From a virus, in IMG/VR virus record IMGVR_UViG_3300021139_000002, positions 32,001 through 96,000 of that record: a DNA stretch of 64,000 nt. One strand, 5' to 3'. Position numbers and translations under genes: made by a program. Positions 1 through 64,000 of this stretch are shown in pieces. Every line of letters begins with the position of its first letter. Position 1 is the first letter of the stretch. The notes under the pieces are model-generated. The model was given only the letters and a program-made list of their open reading frames with translations, had not been told where the DNA came from and ran no database searches.

Positions 1-2
1 TT

Positions 3-1022
3 TATGAGAATGGAGAAAAGGTATTTTACGGTACTGAAATGGATAGCGACGAATTATCTGTTCATGAAGATAAGTTAGGTCCAAAAATCAGTAGTGCTTT
101 GATAGATGAGCATAAAAAAGCAACAGCACATTTATATAATGATGAAGATGATTATGATGATGTTGACGAAGGCGGGTATGCACACGGTTTTGCAGATCCC
201 AATGCTCCTAGATTAGGACAGCGCCAAAGAGATTATGACAGAGGAGAAGATGAACCACAAGGTATGTTTGCTGTCGTTATCAACGGTCGTCCTTGGAAAG
301 AGTTTACCAGTAATAAAGCATTTCAAGTAGCAAAAACTATTGCTTCTAAAAATCCAGATAAGAAAGTACAAGTACGTTGGCCCAATGGTACTTTAAATGG
401 TATAAACGAAGATCATAGCACAGCAACACAGGGCTACGGACAAGGCGGATATGATACTTACGCAAACGGACGCCATGGTAGAGGAGTTGCAGAAAATCCA
501 GAATGGTATAATGATGAAGCTAACGGTATGACTACTGCTCAACTAAAGAGTCTGGTTAAACATGCCGCTAAGTTGCGTCGAGCAGTTAAAGCCATGCAAG
601 CACAGGGCGATACATTAGAACCTTGGCAACAAAGTAAAGTTACCAAAGCTGCTGATTATCTAGATGCAGTATTCAACGCTGTAGATGACAATCACGATAT
701 GGGAGAAAGTGCTCCTAAAGGTTGGGAAGGCACGGTTAAGGCTATGAAAAAGCATAAAGAAATCGATAATCCTTATGCGTTAACAAACTGGATGAAAAAT
801 AAAGGATATAAGAGTCACAAGAAAGAAGACGCTTATATGGAACAACTGGCTAAACAAGTAGCAGAAAAATTAAATCCTAGCGCACCAGTTGATGTGTGGG
901 TTCAAGATTTCCAAAAGGCTGATCCTAACAAGTATCACCAGTTTAAAAATAAAACTCCAGAAAAGAAAGCACGTATGGCCGCCGCGGCACATTATGCTGC
1001 CAATGAACCTAGTAAAAAATGA
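3..1022 (+). CDS. Modular putative virion-internal (head) protein, 5'-truncated by the window
   Basis: Frame is open from position 3, upstream of ATG 39. Short domains are separated by INE/VAE/MGE motifs resembling prohead-protease sites, with Lys-rich modules. Confidence 0.55.
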   Translation, partial: YENGEKVFYGTEMDSDELSVHEDKLGPKISSALIDEHKKATAHLYNDEDDYDDVDEGGYAHGFADPNAPRLGQRQRDYDRGEDEPQGMFAVVINGRPWKEFTSNKAFQVAKTIASKNPDKKVQVRWPNGTLNGINEDHSTATQGYGQGGYDTYANGRHGRGVAENPEWYNDEANGMTTAQLKSLVKHAAKLRRAVKAMQAQGDTLEPWQQSKVTKAADYLDAVFNAVDDNHDMGESAPKGWEGTVKAMKKHKEIDNPYALTNWMKNKGYKSHKKEDAYMEQLAKQVAEKLNPSAPVDVWVQDFQKADPNKYHQFKNKTPEKKARMAAAAHYAANEPSKK

Positions 1023-1756
1023 GACTCTACGAATTCGAGCAAAGTGATTATGTAATCAGAAATCGTGATAAACTAGATCACATTCTGCTCGAACTCTGCC
1101 ACCATGTAATTGAAGGACAACAACATGATCCAGTAAAATATGGAATGGTTGCGGCCTGTGTCTTAGACCCCGAAAACCGCAAAGTCTTTGGTGTAAACGA
1201 GGCGGCCAAAGATGGTACCAGACGCCACGCAGAAAGAGTTGCAATGGATCGTTATGTAGAACACTATGGCGATATTCCAGAAGGTAGTATCATACTAACT
1301 ACCTTAAGTCCGTGTAGTGACGATATGGATGAACGCTATGGTGAAAGTTGTCAAGATTTAATCAACAATAGTAATGTTCGAAAAGTATATTGCGGTTATA
1401 CAGATCCTACCCAACATGATACACACAAAGAATATACCTTAGAAGAAACTAGTAATGAAGGTATTATCAGCATGTGTAAAAAGTTTGCTGATACATTTTT
1501 GAAAGACTCAGTAAATGAAGCAGCCAATCCAGCACAGCAAGCCGCTATTGCTATCGCTAAGAAAGAAAAACAAGCACAAGAAAACTTTGCCGACGGTAAA
1601 CACCCTGGTCGCAAAGGCCTTGCCAAGCGTAGCGGAGTAAATACCAAAGCGTCAGTTAGCAGTTTGAGAAATACTGCTAAACATAGTTCAGGTGAAAAGG
1701 CACGCATGGCACATTGGTTGGCTAATATGAAAGCAGGAAGGGCTAAAAAGAAATGA
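1019..1756 (+). CDS. Zn-dependent cytidine/adenosine deaminase-fold protein with basic C-terminal module
   Basis: HAE motif (RRHAERVAM) and TLSPC...C zinc ligands. N-terminus MRLYEFE resembles a capsid-targeting sequence. Confidence 0.7.
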   Translation: MRLYEFEQSDYVIRNRDKLDHILLELCHHVIEGQQHDPVKYGMVAACVLDPENRKVFGVNEAAKDGTRRHAERVAMDRYVEHYGDIPEGSIILTTLSPCSDDMDERYGESCQDLINNSNVRKVYCGYTDPTQHDTHKEYTLEETSNEGIISMCKKFADTFLKDSVNEAANPAQQAAIAIAKKEKQAQENFADGKHPGRKGLAKRSGVNTKASVSSLRNTAKHSSGEKARMAHWLANMKAGRAKKK

Positions 1757-2196
1757 GAGCACAAGAATTTATTATCGAAGGAATGTTGCAAGAAGCATTA
1801 GATAAACAATTCGACATAATCGAATCTATGATAGAATATTGGGCCAAACATCATGGTGTAGATAGCGAAGTAATTTGGGAAGACCTTGAAGAAGTTGACG
1901 ATGAAGATCTACTGAGTGAAGCTGAAGCCTGGCAAAAGAAATCTGGTAAAAACAAAAACGGTGGCTTGAACAAAAAAGGTGTAGCAAGTTATCGTCGTAG
2001 CCATCCTGGTAGCCATTTACAAACTGCTGTAACTACCAAACCTAGCAAACTTAAAAAAGGTAGCAAGGCTTCTAAGCGCCGTAAATCATTCTGCGCTCGT
2101 ATGAAAGGCATGAAGAAACATCGTGCAGGCGCCAAAACCAAAAGAGATCCAAATAGTCGCATAAACAAAAGTCTCCGTAAATGGAATTGTGAGTAA
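1753..2196 (+). CDS. Conserved T4-like phage basic protein (DUF6321-like C-terminal domain)
   Basis: GKNKNGGLNKKGVASYRR...RRKSFCARMKG...SLRKWNC; N-terminus MRAQEFIIE. Confidence 0.6.
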   Translation: MRAQEFIIEGMLQEALDKQFDIIESMIEYWAKHHGVDSEVIWEDLEEVDDEDLLSEAEAWQKKSGKNKNGGLNKKGVASYRRSHPGSHLQTAVTTKPSKLKKGSKASKRRKSFCARMKGMKKHRAGAKTKRDPNSRINKSLRKWNCE

Positions 2197-2203
2197 AAAG
2201 TAT

Positions 2204-2232
2204 TTGACCTTCTCTGTCTAAAACTATATACT
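2204..2232 (+). promoter_or_regulatory. Sigma70-type promoter
   Basis: TTGACC-17 nt-TATACT upstream of 2253. Confidence 0.7.
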
Positions 2233-2252
2233 ATAGGATACAGGAGATTATT

Positions 2253-2525
2253 ATGGGCAAAGCATTTGGCGCACCAGAACAAGCAAAAATCAAACAAATC
2301 GTTGCAGAAGGCATGACCGTTATGCAAGAGATTCAAGACCTTACTGAGGGATTGAACGAAACAATTAAAGCAGTTGCAGAAGAACTAGAGGTCAAGCCCA
2401 GTGTAATTAAAAAAGCAATCAAAGTTTCAATGAAAGATCAGTGGGATCAAGTTTGGAGAGAATTTGACGATCTCGAAACTATTGTTGATATCAGCGGACA
2501 TTCACATCGTCGTACTGAAGAATAA
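2253..2525 (+). CDS. dsDNA-binding protein, T4 DsbA-like
   Basis: 90 aa helical protein with a pattern similar to T4 DsbA/DUF2312; strong SD (AGGAG). Confidence 0.5.
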   Translation: MGKAFGAPEQAKIKQIVAEGMTVMQEIQDLTEGLNETIKAVAEELEVKPSVIKKAIKVSMKDQWDQVWREFDDLETIVDISGHSHRRTEE

Positions 2526-2824
2526 TGGATCAGATTACCAACACGTTTGTAAATATCTACAACTGGGCAAAGGGCGACTTTAAAGAGTGGCCCGTTCGCT
2601 TCGTTTTAGAAATTACAGCATGGTTTATGAGTTTAGGCTGTTCGCTAACCCTAGCAGCCGGTGCAAGTGATCCATTGTTTGTTTATCTCTATCCAATCTT
2701 TATTACACAATGTGCTATATTTGGATGGGCGGCTTGGACTCGAAAGAGTACCGGCATGGTCGCAAACTATGCACTATTAGTCACAATTGATTTAATAGGG
2801 TACATTAGACTAATAAATATGTAA
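2525..2824 (+). CDS. Small membrane protein
   Basis: 99 aa with about three hydrophobic segments; translationally coupled to the upstream gene. Confidence 0.6.
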   Translation: MDQITNTFVNIYNWAKGDFKEWPVRFVLEITAWFMSLGCSLTLAAGASDPLFVYLYPIFITQCAIFGWAAWTRKSTGMVANYALLVTIDLIGYIRLINM

Positions 2825-2833
2825 CAGAAAGGT

Positions 2834-2884
2834 ATGATCAGCCACAAATGATCATTAGGGTATTTTGCAAGCCGAAAATTGCAA
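2834..2884 (+). promoter_or_regulatory. Tandem RNA hairpins in the polymerase leader (putative translational operator)
   Basis: ATGATCA-GCCACAAA-TGATCAT and TTGCAA-GCCGAAAA-TTGCAA, directly 5' of the GGAGA SD. Confidence 0.6.
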
Positions 2885-2897
2885 TGGAGAAAAATTA

Positions 2898-5567
2898 ATG
2901 AGTTATGTAGATGCACGATGGGATCGTGACAAAGATATTGTCACCGTTGTTGAAAGAGATCCCAAAAAGGGCAGAGTCTATCAAGATTATCCTGCCAGAT
3001 ATTTGTTTTATTATCCCGATCCTAAGGGGAAACATAAATCAATTTACGGTGAAAGTCTTAGCCGAGTCAGCGCTAAGAGTCACAAAGAATTTATCAAAGA
3101 ACAAAAAATTCACAGCGGTTATAAATTATACGAAAGTGATATTAACCCTGTATTCCGTTGCCTAGAAGAAAACTATCTAGGTAAAGAACCTCCAAAACTA
3201 AATGTGGCGTTTTGGGATATTGAGGTGGACTTTGATCCAGAACGTGGTTATGCATCACCAGACGATGCATTTATGCCAATTACTGCGATTGCTGTTCACC
3301 TACAATGGTTAGACACACTCGTTTGTCTTGCTATACCTCCAAAGACATTGACCGTAGATCAAGCTAAAGAACAGGTTAAAGATTTTCCTAACACATTTAT
3401 ATTTGATACAGAATATGAAATGTTAGACACATTTTTAAACTTGATTGAAGATGCAGATATATTAAGTGGTTGGAACTCAGAGGGCTTCGATATGCCCTAC
3501 ACGGTAAATAGAGTTATCAAAGTCTTAAGCAAAGAAGATACCAGAAGATTTTGTTTATGGGATGCAATGCCCAAGAAGCGGGAGTATGAAAAGTATGGAA
3601 AAGCGGCTGTTACTTATGACCTGGTTGGTCGCGTTCATTTGGACAGCCTCGAATTGTACCGCAAATACACATATGAAGAGCGTCACACCTACCGATTGGA
3701 TGCCATTGGAGAAATGGAGATAGGTGAATCTAAAACCGTATACGAAGGTACATTAGATCAACTTTATAACAATGACTTTAAGAAGTTTATCGAATATAAC
3801 AGACAAGATTGTGCGTTATTAAACAAACTAGATAAAAAATTAAAATTCATTGACCTTGCTAATACAATTGCACACGAAAACACCGTATTGTTGCAAACAA
3901 CAATGGGTGCCGTTGCTGTTACAGAACAGGCTATTGTAAACGAAGCTCATCACAGAGGTTTGATTGTGCCAAGTCGTCCAAGACGTGATGACACAGCAAA
4001 TAGTCAGGCAGCAGGTGCTTATGTTGCATATCCTAAAAAAGGATTGCATGACTACATAGGCTCAATGGACATTAACTCTTTGTATCCATCTGTCATTCGT
4101 GCATTGAATATGGGTCCGGAAACTATTGTCGGACAACTACGTCAAGAATATACTAAAGACGAAATTGATGGCAAAATTGCCAAAGGTAATTCATTTGCGG
4201 CATCTTGGGAAGGTAAGTTTGGCGCCAACGAATATGAAATGGTCATGAATAAAGATCGTGTCAACGATATTACTATCGACTGGGAGAACGGATCAGTTGA
4301 TGTAATGAGCGGTGCTCAAATATATGAATTGATTTTTGAAAGTAATAAACCGTGGATGCTTAGTGCTAACGGTACAATCTTTACACACGAGCACGAAGGT
4401 ATTATCCCTGGATTGCTCAAACGTTGGTATGCTGAACGCAAGGACATGCAGGCTAAACTAAAAGAAGCAATTAAAGCGGAGAATAAAATTGAAGAAGAAT
4501 ACTGGGACAAACGTCAGTTGGTTAAGAAAATTAACCTTAATAGCCTTTACGGTGCTATCCTTAATGTTGGGTGTCGTTTCTTTGATGATCGTATTGGTCA
4601 ATCAACCACCCTTACAGGGCGTGGAATTGCCCGACATATGGCCGCTAAAATCAATGAAGTTATTACAGGCGAATACAATCACGTCGGTAAGTCAATCATC
4701 TACGGAGACACCGACTCGGCTTATTTCAGTGCCTATTCATCCTTAAAGAATGAAATTGCCAAAGGCGAAATTGCATGGAACAAAGATACTGCTGTTCAGC
4801 TGTATGATACTATTGCCGCAGAAGTCAATAGTACATTCCCTCAGTATATGTTAGATGCACATCATTGTCCAAAGTCACGCGGTGAAGTTATTAAAGCCGG
4901 TCGTGAAATCGTTGCTATCAAAGGCCTGTTCATTACCAAGAAGCGTTATGCTGTGTTGTATTACGATAAAGAAGGTAAACGTGCAGACGTAGATGGTAAG
5001 CCAGGTAAAATTAAAGCCATGGGGTTAGATCTCAAGCGTAGTGATACTCCAGAATTTATGCAAAAGTTCTTAGAAGAAATTTTAACTGATGTACTTAACG
5101 GTGCTCAGGAAAAAGAAACATTAGAACGCATCAGCGAATTCCGTACAGAATTCAAAGCCCGCCCAGGTTGGGAGAAAGGAAGTCCGAAACGTGCAAACAA
5201 CATTACAGAATACGAAGCAAAAGAGAAGAAGGCTGGCAAGGCTAATATGCCTGGTCATGTTAGAGCAAGTATTAATTGGAATACGCTCAAAAGAATGAAC
5301 GGTGACAAGTACAGCCAACAGATTGTTGATGGTATGAAAGTTATTGTGTGTAAGTTGAAAGCTAATCCATTAGGTTATACATCAGTAGCTTATCCAGTAG
5401 ACGAGTTGCGTTTACCCAAATGGTTCCAAGAATTACCATTTGATCATGCAGAAATGGAAACTACCATTATCAACAATAAGATTGAAAATCTTATAGGTGT
5501 ACTAGAATGGGATCTAAATAGTACCACCGAAACAAACACGTTTGGAAGTCTATTCAGTTTTGAATAA
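2898..5567 (+). CDS. Family B DNA polymerase (T4 gp43-like)
   Basis: Exonuclease DIEVD motif and polymerase motifs DINSLYPS, KINLNSLYG, YGDTDS, KKRYA. Start placed at ATG 2898 after GGAGA. Confidence 0.97.
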   Translation: MSYVDARWDRDKDIVTVVERDPKKGRVYQDYPARYLFYYPDPKGKHKSIYGESLSRVSAKSHKEFIKEQKIHSGYKLYESDINPVFRCLEENYLGKEPPKLNVAFWDIEVDFDPERGYASPDDAFMPITAIAVHLQWLDTLVCLAIPPKTLTVDQAKEQVKDFPNTFIFDTEYEMLDTFLNLIEDADILSGWNSEGFDMPYTVNRVIKVLSKEDTRRFCLWDAMPKKREYEKYGKAAVTYDLVGRVHLDSLELYRKYTYEERHTYRLDAIGEMEIGESKTVYEGTLDQLYNNDFKKFIEYNRQDCALLNKLDKKLKFIDLANTIAHENTVLLQTTMGAVAVTEQAIVNEAHHRGLIVPSRPRRDDTANSQAAGAYVAYPKKGLHDYIGSMDINSLYPSVIRALNMGPETIVGQLRQEYTKDEIDGKIAKGNSFAASWEGKFGANEYEMVMNKDRVNDITIDWENGSVDVMSGAQIYELIFESNKPWMLSANGTIFTHEHEGIIPGLLKRWYAERKDMQAKLKEAIKAENKIEEEYWDKRQLVKKINLNSLYGAILNVGCRFFDDRIGQSTTLTGRGIARHMAAKINEVITGEYNHVGKSIIYGDTDSAYFSAYSSLKNEIAKGEIAWNKDTAVQLYDTIAAEVNSTFPQYMLDAHHCPKSRGEVIKAGREIVAIKGLFITKKRYAVLYYDKEGKRADVDGKPGKIKAMGLDLKRSDTPEFMQKFLEEILTDVLNGAQEKETLERISEFRTEFKARPGWEKGSPKRANNITEYEAKEKKAGKANMPGHVRASINWNTLKRMNGDKYSQQIVDGMKVIVCKLKANPLGYTSVAYPVDELRLPKWFQELPFDHAEMETTIINNKIENLIGVLEWDLNSTTETNTFGSLFSFE

Positions 5568-5575
5568 AAAATATA

Positions 5576-5604
5576 TTGACTTTACAAGCAGATCTAAATA
5601 AACT
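5576..5604 (+). promoter_or_regulatory. Sigma70-type promoter overlapping a TAAATA late-type motif
   Basis: TTGACT-17 nt-TAAACT. Confidence 0.55.
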
Positions 5605-5624
5605 TATACAAAGGAATTATAATT

Positions 5625-6359
5625 ATGAAATCTATCCTCCAAGACATCGTTGCTCACACAAACAAATTAGGCTTTCTTAATATTGTTAAAGTAACAGGTA
5701 CTGAAGACAAAACATTAATCGACTCAATGGCAGATGACCGTAGTGTTATTATGTATGCCGAAACTGCAAATCCATACTTAGAGATGGTCGGTACATTTGG
5801 CATGCCGCAACTTGAAAAACTTCGCTATCTAGTAGATGGTAAGGAATATCAAGACGGTGCAACCATCGAAGTAGTCACTGCCGACCGCAACGGAGAAACT
5901 ATTCCAATTGGTCTTCACTTTGAAAATAAAGATGGCGACTTCAAGAACGATTATCGTTTTATGAATCAGGCTATCATCGAAGAAAAACTAAAAACCGTTA
6001 AATTCCGTGGAGTTAACTGGCACGTTGAAGTTACTCCAACCGTTAGTGCTATCCAGCGTTTCCAATTCCAAGCAGGTGCTAACACAGAACATACAACATT
6101 CTTAGCTAAGACAGATGGTGATAAATTAGTATTCACATTCGGTGATGCTAGCAGTCACGGTGGTGAATTTACTTTTGCAACAGGTGTTACTGGAAAGATT
6201 ACTAAAGCATGGACATGGCCAGTTAACAATGTTTTAAACATCTTAAAAATTGCCGATGGTAACAATACCAAGATGAGTTTTAGTAACGATGGTGCTATGC
6301 AAATTGAATTAGATAGCGGCATTGCAACTTACAAATATATTATCCCAGCAAACGCATGA
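5625..6359 (+). CDS. Sliding clamp (gp45/PCNA-like)
   Basis: 244 aa with an alternating beta/alpha two-domain pattern, C-terminal YKYIIPA, located next to the polymerase. Confidence 0.65.
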   Translation: MKSILQDIVAHTNKLGFLNIVKVTGTEDKTLIDSMADDRSVIMYAETANPYLEMVGTFGMPQLEKLRYLVDGKEYQDGATIEVVTADRNGETIPIGLHFENKDGDFKNDYRFMNQAIIEEKLKTVKFRGVNWHVEVTPTVSAIQRFQFQAGANTEHTTFLAKTDGDKLVFTFGDASSHGGEFTFATGVTGKITKAWTWPVNNVLNILKIADGNNTKMSFSNDGAMQIELDSGIATYKYIIPANA

Positions 6360-6604
6360 TAAAAGGTCTAACTCCTTGGAATAAAGGCAAGACAGGTGTT
6401 CAAAAAGGTTCCAGATTGGGGGTAGAAGTAAGTGCCGAAACCCGTGCTAAAATGAGTGCCGCACAAAAAGGAAAGGTAATGTCAGACTTGCAAAAAGAAA
6501 AAATAAGTGCTACACTTAAAGGTAGAAAGATGTCAGAAGAAACTAAAAGAAAAATGTCAGAGGCAAGAAAAAAATTATGGGAACAAAAACGCAATGAAAA
6601 ATAG
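6356..6604 (+). CDS. Stand-alone NUMOD3 DNA-binding-repeat protein
   Basis: PWNKGK followed by repeats SAETRAKMS, SDLQKEKIS and SEETKRKMS; no nuclease domain. Confidence 0.7.
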   Translation: MIKGLTPWNKGKTGVQKGSRLGVEVSAETRAKMSAAQKGKVMSDLQKEKISATLKGRKMSEETKRKMSEARKKLWEQKRNEK

Positions 6605-8228
6605 ACCACCAGTAGATTTAAGTGCATTAAACAAGGATTACGCCTGCTATTTGCCAGCCATTAGTTCTTTTTATAGTACCTACGTTGCTAAACAACGTCT
6701 AGAAGAGTTTGTACCCAACGATCGTATTCCTAAAGGATTTGATCGTGGTATCGAGGGTATGAACTTTTTAAATCCTGAACAAGGATATTTTACTTATAAG
6801 TATGCCTTATATTCTGCAGGTCATGCACAATTAGATATTGTCAAGGCACAGACGCAAGAATCAATGATACAACAACGTGATCGCAATGGTACATTGATAC
6901 TAGGAGACTCCGGCGGATACCAAATTGGCAAGGGTGTTTTAAAGTTTGATTGGTTAGATTTCGAAGGAGCAAAGGCAAACGCTACTCGCCAACAAATCTT
7001 AGAGTGGTTAGAAGCAACTGCTGATTGGTCAATGATGCTTGACGTTCCTACTTGGGCATGTGACCATATACATAGTCCTAAAACTGGTTTAAAAACTTTT
7101 GAAGATTGTTTAGAGAAGACACGTTTTAATAACAAATACTTCTTAGATAATCGATTAGGTGCTACTAAATGGCTGAACGTTTTACAAGGATCAGATTGGG
7201 ATACTGCCGAACAATGGTATCAAGGTGTTAAAGAGTTTAGTGACCCTAACGGTCCGTATGCTGGTAAAGAAGCCGAAGGTTGGGCCTTTGGTGGAGCTAA
7301 CATGTGTAAAATGGATATTACTCTTAAGCGTTTAATGACGTTAAGAGAAGATGGTTTGCTGAAGGGCAAAAACTGGATCCACTTCTTGGGTACAGCACAA
7401 CTTGACTGGAGTTGTTACTTAACTTTAATTCAAAGACAAATCAGGAAACATATTAATGAAGAAATTACCATCTCTTTTGATTGCGCCTCACCGTTCATTG
7501 CAACAGCGCACGGACTTGTCTACACCAACGCTCAACACTCTCCCAAAAGGTGGAGTGTTATTATGGACAAAGCCCCAGATAACAAAGCACTTGCCGGATC
7601 CGACATTCCGTTTCCCTTTGAAAGCGAAATCGGCAGCAGGTTAACAATGGGCGATATTGCTTACTATGACTTAGGTCAACGTAAGACAGATGCAGAATTA
7701 AATGGTGTTAAGTTTGATCATTTAAACCCAGATCATTATCATATTGTTCCTAAACTTAACAAGTTAGGTAAGATTCCAAACAGAACAAGTTGGGATAGTT
7801 TTGCGTATGCACTAATGATGGGGCACAATGTCGAATGTCATATTAAAGGTGTTCAAAGAGCACAACATTTAATGGATATTGAAATTGCTAAGACTAAAGA
7901 TAAACTTACTTGGAGACATTGGAAGAAAGTTAAAAATCAAGATATGAGCGACGAGTACAGCGATTGGGTTCCTCGCAACATCTTGTATTTTAGCAGTTTC
8001 ATCGAAGACTTGTTTAATACAGCAACAAAAGACGAAGCCTTTGCATTAATCGATCAAGCAGGTCCATTCTTGCGTAGCTTAGAAGGTGCTCGACTACAAG
8101 GCGGTCCTGCACAAAATACATTTGGCAATTTGTTTGAAATCGAAACGGTAACAGACCAAGACGAAATTGATCTTGCTAATCCAGACGACGACGAACTAAG
8201 AGCACTTGAAGAAGGTATTGGAGAATAA
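6594..8228 (+). CDS. dpdA: DNA 7-deazaguanine transglycosylase (TGT family, DpdA2-like)
   Basis: TGT motifs GDSGGYQ, MMLDVP, NVLQG, IHFLG and SFDCASP; co-located with queE. Start placed at ATG 6594. Confidence 0.8.
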   Translation: MKNRPPVDLSALNKDYACYLPAISSFYSTYVAKQRLEEFVPNDRIPKGFDRGIEGMNFLNPEQGYFTYKYALYSAGHAQLDIVKAQTQESMIQQRDRNGTLILGDSGGYQIGKGVLKFDWLDFEGAKANATRQQILEWLEATADWSMMLDVPTWACDHIHSPKTGLKTFEDCLEKTRFNNKYFLDNRLGATKWLNVLQGSDWDTAEQWYQGVKEFSDPNGPYAGKEAEGWAFGGANMCKMDITLKRLMTLREDGLLKGKNWIHFLGTAQLDWSCYLTLIQRQIRKHINEEITISFDCASPFIATAHGLVYTNAQHSPKRWSVIMDKAPDNKALAGSDIPFPFESEIGSRLTMGDIAYYDLGQRKTDAELNGVKFDHLNPDHYHIVPKLNKLGKIPNRTSWDSFAYALMMGHNVECHIKGVQRAQHLMDIEIAKTKDKLTWRHWKKVKNQDMSDEYSDWVPRNILYFSSFIEDLFNTATKDEAFALIDQAGPFLRSLEGARLQGGPAQNTFGNLFEIETVTDQDEIDLANPDDDELRALEEGIGE

Positions 8229-8229
8229 T

Positions 8230-8430
8230 ATGGCAACACGTAAAAAGAAGGCAGTATCACCAAATGTAGATAGTGGCGGTTGGCCTAAAATACAACAAGG
8301 TACACACCTTACCGTAAAAACATTCGAAGATGGGCATACTGAATTAATTTGGGATGATGAAGCATTGCTCAAGGAAGTAAGAGATGCTATACTAAACTAT
8401 GAATTAGGTGATTTTCAACCTCCCTGTTAA
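8230..8430 (+). CDS. Hypothetical protein
   Basis: ORF with SD GGAG; start at 8230. Confidence 0.6.
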   Translation: MATRKKKAVSPNVDSGGWPKIQQGTHLTVKTFEDGHTELIWDDEALLKEVRDAILNYELGDFQPPC

Positions 8431-8447
8431 ACTAAAGGAAAAACAAA

Positions 8448-8642
8448 ATGAGTGCAATTTCAAACAAACTAGTTAAAGCAAATGAGAGCTTTACCATCAA
8501 CCGTTATGACAACGGCTTTATGATTGAAGTAGGCGGGCGTGACGACAATGACGATTGGAAAAGCGCCAAAGTTATTGTCGGATCAGAAGACGAACTAATC
8601 GACGCTATTAAAGAAGCGTTGGCATTACCTTTAGCAGAGTAA
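8448..8642 (+). CDS. Hypothetical protein
   Basis: 64 aa ORF with SD AAGGA. Confidence 0.65.
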   Translation: MSAISNKLVKANESFTINRYDNGFMIEVGGRDDNDDWKSAKVIVGSEDELIDAIKEALALPLAE

Positions 8643-8851
8643 TGTCTGATCTCATTTATCTCGTCTTAGGTTTTATATTTGGCGTTATCTTTATGCTTAA
8701 TAATAAAGAATATCGTCAAATGAAAACCTACGAACAATTAGATGAAGAAATGCGTAAAGAATTAGATACAAATAAGAACCTTGTTAAAAGTCTTAAAGAC
8801 GACTTGCATTGGGCAAAACAAAAAATCCAACACCTTAAGGAGAAACAATAA
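8642..8851 (+). CDS. Small membrane-anchored coiled-coil protein
   Basis: N-terminal transmembrane segment followed by a heptad-rich tail. Confidence 0.6.
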   Translation: MSDLIYLVLGFIFGVIFMLNNKEYRQMKTYEQLDEEMRKELDTNKNLVKSLKDDLHWAKQKIQHLKEKQ

Positions 8852-9348
8852 TGGCGTGGTTTTCAGTTAAAACATATTACAAAAAGTCCTGCGAACAGCA
8901 CGAATATTTTGTTCAACGTGAAGGGGAAGGCAGGATCAAAGTCGTTGACGGATTTCGTTTCTGCGAATATAAAATAGAAACTAATGATGATAAGTTTCCA
9001 GAGTTTGAATTTACATTTGTTCCAGGCGGCGATGGAAAGAAAGATAGTTTAGATCTTAACAACTTAACTGGAAAGAATATCGAATATTCAGAACTTGTTG
9101 AAATGTTCGATGGTGGATGTTGGGGTGGTGTCGAAGTTGAAGGCATCGAAGATGAAGACGAAGTTGAAGAACTAGAAGAATTCATTAGTGAAAACGGTGC
9201 ATACGCATTGGAAGATGAAGATGAATGGTACCTAGACGAAACAGAAGTTTGGGTATGGGGTCCTTTAGAAGTTACTGATGAAGACGGCAACACTCGTATT
9301 ATCATTGCCGACGAAAATGGTAACATCACTGACTTTGTAGACGAGTAA
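8851..9348 (+). CDS. Highly acidic hypothetical protein
   Basis: 165 aa, roughly 28% Asp/Glu by hand count; SD AAGGAG. Confidence 0.7.
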   Translation: MAWFSVKTYYKKSCEQHEYFVQREGEGRIKVVDGFRFCEYKIETNDDKFPEFEFTFVPGGDGKKDSLDLNNLTGKNIEYSELVEMFDGGCWGGVEVEGIEDEDEVEELEEFISENGAYALEDEDEWYLDETEVWVWGPLEVTDEDGNTRIIIADENGNITDFVDE

Positions 9349-9364
9349 TTGGACAACCAATATA

Positions 9365-9393
9365 TTGACTTATACTATAAGACCTGCTATATT
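9365..9393 (+). promoter_or_regulatory. Sigma70-type promoter
   Basis: TTGACT-17 nt-TATATT. Confidence 0.55.
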
Positions 9394-9399
9394 TAACGT

Positions 9400-9912
9400 A
9401 TGAAAAGAGATTACGAGTCCGGTACATCTGATAATGTCCAATTTTTTATTGGCAGAGAAATTGAACATACGCCTGCATTTGGTAAAATGACATTGTTTGT
9501 AACAGGTGTACACCCAACTGACGAAATTGCTCTAAACCTAAACGGTGCAGAGCATATCTTCTTTGGTGCTAATCATAGTTTTAATCCACAAAATAATTTG
9601 GATTGGCAACGTTGGGAGACAATGATATCATTCTTTTTAGATAAAGGATATCTGTGCAGTCTCGATATTCCAATGAGTGCTGTTGAAGAATTTAACGAAA
9701 ACGGGTTAAACGAGTACGATAACTTTATTCCACAGATACGTGTACCAATTCCGTATATTAAACTTTGGAATTATAATACAATGATTAAAATCGACGATAT
9801 AGATTTTAATGCAACAAATCCAGGTGTGTGGTCTCATAGTCTACATGATTTAAAGGATCGTTCCAAATTTACAAGTTGGGACAAATATAAAAACGATAAG
9901 GTATTAAAATGA
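9400..9912 (+). CDS. Hypothetical protein in the DNA-modification cluster
   Basis: 170 aa alpha/beta-like ORF (EIEHTPAFG, HIFFGANHSF), first gene after the promoter. Confidence 0.7.
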   Translation: MKRDYESGTSDNVQFFIGREIEHTPAFGKMTLFVTGVHPTDEIALNLNGAEHIFFGANHSFNPQNNLDWQRWETMISFFLDKGYLCSLDIPMSAVEEFNENGLNEYDNFIPQIRVPIPYIKLWNYNTMIKIDDIDFNATNPGVWSHSLHDLKDRSKFTSWDKYKNDKVLK

Positions 9913-10088
9913 TTAATTCAAAAATTACAAAAGGTGCCCCTAAAGAGGATCCGCAAGAGAAGCTGTTCAAGTTACTTGAAAGTATTGACTGGAAGTTATG
10001 GGAAATGTATAATATGATGAAAGACAGCCAAACTCTTGTAACTAAAAAGCCTACAACAACCAAAGCAAAAAAGACAACAGATGAGTGA
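9909..10088 (+). CDS. Small hypothetical protein (59 aa, absent from the ORF track)
   Basis: MINSKITKGAPKEDPQEKLFKLLESIDWKLWEMYNMMK...; ATGA overlap with the upstream gene and overlap with the downstream start. Confidence 0.6.
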   Translation: MINSKITKGAPKEDPQEKLFKLLESIDWKLWEMYNMMKDSQTLVTKKPTTTKAKKTTDE

Positions 10089-10464
10089 ACTATCAATGAT
10101 TTGGGTTACCTTCCAGAAAGAAGGTATCCACTGCTACCCTGCCGCGGCAACTGATCCTAAACTTGCCACAGGCGATGAGTATGATGTTAGTTTCTTAGGA
10201 ACACCGCATCGTCATATCTTTCACTTCAAAGTTTCTATTGAAGTCTTTCAAGATGATCGTGATATCGAATTTATCCAGTTTAAGCGTTGGCTTGAAAAGT
10301 GCTACAGCGATGGCACATTAGAGCTTAACCACAAATCCTGTGAGATGATTGCTCGTGATCTTAACACGACAATTACCGCAAGATATCCAGGTCGTAAGAC
10401 CTCGATTGAAGTAAGTGAGGATGGCGAGAATGGCGCTACCCTTGCATTTTTTAACCAAACCTAA
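10081..10464 (+). CDS. T-fold QueD-like protein (possibly DpdL-type CDG decarboxylase)
   Basis: LGTPHRHIFH metal motif, LNHKSCEMIA and terminal VSEDGENGA typical of the PTPS/QueD fold; lacks the canonical QueD CxxxHGH motif. Confidence 0.65.
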   Translation: MSELSMIWVTFQKEGIHCYPAAATDPKLATGDEYDVSFLGTPHRHIFHFKVSIEVFQDDRDIEFIQFKRWLEKCYSDGTLELNHKSCEMIARDLNTTITARYPGRKTSIEVSEDGENGATLAFFNQT

Positions 10465-10481
10465 TATTAGGAAATAATAAA

Positions 10482-10724
10482 ATGGCACAACCCGCCTACA
10501 TTCAAAAAACCCTTCGTATGAAACCCGAAGTCGAAAAAATCTTCGATGACCTCGATGCATGGCTTGACCATTGCCGTTTCAACCTGTTGGATTTTAATCC
10601 AGCAGACTTGTATCGCTCGCAAGAGTATCGATACTTTGCCAATCGCGGCAAACCACGCGAAGGATACAAGGGTAAAAATCCTCGTTACGAGAATCGAAAC
10701 AATGGCGAACGTTTTTCTCGTTGA
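10482..10724 (+). CDS. Hypothetical protein
   Basis: 80 aa ORF with SD AGGA. Confidence 0.6.
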   Translation: MAQPAYIQKTLRMKPEVEKIFDDLDAWLDHCRFNLLDFNPADLYRSQEYRYFANRGKPREGYKGKNPRYENRNNGERFSR

Positions 10725-11775
10725 TCTTGAAAGCGTAGAAACAAGGTACACGGGTCAATGGAAGGCCCATGTACCTAATCTACTTTCAAAAGCAGGACAT
10801 AATGTTCAAGTTATATCTGGCCCTACTGATATCCCTAGTGCTACTACCCCTGGTGCTTTTCTTAATTTTGGCGGCACCAATATCTACAAAGCAAATCAAG
10901 TCGAGCAGATTGGACGGTTATTTTGCTCCGGAGCAGTTAAACCTGGCGATCATTTTTTGTTTACTGACGCTTGGCATCCTGGCATCATTAATTTAAAGTA
11001 CATGAGTCAATTACTAGGCATCCCAGTAATTACACATGGACTATGGCATGCCGGGTCATACGACCCTCAAGACTTTTTAGGTCGTCTTGTTGGAGATACT
11101 CCTTGGGTTAGACATGCTGAAAAGAGTTTCTATCATTCGTTTGATCATAATCACTTTGCTACAGAATTTCACATCGAGATGTTCTGTAAAAATTTGTTAG
11201 ATTATGTAAACTCAGATGTTGTTCGTCAATTTGCACCAACTAAAATTGTACGCACAGGTTGGCCAATGGAATATATGGTTGATACACTTTCTTCATACAA
11301 GGGTATGAATAAACGAGATCTAATCTTGTTCCCACATCGCATCGCACCTGAAAAACAAGTCGATATTTTCCGAGACTTAAAAGAACACTTATCACAATAC
11401 GAGTTTGTTGTATGTCAGGATCAGCAACTAACTAAAAATGAATATCATAATTTGTTAGGTGAAGCAAAACTGGTATTCAGTGCAAACTTGCAAGAAACAT
11501 TGGGTATCAGTTGGTACGAAGGTGCTATTGTAGGTGCTATTCCAATGGTGCCAGATCGTTTAAGTTATAGCGAAATGGCATTTGATACATTTAAGTATCC
11601 TAGTGCGTGGACTGAAAATTTTAATTCATACGCATTTCATAGGCCGGAATTATGCAGTAAAATTATCCAATACATGGATAATTATGAAAAATTCTTACCT
11701 ACGTTGAATAAGCAGGTCGATTCTTTAACTGAAAATTTCTTTAGTGCAACTACATTGGTGGAGATGATTAAATGA
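10702..11775 (+). CDS. GT-B (GT4-like) glycosyltransferase
   Basis: HRIAPEKQ (R...K) and QETLGISWYEG (E-x7-E) nucleotide-sugar-binding motifs. Start placed at ATG 10702. Confidence 0.8.
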   Translation: MANVFLVDLESVETRYTGQWKAHVPNLLSKAGHNVQVISGPTDIPSATTPGAFLNFGGTNIYKANQVEQIGRLFCSGAVKPGDHFLFTDAWHPGIINLKYMSQLLGIPVITHGLWHAGSYDPQDFLGRLVGDTPWVRHAEKSFYHSFDHNHFATEFHIEMFCKNLLDYVNSDVVRQFAPTKIVRTGWPMEYMVDTLSSYKGMNKRDLILFPHRIAPEKQVDIFRDLKEHLSQYEFVVCQDQQLTKNEYHNLLGEAKLVFSANLQETLGISWYEGAIVGAIPMVPDRLSYSEMAFDTFKYPSAWTENFNSYAFHRPELCSKIIQYMDNYEKFLPTLNKQVDSLTENFFSATTLVEMIK

Positions 11776-12236
11776 AATGGTTATTAAATACACTCGAGCG
11801 TTTAGGTCGTAAACGTGTTGTGATGGATAGAATTAACGATGAACCTTATCTTGAACGTTATTACCTTTTTCTTAAAGATAGAAAGCGGTTCCCTTTCAAT
11901 ATGTTTCTTCACCGTTTCCTTAAGTCAGATCCCGATGATGTGCATGATCATCCATGGCCTTACGCTACACTTATCTTAAAAGGTGGTTATTATGAATGGA
12001 CTCCTATATTCGACGGAGAAAACAAAAAAATCGGAGAAGTACGAAAATGGAAGGGCGCTGGACACTTTCGTACTTGTAGTGCTCGCTCTTATCATCGTAT
12101 TGAGCTTGACCCTAGCGTAGAATGCTGGACATTGTTTATGCCTGGTCCACAAACCCGTGAATGGGGATTCTTATACAAGAATAAGTGGATGCACAACGAC
12201 GAATATCTTAAAGGTCGAGCTGAGAGAATTTTGTAA
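11772..12236 (+). CDS. Cupin-fold protein
   Basis: HDHPW...ILKGGYYE and a later HRI form the cupin metal-site pattern. Confidence 0.65.
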   Translation: MKWLLNTLERLGRKRVVMDRINDEPYLERYYLFLKDRKRFPFNMFLHRFLKSDPDDVHDHPWPYATLILKGGYYEWTPIFDGENKKIGEVRKWKGAGHFRTCSARSYHRIELDPSVECWTLFMPGPQTREWGFLYKNKWMHNDEYLKGRAERIL

Positions 12237-13245
12237 TTCTCTGATCATCTTCATTAATGCAGGAAATCATTCCGCATTTTTGAGGACCTTGAGGGGGCAT
12301 CCATCCAGGATGCCATATATTGCCTAATGCAATGTTATTGCAATTACTGCCGGATACCCAACCTTGTCCGCCTATATTCAATCTTTCAACTCCAGCATTA
12401 CATAGTTGTCCTACGTAACTAGGATGCTTACTATAGGTATCTTCATACCTTTCATCCCAAGTAGTTTCTTGAAAGTAAATCTTTTCTTCTACTAATTTAC
12501 TTGTCTCCACGGGCGGTGGCGGTGGCGGTGGTGGGGGAGGAGGTTCCGGAGGCGGTGCTTCTGCTAGTCTACGTCGCATTTCTTCTTCGCGACGTTTTTG
12601 TTCTTCAATACGTTTTGCACGTTCTTCTAAAGTACGTTGACGCATTTCTTTAGACATGTTATAAAAATCAATTTTTTGCAAATCTTCGTATGAATATTTG
12701 AGCATACCTGCACTAGGATCTGCATTAAAATACAATTGAGTTTTCGAAACCAACATATCAATTGTATCTTCTAACTCAAGCACTCTATCAATATCTTCTT
12801 GTACATTGGTATTTCTTATAGGCGCACTAATTGTAAATTTTTTACCTTTGGCATTAAATGTATCTACAATATATTTTATCAATGCAGGATTTTGCCAATG
12901 GTGATATGTTAGCACTAAGTTATCTACATACGGTTCTAACGCCCACCAATCTAACCAAAGTTTACCGCCATTAGTATGTAGTGTAACACTATCGCCGTTT
13001 GCTCTACATAATTTTAAAAATTGAGCAATATAATCCATATCTAACGGTTCGCCGCCGTTAAAAATCCATTCTATACTTCTGCCCTGTTTCTCTTTATAAG
13101 AATCTATAAGTAATTGAGCAATACGTAGATATTCGTTTATTTCGGGAGGAAGGCCGCCTCCCCTAGAATGAGTTGGACAATACTCACATTGGGCTTTGCA
13201 GTAATCGTTTAATGTCCAAGATATAATTGTTTTTAAATTGTCCAT
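12208..13245 (-). CDS. Radical SAM protein with poly-Pro insertion and Cys-rich (SPASM/Twitch-like) C-terminus
   Basis: CKAQCEYC, GGEP and TNG motifs; C-terminal CNAG...C...C...C. Confidence 0.8.
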   Translation of the reverse strand: MDNLKTIISWTLNDYCKAQCEYCPTHSRGGGLPPEINEYLRIAQLLIDSYKEKQGRSIEWIFNGGEPLDMDYIAQFLKLCRANGDSVTLHTNGGKLWLDWWALEPYVDNLVLTYHHWQNPALIKYIVDTFNAKGKKFTISAPIRNTNVQEDIDRVLELEDTIDMLVSKTQLYFNADPSAGMLKYSYEDLQKIDFYNMSKEMRQRTLEERAKRIEEQKRREEEMRRRLAEAPPPEPPPPPPPPPPPVETSKLVEEKIYFQETTWDERYEDTYSKHPSYVGQLCNAGVERLNIGGQGWVSGSNCNNIALGNIWHPGWMPPQGPQKCGMISCINEDDQRITKFSQLDL

Positions 13246-13252
13246 ACGGTCC

Positions 13253-13281
13253 TTGACAAGTCTAAATAAAGTATGTATAAT
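13253..13281 (+). promoter_or_regulatory. Consensus sigma70 promoter
   Basis: TTGACA-17 nt-TATAAT. Confidence 0.85.
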
Positions 13282-13305
13282 GTACTTATCTTATCAAGGC
13301 GTACA

Positions 13306-13590
13306 ATGGATTTAGACTCAAAAACTAAAGAAGTAATGGACATTCTACAAGAAGAATGTGCAGAGGTTATACAGGCAGTTAGTAAAATTAGCCGATTTGG
13401 AATTGATAACCTTAAACCAGGCAAACCAAAAACTAATCGAGAACATCTCGAGGAAGAACTCGGAGACATGTTGGCTATGATCGATATCTTAAAAGAAAAA
13501 GGTATCGTGTCCGGCGCTTGTTTAGAAGCAGCCAAATATGCCAAAATTGAAAAACTAAAAAAATGGTCAAACATATATGAGCAAAATTAA
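13306..13590 (+). CDS. MazG-like NTP pyrophosphohydrolase
   Basis: LQEECAEV...LEEELGDML motifs. Start placed downstream of the promoter. Confidence 0.8.
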   Translation: MDLDSKTKEVMDILQEECAEVIQAVSKISRFGIDNLKPGKPKTNREHLEEELGDMLAMIDILKEKGIVSGACLEAAKYAKIEKLKKWSNIYEQN

Positions 13591-14431
13591 AATCGCAGAA
13601 CTCTTTTACTCAATACAGGGCGAAGGTCGCTATATGGGCGTTCCCTCTGTATTTCTTCGCACCTTCGGGTGTAACTTTAAATGCCAAGGGTTTGGCATGC
13701 CTCGTGGAGAACTTAGCAATGAAGCAGAAAATATTGACCCGTCTAAGTACACCGAGTACAAATCGTTACCTTTGGTTAGTACAGGTTGTGATAGTTACGC
13801 TTCTTGGGATCCTCGCTTTAAGCATCTATCTCCCCTTCTTTCTACTGATGCGATTGCCACTGCTATTGTTGATACGCTACCGTACAAGGAATGGCGGGAC
13901 GAACATCTCGTAATCACAGGCGGCGAGCCATTGCTAGGTTGGCAAAAGCAATATCCAGATTTACTCAATCACGAAAAGATGCGTGGCTTAAAAGAAATTA
14001 CTTTTGAGACAAACGGCACAATGCGTCTAACCTCAGACTTCACACAATTCATAAAAGACTGGGCATGGGATCATGAAAAATCACTAATGCGACAGGTGAC
14101 ATTCAGTGTTAGTGCTAAACTTCCATGTAGCGGTGAGCCATGGAAAGATGCTATTAAACCAGAGGTTGTTAAATCATATCAAGATACTGGTTCATATGTT
14201 TATTTGAAATTTGTTATTAGCACAGAGGAGGACCTTAAAGATGCTGAACGAGCAGTTGAAGAATATCGTGCGGCGGGCTTTACTGGTCCTGTGTACATTA
14301 TGCCTGTTGGTGGCGTTGAACGGGTGTACACTCTTAATAATAGATCAGTAGCAGAGATGGCAATGCGAAAAGGATGGAGGTATTCAGACCGACTTCAAGT
14401 GCCACTATTTAAAAACGAATGGGGAACCTAA
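13577..14431 (+). CDS. queE: 7-carboxy-7-deazaguanine synthase (radical SAM)
   Basis: ELFYSIQGEG, FLRTFGCNFKC...CDS, ITGGEP, ETNGT, and C-terminal YSDRLQ. Confidence 0.88.
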   Translation: MSKIKIAELFYSIQGEGRYMGVPSVFLRTFGCNFKCQGFGMPRGELSNEAENIDPSKYTEYKSLPLVSTGCDSYASWDPRFKHLSPLLSTDAIATAIVDTLPYKEWRDEHLVITGGEPLLGWQKQYPDLLNHEKMRGLKEITFETNGTMRLTSDFTQFIKDWAWDHEKSLMRQVTFSVSAKLPCSGEPWKDAIKPEVVKSYQDTGSYVYLKFVISTEEDLKDAERAVEEYRAAGFTGPVYIMPVGGVERVYTLNNRSVAEMAMRKGWRYSDRLQVPLFKNEWGT

Positions 14432-14610
14432 TGGAAACTCATAAAAGAACTATTGCTAGAACACTTAGCTATAGATTCACAGCATTACTTATAACTGCGT
14501 TATGGACAGGTTTAGGCGAAGCCGTTGCTATTCATTTTGTACTTGCATTGTGGCAATATTTTATAGAAAGAATCTGGCTTAAAATTAAATGGGGGAAGGT
14601 GAATGAATAA
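14431..14610 (+). CDS. Small membrane protein, DUF2061-like
   Basis: METHKRTIARTLSYR...ERIWLKIKWG pattern. Confidence 0.6.
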   Translation: METHKRTIARTLSYRFTALLITALWTGLGEAVAIHFVLALWQYFIERIWLKIKWGKVNE

Positions 14611-15049
14611 ATTTATTAAAAAAATATTTGGCATAGATAAAATCGAAGCCGCAACAGAACATGCAATCTCACAAGGCGAAGCAGCCGCAAGGTTAGCCAA
14701 AGAAGCATTAGATGCCGCAGAAGCCGCAAAAGAGCAAGAACGCCTTGCTAAACTTAGTCCAAAAGAATTGGCTACAGAAAAGAAAGAGCCTTGGATTGCT
14801 GTAACTAATACCCACGTAAATAAAGATAACCTACGAAATGGATTTTTTGAACTTGATTGGAACGAGTATTTTGTGTTACAATTAAGGAGTGCAGGTTATA
14901 TCGGTGAAACTGAAGAAGAAGTTGTAGACGAATGGTTCAGCGAACTATGTCGAAATTTGGGCAATGAAGAAGGTATCGATATGAGCCGCCGCGGTGCCGG
15001 TTACGTCAATCGTGCGTTACGTGATGATGGAAGATCTGAGGTCAGCTAA
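14603..15049 (+). CDS. Hypothetical protein
   Basis: 148 aa translationally coupled ORF. Confidence 0.7.
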   Translation: MNKFIKKIFGIDKIEAATEHAISQGEAAARLAKEALDAAEAAKEQERLAKLSPKELATEKKEPWIAVTNTHVNKDNLRNGFFELDWNEYFVLQLRSAGYIGETEEEVVDEWFSELCRNLGNEEGIDMSRRGAGYVNRALRDDGRSEVS

Positions 15050-16041
15050 TGAACAAAACATACATTCTTGTAGATACTGCTAATACATTCTTTAGGGCTA
15101 GACACGTTATTCGTGGTAGCCTAGAAGATAAAGTTGGTATGAGTATTCACACCACTTTGAGTAGTATTCGCAAGGCATGGCGAGATTTTAACGGCAGTCA
15201 TATTGTGTTCTGTTTAGAAGGTCGGTCGTGGCGCAAGGATCATTATGCTCCTTACAAGCGTAACCGCACCGACGCTCGGGCCGCGCAGAGCCCTCGCGAG
15301 GCTGAAGAAGATCGCGTATTTTGGGAAACATTTGATCAGTTCAAAGACTTCGTTATCAACAAAACAAATTGCACCGTATTACAACATCCGCAACTTGAAG
15401 CAGATGATTTAATTGCAGGTTTTATCCAAAGTCACCCTAACGACAATCACGTGATTATTTCAACAGATGGAGATTTTGCACAATTGATTTCTCCTAATGT
15501 TCGGCAATATAATGGTGTAATGGAAATTACAACTACACACGAAGGATACTTTGATGCAAAAGGTAAGCGTGTCATTGATAAGAAAACTAAGCAAGAAAAG
15601 CCCGCTCCGGACCCACAATGGTTACTCTTTGAGAAGTGTATGCGTGGCGACACCTCCGACAATATCTTCTCTGCATATCCGGGAGTACGTGAGAAAGGCA
15701 CAAAGAATAAGGTTGGTCTCCGTGAGGCCTTTGCCGATAGAGACAGCAAAGGATGGTCTTGGAACAATCTCATGTTGCAACGTTGGACTGACCACGAAGG
15801 TGTCGAACATCGTGTACTAGACGATTATTATCGAAATGTTAAGTTGTGCGACCTTTCAGCACAACCTGATGAGATTAGAAAGATAATCGATGAGACAATC
15901 ACTGCGGCAACTACAGCAGAGAAGAATATTCCACAGGTTGGCATACGCCTGCTAAAATTCTGTGCAGAGTACAACATGGTTAAAATTAGTGAGCAAGTAC
16001 AAAGTTATGCAGATCCACTTAATGCGAGGTACGTAGCATGA
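15049..16041 (+). CDS. rnh: 5'-3' exonuclease / T4 RNase H
   Basis: ILVD, EADD, STDGDF and GDTSDNI motifs of the FEN/5'-nuclease family. Confidence 0.9.
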   Translation: MNKTYILVDTANTFFRARHVIRGSLEDKVGMSIHTTLSSIRKAWRDFNGSHIVFCLEGRSWRKDHYAPYKRNRTDARAAQSPREAEEDRVFWETFDQFKDFVINKTNCTVLQHPQLEADDLIAGFIQSHPNDNHVIISTDGDFAQLISPNVRQYNGVMEITTTHEGYFDAKGKRVIDKKTKQEKPAPDPQWLLFEKCMRGDTSDNIFSAYPGVREKGTKNKVGLREAFADRDSKGWSWNNLMLQRWTDHEGVEHRVLDDYYRNVKLCDLSAQPDEIRKIIDETITAATTAEKNIPQVGIRLLKFCAEYNMVKISEQVQSYADPLNARYVA

Positions 16042-16520
16042 ATTCAACAGCCAAAGTATTAGTTCCAAATAAAGAATGGCTAGTTACTGATAACAATCAG
16101 AAAATTGGTGCCATCACAAAAAACAAAAAAGGTTATATCTTTACTAGAAAAGGAAAAGCCATAGGATTTAAAAATCTAAATGACTTAAAAAGTCAATTAG
16201 GTATTGAGTTGTTTGAAGAAGGCATTAAAAAAATTACAGCCGATCCCGATAACAAAAACTATGCAATATACGATTTTCCGTGCAGTTCAAAACCTTATGA
16301 ACCTGTATATAGTGTAAAAGAAAAACTTCCATTGTTTGCAAAAAGTGCCAAGAGTAAAAGCCGTTATTGTGCAGGTTATTACACAATCAAATTCCGCAAA
16401 GGATGGGTCAAATCATTCTGTCCTAAATTGATTACGTTACAACGATATGCCTATTACGGTCCTTTCAAAACTGAAACTGAAATGAAAGTTACATTAAATA
16501 ATGTGAACAAATATGAGTAA
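16038..16520 (+). CDS. Hypothetical protein
   Basis: 160 aa translationally coupled ORF. Confidence 0.65.
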   Translation: MNSTAKVLVPNKEWLVTDNNQKIGAITKNKKGYIFTRKGKAIGFKNLNDLKSQLGIELFEEGIKKITADPDNKNYAIYDFPCSSKPYEPVYSVKEKLPLFAKSAKSKSRYCAGYYTIKFRKGWVKSFCPKLITLQRYAYYGPFKTETEMKVTLNNVNKYE

Positions 16521-16722
16521 TCTTAATACATTTCCAATCGAAGATTTCCTAAATAAGGCAAGATTAGCAATTAAAACTAATCAAAAAAACCTTACCTTGA
16601 CTATTAAAGAAGTGACAGATTTACAAAATAGTCTTAGTGTTGTAATGACTAGAATTGCAGGTGAATCCAATTCTGATACACAAGAGGACATTGTTATCAA
16701 ATTGAACGGTGGTACTTTTTAA
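16513..16722 (+). CDS. Hypothetical protein
   Basis: 69 aa translationally coupled ORF. Confidence 0.6.
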   Translation: MSNLNTFPIEDFLNKARLAIKTNQKNLTLTIKEVTDLQNSLSVVMTRIAGESNSDTQEDIVIKLNGGTF

Positions 16723-16768
16723 ATAACTTTGGTAAATATATACGCACTTATCGGAGCAAGCGTATATC

Positions 16769-17068
16769 ATGAGCAGACCAAAGCCAACCGTGTTATTAGA
16801 GATAACAAATAAGAAAACATATAAAACAGAACAGGTTTTAGATGCAGAGGCCATTTGGGCTGTGTTTTACAAAGACAAGCCTATAAATTTGAAAACCAGT
16901 AGTATGTTAGGACAACAACTAGGTCCAAAATATAAAAAAGTCAGTTTTTCAAATGCCGGCCATGCACATAATCTTGCTGAAAAGTTGAACAAAATGTTTA
17001 ACTCCGAAGACTTCTCTGTTTTTAAACTAACTACCGGCGAGAAGTTATTAAATGACTCAAAAGAGTGA
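16769..17068 (+). CDS. Hypothetical protein
   Basis: 99 aa ORF with SD GGAG and an upstream TAAATA motif. Confidence 0.7.
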   Translation: MSRPKPTVLLEITNKKTYKTEQVLDAEAIWAVFYKDKPINLKTSSMLGQQLGPKYKKVSFSNAGHAHNLAEKLNKMFNSEDFSVFKLTTGEKLLNDSKE

Positions 17069-17444
17069 CATTACCAAATATGTAGCAGAACAAGAAGGGC
17101 TTTCCGTAGAGGAACCGCATCTTAAAAAATTGTTACCCGTTTGGTGGCAAAATCCTAGAAATAAACCAGTAGGAGGCCTACGTCTTACCGACGAAGGCTT
17201 TGCCCGATTGTCCAAATATTTTACAGCACTTCAAGTTAGATTTGAAGAAAAGTACGAAGACTTAAACTTTACAAACCAAATGATTCTCCGTTTGGATAAC
17301 TTTATTACATGCCCTTGGTACATTACCAAAAAAGGTATGTGGGTTTTCGATGATAAAATGGCTGTCCAATTAGTGTTGTTTTCCGGCAACATTGAAAAAT
17401 TTACATCTGCAAAAGCAAGATCGCTTGACAAATCCGCAAAATAA
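17052..17444 (+). CDS. Hypothetical protein
   Basis: 130 aa overlapping ORF. Confidence 0.65.
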   Translation: MTQKSDITKYVAEQEGLSVEEPHLKKLLPVWWQNPRNKPVGGLRLTDEGFARLSKYFTALQVRFEEKYEDLNFTNQMILRLDNFITCPWYITKKGMWVFDDKMAVQLVLFSGNIEKFTSAKARSLDKSAK

Positions 17445-17453
17445 GCGTATAAT
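17425..17453 (+). promoter_or_regulatory. Consensus sigma70 promoter
   Basis: TTGACA-17 nt-TATAAT. Confidence 0.85.
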
Positions 17454-17514
17454 CAATACATATTGAAGCACACGGCATTCAATATTTTTTAATCTAAATT
17501 TTTGAAAGCGTAAC

Positions 17515-18597
17515 ATGGCAGAGCAAATTTCAACTAGTCGCACCGTCACTCCTAACGAAGCTAAACGTGCTCTTCGTAAGTGTGTAAAAATCCAACGTCC
17601 AGTGTTCATGTGGGGTCCTCCCGGCATTGGCAAATCTGATATCGTTAAACAAATTGGCGATGAACAAGAACGTGAAGTTATTGACGTTCGTTTGAGCTTG
17701 TGGGAACCTACAGACATTAAAGGTATTCCTTACTTTGACTCAAATGCAAATACAATGACGTGGGCTCCTCCAGCAGAATTGCCTACAGATCCAAATTCTA
17801 CTGCTATCCTGTTCTTAGACGAACTTAACTCTGCGGCTCCTGCTACTCAAGCGGCTGCTTTCCAGTTAGTGCTTAACCGCCGTGTTGGTACTTATCAACT
17901 TCCAAAAGGTGTTTCAATTGTTGCCGCAGGTAACCGTGAAACTGACAAAGGTGTTACTTATCGTATGCCTGCTCCGTTGGCTAACCGTTTCGTTCACATT
18001 GAACTTAAAACTGATTACGAAGATTGGTTGGAATGGGCTGTTACTAATAAAGTGCATGAGCAGGTTGTAGGTTATGTTGGCTTTGCCAAACAAGACTTGT
18101 ATGACTTTGATCCAAAATCTAGCTCACGTGCCTTTGCTACTCCACGTAGCTGGTCATTTGTTTCCGAGTTGCTCAAAGATGACGACTTGCCAGAAAACAC
18201 TTTGACTGATTTGGTTGCAGGTGCTATTGGCGAAGGTCTTGCTGTTAAGTTTATGGCACACCGCAAGGTTGCTAAACAAATGCCTAAGCCAGAAGATATC
18301 TTGGCAGGTAAAGTTAAGAAGTGCGACATCAAAGAAATCTCAGCGATGTATTCTTTGACCGTGTCAATGTGCTATGAACTTCAAACTGCTTATGAGAAGA
18401 AAGTTAAAGATTGGGATCCAATGGCAGATAACTTCTTTGCGTTCATGATGGACAATTTCCCAACTGAACTAGTTGTTATGGGTGCCAAGGTTGCTCTTAC
18501 TAACTATAACTTGCCATTCGATGCAAGCAAACTTAACCACTTTGATCGTTTCCACGACAAATACGGTAAGTTCATTATCACTGCAATGGAAGGTTAA
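17515..18597 (+). CDS. MoxR-like AAA+ ATPase
   Basis: Walker A GPPGIGKS, Walker B LFLDE, AAGN, LANRF and TPRSW. Confidence 0.9.
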   Translation: MAEQISTSRTVTPNEAKRALRKCVKIQRPVFMWGPPGIGKSDIVKQIGDEQEREVIDVRLSLWEPTDIKGIPYFDSNANTMTWAPPAELPTDPNSTAILFLDELNSAAPATQAAAFQLVLNRRVGTYQLPKGVSIVAAGNRETDKGVTYRMPAPLANRFVHIELKTDYEDWLEWAVTNKVHEQVVGYVGFAKQDLYDFDPKSSSRAFATPRSWSFVSELLKDDDLPENTLTDLVAGAIGEGLAVKFMAHRKVAKQMPKPEDILAGKVKKCDIKEISAMYSLTVSMCYELQTAYEKKVKDWDPMADNFFAFMMDNFPTELVVMGAKVALTNYNLPFDASKLNHFDRFHDKYGKFIITAMEG

Positions 18598-18601
18598 AAT
18601 T

Positions 18602-18623
18602 GGGCCCTTAGGGGCCCTTTTTT
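18602..18623 (+). terminator. Rho-independent terminator
   Basis: GGGCCC stem with a short loop followed by TTTTTT. Confidence 0.8.
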
Positions 18624-18625
18624 AC

Positions 18626-18654
18626 TTGCATTATTTCTTATTTGAGTGTATAAT
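18626..18654 (+). promoter_or_regulatory. Sigma70-type promoter
   Basis: TTGCAT-17 nt-TATAAT. Confidence 0.7.
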
Positions 18655-18684
18655 TGTATATATACATGAAACAGGAGCATTAAA

Positions 18685-19947
18685 TTGTCTGCAAAATCTT
18701 CTACAGCAACTAAACAAAAGCAAATCCAAAAACAAGAATTTACTCAAGATCAAAAAAATAAGATCGTTGAGAAATTGATTACAGCCCGTATTGGCTTGCT
18801 GTTGCGTCATCCGTTTTTTGGCAACCTTGCAACACGCCTTAAACTTGTTGATGCCACAGATTGGTGTGGTACATTGGCTACAGATGGTCGCCACTTTTAT
18901 TACAATAACGACTTCGTTCACGCACTAACTCCTAAAGAATGTGAATTTGGCTTTGCACACGAAGTTCTTCACAATGTGTTTGATCACATGGGACGTCGCG
19001 AACATCGTGATCCTAAACTATCAAACATTGCCGCAGACTACGCCGCTAATCAAATTCTTAAAGATGAGCGCATCGGTGATGTACCTAGTTTCATTCAAAT
19101 TTATCAAGACAACAAATATCGCGGATGGAGCTACGAGCAAATCTACGAAGAAATTGAAAAGAACGCAATTAAAATTGACATGAGCCAACTCGGCGAATTG
19201 TTGGACGAACACTTAGATGGCGAGGGCGACGACAACGGGGAAGGTGAAGACGGAGATGAAAAAGACGGTAAAGGTCGTCCGAAACTAACACCCGAGGAAA
19301 AGAAAGCTATTCGTGATGAGATCAAGGAAGCAATGGTAGCGGCGGCGCAAGCGGCTGGTGCTGGTAAAGTGCCTGCAGGTGTTGCACGTATGATTCAAAG
19401 CTTCACTGAACCTAAAATGGATTGGCGTCAGATGTTGCGTATGAACATCCAAAGTATCTTCAAAAGCAATTTCAGTTTTACTCGTCCTAATCGTAAGTCA
19501 CAACATTGCGGTGCAGTATTGCCCGGTATGATGAACGAAGAAACAATTGATGTGTCTGTGTGTATTGACATGTCAGGTTCTATTAGCGATGCTATGGCAC
19601 GTGACTTCTTAAGTGAAGTTAAAGGTATTATGGAAGAATACAAAGACTTCAAACTAGATTTGTGGTGCTTTGATACAGAAATCTATAACTATCAAAAGTT
19701 CACAGGCGATACTGCTGACGAGATTAACGACTATAAATGCATGGGTGGTGGTGGAACTGATTTCGATGTCAACTATCAGTTTATGAAAGACAACGATATT
19801 AACCCTAAAAAGTTTATCATGTTTACAGACGGATATCCATGTGGTAGTTGGGGTGACGAGGACTATTGCGATAGCCTGTTTATTATCCATGGTAATGACA
19901 GCATTATTGCACCATTTGGGCAAACTGCACATTATGAGTCTAAGTAG
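18685..19947 (+). CDS. Metallopeptidase-like plus VWA domain protein (DUF2201-like), MoxR partner
   Basis: HEVLH (HExxH), MIDAS DMSGS, GGGTDF and FTDG; TTG start after AGGAG. Confidence 0.85.
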   Translation: MSAKSSTATKQKQIQKQEFTQDQKNKIVEKLITARIGLLLRHPFFGNLATRLKLVDATDWCGTLATDGRHFYYNNDFVHALTPKECEFGFAHEVLHNVFDHMGRREHRDPKLSNIAADYAANQILKDERIGDVPSFIQIYQDNKYRGWSYEQIYEEIEKNAIKIDMSQLGELLDEHLDGEGDDNGEGEDGDEKDGKGRPKLTPEEKKAIRDEIKEAMVAAAQAAGAGKVPAGVARMIQSFTEPKMDWRQMLRMNIQSIFKSNFSFTRPNRKSQHCGAVLPGMMNEETIDVSVCIDMSGSISDAMARDFLSEVKGIMEEYKDFKLDLWCFDTEIYNYQKFTGDTADEINDYKCMGGGGTDFDVNYQFMKDNDINPKKFIMFTDGYPCGSWGDEDYCDSLFIIHGNDSIIAPFGQTAHYESK

Positions 19948-20215
19948 AAACGAAGTAAATCCGTTAGGAGTCTTGGGGGTAAGGAAATTATCCTTTATCC
20001 CCGAGCACTTTACTAAACTAGCAGTATCAAATCCTGTCGATATCAAATTATTAGACCACTGGATTAACTACCACTTAAATAGTAGGTACGCAATCAAGAA
20101 GACATTATCACTGGATAGCAATAATAAAACATCCGAAGTGGTAGAAATTGGTATAGAGGATCCCCGGGAGATTACTATGCTAACTTTAGGTTGTCCGTAT
20201 ATACATAGAAAATAA
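19934..20215 (+). CDS. Hypothetical protein
   Basis: ORF from ATG 19934. Confidence 0.6.
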   Translation: MSLSRNEVNPLGVLGVRKLSFIPEHFTKLAVSNPVDIKLLDHWINYHLNSRYAIKKTLSLDSNNKTSEVVEIGIEDPREITMLTLGCPYIHRK

Positions 20216-20229
20216 AAGGACTTTTTAAA

Positions 20230-20475
20230 ATGGAAAACCAAGATCAAGCACAAGTACCTAGCCAAGACGTTGGCGGTGCCGCAACTGCTCAACCAGAATT
20301 AAACATTAACGACTTACAAAATATTCGTGCCGTTATTGATACCGCTGTACGTCGCGGTGCATTTGGTGCTGGAGAAATGACCGCAGTTGGTGGAGTATTC
20401 GATCGTTTGAATACTTTCTTAAATGCAGTAACACCTGCACCTGCACCAGCGGCCGCTGATCAAACAGCAGAATAA
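20230..20475 (+). CDS. Hypothetical protein
   Basis: 81 aa ORF with SD AAGGA. Confidence 0.7.
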   Translation: MENQDQAQVPSQDVGGAATAQPELNINDLQNIRAVIDTAVRRGAFGAGEMTAVGGVFDRLNTFLNAVTPAPAPAAADQTAE

Positions 20476-20487
20476 GGAAAAATTAAT

Positions 20488-21156
20488 ATGAAACACGTAG
20501 GCAAAATGAAAAACAATGGGGCTAGAATTGCTGTAGCCTACAGAACATTGCCAGGCGATTCTGGTAGTGCATTGGTAATCGGTACCGGTAACTTACCCCC
20601 ATCCTGGCATGACTCATTAATGAGTCTTATTCAAGATCCAAGCGGACAACAAGCAAACGAACTTGCAGACATTCTTTCTGTTCGTCGTTTCCCAGACGGC
20701 AATAACATGCTACAGGCATTACACGCAGGTGGACATCTTAAGAAAGTTCCAACAAGCGGTGTGTTAATGACTCCAACTGGTAATCAAAACGTTACCGTTG
20801 TACTAAGTGAACTTAATCAGATCATTGCTGAACAACGAGGTGTTAGTGTTGACGATCTTGCTATCAAAGATGGCAGTGTAGATACTAATCCAAAGACAAG
20901 TAAAAAGGTCGATGAAGAACTTTCTGCTGTTAACAACCAGTCTAACGCATTAAACGATCCAGGAAAAACAACTTCTTCTTCAGTAAATTATGAAGAACCA
21001 GCAGTTAACGTTCCTACAGAACCGTTGACTCCTACTCAGTTACGTAGCAAAGCAGATGCTTTGTTTAAAGAAGCACAGGCTCTACGTAAACAAGCAGACG
21101 CAGTTGATCCTCCAAAAAGCAAAAAGAAACAAGTAGCAGACGCAGATGCATCCTGA
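20488..21156 (+). CDS. Hypothetical protein
   Basis: 222 aa ORF with SD AAGGA. Confidence 0.75.
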   Translation: MKHVGKMKNNGARIAVAYRTLPGDSGSALVIGTGNLPPSWHDSLMSLIQDPSGQQANELADILSVRRFPDGNNMLQALHAGGHLKKVPTSGVLMTPTGNQNVTVVLSELNQIIAEQRGVSVDDLAIKDGSVDTNPKTSKKVDEELSAVNNQSNALNDPGKTTSSSVNYEEPAVNVPTEPLTPTQLRSKADALFKEAQALRKQADAVDPPKSKKKQVADADAS

Positions 21157-22027
21157 TTTAGTCTATCTCAACGCATTAAAAGATATCTTAGAAAATGGCG
21201 AGGACCGTCCTGATCGTACAGGAACTGGTACTCGCAGTATCTTTGGTATGCAGATGCGATTCGATCTCACAGAAGGTTTCCCTGCTATTACTACAAAGAA
21301 GTTAGCATGGAAGGCCTGTATTAGCGAACTATTATGGTTTATTGAAGGAAGCGGCGATGAACGACGGCTCGCTGAGATTCTACATGGAACTCGTGACACT
21401 AGCAAGAAGACTATCTGGACCGATAACGTTACAGCGGATTATTGGATTGCTAGACGCCATCAACGGAACGCAGGAGACCTCGGAAGAGTCTACGGAGTCC
21501 AATGGCGTAGATGGCGCAAACCACTAATTCGTATTAACAAGGTTGTGTTACAAAATCACGATCAGTTAATCGAATTAATCAATGGTATTAAAGAAGATCC
21601 ATACAGCCGTAGACATATCATTACAGCATGGAATCCTGGTGAACTTGATTTAATGGCGTTGCCTCCATGTCACATGATGGCGCAGTTTTACGTTTCGAAT
21701 GGTAAACTGAGTTGCCAAATGTATCAGCGTAGTGCGGATATGTTTCTTGGAGTGCCTTTTAACATTGCAAGTTACGCATTGTTCACGCACATGATTGCAC
21801 AGGTATGTAATTTAGAAGTAGGTGATTTGATTATTACTATTGGCGATGCACACATCTATAACAATCACTTTGAACAAGTAAAGGAGCAATTAACTCGCAA
21901 ACCTTTACCACTACCTACATTAAAATTGAATCCTGATATTTCAGTTATTATGGATTTTGAAATGGAAGATGTTGAGTTAGTAGGTTATCAAAGCCACGAT
22001 GCAATTAAAGCACCAATGGCTGTTTAA
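21146..22027 (+). CDS. thyA: Thymidylate synthase
   Basis: DRTGTGT, YGVQWR, LPPCH, YQRSAD..LGVPFNIASY and GDAHIY. Confidence 0.95.
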   Translation: MHPDLVYLNALKDILENGEDRPDRTGTGTRSIFGMQMRFDLTEGFPAITTKKLAWKACISELLWFIEGSGDERRLAEILHGTRDTSKKTIWTDNVTADYWIARRHQRNAGDLGRVYGVQWRRWRKPLIRINKVVLQNHDQLIELINGIKEDPYSRRHIITAWNPGELDLMALPPCHMMAQFYVSNGKLSCQMYQRSADMFLGVPFNIASYALFTHMIAQVCNLEVGDLIITIGDAHIYNNHFEQVKEQLTRKPLPLPTLKLNPDISVIMDFEMEDVELVGYQSHDAIKAPMAV

Positions 22028-23214
22028 ACTTTAACTTCAATAACTGCAAAGCCTTCGGAGTTCGCTTCGAGGGCTTTTCCAATTATAGCTCCCGAATGTA
22101 CAGAGCTAGCCGCTGTGGCATATCCCGGATGTGCGCTTGTAACTAGTAGGTCACCCTTTTTAATATAGCCCACAACTTTGCAAGGAACACGACCTTTTAA
22201 GGCAATATAGGGGTGAGTTTCGTCGGTTCCGGCGTCGGAATTCATCATATATGCCGGGTTTTTACTCACTATACCCGCTACCCGTGTATCTGCGAATTGA
22301 TCAGTAGTAGTAACTTCTTTTTCGCCGCCGATTACTAATACGGTTCCAACTTCGTATTCTTGATCTGCTTCATATCGTTCAGCAATATCTGCATACAATG
22401 CACTAGATGCCGTAATGTTTAAAATGTTAGTAGACGGATCATAAGAAAAAGTACTGGTTGTAGATAATATATTTTGACCAGTTTCATTAGCAACAAACGG
22501 TACATATTGAGTTTGAGAACCAGTAAGATTATGAGTTATTACTGATTGTGCTTGCAATGAATCAGATGCAGTTCCCCACAACAAATAACCAGTTGTTGTA
22601 CTACTTGCACTAACACCTGTTATAGGATCAGTATTGTATAAATTAATACCTTTCTTAATTAGAGGAAATTGTGTAAGATTTTCTGAAGAGTCTGGAGTGT
22701 ATGCTGTGTTAGAAATTTCAACAACCGATACTCCTCCTAATAATCCTTGAATAGCATATTCTTCTGTTAAAGAGGAATCAAGTACTCTAGAAAAATCCCA
22801 AGAGCTTCCGCCGCCGCCGTTTGCTTGGCTTGCAGACCATGTTCCACTTACTGATTCATATACCTTGATTTGACCATTAACACTATCCCACCATAAGTCA
22901 CCTGTAGTTGCATTCTTTGGAGCAGATGAACTATACGGAACGTTTGCTAAATCTCTAAAATTATTACCGTCATATGAAACCAATAAACGTCTAGAATTTG
23001 GATTACTATTAAACCATAACTGACCTTGTATAGGTTTAGTAGGTTGCGAAGTATTAGCAAAGTTTTCTAATAACTTAACAAAGTTTTCTTCAATAGTTTG
23101 TCCGTAACCAGAATAGTTTCTTCCAACAAATGTTAAACTTGTTGAATTGTCTACACTAGCATCTTGTACCGTTGCTAATGTTGTTCCGTTAGTTTTCTTT
23201 AAAATATATGGCAT
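22024..23214 (-). CDS. Tail fibre/baseplate protein with C-terminal chaperone (peptidase G2/S74-like) domain
   Basis: GQLWF and GDLWW repeats; ADIAERY...ALKGRVPCKV C-terminal domain. Confidence 0.65.
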   Translation of the reverse strand: MPYILKKTNGTTLATVQDASVDNSTSLTFVGRNYSGYGQTIEENFVKLLENFANTSQPTKPIQGQLWFNSNPNSRRLLVSYDGNNFRDLANVPYSSSAPKNATTGDLWWDSVNGQIKVYESVSGTWSASQANGGGGSSWDFSRVLDSSLTEEYAIQGLLGGVSVVEISNTAYTPDSSENLTQFPLIKKGINLYNTDPITGVSASSTTTGYLLWGTASDSLQAQSVITHNLTGSQTQYVPFVANETGQNILSTTSTFSYDPSTNILNITASSALYADIAERYEADQEYEVGTVLVIGGEKEVTTTDQFADTRVAGIVSKNPAYMMNSDAGTDETHPYIALKGRVPCKVVGYIKKGDLLVTSAHPGYATAASSVHSGAIIGKALEANSEGFAVIEVKV

Positions 23215-23220
23215 AGTGTA

Positions 23221-23958
23221 TTATTGATATAAAGGTAGATAATAATTAGACCCGCCAACATCAACTTTTAACCAAGAAGCAGGAGTGGACGAATTAGTAG
23301 GTGTACCAGTTGTATGACCAACATGTAGGTTACCAGTTGCTTTGATATCTCCAATAATAGTCAGGCCGGCAGCAATTGCAAATGAACTAGTACCAGCGTT
23401 AACAAATGTACTAGTGGATGTAGCAGTATTGGCAACAAAAGACGATGTGGTTATTGCACCAATTACATCACCATAACTTTTTAATAATGTTACATTTTTT
23501 GCATTAGAACTTTGATCTACTATCGTAGTTAGAGAGGGTTGCCAACCACTAACATCGTACATAGGAAATGATGTTAGAGAACGATATTGTCCTGTATCAT
23601 CTAGAAAGTTTAAAGATGCGTTAGTAGGGTTATACCAAAACTCTCCAGGAACTTGTCCAATAGGTTGTGATGTAGAAATTGTAGGTGAATTAACTGGAGT
23701 AAATCCAGTATCATTATCAAAGACTTTTAAAACACCATAGGTAGCATCATACCAAAGTTGCCCTTGCAGAGGATTATTAGGAGGAATACTATTAGTAGAA
23801 AAATTACTCAACATATCAACCAAGTTTTGATTGATATATCTTCCGTAGTTGTTAACATCTCTGCCAATTAAGGCGATGCTGGTTGTAGCTGTATTAATTT
23901 TACCTGTTGCTACCGTAGTTAATATTGTTCCGCTGCTGGTGTAGATAATATATGACAT
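23221..23958 (-). CDS. Tail/baseplate structural protein (N-terminus paralogous to 22024-23214)
   Basis: Shared N-terminal module (GR...YG....N....L.NF....P..P.QGQLW). Confidence 0.6.
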   Translation of the reverse strand: MSYIIYTSSGTILTTVATGKINTATTSIALIGRDVNNYGRYINQNLVDMLSNFSTNSIPPNNPLQGQLWYDATYGVLKVFDNDTGFTPVNSPTISTSQPIGQVPGEFWYNPTNASLNFLDDTGQYRSLTSFPMYDVSGWQPSLTTIVDQSSNAKNVTLLKSYGDVIGAITTSSFVANTATSTSTFVNAGTSSFAIAAGLTIIGDIKATGNLHVGHTTGTPTNSSTPASWLKVDVGGSNYYLPLYQ

Positions 23959-23968
23959 TTTACACCTC

Positions 23969-24586
23969 TTAACTTGTTAGACTTTGTACACGAACGGTAT
24001 AGTCAATCTGAATTAATCGATTCAAGCTCTTTTGCACAGGATGGAAAATAACATGAGTAAGTAAAGATCCCATGCCAGGACCGTCTGGTGTATAAGCTCT
24101 TAAACCTAACTCGTCAAATACATAAGATTCATTAGAGTTAGCCGCAGTATCAAAAGCATCTTGTCCGGAAGGCTCTCCAAAATCTAATAAACAACTTACT
24201 AAAATATCTGTGTAGTATGCTCCTGCAACGTGTCTAACTTCCATAAAGTTTCTAGCAGGGTTTAAATCTCCAGGACGATTTGCATCAACCTGTTTAATAT
24301 ATGTTTGGTTATATAAACTAGCGGAACTATCAATTACGTTTGGAGTTAGATATGTGATAATACCTGTATCATCTACGCGAGTACCTCCGTTACCAAAACA
24401 CATTTCAGCAATCATTCCAAATCCTTGATTGCTGATACTTTGTGCTAATGCCAAACTAAAATTTTCATAGTGAATAGCGTTGTCTTTGTCTATTAAGACT
24501 TCTCCAGAAACTGGATCGTAAATTTTGATATGGCCTTTCACTGAAAAAGCACCTTTATCTTTTGGATTTGTAAAAGTTTGACTCAT
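23969..24586 (-). CDS. Virion structural protein (baseplate/tail-associated)
   Basis: FDELGL...LTHVIFHPVQKS motif and context; late promoter upstream. Confidence 0.6.
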   Translation of the reverse strand: MSQTFTNPKDKGAFSVKGHIKIYDPVSGEVLIDKDNAIHYENFSLALAQSISNQGFGMIAEMCFGNGGTRVDDTGIITYLTPNVIDSSASLYNQTYIKQVDANRPGDLNPARNFMEVRHVAGAYYTDILVSCLLDFGEPSGQDAFDTAANSNESYVFDELGLRAYTPDGPGMGSLLTHVIFHPVQKSLNRLIQIDYTVRVQSLTS

Positions 24587-24606
24587 TTTTTTATGTTCCG
24601 ATATGC

Positions 24607-24614
24607 TATTTATA
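24607..24614 (-). promoter_or_regulatory. T4-type late promoter TATAAATA
   Basis: Exact TATAAATA on the - strand about 20 nt upstream of ATG 24586. Confidence 0.75.
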
Positions 24615-24619
24615 CTCAA

Positions 24620-25861
24620 TTAAAGAGAGGCTATCCTTGCCTGAAAGTCTGAGAAACTGGTACTTGCGGCTACTACTGCTTGAAGTGTTGCTTTACTTAT
24701 GTAAGATGTTGCTGTAAACGCAGTAGTTTGTACTGAAGTGTCTGGAAATTTCAATCCAGTATTGTCTAACTGATATCCTAAAATAGTAGCAGTTGATGTT
24801 GATAATGTTGCAATATGACTTTGATTAGAATTACTAATTATATGCAGATCGCTATTGTAATGATTTTCAGTAGGTTCTAAAACCAAACTTCTAATAGTAC
24901 TAGATGTATATGTAGCACTGGACATTGTATAGAAAACCATTTCTGATCCAGCTTGGGTGCCACTATAATCAGAACTTGCATGTACCTGAATGCTCGCTAC
25001 GTTGACGCCATTGTTAGAAGCGTCTGTTTGATTTATTCCGTTAAACCCAATATAACCTACGGTGTCCTGATGTGCTAATGGTTGTTTAAATCCGTTATAT
25101 GTATTGCTTCTACTGGTAACAAAGATATAAGCATTGGTAGATGTTAAAGTAGCATTCGGTGCTGTATTATCTTGTGTCGGTAATCCGTATTGTACTAGTT
25201 GCGAGTTAACAAAACTAACCTGCGCTCTACCAGGACCCATAAATGTGTGAACACCGTCGGTGGTTGTGTTAATATCCATCGGAGTGTTAGACATAGCACC
25301 AATTTGAATTATGTTTAAAGAGGGTAACGCAGGATTGCCTGTCGAGGTGCTGGTAACTATAATATTTCTAACTTTGCTGTTTATAGAAAGTTGAGTATTG
25401 TTAGGCTGATGATAAATGAACCATCCGGCTCCGGCGGCGGTAGTTTTAGTTCCGTTGTTGGCCCAATTTTCAGAAGCAAACCCTGCGAATGCCACACTAG
25501 GTATCTTCTCTCCCTGGACAATATCTTCATTACCATCAAATCCGCCAAATCTTAAAGAACCAATACCATCATTTGTTTGTAATGCAGTTCCGTCAGAATG
25601 ATAAAAGTCTGTTTGAAATCCGTGCTGTGATTCGCCATTAGAATCTGGTGCAAAGTCTTGTATAGTAACACTTCTAAATGTTACGTCAGTAGTCGTAAAC
25701 AAGTTTTGATCAGTTTTAAGGGTAGCAGGCAATGTTGCTTCTAATTGCGACACTAATTGTCCATAGCTAAATCTTCTCGCCAGCCCTTGATCAGACAAAA
25801 TAAAATAAGATTGCTGATCGGTTGCTGTTGTAATTGTTTGTAATAAATTTATATTTGGCAT
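24620..25861 (-). CDS. Tail fibre-like protein
   Basis: Thr/Ser/Gly/Asn-rich beta sequence with C-terminal FPDTSVQTTA, within the tail module. Confidence 0.55.
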   Translation of the reverse strand: MPNINLLQTITTATDQQSYFILSDQGLARRFSYGQLVSQLEATLPATLKTDQNLFTTTDVTFRSVTIQDFAPDSNGESQHGFQTDFYHSDGTALQTNDGIGSLRFGGFDGNEDIVQGEKIPSVAFAGFASENWANNGTKTTAAGAGWFIYHQPNNTQLSINSKVRNIIVTSTSTGNPALPSLNIIQIGAMSNTPMDINTTTDGVHTFMGPGRAQVSFVNSQLVQYGLPTQDNTAPNATLTSTNAYIFVTSRSNTYNGFKQPLAHQDTVGYIGFNGINQTDASNNGVNVASIQVHASSDYSGTQAGSEMVFYTMSSATYTSSTIRSLVLEPTENHYNSDLHIISNSNQSHIATLSTSTATILGYQLDNTGLKFPDTSVQTTAFTATSYISKATLQAVVAASTSFSDFQARIASL

Positions 25862-28800
25862 TTAAGTTCTTCCTGTTAAAATGCTACCATTTTCATCTGT
25901 CAATGGAACACCATTTTGATCTCTTAGTACGATATCACCTTCATAGTAATACGAGTTAGGCAATTCAGTAGGGAATTGTTTCAATTGACCTGCTATCGTT
26001 GTGCTACTTTCCCATAGAGGTAATGTTACACCCGGGCTAACTACCGTATTAAATGTATTACTTAAAGCAGATTTTTTAACAATTGCTAATTCTATATTGC
26101 TTTCGACTACAATATTTAATTGAATAGTTTGTGTGTTATTATGTGCAACGGTAAATTCTTGAGGTAATTCAGTTAAACCAGTATATACCCATCCTGGATA
26201 TTGTACGTTTGTTGATCTATTTCCTACATACTGCCATACTTGACCAGATGATACAAGTATGTAAGCATCATTTAACATTGCTGATTGTGTAGACAGGTCA
26301 CTGGTTGTTCCTTGAATGTACGACTCGTCTATACTATCATATGCAATGGTTGTATCATGTACAAATATAGGAGATTTTCTAAGTTGACGGCCGCCGTAAT
26401 ACACTTCTAATTGATCGTTATATGGTAGAGAATCTACTAATTTAATACCTGCAGATGCAATTGTAGCTGTAGTTCCTGGAACTGGCGAAGTATAAGACGA
26501 AGTACTTATATGATAAACAGAATTTGTAGCCGTAGTAAAAATATATTGAATACTTACCGCTTCTGGATTTCCAAGAACTTGTAACGTTCCTTGATCAACA
26601 ACCTTCGATCCATATAATAAGTGCGGCGATACTCCAGTTCCGAGTGTACCTCTTGTTATTTCGTCTAATTTATAGCCGCCTGATGCTACGGTAATTTGAT
26701 TAAATTCAATTCTTTCTGCGTTGATCAGCACCACACCAGGTGTAGTTTCAGTAGGAGCAGTAAGAACCGTAGCATCTGCAACATAGATTTCAGTATCATC
26801 AGGCGCTAATGGTTTGGTTAGATATGTTGTATTTGCTTTACTTAATCTAGTAAACGTTGTATGTCCTAACAAGTCATTAAAGATTCTGTAGCCAAGAACC
26901 GTATCAATATATTGGGGACTCTTGAAGCTGATAATTTCTACCGTATCTAAATTTGAAATATTCCAACTATCGCTAATTTGAACCGTAACGTTATCATCTA
27001 ATAAAATGTAATCAATACCGTTTATCAATCCAGAAACCGTATCATTTTGATGTATGATCGAAACCCACATGTAGATATCATTGCTAACAGGTCTGTTCAT
27101 AATGAATCGCCTGTTTGGATTTCCTACAAAGTTTTCTATGTCAACGCCCATCTTACCTGTAGTGTCTATAAAAGTAACAACTTTAATTAAATCACCGGGG
27201 TTCAAATGTACAGAAATTGTTAGTGTAGACCCAACAATTGTGTATTCGTTCTTAGAAGTCAATAGTCTATTAGCAACTCCATTAACAATTTTTTCTACAA
27301 TATAATCACCTTCCACATTTAATGTAAACGTAGTCATCGAAGAAGTAGAAGAAGCAACAAATTGTTGATCAATTATTTGATTAAAATTACTATGAGATTC
27401 TGTAAAGAACCAGGCTTGGACAGCATTACCTTGAGATGAATCTAACCCGTTAACGGTGACTACAGCAGGTCCTCGATTATTTGCAGAAACATCTAGAACA
27501 TAATCAGATGTAGGAATTCCGTTAACCGTTACGTATACATCTTTTACAATATTAGCAAGATATCCACTGCTAACAATACCAACTGAGCTGTTTGTTGTAA
27601 TAACAGATTCGCTGTCAATTAATCCAAAATTGTTTGTGCCGCCTCCAACACCCACCATGCTGTAACTTAATTTTCCAGACGATACTTGAGGCGGAATTAT
27701 TAATCGTTGTCCTACCCAATCAATTTCAAAACTAAGAGCGCCAGGCATTATTGGCGCACACTCTAATATAGTACCGTTTAGGATAACAGAAATACTATCA
27801 ACCGTAACCGGCAACATAGGTAACGGATAATATTGCAAATCAGCACTAGGAGAAACATCAAAATATCCTGTTACTATTGTAGGTGCTTGAGCAGGACCTT
27901 GTGTATATACGTTAATTCCTAGCGTATCAATTGCAAAACCTGGAAGTAATTCTTCAGGTGCGTGACCAGATGCTGTGTTAATAAAACCTAACTCGCCACT
28001 TAATGTAATATCTTCAGGATTAGTTCCTAATGCAGATACTCTACCATCTGCATTCCAGGTACCACCTTCAATATTGCTATAAGGGTAAACACCGCCATAC
28101 GGGTTTACAAATCTTTGACCGTCGACTAAGGTACCTGGATAACTTATTCCATCCATTAAGACCGTTAGGTCGAGACCAATCATGCCGTTTGTAGCCGTAT
28201 AATATGCCAGTATGCGATCAGTTGCATTAAGAATGTCTGCACTCTTCTTATACTTAATTGTAATTGTTGCATTATTTGCAGGAGCATTATTAACAAAAAC
28301 AAGTTTAGCAAACTTTTTAGAATAACCGTTATAAGGTTGTTCATAATAATCAATAGTCCATTCACTACTTAAGGAAATGACGCTGTTTATTTTTACAGAA
28401 ATTCCTGTTTTATTAAATGCAGGAACCCAACCTAAAACAAACTCAGATGTAATACCGTCTGCTATGAATGTATCAACTACTTCAAATCCACCAGATTGTC
28501 CTACATAACTAGTCCTATCAAATTTTAATTCAATAGTAGAAACTCTGTCTTGTTCGATAATATCAGTGTATGTAGGCTCTAACACTGAATATTCAGTTGT
28601 AAAGTTTCTAATCTGCGTATGATAAGGTTTAACTTCGTTGATATAATCTTCAAAGAAAGAACTATCGTTTAATTTATACACAGGAGGCTGATACAATTCA
28701 CCAGATGTATTTGTTACATTGATGAATGATGTTTTAAAAGCCCAATCTAAAAGTTTTTGTTCTGTTAAAGCGTACTTAACTGCCTTGAAGAACAACAGGT

Positions 28801-31800
28801 TCCAATTTATTTTTAGCTCGTTAATAAACAAATCGTTCTTCAATGCTTTAATAATGTATTCAAGTTCTGTGTCAGGTGTTTGATCATACAATGTTTGATC
28901 ATAGGTATTAAGATTATCCCAATTTAGCAAGCTGTTTGAAACATCCCAAATATCACTATTAAACTGGATTGTTCCATTTTGTTTATAGACTAAATCGTAT
29001 CCATCTCCATAACTACCTAAGACACCATCGGCGGCTTTTCTTAGCACAATATAATTGCCGTCACCGCCATTGTTAACTTTAACATATTGGCCTTCGACCG
29101 TAGATACAGAACTAAGTTCATAAGGACTACCGATGACCGCAGTATAAATTTGATATTGATTATAATCTACACTTGCATAGTCAACATAGTCCCAATACAA
29201 TGTTGTATCATAGCTTTGTGTATGGGCCCTGTTCCAAGAATAGGTTACATAATCCCATTCGTATTGAGACCACTTACCATTATAAGTATCATCACTTTGT
29301 ACAATAACCGTTTGAGGACGAGCAATTAATCTAAATTTAGAACTGAATCCGTTACCAGGATGTATAATTGATGCACTTATGATGCTACCGTGTTCGTTGA
29401 CAACGGTTTTCATTTCAAATCCAGAACTATATGTATTAGGAACATCGCGGGTAAGGAAACGAGTTCTTAAATCATCAAACGTAGTCGTTGCATTGTCGAA
29501 TATAGTTTCATACAAGTCGTTAGCAATAGTAAATGTAGGTCCTTCGTAACCAATAACGGTCCCTGTTGAACTATATACAGGATTTAGTGTTCCATATCCG
29601 TATCCAGCATCTGCAATTTGTACAAGCTCAATAGATCCATTTGCATTTGGTGTGCAGTTAATTATAGCCTGTCTATATCCAGATGTATCAATTGATGTTA
29701 AAGATGCATTATCTTCTACCAAATTATCGTATGTATTCCCGTATTGGTTAGGAATTTCTTCCTGTGCATTTAAGTTTTTAAAACTATACTTGCCAGTAAC
29801 AGGAATATTAATTAAAACATTATTTGAAAATTCAATAATATTTCTTAATGCCGCATGTCTATCGTTAAACATTGTTTGACGAGGACGAACTGATGTTCCG
29901 TAACGTGTTCTTTCAGATAATGCAATATCAGGAACTATGTTACCAAACTTGTCATGACCTAACAAGCTATCTATCAGTTTCTGTTCAAGACTTAACGGTG
30001 GCATGTTAACTGCATCGCCTTCTTGAAGCAATTTCCATTGAGTGTGTCTCGGTGTAACTACAGAAGAACTAGAAGAATCTTGTGCAATATTAATACTGAT
30101 AGTATTTCCTACTGGAATATTTCCTACGTTGCTCAACATAATAGCATCTTTTGAAATAATAGATGCAAAACTTAAACCATAAGCTGATGGATCTGCAATA
30201 GCAGATGCTACTGCATACGAACTTAGTCGTCTATCTTTATGTAAAGGTACCGTTACTTTATTCTTAACCCAGAAATAATAAACATTACTAAAAGTATTTG
30301 TTATTGTATCGTAAACTTGCTTAACAGAAATAACACTATTATCAACAAACTTAGGCTGACCACTAATTCCTTTTGCAAGACCTGCTGGAGTATCCGCAAT
30401 AGCTGCCCAAGCACTAGGCAACATTGTAGAGCTTACCCATTCATATACGTCGATGGTTGCTCCTGGGAATAATTTACCCCAATTGTTTTTACGATATTCA
30501 AGGTCTCCTTGTTCATACCAAACGTATTTGGCTGTACTCAAATCCCACCATAATTCGCCAACATGGTCATCTAACCAATTTTTGTCTGTGTTGTTATTTG
30601 TTCCAGCAACACCAATAGAGTAAATTGCAGGATCGCTGATAAGTTTATATGTTAACTCTTGTTCTGCAATGCCTGGAATCTTACCTTTCAGAGGATCAAA
30701 CAGATCTAGATAGTTAATTATTTTTTCTTTTTCAGTATCAATAATTGCTATTCTACTTATAGGACTGATATCAGTAAACGTATCTTGTTCTACAATTTTG
30801 CTTAGACTATTTGTGGTTGTATCAATTTTATCAAATACAAAGAATCCAGATGAGATACTAGTATTGTCAATTGCAGGAGCACCAGCAATTACTTCAGTAT
30901 CGTCAACGACAATAGATTTTGCAAAATTATTACCATGAGTCGTTAAAATATAAGAATCAGTTAGTTCTTGACTATATACAAACCTAGCAGACTTTTTGTA
31001 ATAAACATAGATAGTTCCTGATCCTACTTCAGTTCCTTTTATCTTTGTAATATTGCCGTCAAACGTCATATTACTACTATCAAATGTTGTGTTTAATGTA
31101 CGATTAATACCGGTTGCAGAAACAATCAGTGTATCATTTCCTATTGTAATATCCATCGAAGAACCAAAGTGCATACCTTGCCCTGCTACAGGATTATATA
31201 ATGTTTGATCTAAAACAAATGTACCATTAACATTTTTATATACTGAAACTTGCCCGTACGATCCGTCAGCATTACCTACAAACATATACGTGCCATCAGG
31301 GCTAACATTAATAGAAGTATTAGCAATATTAATTGTTTGAATGTTGGTTAAAGATTTGTTATAAATTTTAACCAAATCACCATTACCAATTGCAATAATT
31401 GTTGCATCTTCGGAACCAGACAAGGCAGTAATGTTTAATTCAGATGCTACCTTTGACAGATATGTTACTGATATAGTTCCCCCATTGTCTTTAATTTCAT
31501 ATGCATATACTGCATTATTTGCACCAATCAATACAAGTTTATTTTTTGTATTTCTTTCAACAAAAATAAATTTTCCAAAATTAGTCGAGTTATTGTAATC
31601 TGGGTTTCCTACATAAGCAAATACACCTTCTGAGAATATATTTGTATTAATGGAACTTATTTTTACAATACCATGAGTTACTAATGGAGCACCTACAAAT
31701 ACCAATCCGTATCTTGTTCCAGTAAAAGGAGTATCATCATAAACTATCGTACTGCCGAAACCGGTAGGTACATAAGAATAACTTGTACCAATTCTCCATC

Positions 31801-34800
31801 TAGCTATTTCTTGGTATGAACCGTCAGCTTTTTCATATAAACGACAAATTCCGTAGTATAAAGAATTATAATTAACAGGATCGCCTACGACCAATACATT
31901 ATCGCCTTTTCTCTTGCTGATTGCATATCCAAGTTGTTCGTGTGAAGATAATGACAATGTAGGAGTTGTATTATAATTATTAATTTTTTCGTATACCTCC
32001 CAGTTAGTTGTGTCAGAACCATCTATCCAAAATTTTGTTCCGTTTGAAAATCTAAACAGCACATTATCGGCAGGCAAATTATCAAAACTAGTTTTTCTTA
32101 CACTTTCAAAAACATAAAGCTGTCCCGGAGTAGGTAATGGTGCATCAGTAATGCTTGCTAATGTACTTGGTACCGTAAATTGTCTTGCATTATCAACGCT
32201 GGTTATTCTGTATATTCCGTCGACCTGTGAGTTAAATTGATTGATACCAACTAATTGTCCAACAGATAGTCCGTGAGGGTATTGTGTTGTAAATGTTATA
32301 CTGCTCACTGGAGCACTTACATAGACACCAACTACGCCCACTGGGTAGTATGTATAACGGTATACATCCCAATCACCGTCTTGTTTGAATCCTAACCAAA
32401 TAGTATCACCGTCTTTTAACTGACTGCTATTTGCAATATCTAGTAAACTATTTTCGTTATAAGCAGTTGCAGTAACATCGCTTAAACGTACATAGCCTGA
32501 ATGTTGTAACAATAATGAATCAATGCTAGATGTTGTTGCAAATGTTGCTAACGGATCGTAATTGTTAGGTGTTATAGTAAGATCACTAGGCAACACATAA
32601 TGAATTAAATCATTTGCATGAGCAGTAGGCAGCTCAGATACAAAGTTAATGATTTGGGGATTTTCTAAGAATGTTCCTTCAATTAATGGTGTTTCTAATT
32701 CTTGATAAGTTGGATAAGATCCGAACTCACCAACTCTAAATGCCCATTCTTCTGTATAACTTATGTCGCCCTTTAATGACTGAATGCTAGACTTTGAAAG
32801 TCTGTTAATAGCATTTTGCGTTCCCTTTTCTCTAATGAATCCTTGATAGAATTTATATTGTGCAACAGGGTCAGTAAAAATATTGTTTAGATAAGGGCGA
32901 GGAGTATAACCTGTCAAATGCTGTGCCATTTTTTGCTGACCGGCATCAAAGTTATCAGTATCGAGACTATAGAAATCTTCAAATTGTCCAATCTTATAAT
33001 CAAAGTTTGGAAGTAGACCAGCTACAGGTTTTTCGTTTAAAATATCCCATTTTGTAAAATCAAAAGCAGAAGCACGTTCTACATTTTGATTTGCAGAATA
33101 ATAGTTACCATTGAATCGAACAGCAGTACCGACATAATATGCGGTATTAGGAGTCCAGTCAAATACTTCGCCAGTGTCATAAACAAATCCAGGACTTGCA
33201 AAATCACCAGCCCAGTTGGCTGTTCTAAAACCAGATAATTTTACTCGACGTTGACGACTTCCTGTTTCAGGATTAAAAATGACATCATTAAAGATTGTGT
33301 AATTATTAAAAACAATAACGTGTTCTTTTTGTACTAGGTTTAGTCTTACAAAATATACCCCGTCGGTATTAGGATTTGTAGCAACCGTACAGATACCGTC
33401 AGTTCTAGAAATGTTTAAATCAGACTGAGGGTACGCAGTTGCATCAGCTCTTAAAACGCTGTATTCATAAAATCTATCAAATAGATTATCAACTACTGCA
33501 TTAGTTCCTTTGTACTTTAATGTATTTGCAAAAGGGCTTAATGTTAAGACGCTGCCGGTTGCCCATGCTTGGGTAGACCAGAATAAAAATTCACTGGCGG
33601 TTAAATTCCAATCTAGTGTTGTTCCTAAATCAGCATTGTATTCGTCAAATATAAAACCTTGGCTCTCTAACCAACGTCCGTAACCTATAATCAAATCATA
33701 CACATCTTGTAAATTAGTGTATGTTGTTCCGTATAGAACTTTTGTTACAGATGTGTCAAATGCTGCCGCTGCCTGAACGGTTGCGCCGCCTGTTGTAGGT
33801 AATCTAGGTACAGACTGGAAGTAAGAACTTTCAAATGTAGAACCAGAATTATGAGATACTAAAACTTTGTAAAATTTACTACCATACTGGACATATTGTC
33901 CTTTTTGGTAGAAATGTCCAGTTGCTGCCGCTGATGCAGTAACCGTATCACTGATGCTTAGACCTGATGTCGCTGGTGTTCCGCTCGGTGTCCATACTAC
34001 ATATTTTTCAGATACGCCACCTACGGTAATCGAAGGTGTGCCTAAATTTCTTAAAGGTTTGAATACATTAAAGTAAGCATCTTGCTTATCATAGCCTCTT
34101 ACAGAATAGCCGTTGTTTAATTTCTGAACAATTAAACCAGATGCCGCAATAGATAATATAGGATTGCTTGTATTAAATTTTAATGTATAATCTTGTAAAG
34201 GTAGAATAGCACCGGGTGCATTTGATGTAGGATCATATGCATCAATTACAATTTGTAAAGTACTCTTATCAGCAAAGCCATTTAATTTATAAAATAAGTT
34301 ATAGTTTGCATAACTCAAATCTTGTCTTAATTGACTGATGTAATCTTTGTCTCTTGCTTGTCCTATTTCAGAAACAAATACACTATATCCGCTAGTTAGT
34401 GTTTGATTTTCTCCGTGGATAGGTAAGTTACTTAATTTAAAAAACGAATCGTCTGTGGTAGAAATCCATTGCCCTGAAAGATTCTTAATAACTCTGCTAA
34501 CGTCGTAAAGTTTAGATGCGTAGGTAGCAGGCTTTGTTAATGCCAATAGTCGTTGAATTGCAAATGGGTAGTAACTACTTCTGTACCAAGCAGTCTCTGC
34601 TGGGCCAAGGTCTCCCACTTCCCAAGATTGACGTTTAGTTTCTTCAGTAATGTTAGTAACAAATTCTGTAGGATTTCTTAAACTACCTTCTGCATCAACA
34701 GGAATTATATTAGACAATCCCGGACGAGCATATAGTGAATTAACAACTCCGTTGATACTACCTGCTTCTAAATCTGTCCACAATGCTGTATTGGCGTTTG

Positions 34801-37645
34801 TATAAGGAGCAGCCCCATACAATGTTTCCCACCATGTTGGTTTTTCACTTAATCCTAACATCTCCCAAGGAGCTAGGTTAGGTTTATCTGTGTCGTACAA
34901 CCAGCGTAACAATCCTTTATAAGATCCAGACACCGGTGTATCTAGACTAGAGATATATCCATTATAAAAATTCCAAGTCTTAGATTGTGCAGGATCAAAT
35001 GTATTGTTTGAAACATAGTCAATACTAAATTTTGCAGCCCATCTTACAAAGTCGCCATCTAATATACCACTGACTTCGTCTTTAGAATAATCTGTAGTTC
35101 TAAATTGTCCAGGAATAGCTGAGTCAATATTAAACAATTCAGGACGGTAAGTTGCCTTAATGTTATTGTAGACACGTTTTTCAAACTCTAAAATAATAGC
35201 ATCTCTATAGTCGTTATAAGCAAGCATTATGCTGCCATCATGTCCTTGAATAACACGTTGTGGAACTACATAACTTGTATCCATAAAGATAGACGGAATG
35301 AACTTAGGATACAGGCCTAATTTTGTAGGAGTTGGAGGAATGTAAGAACCAGTAGTATCGGTATAGTCGTTGACAACTAATACATCACCAATTGCTAATG
35401 GTGCTAAAATTTCAATACTAGTTGTAGCAGTATTGAATACATAATCTTGTCCATAGACTAATTGTGTTCCATTTAGATATGGGTATACTGCACGTAGACT
35501 TAAAGATGTTAAATCAAAATCGCTATCTAATGGAAAAGAATTATTGTTTAAGTTAGCAATAGTCCATGTTCTAACTTTTTCTGCTGTCCCAAAACCAACC
35601 ATGTCAGATAGGTAATAAGAATCTGCATTTATTTTATTTTGATTTAGATCAAATAATACTTGGTCAATTACTTCAGCAGGAGATGTTTGTTCGCTTACTG
35701 AAATAATGCTATTCAATAAAGACAATTTAAATGTATTATAGCTATCTGCAGATTTTATAATTGCATCTACTAAATTGTGTTCTTTTTTCCCAATGAACAT
35801 CTGTGCGAAAGAGATAGGGTTTTCGTTAGATATTAACCGTGTTCCTAAATCAGTGTAATCTGCTCTATCGCGTACTGGAGTGATATCAAATAGCGGCGGC
35901 AATCTATCAATCATAGATTGTACATGTTCAGACAATTCGCTGATGGTAAATTCTGATACAAGGCCGTTTAATGGATTGTTGGTTAAACTTAATGGCTCTT
36001 CATAATAACTATATACACCTGTTGCTGTTGAAGATATTACAGGAATAGAATAATCTTGTGCCAAAGTCCAAGAGTTTTCATATTGACCGTCAATCTTAAC
36101 ATAAGAAATATTTGAAGAAATAGTATATGTAGGTTTAGAAATCTGACTCACAACAATTGTATCAGTTGCTAAATTGTTTTCAAACAGAATACTACCTACG
36201 GTTTCAATATTTCTATATGCAATAGGAAAGCCTAAATAGGTATCGTTTGCTCCTGTGCCTGGTGCATAACTAAAAATTTTGTTACCTATAAAGTTACTCA
36301 AATAATAATCTTTATCGCCGTAGCTGTGTCCATCTTGGTCAAATAAGTCAAATAATGGCGGTTGATTTAAAGTAGTTCTTTGTTGAGAAAATACCCAACC
36401 AGATCCATTATACCACCAGTCAGTGCTATTATTGTTATCGCCTAACAAAATAGTAATAGCAGCTCCGGTGCTGGGATTATGATCGTTAGCAGATTGTAAT
36501 GTTAATGTACGGACTCCGTTAATAACAACAAAATGTATTTGATAAATTTTTCCTTTAACGGCTGTATTCGTAGCGGCATTAAAAATAACACGCAAGCCTT
36601 CTTCTAATTCTACACCATCAACATACACAGGAGTTGTAGAACCTTCAATAGAATTATAAGGATCTAATGTAGTTGTATCAAGCAAATCAACTGGAAATAA
36701 TCCTGTTGTACCAAAATTAAACAATTGGATATCTGCTTTAAATTCAATAATAGGACGTTGGGCTCTACCTGTAGAAAAATTAGGAATAACGCCGTTTAAA
36801 GTTGCACTAGTTCTAATAACATCTTTGTGGACCCAACGGTTGTATCGAGACCAAGGATTTAAATCTGCACTGGCTCTGTTAATAGTAATGTATTCTTGAT
36901 CTAAGATAGGTAGTTCTCTATCGTTATCAAACGGTAAACTCTCAAAAGCTGAAGAGTCAAAGCCGTCTGGAGTAGGCGATAAGAAATTTTCAGAAATAAG
37001 TAGACTATCGTAAGGTACTAATTTAATAGCTGTGCCTACACCTTCTACAAAAAAACTTTTGTCATAAAAAGTAGGGTTTACATTATTTCCACTAAACTCT
37101 AATAACATTCCGTTTGAAAGATTTGTAGAAGTAGTTGTACCGTCCGGTAGCAACACATCAACAGAGGCAGTAGCGTGTCCTATTATGTTGTTAGCAACAT
37201 CTAAATTTGCGGTAACAACTTCAAGAAGTTCTGGGCCAGATGGCATCCAGTAATAATCTTGATAATTTACTAACTTGTCCCAATCGATATGAGAATTGTA
37301 TGAATAGAATTCTGTTCTAAATAATCTATCTAAATTGTCTGTTGAGCCGCCCTTGGCTGCAATTTCGTTAATTAAATCGTCGTAACCTTGTGTGGTTTGA
37401 ATGTTGCCTAAACTATCATAGGTTATAAGAGCAGGATCTAATTGATAAGGATTTCCGTTGCTGATATAGATATCAGCCGTAGAATTATATGTAGGTGTTT
37501 GTGTACTGCCTACGTATCCACTTAATCTTTCTATCTGTGGTTTCTGTATTAATTGATCAAGTGTGCTCGATAAGAATTTATTATTTCTATCTGTTCTTAG
37601 GTATTCTGGTAATAAATTAACCGAACTAATTTTGTTATTTGCCAT
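25862..37645 (-). CDS. Giant (~3,930 aa) baseplate/tail structural protein
   Basis: Uninterrupted 11.8 kb ORF downstream of the gp6-like gene, with beta-propeller-like FG..GAP repeats. Start placed at ATG 37645. Confidence 0.75.
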   Translation of the reverse strand: MANNKISSVNLLPEYLRTDRNNKFLSSTLDQLIQKPQIERLSGYVGSTQTPTYNSTADIYISNGNPYQLDPALITYDSLGNIQTTQGYDDLINEIAAKGGSTDNLDRLFRTEFYSYNSHIDWDKLVNYQDYYWMPSGPELLEVVTANLDVANNIIGHATASVDVLLPDGTTTSTNLSNGMLLEFSGNNVNPTFYDKSFFVEGVGTAIKLVPYDSLLISENFLSPTPDGFDSSAFESLPFDNDRELPILDQEYITINRASADLNPWSRYNRWVHKDVIRTSATLNGVIPNFSTGRAQRPIIEFKADIQLFNFGTTGLFPVDLLDTTTLDPYNSIEGSTTPVYVDGVELEEGLRVIFNAATNTAVKGKIYQIHFVVINGVRTLTLQSANDHNPSTGAAITILLGDNNNSTDWWYNGSGWVFSQQRTTLNQPPLFDLFDQDGHSYGDKDYYLSNFIGNKIFSYAPGTGANDTYLGFPIAYRNIETVGSILFENNLATDTIVVSQISKPTYTISSNISYVKIDGQYENSWTLAQDYSIPVISSTATGVYSYYEEPLSLTNNPLNGLVSEFTISELSEHVQSMIDRLPPLFDITPVRDRADYTDLGTRLISNENPISFAQMFIGKKEHNLVDAIIKSADSYNTFKLSLLNSIISVSEQTSPAEVIDQVLFDLNQNKINADSYYLSDMVGFGTAEKVRTWTIANLNNNSFPLDSDFDLTSLSLRAVYPYLNGTQLVYGQDYVFNTATTSIEILAPLAIGDVLVVNDYTDTTGSYIPPTPTKLGLYPKFIPSIFMDTSYVVPQRVIQGHDGSIMLAYNDYRDAIILEFEKRVYNNIKATYRPELFNIDSAIPGQFRTTDYSKDEVSGILDGDFVRWAAKFSIDYVSNNTFDPAQSKTWNFYNGYISSLDTPVSGSYKGLLRWLYDTDKPNLAPWEMLGLSEKPTWWETLYGAAPYTNANTALWTDLEAGSINGVVNSLYARPGLSNIIPVDAEGSLRNPTEFVTNITEETKRQSWEVGDLGPAETAWYRSSYYPFAIQRLLALTKPATYASKLYDVSRVIKNLSGQWISTTDDSFFKLSNLPIHGENQTLTSGYSVFVSEIGQARDKDYISQLRQDLSYANYNLFYKLNGFADKSTLQIVIDAYDPTSNAPGAILPLQDYTLKFNTSNPILSIAASGLIVQKLNNGYSVRGYDKQDAYFNVFKPLRNLGTPSITVGGVSEKYVVWTPSGTPATSGLSISDTVTASAAATGHFYQKGQYVQYGSKFYKVLVSHNSGSTFESSYFQSVPRLPTTGGATVQAAAAFDTSVTKVLYGTTYTNLQDVYDLIIGYGRWLESQGFIFDEYNADLGTTLDWNLTASEFLFWSTQAWATGSVLTLSPFANTLKYKGTNAVVDNLFDRFYEYSVLRADATAYPQSDLNISRTDGICTVATNPNTDGVYFVRLNLVQKEHVIVFNNYTIFNDVIFNPETGSRQRRVKLSGFRTANWAGDFASPGFVYDTGEVFDWTPNTAYYVGTAVRFNGNYYSANQNVERASAFDFTKWDILNEKPVAGLLPNFDYKIGQFEDFYSLDTDNFDAGQQKMAQHLTGYTPRPYLNNIFTDPVAQYKFYQGFIREKGTQNAINRLSKSSIQSLKGDISYTEEWAFRVGEFGSYPTYQELETPLIEGTFLENPQIINFVSELPTAHANDLIHYVLPSDLTITPNNYDPLATFATTSSIDSLLLQHSGYVRLSDVTATAYNENSLLDIANSSQLKDGDTIWLGFKQDGDWDVYRYTYYPVGVVGVYVSAPVSSITFTTQYPHGLSVGQLVGINQFNSQVDGIYRITSVDNARQFTVPSTLASITDAPLPTPGQLYVFESVRKTSFDNLPADNVLFRFSNGTKFWIDGSDTTNWEVYEKINNYNTTPTLSLSSHEQLGYAISKRKGDNVLVVGDPVNYNSLYYGICRLYEKADGSYQEIARWRIGTSYSYVPTGFGSTIVYDDTPFTGTRYGLVFVGAPLVTHGIVKISSINTNIFSEGVFAYVGNPDYNNSTNFGKFIFVERNTKNKLVLIGANNAVYAYEIKDNGGTISVTYLSKVASELNITALSGSEDATIIAIGNGDLVKIYNKSLTNIQTINIANTSINVSPDGTYMFVGNADGSYGQVSVYKNVNGTFVLDQTLYNPVAGQGMHFGSSMDITIGNDTLIVSATGINRTLNTTFDSSNMTFDGNITKIKGTEVGSGTIYVYYKKSARFVYSQELTDSYILTTHGNNFAKSIVVDDTEVIAGAPAIDNTSISSGFFVFDKIDTTTNSLSKIVEQDTFTDISPISRIAIIDTEKEKIINYLDLFDPLKGKIPGIAEQELTYKLISDPAIYSIGVAGTNNNTDKNWLDDHVGELWWDLSTAKYVWYEQGDLEYRKNNWGKLFPGATIDVYEWVSSTMLPSAWAAIADTPAGLAKGISGQPKFVDNSVISVKQVYDTITNTFSNVYYFWVKNKVTVPLHKDRRLSSYAVASAIADPSAYGLSFASIISKDAIMLSNVGNIPVGNTISINIAQDSSSSSVVTPRHTQWKLLQEGDAVNMPPLSLEQKLIDSLLGHDKFGNIVPDIALSERTRYGTSVRPRQTMFNDRHAALRNIIEFSNNVLINIPVTGKYSFKNLNAQEEIPNQYGNTYDNLVEDNASLTSIDTSGYRQAIINCTPNANGSIELVQIADAGYGYGTLNPVYSSTGTVIGYEGPTFTIANDLYETIFDNATTTFDDLRTRFLTRDVPNTYSSGFEMKTVVNEHGSIISASIIHPGNGFSSKFRLIARPQTVIVQSDDTYNGKWSQYEWDYVTYSWNRAHTQSYDTTLYWDYVDYASVDYNQYQIYTAVIGSPYELSSVSTVEGQYVKVNNGGDGNYIVLRKAADGVLGSYGDGYDLVYKQNGTIQFNSDIWDVSNSLLNWDNLNTYDQTLYDQTPDTELEYIIKALKNDLFINELKINWNLLFFKAVKYALTEQKLLDWAFKTSFINVTNTSGELYQPPVYKLNDSSFFEDYINEVKPYHTQIRNFTTEYSVLEPTYTDIIEQDRVSTIELKFDRTSYVGQSGGFEVVDTFIADGITSEFVLGWVPAFNKTGISVKINSVISLSSEWTIDYYEQPYNGYSKKFAKLVFVNNAPANNATITIKYKKSADILNATDRILAYYTATNGMIGLDLTVLMDGISYPGTLVDGQRFVNPYGGVYPYSNIEGGTWNADGRVSALGTNPEDITLSGELGFINTASGHAPEELLPGFAIDTLGINVYTQGPAQAPTIVTGYFDVSPSADLQYYPLPMLPVTVDSISVILNGTILECAPIMPGALSFEIDWVGQRLIIPPQVSSGKLSYSMVGVGGGTNNFGLIDSESVITTNSSVGIVSSGYLANIVKDVYVTVNGIPTSDYVLDVSANNRGPAVVTVNGLDSSQGNAVQAWFFTESHSNFNQIIDQQFVASSTSSMTTFTLNVEGDYIVEKIVNGVANRLLTSKNEYTIVGSTLTISVHLNPGDLIKVVTFIDTTGKMGVDIENFVGNPNRRFIMNRPVSNDIYMWVSIIHQNDTVSGLINGIDYILLDDNVTVQISDSWNISNLDTVEIISFKSPQYIDTVLGYRIFNDLLGHTTFTRLSKANTTYLTKPLAPDDTEIYVADATVLTAPTETTPGVVLINAERIEFNQITVASGGYKLDEITRGTLGTGVSPHLLYGSKVVDQGTLQVLGNPEAVSIQYIFTTATNSVYHISTSSYTSPVPGTTATIASAGIKLVDSLPYNDQLEVYYGGRQLRKSPIFVHDTTIAYDSIDESYIQGTTSDLSTQSAMLNDAYILVSSGQVWQYVGNRSTNVQYPGWVYTGLTELPQEFTVAHNNTQTIQLNIVVESNIELAIVKKSALSNTFNTVVSPGVTLPLWESSTTIAGQLKQFPTELPNSYYYEGDIVLRDQNGVPLTDENGSILTGRT

Positions 37646-37652
37646 ATTTCTC

Positions 37653-40600
37653 TTATCCAGCAATTAAGGTTGTATTCAATTGTGCGGCTGTGATAGCATC
37701 GATTACTGCAATATCTGATGCTCGGGCACCGCTTATAAAAATTTCATTACTTTGACATGTAACTTCGTATAAACTACCAAAGTTATTAACAACAGGAACA
37801 ATGACAAAGTTTGTAATATCAGGAGTTAACAAATTCATGATATAAGTCGACAACTCACTAAAGTGGAAACTTTGTCCAAAATCCCAGTTTTCTAATGCAA
37901 AGAAATTATTAATACCTTCTAGTATTTTAGAAATAATCTCGTTGTCACTGATTGTACTAGAAGAACTCTTAACCGCTTTAAACTTAGCCTGTAAGTTAAT
38001 ATCGGCGGAGGTTCCAAATAATACCTTATATGTAACTGGTTGATATATTATTTCATCACTAATTGATTTAATAGGATCAAGTATATTTGCATAGTTATTA
38101 TCAAGACTTTGACTAGATGGTGGTAGTGGTTTGCTACCCGATCCTGTTAGTAACCAATTTCTAAAACTTGTATCGTAATCACTAGTAAGCATATAGACAT
38201 CTATTAAATTACTCTTGCTAGGATCAATTCTGTATTCTTCTCCACTATTATGTTGGTAGTGAAAACTTAAATCAGCACGACCGGGGTATGCTACATAGTT
38301 ACTGGCCAAGACAAATTCATTAAAAGAATCTACCGTCTTAACGGTATTTGTATCAACAAAATAGTAAAGGTATTCAGTATCTAATATGTTACTATAATGT
38401 CCTCTTGCCGCATTCTCGGATGAAAAAACAACATATTGATCAGTACTAACTGGAGTTAAACTCATGCCATCAGTTGTAAACTCAAACACCGCATAACCGT
38501 CCGACGTTCCAAGGTCATTAGAACTTCCTACAATATTTGCAAAGATATCAGGGTCTACTAATTGTCCTACGGTGCCGCTATCTTGATGGTTATAAAAACT
38601 TACTTCGACTCTAGATGGATCAACATATCCGTCTACTTCTATAATAGGTCCATTAATTTGCCAAACATAATCAGAACCTAAAGATTCGTTAGTTCCAGTT
38701 TTTGTATTAATAGACAACACCGTAATTTTATCTTTAACTACAGAATTATTGGTATAGTCAAAATTAACATCATTAGGATCGCTGTAGAAACCTGTTTGAT
38801 TTACACTTTGGAAAATAAAAGATGTTGTTCTATATCTAACTTTATATTCAGCTCCAGTCCATGTAAATGCAACCATCCAACTTGAATCTTTGTTTGCGTT
38901 GGTAACATCTCCTTGATATTCAAAACTAAAATCATTTACTAGATCTAAGTTTGTATCTTCAATAATCATCCAAGATCTTAAAGAAGAATCAAATCGTAAA
39001 CCAAAATTTCTTTGTGTTAGGCATAGGTTAACTAGATCATTTTCAAAGGTATATGACAAAGTGTTAACAAACGCAGGAACAATTTCAACAGGAATAGATC
39101 CTTGGCCAGGTCGACTTCCTAGAATAATAGGGCCGGTGCCATCGGATAAATTTCCTTGTCCAACATTTGAACCATCCCCTATTACTTGTAATACCGTAGC
39201 CCAAATATAATCAACGGTCTTGTTTGTTTGTTGAGGAACAATTTTTCCGTTTGGTAAGAAATATTGCTGTGCTCCAGACGATGTCTTAGGAGGAACAAAT
39301 TTTATAATAGCACCAGCAGTGATATATTGTAGTACAGAACTCGTATACGTACCTACACTTTGTGGAACATTAACATTTAATCTTCTATTTTTAGAATAGA
39401 AAAATCCTCGACCTTGACCAGTTACTACATTTGACGAATTCCACTCATATGTAGGATCAATTAAATCAGAATTTAATGTGATCGATGCCATTCCTCTATA
39501 ATGATCTAAGTAAAAATTTAAGAAGTAGTTAGAATCAATTATAGGTTCCAATTGTTGTTTAACAACAGAAAAAATATCATTCCTAGAAGAGTATGTAAAT
39601 GTAAAATTCTTTTCTGTATTATCTTTATAAACAATACCGTCTATTCCAAATATATTTGTAGAACTATATTTTCCGCTCACATCACTTAATTCGAAATACT
39701 TGCTTACACCGCTAGATTCTCTGTTAACACTTTTTACTTTTAAGATATTACTGGTCAACGTCAACGGTGCAATATTATAATCCTCTCCTGTTACCATACG
39801 ATTCTGTGTATAATATGTTTGAGGAGCGTTCTTCTGTATGCTGGCATTTGTTTCCGGACCAGAACTATTAGAAATTGTATATTGTAAAGAGAATGTCACG
39901 GTCAACACATGATTTTGACCGCTCTTATTAGCATACGGAATACTAACAACAATCCCTGACATTTGGTCAGGCTTGATAGAATATGTCATTCCATTACTTT
40001 GACGATAAAATAATTGAAAATTACCTTTAGGTAAATTTCCAAAAGTACCGTCTGCAAAAGTTAAATCAATCTGATCGTTATCTCGACTGGTTACGCTATA
40101 AAGATTTCTAATTGTTTGATTTAAACTATTATAGATAACATTGTTGCCTACAAGCGCAGGAACTTTAGTCCAAGGTGCAGATGGGTAAGATCCGCTAGGA
40201 TCTAACTGCCATAACCATACATCAGTATCATTAATGTTGTTGATATTGATACCAATAATCTCGTTAGGTACAGGATTACTAATATTAAAACTAGTAACAC
40301 CTATGCTACCCTGTTTGAATAAGGCAAAAAATCCTGTGTTAGCACTTCCTGAACCCTGATTATCATTTTGAAATATGACTGAGAATTGTTCAGCTGGTTT
40401 TGGTGCTGTCTCATAAACATAGGGTTGGCCGCTAAACGTAGCAGGCACAATTTCAAAATTCATAGGAGTACCGTTGATGTTTTTTAAAAAACTAAAAACA
40501 GGTACATCTTGGTTTGTTGTGTTTAATTGGTATTGTTCTGTTAGTATGCCGTTTAATGTATTACGATCATTTGGTTTACCAAAAATTGTTACGCTCGGCA

Positions 40601-41090
40601 TAGCAGAATTAAAAATGTTTGTAAATTGCTCGTACCAATTAGAATTAGATGGATCGTTCCACGCGATTGTTGTATTGGCTAAATTAACACCTGTACTATC
40701 AGTAACGCTGTCTGTTGTACTGACCGCTGTTACTTTTAACAGACCGTTAGCTGTACGGTTTCTTTTAGGAACATAGCTGATTAATTGTGCTAAACGTAAA
40801 ATGCTATCACGACGCTGTGCTGTTTCTAAAAAGTTTTCACGAGCATTTAAATCAATACGGAAGGATAAGTTCTGTCCTAGGTAAGCAATGACATCAACTA
40901 ATGCAACAAATTCACTACTATCAATATAATCGTTGAAATCTTCAGGATAATTTTCTTGAAGATAGCCAATTAAAATGCGACGAATTGTTTCAAAGTCATA
41001 GCTCTGAAAGTCTGCATTTTTAAAAGATTGGTATATCTTTGTCCAATCTTCTGTTACCAGTAATTTTTTATTTGTTGATGGGATAGTCAT
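37653..41090 (-). CDS. Baseplate wedge protein, T4 gp6-like
   Basis: DFETIR..L, ENFLETAQRRDSILRLAQLISYVP, FADGTFG and QNRMVTGEDY. Confidence 0.85.
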   Translation of the reverse strand: MTIPSTNKKLLVTEDWTKIYQSFKNADFQSYDFETIRRILIGYLQENYPEDFNDYIDSSEFVALVDVIAYLGQNLSFRIDLNARENFLETAQRRDSILRLAQLISYVPKRNRTANGLLKVTAVSTTDSVTDSTGVNLANTTIAWNDPSNSNWYEQFTNIFNSAMPSVTIFGKPNDRNTLNGILTEQYQLNTTNQDVPVFSFLKNINGTPMNFEIVPATFSGQPYVYETAPKPAEQFSVIFQNDNQGSGSANTGFFALFKQGSIGVTSFNISNPVPNEIIGININNINDTDVWLWQLDPSGSYPSAPWTKVPALVGNNVIYNSLNQTIRNLYSVTSRDNDQIDLTFADGTFGNLPKGNFQLFYRQSNGMTYSIKPDQMSGIVVSIPYANKSGQNHVLTVTFSLQYTISNSSGPETNASIQKNAPQTYYTQNRMVTGEDYNIAPLTLTSNILKVKSVNRESSGVSKYFELSDVSGKYSSTNIFGIDGIVYKDNTEKNFTFTYSSRNDIFSVVKQQLEPIIDSNYFLNFYLDHYRGMASITLNSDLIDPTYEWNSSNVVTGQGRGFFYSKNRRLNVNVPQSVGTYTSSVLQYITAGAIIKFVPPKTSSGAQQYFLPNGKIVPQQTNKTVDYIWATVLQVIGDGSNVGQGNLSDGTGPIILGSRPGQGSIPVEIVPAFVNTLSYTFENDLVNLCLTQRNFGLRFDSSLRSWMIIEDTNLDLVNDFSFEYQGDVTNANKDSSWMVAFTWTGAEYKVRYRTTSFIFQSVNQTGFYSDPNDVNFDYTNNSVVKDKITVLSINTKTGTNESLGSDYVWQINGPIIEVDGYVDPSRVEVSFYNHQDSGTVGQLVDPDIFANIVGSSNDLGTSDGYAVFEFTTDGMSLTPVSTDQYVVFSSENAARGHYSNILDTEYLYYFVDTNTVKTVDSFNEFVLASNYVAYPGRADLSFHYQHNSGEEYRIDPSKSNLIDVYMLTSDYDTSFRNWLLTGSGSKPLPPSSQSLDNNYANILDPIKSISDEIIYQPVTYKVLFGTSADINLQAKFKAVKSSSSTISDNEIISKILEGINNFFALENWDFGQSFHFSELSTYIMNLLTPDITNFVIVPVVNNFGSLYEVTCQSNEIFISGARASDIAVIDAITAAQLNTTLIAG

Positions 41091-41134
41091 AATATTGTTC
41101 TACACCGTATTTATTTTATCTATAAACCACATAC

Positions 41135-41572
41135 TTAATGTGAGAGTAATCCGATTTCCTGATCAAAAGTTAATTTTAAATTAGTCGATTGATCAGTGCC
41201 TTTTAGTTTAAGAGTAGCTTCAACTATAAAACCTGTAGGATATTCTGTGACATTTATTCTAGTCGGTGTTACCCTTGGATCACTATTACAAATACCTGTT
41301 ATATCTTTATTCAGTGCTTCTCTAACATCAGGAGTCATTGGCTCCATTAATAGATCCCATACAATACTTCCAAACTGAGGATTCATCACTCGCTCACCTT
41401 TGCGAGTATTGAATTGGTTGATGATATCTTGCTTGATTAAATCTAAATCAAATAATTTTGCCGTAGGATTTAAAGGGTCAACGCTACTATAACCTTTATA
41501 AAATTGAGTTGTTTTTAAAGGTTGTTCTAGTACTGCATTGGCTGTGGTAATTTCTATTGACTTGTATGGCAT
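41135..41572 (-). CDS. Baseplate wedge protein, gp25-like
   Basis: TRKGERVMNPQFGS and DPRV. Confidence 0.9.
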   Translation of the reverse strand: MPYKSIEITTANAVLEQPLKTTQFYKGYSSVDPLNPTAKLFDLDLIKQDIINQFNTRKGERVMNPQFGSIVWDLLMEPMTPDVREALNKDITGICNSDPRVTPTRINVTEYPTGFIVEATLKLKGTDQSTNLKLTFDQEIGLLSH

Positions 41573-41579
41573 AGTGTAT

Positions 41580-43895
41580 TTATTGTCCGGACTTAACTGG
41601 GTTTCCTTGACTATCAGTTAGGATGGTTCCTCCGCCAGTGGTAACGTTTGTTGAGGAATTAGCCGAGATTGTACTCTTTAATTGTCCTAAGAAACATTCG
41701 TAATATCCCTTTTTCTTAGCATAGATATCAGGTGTACATAATCCTACCGCTTTGTACGCGGCTTCAAAATATGCAGGACTATTTTGATCAACTTTACATC
41801 TATCTTTCAAATACCAAACACTAACTTCTGCTGCCACTGCTGGGTCATTTAATAATTTTGGATTGTTTACAAGGTCGTATCCTGAAAGGTTTCCGTACTT
41901 GGTATAGTTTGCTCTACCAGTTAATTGAATATACCCTCTACCAATAAATGCCGCGCCGTCTCCAGGTTGAGTATTTCCTAATCCTCTACCTTTAGAAGTG
42001 TTGTAGCCATACAAGAATTCAGGAAGACTATTGTTAGGATTACCGGCATATTGCTGAGCCAGTGCTTGGTCGCCTTTGAATACACTTGGAAATACTTGTA
42101 ATAGTCTAGCGGCAGAATAATTAAATCCTTCCTCAACGGTTTTCCATCCGCTCTCTCCGCCCGCAATTCCTAACAATGCGGCTTGAGCATAAGGACTTGT
42201 AAATCCTAATTTTGCACACGCAGTTTTAATAGCTGCTTGTCCAGCTTTGCCAGCAGGTGCATTAATTTCAGCCGCCCTCTTAGGATCGCAAGTTCCGGGA
42301 ACAATGTCTGGTTGGTTGGCAGGATCTTGGACTCCTGAGTTAGGGTTAATCTCAGCGCCGGCGGCTGCTCTTGCAGAGCCCGGGCCAGTACTCAAAGTAG
42401 CGTCTGTTGCTTGTGAACTAAATTTTGATGGATTAACGTTCTCGTGCTGAGGCCAAGGTTCATGTGTTGGCACACGTTGCATAATTGAGGTAATTGTTCC
42501 TGTGTTATAAAACTTATCAGGACCCCAACCGTAATTTACATCTCTGTTAGGCAAGCTATGAATATCTAATAGTGGAGGTGCTTCTGCACTTTCTGGAGAA
42601 GTAGGCGCACTAGCCGGAGGACCGTTAAAGTGAACTTGAGCTCCTACCATTACAATATTGCCGTTGGCATCAACACTAAACACTCCGCCAGATCCTACCA
42701 TAACACTTTCGCCACCAATAAGGTTCATGCCATTTGAGGCAGCGGCCATGATATCTTTTCCAACATTTAAATGGAAGTCACTTAGTACGGTCATCTTTGC
42801 AACATCACCGATTGCTAAATCGTAATTACTTTTAACAGATATCTTACTATAATCGTCGATAGCAAGGTAATGATATCCGCCAATATTTGTTTCCATATTT
42901 TTAACTGATCTCATATGGATATCTCGACCTGCTTCAATATTAACATCTCGACCTGCTCGGAAGTTAAAATCTTGTTCAGTGTGTATACTCACGCTGTCAG
43001 CCGCATACATATCAATTTTACCATTACTGGTTAGTTCAATCCATGCAGACCCTTTGCTATTGCCGATATAAATTAAATCTTGGCTATTGTGCAACAATAT
43101 TTGATGACCGGTTCTTGTTCTTATTCTAACAAGTTCGTTCTGTCCGTTGATGTCCCCGTCGTCCATGACAAACGTACTGCCACCTAATCTACTAACAGGT
43201 GCAATACGTTTGCTTTCATAACCTATTTGTGCAGTTTTTCCGCCAGGGCTTGTATCTAATGGGCCTGGAGTACTAATACCAAACACACCGCTTGGAACTT
43301 CTCGTCTGGCGCTACTTGATGTAACACCTCTAGTAGTATCTAACAACAATCCTTGTTGTACTAATCTATCTGCAAAGGGATGTACTGGTTTTTTTATTAC
43401 GTTCGGATCTGGCACATCGTTTGTTTGTGTGCTTTTTAAAAATTCTGCAACAGGTAGATATGTTGTACCATATCTTTGTATCTGTTCAGGAGTCATTGAT
43501 GTTTGTTGACTGGCAGCAATCCCGGGTATCATGTGATTCTGAAACTGATCAGGAACACACCCCATCCAGTAACCTTGGTTAGGATCTCCATCAATAAAAA
43601 TAACCAGCACAACGGTTCCAATATCAGGAGGAACCATCCACATACCGTATGACTTTTGTACGTCATTAAAGTTACTGCTATTATTACCTTCGTATCTAAT
43701 AGATGTAACTCCGTAGAAAGGACTTAGATAACGAACAATATACGTGTCTGTTTGATAGTCAATAGAGTTTTGTAGTGTTTTTATTAAAGACACTTCTAAA
43801 CTTCCCATATATGTAGGATCAAGGTTATTGGTTATCTCAGCTAGGAACGGACCTGCTGAGGGTAACTTGCCTCTCGCTCTTTTCTCAACTGCCAT
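41580..43895 (-). CDS. Baseplate hub/spike (gp5/VgrG-like) with GH19-type lysozyme domain
   Basis: OB-fold PPDIGTVVLVIF, RTRTGHQ beta-helix repeats, and C-terminal FIGRGYIQLTGRANY. Confidence 0.85.
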   Translation of the reverse strand: MAVEKRARGKLPSAGPFLAEITNNLDPTYMGSLEVSLIKTLQNSIDYQTDTYIVRYLSPFYGVTSIRYEGNNSSNFNDVQKSYGMWMVPPDIGTVVLVIFIDGDPNQGYWMGCVPDQFQNHMIPGIAASQQTSMTPEQIQRYGTTYLPVAEFLKSTQTNDVPDPNVIKKPVHPFADRLVQQGLLLDTTRGVTSSSARREVPSGVFGISTPGPLDTSPGGKTAQIGYESKRIAPVSRLGGSTFVMDDGDINGQNELVRIRTRTGHQILLHNSQDLIYIGNSKGSAWIELTSNGKIDMYAADSVSIHTEQDFNFRAGRDVNIEAGRDIHMRSVKNMETNIGGYHYLAIDDYSKISVKSNYDLAIGDVAKMTVLSDFHLNVGKDIMAAASNGMNLIGGESVMVGSGGVFSVDANGNIVMVGAQVHFNGPPASAPTSPESAEAPPLLDIHSLPNRDVNYGWGPDKFYNTGTITSIMQRVPTHEPWPQHENVNPSKFSSQATDATLSTGPGSARAAAGAEINPNSGVQDPANQPDIVPGTCDPKRAAEINAPAGKAGQAAIKTACAKLGFTSPYAQAALLGIAGGESGWKTVEEGFNYSAARLLQVFPSVFKGDQALAQQYAGNPNNSLPEFLYGYNTSKGRGLGNTQPGDGAAFIGRGYIQLTGRANYTKYGNLSGYDLVNNPKLLNDPAVAAEVSVWYLKDRCKVDQNSPAYFEAAYKAVGLCTPDIYAKKKGYYECFLGQLKSTISANSSTNVTTGGGTILTDSQGNPVKSGQ

Positions 43896-43900
43896 TTATA

Positions 43901-46900
43901 TTACCTTATCATTATTTTATCTAAAGGACTTGTTCCTGCAGATTTACTACCAAATTTGTTAACTACAGAACTGCCCAAGTCTCCCACAATATTAACTGGG
44001 CCTAATTGGTTTCTAACTCCTATGAAGTTTCCTTCTAAAGATCCCGGTATTCCTGTTGGACCCATTAACGAATTTCTTTCTGCATATAATTTAGCACCAA
44101 GTACTAAAGCATCTGTACTATTGTTAATGCCTAATTTGCTTAGGTAATTGTTAAGAACAGACGGAGAGTTTGAAGCCGCAGTTTGTGCAGAGTCAGTGGG
44201 CAATTGATCTTGAGAAACATCTCGAACATTATTTGCTCCATAGGTCCTAGCCAGTGCTTGCAATCCTCCACGTGCTGTTAGTTGATTTAAGAAAGATTGA
44301 TCCGGCGCAGGGTTAGGAGCAGTATTGTACGGTGTTGTAGGTGGCAAATTAGCAATCCCATTAGCGCCCAATCCGTTTAAGTTTATACCCTGAGCAGATG
44401 CAATACCAAGATCAGTATTTTCTGGAGTACTACTTACTATGTTTTCTAGTTGTCCAACAACTTTACTTTGTAGGTTAGGACTTAGACCAGATAACTGACT
44501 TTGATTAACACCAAATAAAGATGCTATTGCTAGAGGATCTGCTTTGTTTCCTTGTAAAGCAGATTGTATATTAGTGCCTGCGTTGTTTATTAAACTTGCA
44601 CCACTATCAGGCATATTCGATACTGCGGATAGCGCATTTGTATTAAGTCCTGTGGCAATACCTGTTGTAGGTATCGCTGACGGCGGTGTTGCTAATTGTT
44701 GAGATCTAATACCGTATGCCGTTGTAGAATCTGTATTATTTTGTACAAGTTGTAGAACTGCTCCAACACCTATGCCGGATCCTACAGCAGTGGCTTGATT
44801 AATTTTTCTACCTTGTTCACCTAAGAACTGATTTAACAATTGAGCAGCAGGTCCTTTGACACCAAAACTATTTGCTAGTTGCATACCCATTGCTTGTACA
44901 TATCCGCCAGGACTATATACTCGTTGTTGTAGACCAACTGCGGCTTTGCTAGGTAGTGGCATTCCAAATGCAGGTTGGTATTGCCCGCCTGGTATAGAAC
45001 CACCAAATACTTGAGTAGACAATCTGGTCATACCTGCTAAATTAGAAGTTGCACCGCTGACATTAACTACTCCAACGGTTCCGCCTAAGCCTCCTGTCGC
45101 ATTTGTAAAATTACTCAATTGTCCAGGAAGTCCGGGACTAGGTAGTCCTCGATCAAGTTGTGACCATAAGTTTAATTCATCTGGTCGTTGTCCCGGAGCT
45201 TCATCAACTGCTGGTGTTTGGTCAGCGGTAACTGCATCAGATCTATTAGGAGTTAGTCGTGTATGTTTAGAAGGATCAGTTGGTGCAAATTGACCTTCGT
45301 TACTAGGAACTTTTTTAGCAGGTAGCTGTCCAGGTTGTCTTATCACTTCTAACGATTGTTTAAACACACCGTCTTTAATTTTACTATTACATTTTGTAAC
45401 TCTGTAAACACCACTAAATGGAACTAACTCTGCATCAAATTGCATTGCACCAGTTGGTCCTATATCTACTGGATTTAAAAAATTCAAAGTTACTAAGACC
45501 TCGCCATAGGTATGCGCTGCCTCCCCGTTTTCTAATTGTCTAGGAGTATTAGAAGTTGGTTTTATATTTTGATTACCAATGCCTCCGGTACATAGATAAA
45601 ACGGATCTCCTAGAATTTCTAATTCTCCCTGAATTAAGTTAGCCTTGCTATCTGTAATTGCATTATGCATGGCTTTGGCCATCGCATAGTAAGGATCTCG
45701 TTGTGTTTGGCCCCCGTTATCTTTTTGCTGGTCAGTTAATTCTGCCGTAGACATCGTAGGTGCAGTAGGTAACCCGCTTTTATTATAAAGGTCAAGAGAG
45801 GCAGCAGCCTTTTTTCCTGAGTCAGTAAGCGGAGTTACGTTGCCCAAATCAACCTTGTTTGATTTAGCACCTGCTTCTCTTGCTGGAGCACTATTAATAG
45901 CACTACCTAATACTTTAGGAATTGCTTCAAAATATAATAAATCAAATTTTAACTTAAAATTAAGAATATCTATATTTTGTCCAGAATAGATGTAATTGTA
46001 TTCACGAAGACTCATCTTGACTAAGGCGGTAGAATCAACTACTTGTTTTCCATAGTTAGGAATTCGTGTATATAAAATTTTATAAGGTGTGATTACATAG
46101 GTATAAGTTTGATATGGTTTATTCTTGTCAGGATCGATTGCATCTTGATTTTCGACTTCTACCTTAATTAAAAAATAATCAACTAATCCATCTTTAACAA
46201 CAGACTTCCATTCTGATTGAGAACTTAATTTTCTAAGTATTTCTCGAACATAATGACTATCTCTAATAATTGCTGTTATACATTCGTTTATGCTTTTACC
46301 TTCAGGAAATTGAACTACAGGATTACTAGGAGATATTTTATAAAACTCAGGATTCTTAGCGTTCTGTTCAGGAGTCGGCTTAGTTTGATCAGTTGGCTGG
46401 TTTGCTGTAGGTTTAGTATTAGTACCAGCGTCAGGAAATTTATATAAAGTATTGTCTTTTAATATTTCAGTAACTTTACTTTTAGAAATATCATTTCCAC
46501 CATCAACCCAGCCTTTAGCATCATCCCAAGAAGGAAATTTAATTTTGTAAATATCATATCCCTTGCCTGCACCTGCGTTCTTTGCTTCTTCTTGAACTTG
46601 TTTATTAACACCATCAATTAGGTTAGATAAGATTCCTTCAACGGTATTGCCGTTGATACTGATAGGTCTTTTAATTTCGCTAGGATTTCCTAATATACGT
46701 TCAGTATTAGGAACTGCTTTGACAGAATATTTTGTTCCTTTTTCGTCAACATTGATATCCATTTCTGTTATGGTTATTGTAAAATATCTTGTTGATTGGT
46801 CTACGGTTGAAGGTTCTGGTAAATCTGCATCATCAGTATACCCTTTAAATTCTATTCGAAGAACAAGAGTTGCACCAGAATAACTAGGATATCCGGCAGC

Positions 46901-47371
46901 AATAGATGCAACACTTAACGCTTCTAAAAATCCGTTTATACTATAAGGCTCAAATACGGTAAACGAAATATTTGTAGCCATGGTCATGCCAGTTCGATTG
47001 TCCGGAGTCATCAATGTTTCAATTTCAACATCGTCTATAAACAAATCAAATCTGCCAGGACTATGTTCGTTGAAGCCACCGACTAATCCTGCTACCATAG
47101 TGGCATTTGTGTTTGAACTAACAGCTCCGCCTGTGTACTGAATTCCTGTGCTACCTTTGCCGCCAGATTTTAAAATCACATAATCTAAATTATCTTTGGC
47201 CCATTTTTTAGGATCGCCTACATCTGCTTTGCTAACTGCTGCTAATGTAAAAATAGGCGTAACAGATCTATACTTGTTAAGGACGTTAGAACCTTTACCC
47301 TGAATAAGTTTAGGATCTCTATTAGGGTTTGACGGTTTTTCTGTTTTATTTTCTACAGCTGAATCTGCCAT
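43901..47371 (-). CDS. Baseplate hub protein (gp27-like) with long low-complexity C-terminus
   Basis: LEILGDP and FSGVYRV...F.Q.L hub motifs; adjacent to the gp5-like gene. Confidence 0.6.
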   Translation of the reverse strand: MADSAVENKTEKPSNPNRDPKLIQGKGSNVLNKYRSVTPIFTLAAVSKADVGDPKKWAKDNLDYVILKSGGKGSTGIQYTGGAVSSNTNATMVAGLVGGFNEHSPGRFDLFIDDVEIETLMTPDNRTGMTMATNISFTVFEPYSINGFLEALSVASIAAGYPSYSGATLVLRIEFKGYTDDADLPEPSTVDQSTRYFTITITEMDINVDEKGTKYSVKAVPNTERILGNPSEIKRPISINGNTVEGILSNLIDGVNKQVQEEAKNAGAGKGYDIYKIKFPSWDDAKGWVDGGNDISKSKVTEILKDNTLYKFPDAGTNTKPTANQPTDQTKPTPEQNAKNPEFYKISPSNPVVQFPEGKSINECITAIIRDSHYVREILRKLSSQSEWKSVVKDGLVDYFLIKVEVENQDAIDPDKNKPYQTYTYVITPYKILYTRIPNYGKQVVDSTALVKMSLREYNYIYSGQNIDILNFKLKFDLLYFEAIPKVLGSAINSAPAREAGAKSNKVDLGNVTPLTDSGKKAAASLDLYNKSGLPTAPTMSTAELTDQQKDNGGQTQRDPYYAMAKAMHNAITDSKANLIQGELEILGDPFYLCTGGIGNQNIKPTSNTPRQLENGEAAHTYGEVLVTLNFLNPVDIGPTGAMQFDAELVPFSGVYRVTKCNSKIKDGVFKQSLEVIRQPGQLPAKKVPSNEGQFAPTDPSKHTRLTPNRSDAVTADQTPAVDEAPGQRPDELNLWSQLDRGLPSPGLPGQLSNFTNATGGLGGTVGVVNVSGATSNLAGMTRLSTQVFGGSIPGGQYQPAFGMPLPSKAAVGLQQRVYSPGGYVQAMGMQLANSFGVKGPAAQLLNQFLGEQGRKINQATAVGSGIGVGAVLQLVQNNTDSTTAYGIRSQQLATPPSAIPTTGIATGLNTNALSAVSNMPDSGASLINNAGTNIQSALQGNKADPLAIASLFGVNQSQLSGLSPNLQSKVVGQLENIVSSTPENTDLGIASAQGINLNGLGANGIANLPPTTPYNTAPNPAPDQSFLNQLTARGGLQALARTYGANNVRDVSQDQLPTDSAQTAASNSPSVLNNYLSKLGINNSTDALVLGAKLYAERNSLMGPTGIPGSLEGNFIGVRNQLGPVNIVGDLGSSVVNKFGSKSAGTSPLDKIMIR

Positions 47372-47372
47372 T

Positions 47373-47672
47373 TTAAATTCCTAATGTTTTTTTCATTGCA
47401 CTCATTTTAGGAATGTATATCTTAACTCCTGGTACCATGTCATATGTAGGATCTTTTAGTATAGATGGATTACGGGCAGCAAATACCCACCATAAATTTG
47501 CATCGTTATATAAATCGTATGCTAATAAATCTGGTCTATTTTCGTAACTCTTTGTAATTGTAAAAACAACATCATCACTTTCAGCAGGAACCTGACGCCA
47601 GGTCATGACATCTAAGTAACCTAGACTTTGATCTGTATTGTAATACGGACTTGTGCTATTGTATTCAGCCAT
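47373..47672 (-). CDS. Baseplate wedge protein, gp53/LysM-like
   Basis: RPDLLAYDLY...LWWVF...N motif. Confidence 0.8.
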   Translation of the reverse strand: MAEYNSTSPYYNTDQSLGYLDVMTWRQVPAESDDVVFTITKSYENRPDLLAYDLYNDANLWWVFAARNPSILKDPTYDMVPGVKIYIPKMSAMKKTLGI

Positions 47673-48583
47673 TATAAGAATCCTCTACCTTTAAAAGAAC
47701 CATTTAAATATCCTGCTACAGAAATTTGTTGCATCTCTGCTCTGCTGTACATTGGTTTTAATATAACCGTTAATGTTGCACTTGTAGGAACACTTGCAGC
47801 ACCAAACGGTTGTGAAGATTCAGAGAGTGTATAAAAATCTACTTGGTCAGGTAAATCGTGTTTAAAACTTGTAATTGCTACTGGAACATTTTTTAACATA
47901 TATTCCCCATAAGCATCTAATCTGCAGATAGGTGGCGGAGTTCCTGCGTCACCATCTGGTCCAAATTTCATTTTAGTAAGAGATGCTAACAACCTTATTG
48001 TTGATAACCAAATAATTGCATCAGTCTCGTTCTGTACCGTGAATTTTCCTGTAATTGTTATATCGGAAACTGAACTACCTTTATAAAAATTAATTGTATA
48101 GTTCGAATGAATTGGATTTTGGCTTGTATAATCAGCCTTGTGTTCCATTGTAATTTGAGGAGTATAGGGGAAAATTATTCCTCCTAGATTAGAACCGCCT
48201 AATTCTGAGTAACTGGTTCCCTGTGTAAGGTCTGTAATGTAATTCGAAGGAACTCGAATACGCACTCTCATATCAGTACCGCTGTCTGACGATGTAACAT
48301 TGCCCTCGTCATTTACCGTAATATTAGTAACGTTAGTTACTGGTGAATCTGGTATAGGATCTCCTCCCGGTGGGACATCGCCGGTATCACGAATTGGGCC
48401 GTTATTTAAATCAACACGGCGAGGATCTTGTGCGGCAAAATCTGCAGACCCAGGACCGGAGCCACCGTGACCAGTACCGCGACGAGGATTTCTGTATACC
48501 ACGGTTCCGCCTGAGTTTAAGTTAACTCCTGTAAACCCATTCTGGGAATAAATATTTGATTCACCTAATATATTGCCCGGCAT
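47672..48583 (-). CDS. Tail-tube initiator/baseplate junction protein (gp48/gp54-like)
   Basis: IFPYTP and PPPICRL..YG...NVPV.ITSF tube-fold motifs. Confidence 0.6.
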   Translation of the reverse strand: MPGNILGESNIYSQNGFTGVNLNSGGTVVYRNPRRGTGHGGSGPGSADFAAQDPRRVDLNNGPIRDTGDVPPGGDPIPDSPVTNVTNITVNDEGNVTSSDSGTDMRVRIRVPSNYITDLTQGTSYSELGGSNLGGIIFPYTPQITMEHKADYTSQNPIHSNYTINFYKGSSVSDITITGKFTVQNETDAIIWLSTIRLLASLTKMKFGPDGDAGTPPPICRLDAYGEYMLKNVPVAITSFKHDLPDQVDFYTLSESSQPFGAASVPTSATLTVILKPMYSRAEMQQISVAGYLNGSFKGRGFL

Positions 48584-48637
48584 ATTATTTTCCTTATACG
48601 TTATTTACCCATTAAATAAAATGCTTACTTAATCTGG

Positions 48638-48665
48638 TTGACACATGTTACTTGTGTGTTATACT
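48638..48665 (+). promoter_or_regulatory. Sigma70-type promoter
   Basis: TTGACA-16 nt-TATACT. Confidence 0.6.
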
Positions 48666-48690
48666 ATCCATAAAGGACCTCCATTTCAAC

Positions 48691-49611
48691 ATGACACTCG
48701 GTTTAACAACAACAAGAAAAACAAAATACCTAAACAATAGAGACTTATTAGCAGAAATACATCGAAGTAAATGTTCGTTTTCAAGTTTTACCAAACCTGA
48801 ATACAGCCAATACGATGTTATTTTACCAAGTCTAGATAAAGTTAATATAAGAACTATTGCTGAAGCAAAGCGCAATAAAGCAAAGCGTATAGGATTACAC
48901 GCATTTACTGCTGCCAGACTAGCAGGTGATAAGAAAACAAAACTAGCAGAGCTAACTCCTGACTATACTAGCATTGCCAAGACTGATGTTATTATACGAA
49001 TAATGACATTTGATCATATTCCACTTGCACCCGGACGCAAGAAAACTACCAGGACAACCGCAGATGCCCACGATAAAGTTAACTTTCCTCCCTTCCAACA
49101 TTGGAAGTTTAACAATGAAGATGAACTTGTTTGCGTAGGAAAAAGCCATTGGAAAGGCACCGTAGATAAAGGGCATTTTAGCAAAGATCACGGACGTATT
49201 ACTGAGAATTTAGGTAAGATGTTTATTAAATTATCTGAACGTTACGCACAAAGATCCAACTGGCGCGGATATACTTACGTTGACGAAATGAAGGGACAGG
49301 CTATCCTACAACTAAGTCAAATCGGTTTGCAGTTTGATGAATCCAAGTCGGAAAATCCATTTGCATATTATACTGCGGCAGTCACAAATAGCTTCACTCG
49401 TATATTGAACTTGGAGAAAAAGAGCCAAAATATCCGTGATGATTTACTTGAAAGCGCAGGGCTAACCCCAAGTCTTACAAGACAAAACCAACAAGAATAC
49501 GCAGAAGAGACTGCACGTCAAGCAGAATTATATAAAAATATGCGTATGCCTAAGAGTGAAGAGGTAGGCATAGAAGAAGAGTTCGGCGAAGATGAAGCCG
49601 CAGATGCTTGA
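48691..49611 (+). CDS. Late-transcription sigma factor, T4 gp55-like
   Basis: YLNNRDLL, SNWRGYTY.DEM and FDESKSENPFAYYT; immediately before gp47/gp46 as in T4. Confidence 0.85.
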   Translation: MTLGLTTTRKTKYLNNRDLLAEIHRSKCSFSSFTKPEYSQYDVILPSLDKVNIRTIAEAKRNKAKRIGLHAFTAARLAGDKKTKLAELTPDYTSIAKTDVIIRIMTFDHIPLAPGRKKTTRTTADAHDKVNFPPFQHWKFNNEDELVCVGKSHWKGTVDKGHFSKDHGRITENLGKMFIKLSERYAQRSNWRGYTYVDEMKGQAILQLSQIGLQFDESKSENPFAYYTAAVTNSFTRILNLEKKSQNIRDDLLESAGLTPSLTRQNQQEYAEETARQAELYKNMRMPKSEEVGIEEEFGEDEAADA

Positions 49612-49636
49612 CCTTTGTATTTTTATACACTATACT
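49608..49636 (+). promoter_or_regulatory. Sigma70-type promoter
   Basis: TTGACC-17 nt-TATACT. Confidence 0.7.
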
Positions 49637-49659
49637 TTTAGTAGGAGAATTATAACTAT

Positions 49660-50673
49660 ATGAGCCTATTTAAAAAGGTAGCATGTTTTACAGACATACA
49701 TTTTGGACTCAAATCTAACTCAGCAACACACTTAAAAGATTGCGAGGAATTTGTAGATTGGTTTATTGAAACTGCAAAGAAAGAAGGTTGCGAAACTGCA
49801 ATCTTCTTAGGAGACTGGAGTCACAATCGTAATAGTTTAAATCTGTTTACATTAGACTCTAGCCTACGTTGTTTGGAAAAACTAGGCGCAGCATTTGAAC
49901 AATTTTTCTGGTTCCCAGGAAATCACGACTTGTTCTACAAAGACAAGCGTGATATTCATAGCTCTGCATTTGGAAGACATATTCCAGGAGTCACCGTGGT
50001 CGAAGAAGTAACTACCATAGGTGATGTGACCTTAGTACCGTGGTTGGTAGGTGACGAATGGAAAAATATTAGCAAAGTAAAGAGCAAATACATGTTCGGA
50101 CACTTTGAATTGCCCTTGTTCTACATGAACGCAATGGTACAGATGCCCGATCACGGTGAATTGCAGGCCAATCACTTTGTACATCAAGACTATGTGTTCA
50201 GCGGACACTTCCATAAACGTCAAAGTCGTGATAAGATTCATTATATAGGTAATGCATTTCCGCATAACTTTGCGGATACATGGGATGATGCTCGCGGCAT
50301 GATGGTCATGGATTGGGGCGGCACACCAAAATACATTGACTGGGAAAATTGCCCTAAGTATAGAGTAATTAAATTATCAGAGCTTATTGATAAAAAAGAT
50401 GCAATTATGAAAAGTAAGATGCATATCAAAGTTAATCTAGATATCGATATTAGTTTTGAAGAAGCAAACTTTATCAAAGAAACGTTTGTTGCAGATTATG
50501 ACATACGAGAAATTAGTCTAATTCAAGATAAGACTAATCTTGATGGAACTATCGACGACAACCCAGATGCTAAATTCGAATCTGTTGATCAAATTGTCAC
50601 TGAGCAATTAGTCAATATCGAATCTAAAGAATTTGAAAAAACAACTCTTCTAGAAATTTATAATAATCTATAA
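49660..50673 (+). CDS. Recombination nuclease subunit (gp47/Mre11/SbcD)
   Basis: DIHFG, GD, GNHD and GHFH metallophosphoesterase motifs. Confidence 0.92.
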   Translation: MSLFKKVACFTDIHFGLKSNSATHLKDCEEFVDWFIETAKKEGCETAIFLGDWSHNRNSLNLFTLDSSLRCLEKLGAAFEQFFWFPGNHDLFYKDKRDIHSSAFGRHIPGVTVVEEVTTIGDVTLVPWLVGDEWKNISKVKSKYMFGHFELPLFYMNAMVQMPDHGELQANHFVHQDYVFSGHFHKRQSRDKIHYIGNAFPHNFADTWDDARGMMVMDWGGTPKYIDWENCPKYRVIKLSELIDKKDAIMKSKMHIKVNLDIDISFEEANFIKETFVADYDIREISLIQDKTNLDGTIDDNPDAKFESVDQIVTEQLVNIESKEFEKTTLLEIYNNL

Positions 50674-52451
50674 TGTTTCAACTTAAAAATTTAACCGTTA
50701 AAAACTTCATGAGCGTTGGTGCTCAGACCCAGGCTGTTGACTTTGACAAAGAACATCTCACGTTGGTACTAGGTTCTAACTTAGATTTAGGTGGCGATGA
50801 TACAGGTTCACGTAACGGTACTGGCAAAACTACAATGATCAACGCATTGAGTTATGCTTTGTACGGGCAAGCCCTTACTAACATTAAAAAAGAAAACTTA
50901 ATCAATAAGATTAACGGTAAAGCTATGTTAGTTACCGTAGAGTTTGAAAAGGGCGGAAACAAATATCGCATCGAACGCGGACGAAAACCCAACGTACTTA
51001 AATTGTTTGTCAACGATAATCAATTAAAGACTGAAGAAAAAGAAGACGAGAGTCAAGGTGACAGCCGAGAAACTCAAAAGGCTATTGAGGAAATGCTTGA
51101 AATGAGTCATACCATGTTCAAGCACCTTGTTGCATTGAATACGTATACTGAGCCATTCCTAAGTATGCGAGCAGCTGACCAACGTGAAGTTATTGAACAA
51201 CTACTTGGCATTACTCTGTTGAGTACAAAGGCAGAAGCACTTAAAGTTCAAGTCAAAGAAACCAAGGATGCTATTACCGCAGAAGAATTTAAAATTGCAG
51301 GTATTAAAACTGCAAACGAAAATGTACAAAAAAGCATTGATAGTTTGCACTTAAAAAGCAATGCTTGGGAAAACAAACAACAACAAGAGTTAGAAAACTT
51401 AGGTCGTGCTATTGTAAACTTAGAATCAGTTGATATCGAAGCAGAACTCAAAGCGCACTCTGCTCTGAAGTGGTGGGATGAAGAAAATACACGCATTAGA
51501 AATTTGAATAAACAGAAGTCTACACTAGAAACAGCAGTTATTCAAGCAGAAAAAACTCTAAACAAGTACAAACGAGAGTTAGAAAGTCTAGCAAATAAAA
51601 CTTGTCACGCCTGTGAACAACAACTTCATGATCACAAACATGAAGAAATGACTGCTACCGCTACACAGCATCTAAAAGAAGCAGAAGATTACTTTCAAAA
51701 AGTAAGCACTCAGCTTACCCAAATTATATATGATGTAGGTGACGGTACATTGCCAGACAAGCCTACTACCTTTTATGATACAGAAGCAGAAGCTCTTGGA
51801 CATAAAAACAATTTAGCCGGATTAGAGAAATCGTTAATTTCAAAAGCAGAAGAAAAAAATCCGTATGCTGAACAAATTGAAGAATTAAAGAAAACTGCTA
51901 TCCAAGAAATCAATTGGGAAGGTATCAACACGTTAACAAAGTACAAAGACCATCAGGAGTTTTTGCATAAACTATTAACCAATAAAGATAGTTTCATTCG
52001 TAAAAAGATTATTGATCAAAATTTAGCATACTTAAACAAGCGTCTAACTTATTACATTGACAAATTAGGACTTCCTCATCAAGTTGTATTCCAGAACGAC
52101 TTAACCGTTATGATTACACAACTAGGACAGGATCTAGATTTTGATAACTTATCACGTGGTGAGCGCAACCGTTTAATTCTTTCTATGAGTTTTGCATTCC
52201 GCGATGTATGGGAAGGCCTGTATCAAAGTATTAATTTGTTGTTTATTGATGAACTTGTAGATGCAGGCATGGATAGTGCAGGTGTTGAAAGTGCATTAGG
52301 TGTATTGAAGAAAATGGCTCGTGAAAGAAACAAGAACATTTATCTTATTTCACACAAAGATGAATTAGTAGGCCGTGTTAATAATGTATTAAGAGTTGTT
52401 AAAGAAAACGGTTTTACCAGTTATAGCAACGATATAGAGTATGTTAGTTAA
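50673..52451 (+). CDS. Recombination ATPase subunit (gp46/Rad50/SbcC)
   Basis: NGTGKT Walker A, CHAC zinc hook, LSRGE signature, FIDE and ISH. Confidence 0.93.
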   Translation: MFQLKNLTVKNFMSVGAQTQAVDFDKEHLTLVLGSNLDLGGDDTGSRNGTGKTTMINALSYALYGQALTNIKKENLINKINGKAMLVTVEFEKGGNKYRIERGRKPNVLKLFVNDNQLKTEEKEDESQGDSRETQKAIEEMLEMSHTMFKHLVALNTYTEPFLSMRAADQREVIEQLLGITLLSTKAEALKVQVKETKDAITAEEFKIAGIKTANENVQKSIDSLHLKSNAWENKQQQELENLGRAIVNLESVDIEAELKAHSALKWWDEENTRIRNLNKQKSTLETAVIQAEKTLNKYKRELESLANKTCHACEQQLHDHKHEEMTATATQHLKEAEDYFQKVSTQLTQIIYDVGDGTLPDKPTTFYDTEAEALGHKNNLAGLEKSLISKAEEKNPYAEQIEELKKTAIQEINWEGINTLTKYKDHQEFLHKLLTNKDSFIRKKIIDQNLAYLNKRLTYYIDKLGLPHQVVFQNDLTVMITQLGQDLDFDNLSRGERNRLILSMSFAFRDVWEGLYQSINLLFIDELVDAGMDSAGVESALGVLKKMARERNKNIYLISHKDELVGRVNNVLRVVKENGFTSYSNDIEYVS

Positions 52452-52701
52452 TAAATCATTAGAACGATACAAAGAAATTTATTCAGAATACGTTGAATGT
52501 AGGGTTACTCTACATAACTACCATGTGAATTTTTTAAGTTTCATTGGCAGAGAGTCTTACTACAAGGTAAGAAAAACTTTAGCAAGGATGCCAAAGTTAG
52601 AACGTGACTTAAGACTAGCAGCCAAGGCAGCATATGAAGAACAATTAAAGCTGAATGTAATCATTAGAGAAGAAAAAAGAAATAGCAAAAAGAAAAAATA
52701 A
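52441..52701 (+). CDS. Hypothetical protein
   Basis: 86 aa overlapping ORF. Confidence 0.55.
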   Translation: MLVNKSLERYKEIYSEYVECRVTLHNYHVNFLSFIGRESYYKVRKTLARMPKLERDLRLAAKAAYEEQLKLNVIIREEKRNSKKKK

Positions 52702-52744
52702 CCAGAAATTAGGACTATGTTTTTTAGTTGTTACTAATTAAAGT

Positions 52745-53179
52745 ATGTCCTGGTTCTATGAAAATAAAGAAATAACAGCATTGCCTGAAGATTGTGTAGG
52801 ATTTGTATATCTTATAACAAACACAATTGATGGACGTATGTATATAGGCAAAAAATTAGCAAAATTTAGTAAAACGACCTACAAAACTATTAAGTTGAAG
52901 AACGGCAACAAAAAGAAAAAGAAAATTAGAACTAAGATTGACAGCGACTGGCAGGAATATTACGGGTCCAGCACTGAACTAACGGCGGATATCGCTAAAC
53001 TAGGCACACAAAATTTTAAAAGAGAAATACTTTATTATTGCAAATCTAAGGCAGAATGTAGTTACATTGAGGCAAGAGAACAATTTACCCGCAAAGTATT
53101 AGAATCAAACGAATATTATAACGGACAGATTTCTGTTCGTGTCCATGGCTCCCATATAAAAAACAAATTAAACGGTTAA
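52745..53179 (+). CDS. Small GIY-YIG nuclease
   Basis: GFVYLIT...MYIGKK, YYGSS, conserved Glu and YYN; Lys-rich insert. Confidence 0.8.
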   Translation: MSWFYENKEITALPEDCVGFVYLITNTIDGRMYIGKKLAKFSKTTYKTIKLKNGNKKKKKIRTKIDSDWQEYYGSSTELTADIAKLGTQNFKREILYYCKSKAECSYIEAREQFTRKVLESNEYYNGQISVRVHGSHIKNKLNG

Positions 53180-53184
53180 TAAGC

Positions 53185-53530
53185 AAGCACAAGCTAACAT
53201 CGTGTGCCCTAAACCTGGATCTCGGATCGCAGGGATGGAAACCTCTCGCCGTTAAGAGTACTCAATCACTACCCGAAAGGATGAAGATCGCTAATAAGAC
53301 CTGCGATTTGGTTGTTTGAAAATAGATAAATAGGCAAAATGAAGGGTTAGAGACGCCCTACGTTTGTATATATGTTAGCGTATGTATGCAAACCGCCGCT
53401 GGAATAAGACGCTGCTCGAGGTACAGGCCAACCGCCTCTGTAATGCAGTAACGCTAAGTGACATATGTTCGACTCGAATAATGTTTCTTTGCCCTTCCTG
53501 GGCAAAGTGTGACTGAACGATCTGAATAAT
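53185..53530 (+). ncRNA. Putative large structured non-coding RNA
   Basis: No ORF of 60 aa or more, raised GC, several helices with G-U pairs on the + strand, and GNRA loops. Confidence 0.5.
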
Positions 53531-53608
53531 ATTTAAACTACTTCGTAGTATCAGTATGAAATCAATTGCTTCGAGTGCGAGCGAAGAAGCAAACGAACGC
53601 AGTTCGTT

Positions 53609-53616
53609 TATAAATA
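53609..53616 (+). promoter_or_regulatory. T4-type late promoter TATAAATA
   Basis: Exact motif 30 nt upstream of 53646. Confidence 0.75.
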
Positions 53617-53645
53617 AACAATAATAAATTTAGGAATTTCCTGTT

Positions 53646-54278
53646 ATGCGTATCAATGAATTAATATTAGAACAACAACTTGATGAACTTAATCTTAAAG
53701 GGTTAGGAACAGGTTTAGGTAAGGCTGCTGGTGCAGTAGCCGGAGGTGTAGTTCAAGGTGCTAAAAATATGTGGGCTGGTGCAAAACAGGGATACGATGC
53801 AGCTCAACAAGCATTAAAACCAGATGGTACGCCAGCTACATCTGCTCCTACACAACAACCAAATACTTCTACTGCTCCTGCTAGCCCACAACAACCAGCT
53901 GGTGGAGAAGTTGCATCTAATAACTTACTTCAAAGAGCACAGCAAGGAACTACTCAAGATCTTAATGCACAGCCAGCTACTCAAGCACCTACAGCTGGTA
54001 CAACTCCTCAACAAGCAGCCGCACAGGATCAACAGGCAAAAATAGGAGTAGGACAGATCAATAAGATTATTCCTACTTTAAGAACACGTGATTTACAAAG
54101 TGTTAAGAAAAATGTTGATGCAACTATTGCTAAAAAGTCTAAACAACCAGCAGCTCCTGTTCAACCGCCAGCTCCGACACAAGCTGAATTAGATGCTGAC
54201 CATGCAAGAATGGCCAGCGGAACAAATGAAAGTAAAGTTATTCAATTCCGCAGTAAGTTTTTAGGGATAGATATTTAA
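53646..54278 (+). CDS. Gln/Ala/Pro-rich putative head-internal protein
   Basis: N-terminus MRINELILE, LDE/TNE motifs, and a late promoter. Confidence 0.6.
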   Translation: MRINELILEQQLDELNLKGLGTGLGKAAGAVAGGVVQGAKNMWAGAKQGYDAAQQALKPDGTPATSAPTQQPNTSTAPASPQQPAGGEVASNNLLQRAQQGTTQDLNAQPATQAPTAGTTPQQAAAQDQQAKIGVGQINKIIPTLRTRDLQSVKKNVDATIAKKSKQPAAPVQPPAPTQAELDADHARMASGTNESKVIQFRSKFLGIDI

Positions 54279-54508
54279 AAGAACGGCTGTCCAGTTTCTT
54301 TAGCAATTTCAAGATTCTTTTCAATAATCTTACCAATTACTTCTCTATCTTCAAATGATAACATGAATGCCTCCGATGGAGGCATTCCTCTCATGTACCA
54401 ACAGATTCTAAATACTTCGTCTTTTAAGGCTTTTGACTCTTGTTCATAATCCCTAACGAGCCTGTTGATGCCCTCAAGGTCAAGGGTTAAAAGCCTTAGA
54501 CGAAAAAA
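54275..54508 (-). CDS. -1 frameshift extension of the 54496-55353 gene (GT/gp51-like tail chaperone C-terminus)
   Basis: Slippery T TTT TTC just before the stop; the -1 frame is open for 77 codons, ending ...ICWYMRG...GQPFF. Confidence 0.7.
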   Translation of the reverse strand, partial: FFRLRLLTLDLEGINRLVRDYEQESKALKDEVFRICWYMRGMPPSEAFMLSFEDREVIGKIIEKNLEIAKETGQPFF

Positions 54509-55353
54509 GTTGAAGCATCGAACGTGATAGGAACTTGTACAACATCACCCGTTACTCCATTTTCTCTCATTTCATCGGTAACAGCTACAGACATTGGCTT
54601 GATTGTATTGTTATCCCTTAGTGCTTCTAAGTGAGTTTGAATTCTATTGAAGATTTCTTTGTCAATGTTCTCAACAAATTCTTTAATGTGATTGATATCG
54701 TTAGTGCTACCATTTATACTTTCGATTCTATCGATACTATCAGAGATAGTTCCTAATGTTGCACTACTTAACTTTTTGAAACTTTCCTGAAACAATTTGA
54801 TTTTCTTATCATCTTCAATTTTTTCATCATTGACTACCTGCATGATCTTTTGAGTTTCAAAAGATTGTAGCGCAGCCGCACTAATTTGTTTATAGTTTAG
54901 AGGTTTAACAAATACGGTTAGTTCATCACTGATAGATACAACAGGATTCCAACTGATTTGATTCATTAAATTATCCATTACTACTCGCAAGTCGACTTGA
55001 TAATCTAACTCTAAGGTATCACTGAATGTAATAGGAGTAGTCATCATTTCACCGTAAGTTGCTAAACGAATAGCAATTAAAATAATGTCAACATCAATTG
55101 ACGGAGCCAACCAAGCGTTTTTAATATTAGGAATACAATGTTGAATAACGTCTACTACAGCTTGTCCGTTCATTAGCGCATCGGGGACCTTGAGCATAAG
55201 TTCATCTTTGGCGGTCATAGAATATACAGGAAACTCCCCGTTCTCTGGAATTTCTATACTTCCCGTAGGCCAATATTCACCGCCGCTGGGCAACTTGATA
55301 TAAATCTTTGGTTGACGCATAAACATGGTTAGCGGATTGGTGGTAGAATTCAT
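54496..55353 (-). CDS. Baseplate hub/tail assembly chaperone, T4 gp26-like
   Basis: IKLPSGG.YW, MTAKDE...K, D.D.ILIAIR.ATYGE, ending ..FF. Confidence 0.75.
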   Translation of the reverse strand: MNSTTNPLTMFMRQPKIYIKLPSGGEYWPTGSIEIPENGEFPVYSMTAKDELMLKVPDALMNGQAVVDVIQHCIPNIKNAWLAPSIDVDIILIAIRLATYGEMMTTPITFSDTLELDYQVDLRVVMDNLMNQISWNPVVSISDELTVFVKPLNYKQISAAALQSFETQKIMQVVNDEKIEDDKKIKLFQESFKKLSSATLGTISDSIDRIESINGSTNDINHIKEFVENIDKEIFNRIQTHLEALRDNNTIKPMSVAVTDEMRENGVTGDVVQVPITFDASTFFV

Positions 55354-55367
55354 AGGTTTTGTCTCCG

Positions 55368-55404
55368 AATAAATAAGTTAAGGGATTTCTAACAAGTATT
55401 TATA
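55368..55404. promoter_or_regulatory. Face-to-face late promoters serving two divergent genes
   Basis: AATAAATA (+, 55368-55375) and TATAAATA (-, 55397-55404). Confidence 0.6.
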
Positions 55405-55428
55405 TACGCACAAAACTACGGAAAAACA

Positions 55429-57819
55429 ATGTCAGTAACTGGAACAATAGGTAACGATCAAGTATTTTTAGATAACGCAGCCACCGAATCTACGTTACAG
55501 AAACTGCTGGCCGCTATAGAAAAATTAAACGGGACCGTGGCTGCACAAAAAGTTGCAGGGACTGCCAAAGCCGCGGGCATAGATCCTAAGATAGTTGATG
55601 AAGCAAATAACAAATTAGGTACAATTGGTAAAACTGCAACAGGTGCAACTAAATCTCTAGACAATTTTACCACTACAACTGATACCGCTACCAACGGACT
55701 TAGTAAAATGGCCAATGCATCAGCAAGTGCATTGGGTAGTTTGTATGCACAATTAATGTCTGGACAGCCGTCCATCTCTGGAACACTGGCAGCATTTGAA
55801 GAACTTCCTGGGCCTCTTGGCGCGGTGGCAAAACTTTTTGGCGCCATTGCTGGATTTCAAGAAAAGAATTTAGATGCGTATCGTCAAATAACTTCTGTAG
55901 GTGCTAACTTTGCAGGTAGTTTATCTGATTTAAGAATTGCTTCTACAAAAACTTACATGACTTTAGATCAATTTTCTAAAGTCATTACAAATAATGCACA
56001 GACATTATCAAAGATGGGCAGCAATGTAAACGAAGGCACACAAGCATTTGTACAATTAAGTAATTCTTTATTAAGTAGTAAGGCTGGAGAAAACTTATTA
56101 GCACTTGGATATTCTACTGAAGAAGTAAACAATGGCATGCTTGGATTTATCAATGCTACCGGCGGACGTTCTGCACAAGAACTTAAAAATACACAGGCCA
56201 TTACACAGGCTTCTGCAGATTACATGACAGAGCTAGATAAACTAACTCAGTTTACTGGAGCAAGCAGAAAACAAATGGAAGAAGAACAGAAGAAAGCGGC
56301 TCAACAGGCTGCTTGGCAACGTGCTCTTTCTAAAATGTCTGAAGAACAACGTGCAAAAGCACAGACTGCTTATAACGCAGCCGCTGCCAGTGGTATTGCA
56401 GGCGCAACTGATTTAGTAATGTCAGAGATGGCAGGGTTACCTCCAGTAACTAAAGAAGCAAAAGAACTTGCTGGTACTATGCCCGATGCATACAATGGTA
56501 TCAGAGACATGACAGATGCTGCTAAGAGCAACACATCTACACTAGGCGATGTTGAAAAAGGATTTGGTAAGTTTAACGAAGGCATATCTAATAACGTAAA
56601 GAACTTAGGTGTTGCAGGCGATTATATGTCGTTGACTGGAAATAAACTGGTTAACAGCGCAGGACTATATGCAAACCAATTAGAAAAAGGTGGGAAAGAT
56701 ACTGCCGAGGGTACTGCAAAAGCATTTAAAGACATCTCGGCTCAACAAAAGAAACAAACAGAATCTCAAGCTGCCGATATGACAAAGGCTCAGAACCAAC
56801 TTAAAGAGTTTGGACAAGTTCTTATGAGCATAGTTGCACCTATTGCAGGATTCTTAACACCTGCACTAAAATTCCTTGGACCTGCATTGATGGGATTAGT
56901 TGCCATAGTTGTTGGTGTAAGAACTGCAATGATGGCTTGGCAAGCTGCTATGGCTATTAGAGGTGCATTTGCAAGCGGCGGCGCAAGAGGCGTTGGCGGA
57001 CTAATTGCTGAAAAAGTAACAGGTGGCGGCGGCGCTGCTGGGTCGGCTAGTGCCGCAGTAGGTAGCGGTGGCGGAGCCGCTGGTTTTGGTAAAGGATTTG
57101 TGACATTTGTTAAATCATTAGGTAGAGGACTTGCTAGTTTAGCACCTATTGCTGTTCCTATGTTAATAGGTGCTGGTGCTGTAGCAGGTGTTATTGCAAT
57201 TTTAGGTGTGGGTATTGCTGCCGCTATAGCAGTTATTGGTGTAGGGCTACCTGTATTTGCTAAAGGATTAAAAACAATAACTGAAATAGATGGACTAGCA
57301 TTGGCAAAAATAGCAGGCGGATTGATGTTATTAGGACCTGCTATGGCAATATTTTCTGCCTCTATGATTGCTTCCAGCGTAGGAACCATTGGTGCAAAAA
57401 TAGGAAACTTCTTCTCTGGTGGTGGCCCTGTATCATTAATTAAAGATTCTATAACACAATTGAGTCCGGTAATACCACAATTGGTACAAATTGGACCTGC
57501 ACTTGAAGCATACGGTCGAGGAATTGTTGCATTTGGTAGAGCAGTAAGTACCGTTGACGTTGCTAAAGCGGAAAGATTAAAAGACATTATGAAAGGACCC
57601 GGAGTACTCGAAGGTATCGGATCTGCAATCAAAGATGTTGGAGCCGCTACAGCAAAATTAATGGTTGGACAAACTGGTGGACAAGAAAAAAGTAATTTAG
57701 AGTTAACAACATTAAATAACAATGTTAAAGAATTAACAAAAATAATGAAAGAAGTTGCTGAGCATACCAAGAAAACCGTAGATGCTACAAAGGCTTTGAA
57801 TGGTAATGTATTCGCATAA
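55429..57819 (+). CDS. Tape-measure-like protein
   Basis: 796 aa Ala/Gly-rich helical protein with hydrophobic segments, next to the chaperone gene. Confidence 0.65.
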   Translation: MSVTGTIGNDQVFLDNAATESTLQKLLAAIEKLNGTVAAQKVAGTAKAAGIDPKIVDEANNKLGTIGKTATGATKSLDNFTTTTDTATNGLSKMANASASALGSLYAQLMSGQPSISGTLAAFEELPGPLGAVAKLFGAIAGFQEKNLDAYRQITSVGANFAGSLSDLRIASTKTYMTLDQFSKVITNNAQTLSKMGSNVNEGTQAFVQLSNSLLSSKAGENLLALGYSTEEVNNGMLGFINATGGRSAQELKNTQAITQASADYMTELDKLTQFTGASRKQMEEEQKKAAQQAAWQRALSKMSEEQRAKAQTAYNAAAASGIAGATDLVMSEMAGLPPVTKEAKELAGTMPDAYNGIRDMTDAAKSNTSTLGDVEKGFGKFNEGISNNVKNLGVAGDYMSLTGNKLVNSAGLYANQLEKGGKDTAEGTAKAFKDISAQQKKQTESQAADMTKAQNQLKEFGQVLMSIVAPIAGFLTPALKFLGPALMGLVAIVVGVRTAMMAWQAAMAIRGAFASGGARGVGGLIAEKVTGGGGAAGSASAAVGSGGGAAGFGKGFVTFVKSLGRGLASLAPIAVPMLIGAGAVAGVIAILGVGIAAAIAVIGVGLPVFAKGLKTITEIDGLALAKIAGGLMLLGPAMAIFSASMIASSVGTIGAKIGNFFSGGGPVSLIKDSITQLSPVIPQLVQIGPALEAYGRGIVAFGRAVSTVDVAKAERLKDIMKGPGVLEGIGSAIKDVGAATAKLMVGQTGGQEKSNLELTTLNNNVKELTKIMKEVAEHTKKTVDATKALNGNVFA

Positions 57820-57830
57820 AGGAAACTAAA

Positions 57831-59552
57831 TTGTCTTGGAAAAAATATTTCACCCCGATTGATACAAGCGGAAAATTAAGCCCGATTAGCGGCAGTGCAG
57901 GTGGAGGAAACAATCTAAGCCGTACTAATTATTCTAGTTATTTGCCTGATGTATATGCAGGCCATCCTAACCGTTTAGAGCGTTACGGTCAATACGATAC
58001 TATGGACACAGACAGCGAAGTTAATGCTGCCTTTGACATTTTAGCAGAGTTTTGTACACAGGCTAACGAAGAAAACGGTACTCCCTTTCAAATTAAATTT
58101 AAAGATCAAGCAACTCAAACTGAAATTAAAATTATTAAAAAGTACCTACAACAATGGACCAGACTTAATAAATTTAATATTCGTATGTTCAAACTTGTTC
58201 GCAATGCGTTCAAATACGGCGATAGTTTCTTTGTTCGTGACCCAGAAACACAGGCATGGATGTATATAGATCCTGCAAAATTAGATAAAATTATTGTAAA
58301 TGAAAGCGAAGGCAAAAAGCCTGAACAATACTTTATCCGTGACTTTAATCCTAACTTAGAAGCACTTTCAACAACTGCTATTCAACCGTCTAACGTTAAT
58401 GGCGGTGGTAGTCAATTTGGTGGTAGCTACGGTTCTGGACAAAGCGGCGCAGGCGGTAGTAGAGGTATGACCGGTTCATTTCCGACAACTGCTAACTCTA
58501 GCCGTTTTAGTGAAAACCAAAATCAATATGCAATCGACGCAAAACATGTTATTCATATTAGCATGAGCGAAGGTTTAGACAATAACTTCCCATTTGGTAA
58601 CAGCCTGATGGAAAGTATTTTTAAAGTATTCAAACAAAAAGAATTACTAGAAGATAGTATTCTAATTTACCGTATACAACGTGCTCCTGAGCGTCGTGTA
58701 TTCTATATTGACGTTGGTAATATGCCAAGTCACTTGGCAATGAGCTTTGTTGAACGTGTTAAAAACGAAGTAAATCAACGCCGTATTCCTAGTGTAACAG
58801 GTGGTGGATCTAGTGTAGTTGATGCAAGTTATAACCCATTAAGTATTAACGAAGATTATTTCTTCCCGCAAACAGCAGAAGGTCGTGGATCTAAAGTTGA
58901 AATCCTACAAGGCGGTCAAAACTTAGGAGAAATTGATGATCTTAGATATTTTACTAATAAGCTGTTTAGGGCTTTACGCATACCTAGCTCTTATCTACCT
59001 ACCGGCTCTGACGACGGAGGATCTAACTTCAATGATGGTCGAGTTGGTACCGCGTACATTCAAGAATTGCGATTCAACAAGTACTGCGAGCGTCTACAAA
59101 GTTTATTAAACGAACCTTTTGATACAGAATTTAAACTATATTTGCATACTCAAGGTATCAATGTAGACAACAATGTTTTTGAAATTAAGTTCAATCCTCC
59201 ACAAAACTTTGCCGCTTATCGCCAGGCAGAGATGGATACAGCCCGTGTGAATACATTTAATAGCATGGTTGCTGTTCCGTTTGTATCTAAGCGTTTTGCT
59301 ATGAAGCGTTTCTTAGGCATGACTACAGAAGAAGTTGCAGAAAACGAACGTATGTGGCGTGAAGAAAACGTTGATGAAGATCAATATCTAAGCGCAAGCA
59401 GTGAGTTACGTTCGGCAGGTATTACTGCTAATGGAATGTCAGCAGATACAGCTTCTTTAGGCAGTTCAGAACCCTTACCAGATGACGGATCCCCACCAGA
59501 AGGTGGAGCAGCACCTGCGAGCGGCGAGGCAGCACCGCCCCCTGCCGCATAA
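57831..59552 (+). CDS. Portal protein (gp20-like)
   Basis: LLEDSILIYRIQRAPERRVFYIDVGNMP, EDYFFP and LRIPSSYL; TTG start. Confidence 0.95.
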   Translation: MSWKKYFTPIDTSGKLSPISGSAGGGNNLSRTNYSSYLPDVYAGHPNRLERYGQYDTMDTDSEVNAAFDILAEFCTQANEENGTPFQIKFKDQATQTEIKIIKKYLQQWTRLNKFNIRMFKLVRNAFKYGDSFFVRDPETQAWMYIDPAKLDKIIVNESEGKKPEQYFIRDFNPNLEALSTTAIQPSNVNGGGSQFGGSYGSGQSGAGGSRGMTGSFPTTANSSRFSENQNQYAIDAKHVIHISMSEGLDNNFPFGNSLMESIFKVFKQKELLEDSILIYRIQRAPERRVFYIDVGNMPSHLAMSFVERVKNEVNQRRIPSVTGGGSSVVDASYNPLSINEDYFFPQTAEGRGSKVEILQGGQNLGEIDDLRYFTNKLFRALRIPSSYLPTGSDDGGSNFNDGRVGTAYIQELRFNKYCERLQSLLNEPFDTEFKLYLHTQGINVDNNVFEIKFNPPQNFAAYRQAEMDTARVNTFNSMVAVPFVSKRFAMKRFLGMTTEEVAENERMWREENVDEDQYLSASSELRSAGITANGMSADTASLGSSEPLPDDGSPPEGGAAPASGEAAPPPAA

Positions 59553-59560
59553 ATACTATT

Positions 59561-59809
59561 ATGATACTAAGAGAATTCATTTATTTTGATCGTAATCACG
59601 CAAGTCCTCAAGAGGATAATAGGTATATTAGTAGTAATGATACCAGTATTCTTAAGAGCAAAGACCTACGTAAGACTCGTTTGACATTAAAAATGATAAA
59701 CGAAATACGCAAGGCAGCGGAAGCTCACGATAAAGAGAAGCGTGAAGAACTTGGTTTAGTTAGAAAAATGTACGCGGCACCTCCGCCAGAAGCGGCTGCG
59801 ACGGCATAA
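59561..59809 (+). CDS. Small prohead-associated protein
   Basis: Lies between the portal and core genes; CATAAATA upstream; N-terminus MILREF. Confidence 0.6.
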   Translation: MILREFIYFDRNHASPQEDNRYISSNDTSILKSKDLRKTRLTLKMINEIRKAAEAHDKEKREELGLVRKMYAAPPPEAAATA

Positions 59810-59956
59810 AATAGTAAAATTTGTCAAAATCCAGAAGAAATTCTGCGTCAATTCGGCCGAAACGAACCGTTTTTGGCCTATTTCGTGCATGAAAATTATG
59901 TGTGTTGTAAATACACGCACAGCCTTGCCGCTACCCCAATAGGAGAATTTATTATT

Positions 59957-60994
59957 ATGTCAACAAAATTTGAACAATTGTTAGACCTTTTAATCAATGA
60001 AGAACATGAAAAAGCAAATGAACTTTTCCATGAAATCGTTGTAGAAAAGTCTAGAGATATTTACGAGAACCTTATCGCTGAAGAAGAAGATGAGGAAATG
60101 GATGAAGCCGCCGACGAAGATATGGACGAAGGTGCTGATGAAGATATGGATGAGTCTGCCGACGAAGACATGGATGAGTCTGCTGATGAAGACATGGACG
60201 AAGGTGCTGATGAAGACATGGATGAGTCCGATGAAGAATTAGAAGATTCTTACATGATGGACGGTGAAGAAGATGGTGAGATCGGTGGCGATGCTACTGA
60301 TGATTTCGGTGCTGAAGTTGGCGCAGACCACGGTGAAATGGACCACGAAGGTGGCGAAGACCAAGCAATTTACGACATCAAGAGCGCTATCGAAGAACTA
60401 GAAGCTGCCTTTGCTGAATTAGAAAAAGCACAAGGTATGGAAACTGGTGATGACTTCGGTGACGAAGAAGGTGGAGAAGAAGGTGGAGAAGACGATATGA
60501 TGATGGGTAAACCAGCATTTGAAGGTCGTCGTATGACACGTGAGTACACTGAGAAAGTTGGAAACGATTGGGAAAAGAACAGCCAAAAAACAGCTGGCCC
60601 AGTAGGTTCCGGTTCTGGTGATAAAGCAGGTCAAACTTCTGTATCTAACACAAAAAGCCCAGTAAGTTCTGGTAAAGGTAAGCCTACAACAGGTGCTACC
60701 GCTGCTAACATCCTAGGTGATTCTAGTGTTGGTAAAGGCAAAAATACAGGCGATCGTCCTGATAGCCTAAACAAAGGTATTGCACAAGTTGCTGGTGAGA
60801 AGTTTGCTAAAGGTATGCACAACGTTGATGGCGTTAAGTCCGGCGTTAAGACCCTAAACAAACAAGGTTCTGGCTACCCAGGCAACAACAAAACAGCTGG
60901 TCCAGTTGGTTCTGGAACAGGTGACAAAGCAGGTCAAACAAGCGTTGGCCAAGCTAAGAGCCCATTAAACGGCGCTCCTAACCGCAACGCTTAA
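59957..60994 (+). CDS. Acidic prohead core protein (gp67-like position)
   Basis: Very acidic repeats, SD AGGAG, upstream of the protease. Start placed at ATG 59957. Confidence 0.7.
   Translation: MSTKFEQLLDLLINEEHEKANELFHEIVVEKSRDIYENLIAEEEDEEMDEAADEDMDEGADEDMDESADEDMDESADEDMDEGADEDMDESDEELEDSYMMDGEEDGEIGGDATDDFGAEVGADHGEMDHEGGEDQAIYDIKSAIEELEAAFAELEKAQGMETGDDFGDEEGGEEGGEDDMMMGKPAFEGRRMTREYTEKVGNDWEKNSQKTAGPVGSGSGDKAGQTSVSNTKSPVSSGKGKPTTGATAANILGDSSVGKGKNTGDRPDSLNKGIAQVAGEKFAKGMHNVDGVKSGVKTLNKQGSGYPGNNKTAGPVGSGTGDKAGQTSVGQAKSPLNGAPNRNA
60089..60229 (+). repeat. 24-nt coding tandem repeat, about 6 copies (DEDMDE[G/S]A)
   Basis: Units of GAYGARGAYATGGAYGARnnnGCY read directly from the sequence. 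Confidence 0.9.
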
Positions 60995-61007
60995 TTAGAG
61001 AAACAGG

Positions 61008-61640
61008 ATGCATCAAATAAGTTATCTACGCGAACACCTAAGTTTCGATCAGGCTGGAGTAATTCTCGAGTCTGACGATAAGGATGGAAAAAGCCTTTAC
61101 TTAAAAGGCATTGCCATCCAAGGTGGCATCCGCAATGCTAACCAACGTGTATACCCAGTTGACGAAATCGAACGTGCAGTTAAAACACTGAACGATCAAA
61201 TTCAAAATGGTTATAGCGTTCTAGGCGAAGTAGATCATCCTGATGATTTAAAAGTGAATTTGGACCGTGTATCCCATATGATCACTCAAATGTGGATGGA
61301 GGGTCCCAATGGTTATGGTAAGATGAAAATTTTACCTACGCCGATGGGTAACTTAGTTCGTACTATGCTTGAAAGCGGAGTAAAACTTGGTGTTAGTTCT
61401 CGTGGTAGTGGCAATGTCAACGACATGAATGGCCATGTATCCGATTTCGAGATTATCACGGTAGACGTAGTTGCTCAACCCAGTGCTCCTGGTGCGTATC
61501 CTACTCCTGTCTACGAGCATTTAATGAATGCCCGTGGCGGGATGAGAGCGTTTAAAGTTGCACAAGAAGTTAAAGAAGATCCAAAGGCCCAGAAATACCT
61601 TAAGGAAGCACTCCTTAATGTTATTAAAGGTCTAAAATAA
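61008..61640 (+). CDS. Prohead protease (gp21-like)
   Basis: NANQRVY, GEVDHP, VSH, LGVSSRGSG and DVVAQPSAP. Confidence 0.95.
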   Translation: MHQISYLREHLSFDQAGVILESDDKDGKSLYLKGIAIQGGIRNANQRVYPVDEIERAVKTLNDQIQNGYSVLGEVDHPDDLKVNLDRVSHMITQMWMEGPNGYGKMKILPTPMGNLVRTMLESGVKLGVSSRGSGNVNDMNGHVSDFEIITVDVVAQPSAPGAYPTPVYEHLMNARGGMRAFKVAQEVKEDPKAQKYLKEALLNVIKGLK

Positions 61641-61656
61641 GCCCGAGGAGAAATAA

Positions 61657-62751
61657 ATGTTGGACGCATTCAAACAATTAGTAGAATCAGGTGTAATGAC
61701 AGCAGAGACACAACAAGTTGTCGAAACTGCCCTTGCTCAGAAACTACAAGAAACACGCGACCAAGTTACCGCAGAACTTCGTGAAGAATTTGCACAAAAA
61801 TACAATCATGATAAAAGCATGATGGTAGAAGCAATCGACAAGATGTTAGGCGACCGCTTGACCGTTGAGATGTCCGAATTGTACGCTGACAAACAAGCTC
61901 TAGCCGAAGCAAAAGCACAATACCAACAACGTATTGCTGGTGATGCTAAAAAGCTAGAAGGGTTTGTTATCAATCAACTAGGAAAAGAATTAGTTGAGTT
62001 CCAAGGTGACCGTAAAAAAGTTGCTGAGAACTTCAGCAAGTTAGAGCAATTCGTAGTTCACGCTCTAACAAAAGAAATCCAAGAATTTGCAACAGACAAG
62101 AAAGATCTAGCTGAAACTAAAGTTAAGTTAGTTCGTGAAGCAAAGAGCAAATTTGAGGACTTAAAGCAAAACTTCATTAAGCGTTCCGCTAAGGTAGTTG
62201 AAAACGCGATAACACGCAATCTAACAACTGAAATCAAGCAATTGAAAGAAGATATTGATTCCGCTCGCAACAACGACTTTGGACGTAAAATTTATGAAGC
62301 CTTTGCACAAGAATTCTCTGGTTCATTCTTAAATGAAAAATCTGAAACAAGTAAATTGTTAAAGATTATCGCTAAGAAAGATCAAGAACTAGCAGAAGCA
62401 CAGCAAGCCGTAGCAGAAAAAGAATCTCTAGTAGAATCTACACAACGTGAAATTCGTGTCACAAAAGACCTAATGGAACGTAAGGCTGTTATGGGCGAGT
62501 TACTAGCACCCCTAAGTGCTGATAAAAAAGCAATCATGAAAGAACTGCTAGAGTCAACTCCTACGCAGAAACTAAATGAATCTTTTGACAAATACCTACC
62601 AGCAGTTATGGAAGGCCAGACACGTAAGACAGCTCCTAAGAAAGCTATGCTTGCAGAAGGTGCAGAAGTAACAGGAAATCGTGAAAGTAAGCCAGAGGTA
62701 GGCTTAGATAACATTTTAGACATCCGCAAGTTAGCGGGTATATCTAAATAA
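61657..62751 (+). CDS. Prohead scaffold (gp22-like)
   Basis: Coiled-coil protein between the protease and the major capsid gene. Confidence 0.85.
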   Translation: MLDAFKQLVESGVMTAETQQVVETALAQKLQETRDQVTAELREEFAQKYNHDKSMMVEAIDKMLGDRLTVEMSELYADKQALAEAKAQYQQRIAGDAKKLEGFVINQLGKELVEFQGDRKKVAENFSKLEQFVVHALTKEIQEFATDKKDLAETKVKLVREAKSKFEDLKQNFIKRSAKVVENAITRNLTTEIKQLKEDIDSARNNDFGRKIYEAFAQEFSGSFLNEKSETSKLLKIIAKKDQELAEAQQAVAEKESLVESTQREIRVTKDLMERKAVMGELLAPLSADKKAIMKELLESTPTQKLNESFDKYLPAVMEGQTRKTAPKKAMLAEGAEVTGNRESKPEVGLDNILDIRKLAGISK

Positions 62752-62777
62752 TTTAAAATTCAAGGAGACAATATAAA

Positions 62778-63959
62778 ATGTCACAACTATTAAATGAAAG
62801 ATGGTCAGAGACCAAAGAAACTCTGCTTGAAGGCCTACAAGGTACACGTCGTTCTTCTATGGCAGTTTGCTTAGAAAACACACGTAAGTACTTGGCTGAA
62901 AGCGCCACAGCTGGTGCAACAAGCGCAGGTAACGTAGCAACACTTAACCGTGTTATTCTTCCAGTTATCCGCCGTGTTATGCCTACGGTTATTGCTAACG
63001 AGATCATCGGTGTTCAACCTATGACTGGTCCAGTTGGTCAAATCCATACACTACGTGTACGTTATGCAGATAACGGAAGCGATGTTGTAGCTGGTGAAGA
63101 AGCATTGAGCCCATTCAAGATCGCTCAAGCATATTCTGGTAACGACGGTACAGGTGGTGCATATAAAGCTGCTGCTACAAGTACTTTAGAAGGTACACCA
63201 GGTAAGCGTATGAGCATCCAAATCTTGAAAGCTCCAGTCGAAGCTAAGTCTCGTAAACTAAGCGCTCGTTGGACTTTCGAGGCTGCACAAGATGCACAAG
63301 CTCAACAAGGTATTGATATCGAAGCAGAAATCATGGCCGCTTTAGCTCAAGAAATTACAGCTGAAATCGACCAAGAAATCCTAGCTTCTCTACGTAACTT
63401 AGCAACCGTAGAAGAAACATATGACCAGTCATTAGTTTCTGGTACAGCTACATTCGTCGGTGACGAACACGCTGCTCTAGCTATCCAAATCAACCGTGTA
63501 AGCAACTTGATTGCTCAACGTACACGTCGTGGTTCTGGTAACTGGGCTGTTGTTTCTAACCAAGCATTGACAATTCTTCAATCTGCTACAACTAGTGCGT
63601 TTGCTCGTACTACAGAAGGCACATTTGAAGCTCCAACAAACACCAAGTTTGTTGGTACATTGAACGGTGCTATGCGTGTTTATGTAGATGCATATCTACC
63701 AGACACAGGATACGACAACAACCAAGTTCTAGTTGGATACAAAGGTTCTAGCGAAGCTGATGCGGCTGCGTTCTATTGCCCATACATTCCTCTAATGTCT
63801 TCTGGTGTTGTTCTAGATCCAGCAACATTTGAACCAGTAGTTGGTTTCTTAACTCGTTACGGATACGTCGAGTTAAGCAACACAGCATCTAGCTTAGGCA
63901 ATGCTGCTGACTACCTAGGTAAAGTTGCTATCACTAGCGCAAACGTAAGCTTCAAGTAA
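62778..63959 (+). CDS. Major capsid protein (gp23-like)
   Basis: GVQPMTGPVGQI, SRKLSARWT.EAAQD, EITAEID, FYCPYIPL and TRYG. Confidence 0.97.
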   Translation: MSQLLNERWSETKETLLEGLQGTRRSSMAVCLENTRKYLAESATAGATSAGNVATLNRVILPVIRRVMPTVIANEIIGVQPMTGPVGQIHTLRVRYADNGSDVVAGEEALSPFKIAQAYSGNDGTGGAYKAAATSTLEGTPGKRMSIQILKAPVEAKSRKLSARWTFEAAQDAQAQQGIDIEAEIMAALAQEITAEIDQEILASLRNLATVEETYDQSLVSGTATFVGDEHAALAIQINRVSNLIAQRTRRGSGNWAVVSNQALTILQSATTSAFARTTEGTFEAPTNTKFVGTLNGAMRVYVDAYLPDTGYDNNQVLVGYKGSSEADAAAFYCPYIPLMSSGVVLDPATFEPVVGFLTRYGYVELSNTASSLGNAADYLGKVAITSANVSFK

Positions 63960-64000
63960 TCAAATACTTGGCTTAAAAAGCAAAACAAAAACGCCCTTCG

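Follow-up and report, generated by a model that had tools for sequence, protein, structure and literature searches.

The DNA window analysed here is a stretch of 64,000 nucleotides from a 106-kb IMG/VR virus record that carries T4-type genes. Within it, genes for a gp47-like phosphoesterase and a gp46-like SMC/AAA ATPase precede the gene of a minimal GIY-YIG nuclease, which is followed by 466 nt (53180-53645) constituting the longest stretch of the window without ORFs of at least 70 aa. Farther downstream lie another gene and, on the minus strand, the gene of a T4 baseplate protein (Table 1). The ORF-free stretch has a GC content of 0.44, higher than that of the window (0.38) and of the GIY-YIG gene (0.33), in agreement with an earlier note on this DNA that had singled it out as the longest non-coding stretch and as GC-richer than its surroundings. 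The same note had reported that no terminator separates the nuclease gene from a candidate RNA, and our scan between the nuclease stop codon (53177-79) and the RNA detected neither a terminator-like nor a promoter-like site. Neither the window nor the full 106-kb record contains a tRNA or tmRNA gene according to ARAGORN.

At the 3' boundary of the RNA the sequence TATAAATA fits the T4-type late-promoter consensus and stands ahead of the next gene; only 14 of the 101 homologues described below have it, so that it falls outside the RNA family. Across loci, gp46/gp47 genes are found upstream of the nuclease-RNA pair, with radical SAM genes often next, and the genes downstream of the RNA differ in identity and strand.

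Table 1. Positions of the genes, RNA domains, helices and boxes in the window (x, pseudoknot pairing; /, helix strands)
Feature	Position	Strand	Basis
gp47-like phosphoesterase and gp46-like SMC/AAA ATPase	49660-52451		
Minimal GIY-YIG nuclease gene, 144 aa, SegE-like, phrog_447	52745-53179	+	Pfam, PHROG, AF2, Foldseek
Full-length structured ncRNA, ~430 nt	53182-53611	+	conservation profile, covariation, MFE z
5' domain = RF01718	53182-53317	+	cmscan; helices 1-8
Small pseudoknot in 5' domain	53183 x 53194	+	mutual information
5' domain helices	53187-91/53203-07; 53214-21/53225-33; 53241-46/53254-59	+	covariation
5' domain helix enclosing 53269/53283, 53273-74/53279-80 and 53286-91/53303-08	53263-68/53309-14	+	
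Middle domain, absent from Rfam	53333-53457	+	mutual information; helices 9-16
Middle-domain hairpins, the second of 13 bp	53344-46/53357-59; 53362-74/53381-93	+	
Pseudoknot of the 13-bp hairpin loop	53375-80 x 53452-57	+	6/6 pairs covary, 96% paired
Pseudoknot	53400-02 x 53428-30	+	3/3 pairs covary, 98% paired
Middle-domain helix enclosing 53418-21/53435-38 and 53425-27/53432-34	53411-15/53445-49	+	
Unit 1: GUGAC (53458-62), spacer, A-CUC (53472-75), twin box 1 GAAUAAU (53476-82)	53458-53482	+	
8-bp hairpin between the two units (53487-94/53500-07)	53487-53507	+	helix 17
Unit 2: GUGAC (53509-13), spacer, A-UCU (53520-23), twin box 2 GAAUAAU (53524-30)	53509-53530	+	
Small hairpin	53537-53549	+	alignment A1
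Two 3' hairpins	53568-53609	+	helices 18-20
First 3' hairpin, inner helix 53575-76/53581-82	53568-72/53586-90	+	
Terminal hairpin	53591-98/53602-09	+	7/8 pairs covary
T4-type late-promoter consensus TATAAATA, ahead of gene 53646-54278	53609-53616	+	read from sequence
Next gene after the RNA	53646-54278		
T4 baseplate protein	54496-55353	minus	

Extent, fold and identity of the RNA

Using a motif-derived pattern we retrieved 118 viral loci, 88 of which match 53182-53317, with 82 also matching 53318-53645, contiguously. Conservation is unbroken up to 53611, to which the block is contiguous in about 80 viral loci, and then collapses, which defines a conserved block of ~430 nt on the + strand. The earlier note had claimed an element at 52745-53530; a structured RNA is indeed located there, although the proposed end falls ~80 nt short of the true one at 53611.

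An alignment of 101 distinct full-length RNA copies (A1) supports 94 pairs in 20 helices, three pseudoknots included, with 93.5% of the cells paired and changes on both sides in 75 of the 94 pairs. Covariation of homologous intergenic regions, which the earlier note had proposed as a check, gave a score of 0.476 compared to 0.180 ± 0.004 in shuffled alignments and was reached by none of 500 shuffles, while slid controls, in which the partners were moved by 1-3 columns, scored at most 0.10. Mutual information independently recovers the three pseudoknots. The minimum free energy has a z-score of -2.34 on the + strand and of 0.03 on the - strand, and several near-invariant G-U pairs are present in the family, both in line with a large structured non-coding RNA acting as RNA from the + strand, as had been proposed.

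Six of the eight helices put forward earlier are supported by covariation: GCACA/TGTGC, the CC-GAAA-GG hairpin (53273-74/53279-80), AGGG/CCCT (as 53344-46/53357-59), the 13-bp hairpin, GCTGC/GCAGT (53411-15/53445-49) and the hairpin between the two units. The long-range helix 53223-33 x 53300-10, paired in 72% and without compensating changes, is replaced by the local hairpins 53214-21/53225-33 and 53286-91/53303-08, and the TACAG/CTGTA helix, 77% paired, shows no compensation either. Downstream of the second unit, the linker 53531-53567 varies in length and sequence, with low conservation and many gaps. The terminal hairpin is likely to be the 3' end of the RNA; a canonical intrinsic terminator was not called there by the terminator scan, the tail not being U-rich.

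The sole hit in the whole window at Rfam curated thresholds is RF01718, Polynucleobacter-1, which matches 53182-53317 on the + strand over all of its model positions (1-141 of 141) with 114.6 bits (E 3.9e-24; curated gathering score in cmscan, 37 bits). Its helices (helices 2-8 of our alignment) are 91-100% paired and most of the pairs change on both sides. The 3' two-thirds of the RNA gave no Rfam match even at E up to 10. The claim of full novelty made in the earlier note thus fails for the first 136 nt, and only the 3' ~290 nt are uncatalogued.

This domain is modular. Other phage loci join the twin-box part to unrelated, non-Rfam 5' sequence, and in one bacterial chromosome the 5' domain is followed by different sequence. 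Because the boxes persist where the 5' domain has been replaced, the twin-box part is the more constant one and the catalogued head exchangeable.

The Polynucleobacter-1 motif was catalogued by Weinberg et al. (2010; Genome Biol 11:R31, PMC2864571), who found it in fresh water or estuary and in no purified phage; according to their supplement it lies downstream of GOS11034 / PSSM2_218-like genes. A full-text literature search returned that study as the only paper naming the motif. The window nuclease is 36% identical to PSSM2_218 of P-SSM2 (E 3e-21), which is annotated as "NAD synthetase", a misnomer shared by phrog_447, the best PHROG of the window protein. The PSSM2_218-like genes are therefore this GIY-YIG family, and the linkage between gene and RNA was thus already seen in 2010, without the nuclease being identified. 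It also follows that "NAD synthetase" is here a widespread mis-annotation of what is really a minimal GIY-YIG nuclease.

With respect to the catalogued motif, the helices, the place downstream of a PSSM2_218-like gene and the freshwater or estuarine habitat are the same; the catalogued part represents only the first third of an RNA that extends a further ~290 nt, where it has two additional pseudoknots, the twin boxes and a pair of 3' hairpins, and that is found here in T4-like phage contigs beside a gene now recognised as a GIY-YIG nuclease. The 141-nt motif, an orphan since 2010, thus turns out to form the 5' part of a triply pseudoknotted RNA of ~430 nt. In the literature searched we found no account of its complete architecture, of the pseudoknots or twin boxes, of phages as its carriers, or of what the neighbouring gene is.

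As the earlier note had stated for tRNA, tmRNA, RNase P and introns, no match to another known class was found: ARAGORN returned nothing, and Rfam at E up to 10 returned RF01718 only, so that group I or II introns, RNase P, tmRNA, tRNA, ROOL, GOLLD and HEARO were discarded. A group I intron carrying a GIY-YIG gene was considered separately; Intron_gpI gives no match up to an E of 10, the ORFs on either side vary from locus to locus, and the one after the RNA is often on the opposite strand. The RNA resembles ROOL, GOLLD, HEARO/omega RNA, OLE and raiA in its several hundred nucleotides, its many helices and pseudoknots, its association with phages or mobile elements and a function that is obscure at discovery, but it matches none of them in Rfam at E up to 10 and is shorter than GOLLD and ROOL. 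It joins the few large, ornate phage RNAs, and its size and rigidity make it a good target for cryo-EM.

Twin boxes that change in step

The strongest non-pairing mutual-information signals in the alignment come from pairs of columns, 48 positions apart, that vary same-with-same and correspond to two repeated units about 48-57 nt apart. In each unit a box of seven nucleotides is preceded by an A and three pyrimidines (CUC in the first, UCU in the second), and farther upstream, directly after a helix, by GUGAC. Box 1 is identical to box 2 in 100 of the 101 distinct RNAs, although 11 different box words, of the form NNAURAN, are in use. On a tree for which the boxes had been masked, the word has changed at least 34 times, through at least 41 position changes, each mirrored in both copies: at least 20 at position 1, six at position 2, eight at position 5 and seven at position 7. 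In the closest RNA pairs with unlike words, a single position differs in each box. The flanks of the boxes are fixed yet unlike between the copies, with CUC against UCU before them and G against A after them. Copying by gene conversion would have to stop at exactly 7 nt, so that selection for identity is the simpler account and the pattern argues for selection rather than gene conversion. The boxes also persist in RNAs whose 5' domain is unrelated to RF01718. We know of no described counterpart of twin boxes changing in step. Such dozens of joint changes mean that something reads both boxes, and identifying this reader would probably reveal the function of the RNA.

Two simpler readings of the units were rejected. 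Mini-ORFs ending in the boxes (GUG...NNA-URA, as last codon and stop) do not keep their frame, the GUGAC-to-box spacing differing by non-multiples of three (unit 1 spacers of 6-9 nt in the raw sequences), and pairing between the two spacers (S1-S2) fits some clades (GUUC/GAAC) and is not general.

A partner sequence was sought at several scales. Inside the RNA, no column tracks a box except the other box, and complementary 5- to 7-mers, Watson-Crick or with G-U, are no more frequent than in the control, whether in the RNA or in the nuclease gene. When ±3 kb around 67 loci were searched, with swapped words as controls, only the boxes themselves were recovered; a single clade-specific hit near +600 stemmed from near-identical loci. 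The 106-kb record holds no complement above chance, and when five further long records (105.8-322.5 kb, one of them complete at 322.5 kb with terminal repeats) were added, the complements in the six phage records were at chance level, non-homologous and inside ORFs. Three seemingly syntenic complements at about -18 to -19 kb proved to be different Leu-Asp-Asn/Asp sites in one giant opposite-strand ORF. In the nuclease, no residue tracks the boxes, as five independent switches at position 1 share no common substitution.

The neighbouring nuclease and its linkage to the RNA

The protein encoded upstream was described earlier as a 144-aa GIY-YIG nuclease with a Lys-rich insert and no DNA-recognition domain, and this description holds. 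It belongs to PF19835 (SegE_GIY-YIG; E 3e-33, 115.1 bits over a cut-off of 25, residues 3-129) and matches phrog_447 (E 1.4e-37) as well as homing-endonuclease PHROGs. Its AF2 model (pLDDT 95.4) consists of one domain plus a β-hairpin, the Lys-rich insert forming this long hairpin (residues 40-66). Neither the Pfam match, covering 3-129 of 144 aa, nor the single-domain model leaves a separate DNA-recognition domain. The best PDB match in Foldseek is the catalytic domain of I-TevI (1ln0; probability 0.99, E 0.08). Among 80 homologues, down to 35% identity, there is no variation at G35, E109 or N126, and Y22, Y33 and R93 are conserved in at least 90%. The catalytic residues expected of the class (the Tyr of GIY and of YIG, Arg, Glu and Asn) are thus kept; these positions would correspond to I-TevI catalytic residues, and the nuclease is apparently active. 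T4 endonuclease II (DenA) was discarded as a relative, there being no sequence match to solved GIY-YIG structures at E below 0.1 and the fold being closest to I-TevI. The family is very large: a word-indexed search scored 8000 clusters, all at E ≤1e-5, and 2191 representatives at 50% identity have E ≤0.001.

The linkage between nuclease and RNA that the earlier note had suspected is near-absolute in both directions. Starting from the RNA, the GIY-YIG gene is located upstream on the same strand in 98 of 101 distinct copies, the contigs of the remaining three ending 38-528 nt upstream of the RNA, and no RNA locus with sufficient upstream sequence is without the gene. Starting from the protein, of its 80 closest viral homologues, which are 71-92% identical, 77 are followed by the RNA; among the three exceptions, one (L324) is clearly without the RNA and two have less than 400 nt of contig after the gene. 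The stop codon usually lies 0-30 nt from the RNA. At least eight loci carry one or two cargo genes between the two, up to 1.8 kb, with order and orientation kept; the inserted genes have no assigned function, save for a B12-binding radical SAM enzyme.

No RNA or long gap follows the homologues of cultured phages (36-49% identity; Melnitz, ACP17, S-SRM01, P-HM2, phiN3 and P-SSM2), which share the same architecture, the Lys-rich hairpin included. The nuclease family is thus not RNA-dependent, since RNA-less homologues are common in cultured phages. A blastn search of 50,697 phage records did not find the RNA, cultured phages hold no nuclease homologue above 60% identity, and a pattern scan of bacterial genome contigs gave chance matches only, among the matches listed. 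The carriers are uncultured T4-like phages, probably of fresh water. As to their hosts, the only leads are the betaproteobacteria infected by the phages with the nearest cultured nuclease homologues (Methylophilales, Variovorax, Acidovorax) and a Polynucleobacter record in Weinberg et al. (2010).

A possible scaffold RNA and competing explanations

That this is a full-length Polynucleobacter-1 RNA with the fold described is, in our judgement, close to certain. As to its role, the best overall explanation, to which we give a probability of roughly 50%, is that of a stable, trans-acting scaffold RNA that shows two identical words to one reader. The RNA would be transcribed as the tail of an early or middle gp47-gp46-GIY-YIG transcript, ending at its own 3' hairpin; co-transcription is suggested by the stop codon lying mostly 0-30 nt upstream with no promoter- or terminator-like site in between. 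The 5' and middle domains would fold into a compact, knotted scaffold, from which the 3' domain would present two single-stranded NNAURAN copies, each after GUGAC...A-YYY. Both would be read by a single partner, present in two copies or having two sites. Acting in trans, the RNA would thereby be a bivalent platform for binding, or a decoy, and not a guide for the adjoining nuclease, whose gene is a constant neighbour in one conserved block. It is the in-step evolution of the boxes that suggests a bivalent platform. The partner may be a host nucleic acid or protein, because no complementary sequence is encoded in the phage. We hold this particular mode of action at somewhat below even odds. The linkage to a well conserved nuclease suggests a functional tie that the scaffold explanation leaves unexplained.

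The adjacency could instead reflect a selfish neighbour, a free-standing Seg-type homing endonuclease settled beside a stable-RNA gene and cutting nuclease-less or variant alleles in co-infecting phages, much as T4 SegB, in a tRNA gene cluster, cuts alleles that lack the nuclease. The function of the RNA would then be unrelated to the nuclease, so that this account fits the scaffold explanation and competes with it only over the reason for the adjacency. The SegE-type Pfam family, the homing-endonuclease PHROGs and the I-TevI-like catalytic fold are as expected of such an element, as are the flanking genes that differ between loci and the cargo genes inserted beside the pair. The distribution is, however, not sporadic: the gene is found at all assessable RNA loci and the RNA with 77 of 80 close homologues, the identity of the protein between loci is 71-92%, its catalytic positions being invariant, and it has no DNA-recognition domain. 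Empty sites (nuclease-less alleles) did not turn up among the RNA-bearing loci. Compared to the T4 Seg-type endonucleases and I-TevI, then, the protein shares PF19835 membership, the I-TevI type of catalytic fold and, as for segB, a place beside stable RNA, but it is a 144-aa protein with no DNA-binding domain, nearly fixed rather than sporadic, and its partner is one large RNA and not tRNAs. We regard a selfish neighbour as unlikely, while giving it real weight.

Same strand, immediate downstream position, lack of an intervening terminator and very tight linkage would also be expected if the RNA were the 3' UTR of the nuclease mRNA, stabilising or gating it, or binding and inhibiting the nuclease as the RNA of a type III toxin-antitoxin system does. 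The boxes would then be two docking or processing sites, and the two units, about 48-57 nt apart, do resemble processed repeat RNAs. Type III systems differ from this arrangement in having the RNA ahead of the toxin gene and repeats that match each other over their whole length. A cis-acting or antidote role is doubtful given that 430 nt and three pseudoknots far exceed the needs of known cis elements, that genes of up to 1.8 kb can separate nuclease and RNA, that none of the 34 or more changes of the box word has a counterpart in the nuclease, and that RNA-less homologues are common; we consider it distinctly unlikely.

A more speculative thought, which we find a shade less probable than a cis-acting role, is that the boxes serve as a programmable address, through which a particle of the RNA with the nuclease or another phage or host factor would pick out a nucleic-acid target that is duplicated or dimeric, or would label 'self' as distinct from co-infecting relatives; in a variant of it the boxes would pair like-with-like in a parallel stretch. 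The address, if true, would establish a novel type of phage system specified by RNA, and the parallel like-with-like pairing an RNA motif unseen in nature so far.

The earlier note had gone further and proposed that RNA and nuclease form an RNP in which the RNA supplies the specificity. An RNA-programmed nuclease of this kind, with the variable boxes choosing a nucleic-acid target, would account for a GIY-YIG protein that lacks any recognition domain, for the tight linkage, and for a short segment that varies fast within a conserved scaffold with no change in the protein, as in guide RNAs. Against it, the word has just four free positions in 7 nt, is present twice and is too short for target specification; neither a complementary nor an identical site occurs locally or above chance in the six phage records; no residue of the nuclease tracks the boxes; and cultured phages have the identical protein architecture, with its Lys-rich hairpin, and no RNA. 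Likeness to the IscB/TnpB omega RNAs and the IS110 bridge RNAs, in which a structured RNA with a freely varying short segment adjoins a small nuclease gene, is offset by the GIY-YIG class of the enzyme, by the lack of a 14-20 nt guide and of a match to element ends or flanks, and by the RNA being dispensable for most of the nuclease family. A guide role is thus not supported, and we consider it very unlikely; what stands of the earlier interpretation is the structured + strand RNA linked to the nuclease.

Slightly less probable again is direct contact between the boxes, within or between RNAs, as parallel like-with-like pairs, which would make the RNA a fold, a ribozyme or an assembly complete in itself. 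Covariation between the boxes is of the same-with-same kind throughout and keeps the 5'-3' order, the linker of about 41-50 nt with its hairpin permits a parallel arrangement, and no outside partner was found; C-with-C pairs, as in the word GCAUAAU, would however need protonation, and to our knowledge no natural RNA has so long a parallel homo-paired stretch. A role at the DNA level, in which the repeats and small hairpins would be iterons, an origin of replication or a site bound by a protein, with the RNA fold being secondary, is highly improbable: the direct repeats are about five helical turns apart and stable small hairpins (53537-53609) abut the late promoter, but the G-U pairs and the fold energy work on the + strand only, no gene for a DNA-binding protein tracks the boxes, and the 3' hairpins (helices 18-20) covary as RNA helices.

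Alternative 5' domains in phage loci

In some phage loci, the 3' part of the RNA with its twin boxes (a 7-nt word present twice, GAAUAAU in the window) was found downstream of the same GIY-YIG nuclease gene fused to very different 5' domains. These alternative domains are of at least two types, none of them matched by Rfam, and one clade of the loci that carry them displays an additional box word, ACAUGAA.

The RF01718 domain in a bacterial chromosome

Among 151 sampled genomes of one bacterial family, a single-contig genome of 1.95 Mb (G099) harbors a full RF01718 5' domain (96 bits), with both the GIY-YIG gene and the twin boxes absent. The sequence 3' of this domain is unlike the phage RNA, but a GAGCG...AGCGA hairpin and a terminal hairpin are shared. 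The copy lies within a gap of around 980 nt, with a DUF6641 gene on one side and, on the other, a gene for a tyrosine integrase of 198 aa. The neighborhood also includes a C5 DNA methylase, an AAA ATPase and a second gene of integrase type, so the locus looks like an integrated element.

Genes around the RNA

Many related phages have one or two radical SAM enzymes, some with a SPASM or B12-binding domain, between gp46 (the SMC/AAA ATPase-like gene upstream) and the nuclease gene; in one locus (L089) a radical SAM gene separates the nuclease gene from the RNA. The nuclease family itself (phrog_447) bears the product name 'NAD synthetase' in many phage records, including NC_006883 (PSSM2_218), NC_041997 and NC_028945, which is a mis-annotation of a GIY-YIG nuclease family. 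The gene that follows the RNA gave no match in Pfam or PHROG and its product ranges from approximately 170 to 650 aa across relatives, while other loci show minus-strand genes in its place, one encoding a DUF6614 protein.

Related phage genomes and the window

The related phage record G001 (L326-L342) is complete at 322,512 bp (terminal repeats, CheckV 100%) and contains the RNA in one copy, eleven tRNA genes and a permuted tmRNA called by ARAGORN with the tag AANDDAYLMAA. Within the window, the ORF-free stretch ranking second in length (420 nt) had no Rfam match at gathering thresholds. Giant open frames of about 3,900-5,100 codons occur in related records on the opposite strand, around 13-30 kb upstream of the RNA, and share a conserved PTPTKLGLYP...VIQGHDGS region.

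Coordinates of the features described (giant open frames with the RNA set on the + strand)
Feature	Record	Positions
Twin boxes, alternative 5' domain	L254	3427-3850
	L277	3427-3764
	L316, L318, L284, L315	
	L274	1441-1921
	L247	
RF01718 5' domain	G099:C1 (L373)	1722811-1722944
Same copy	L375	8811-8944
Radical SAM genes near nuclease	L059	2327-3340
	L060	2211-4423
	L042	6959-7984
	L039	2206-3303
	L091	7431-9149
	L089	5112-6488
Gene after RNA	window	53646-54278
Second ORF-free stretch	window	8431-8850
Giant open frames	G003	28666-43995
	G001	82096-95910
	G005	30975-44735
	G004	103321-115125
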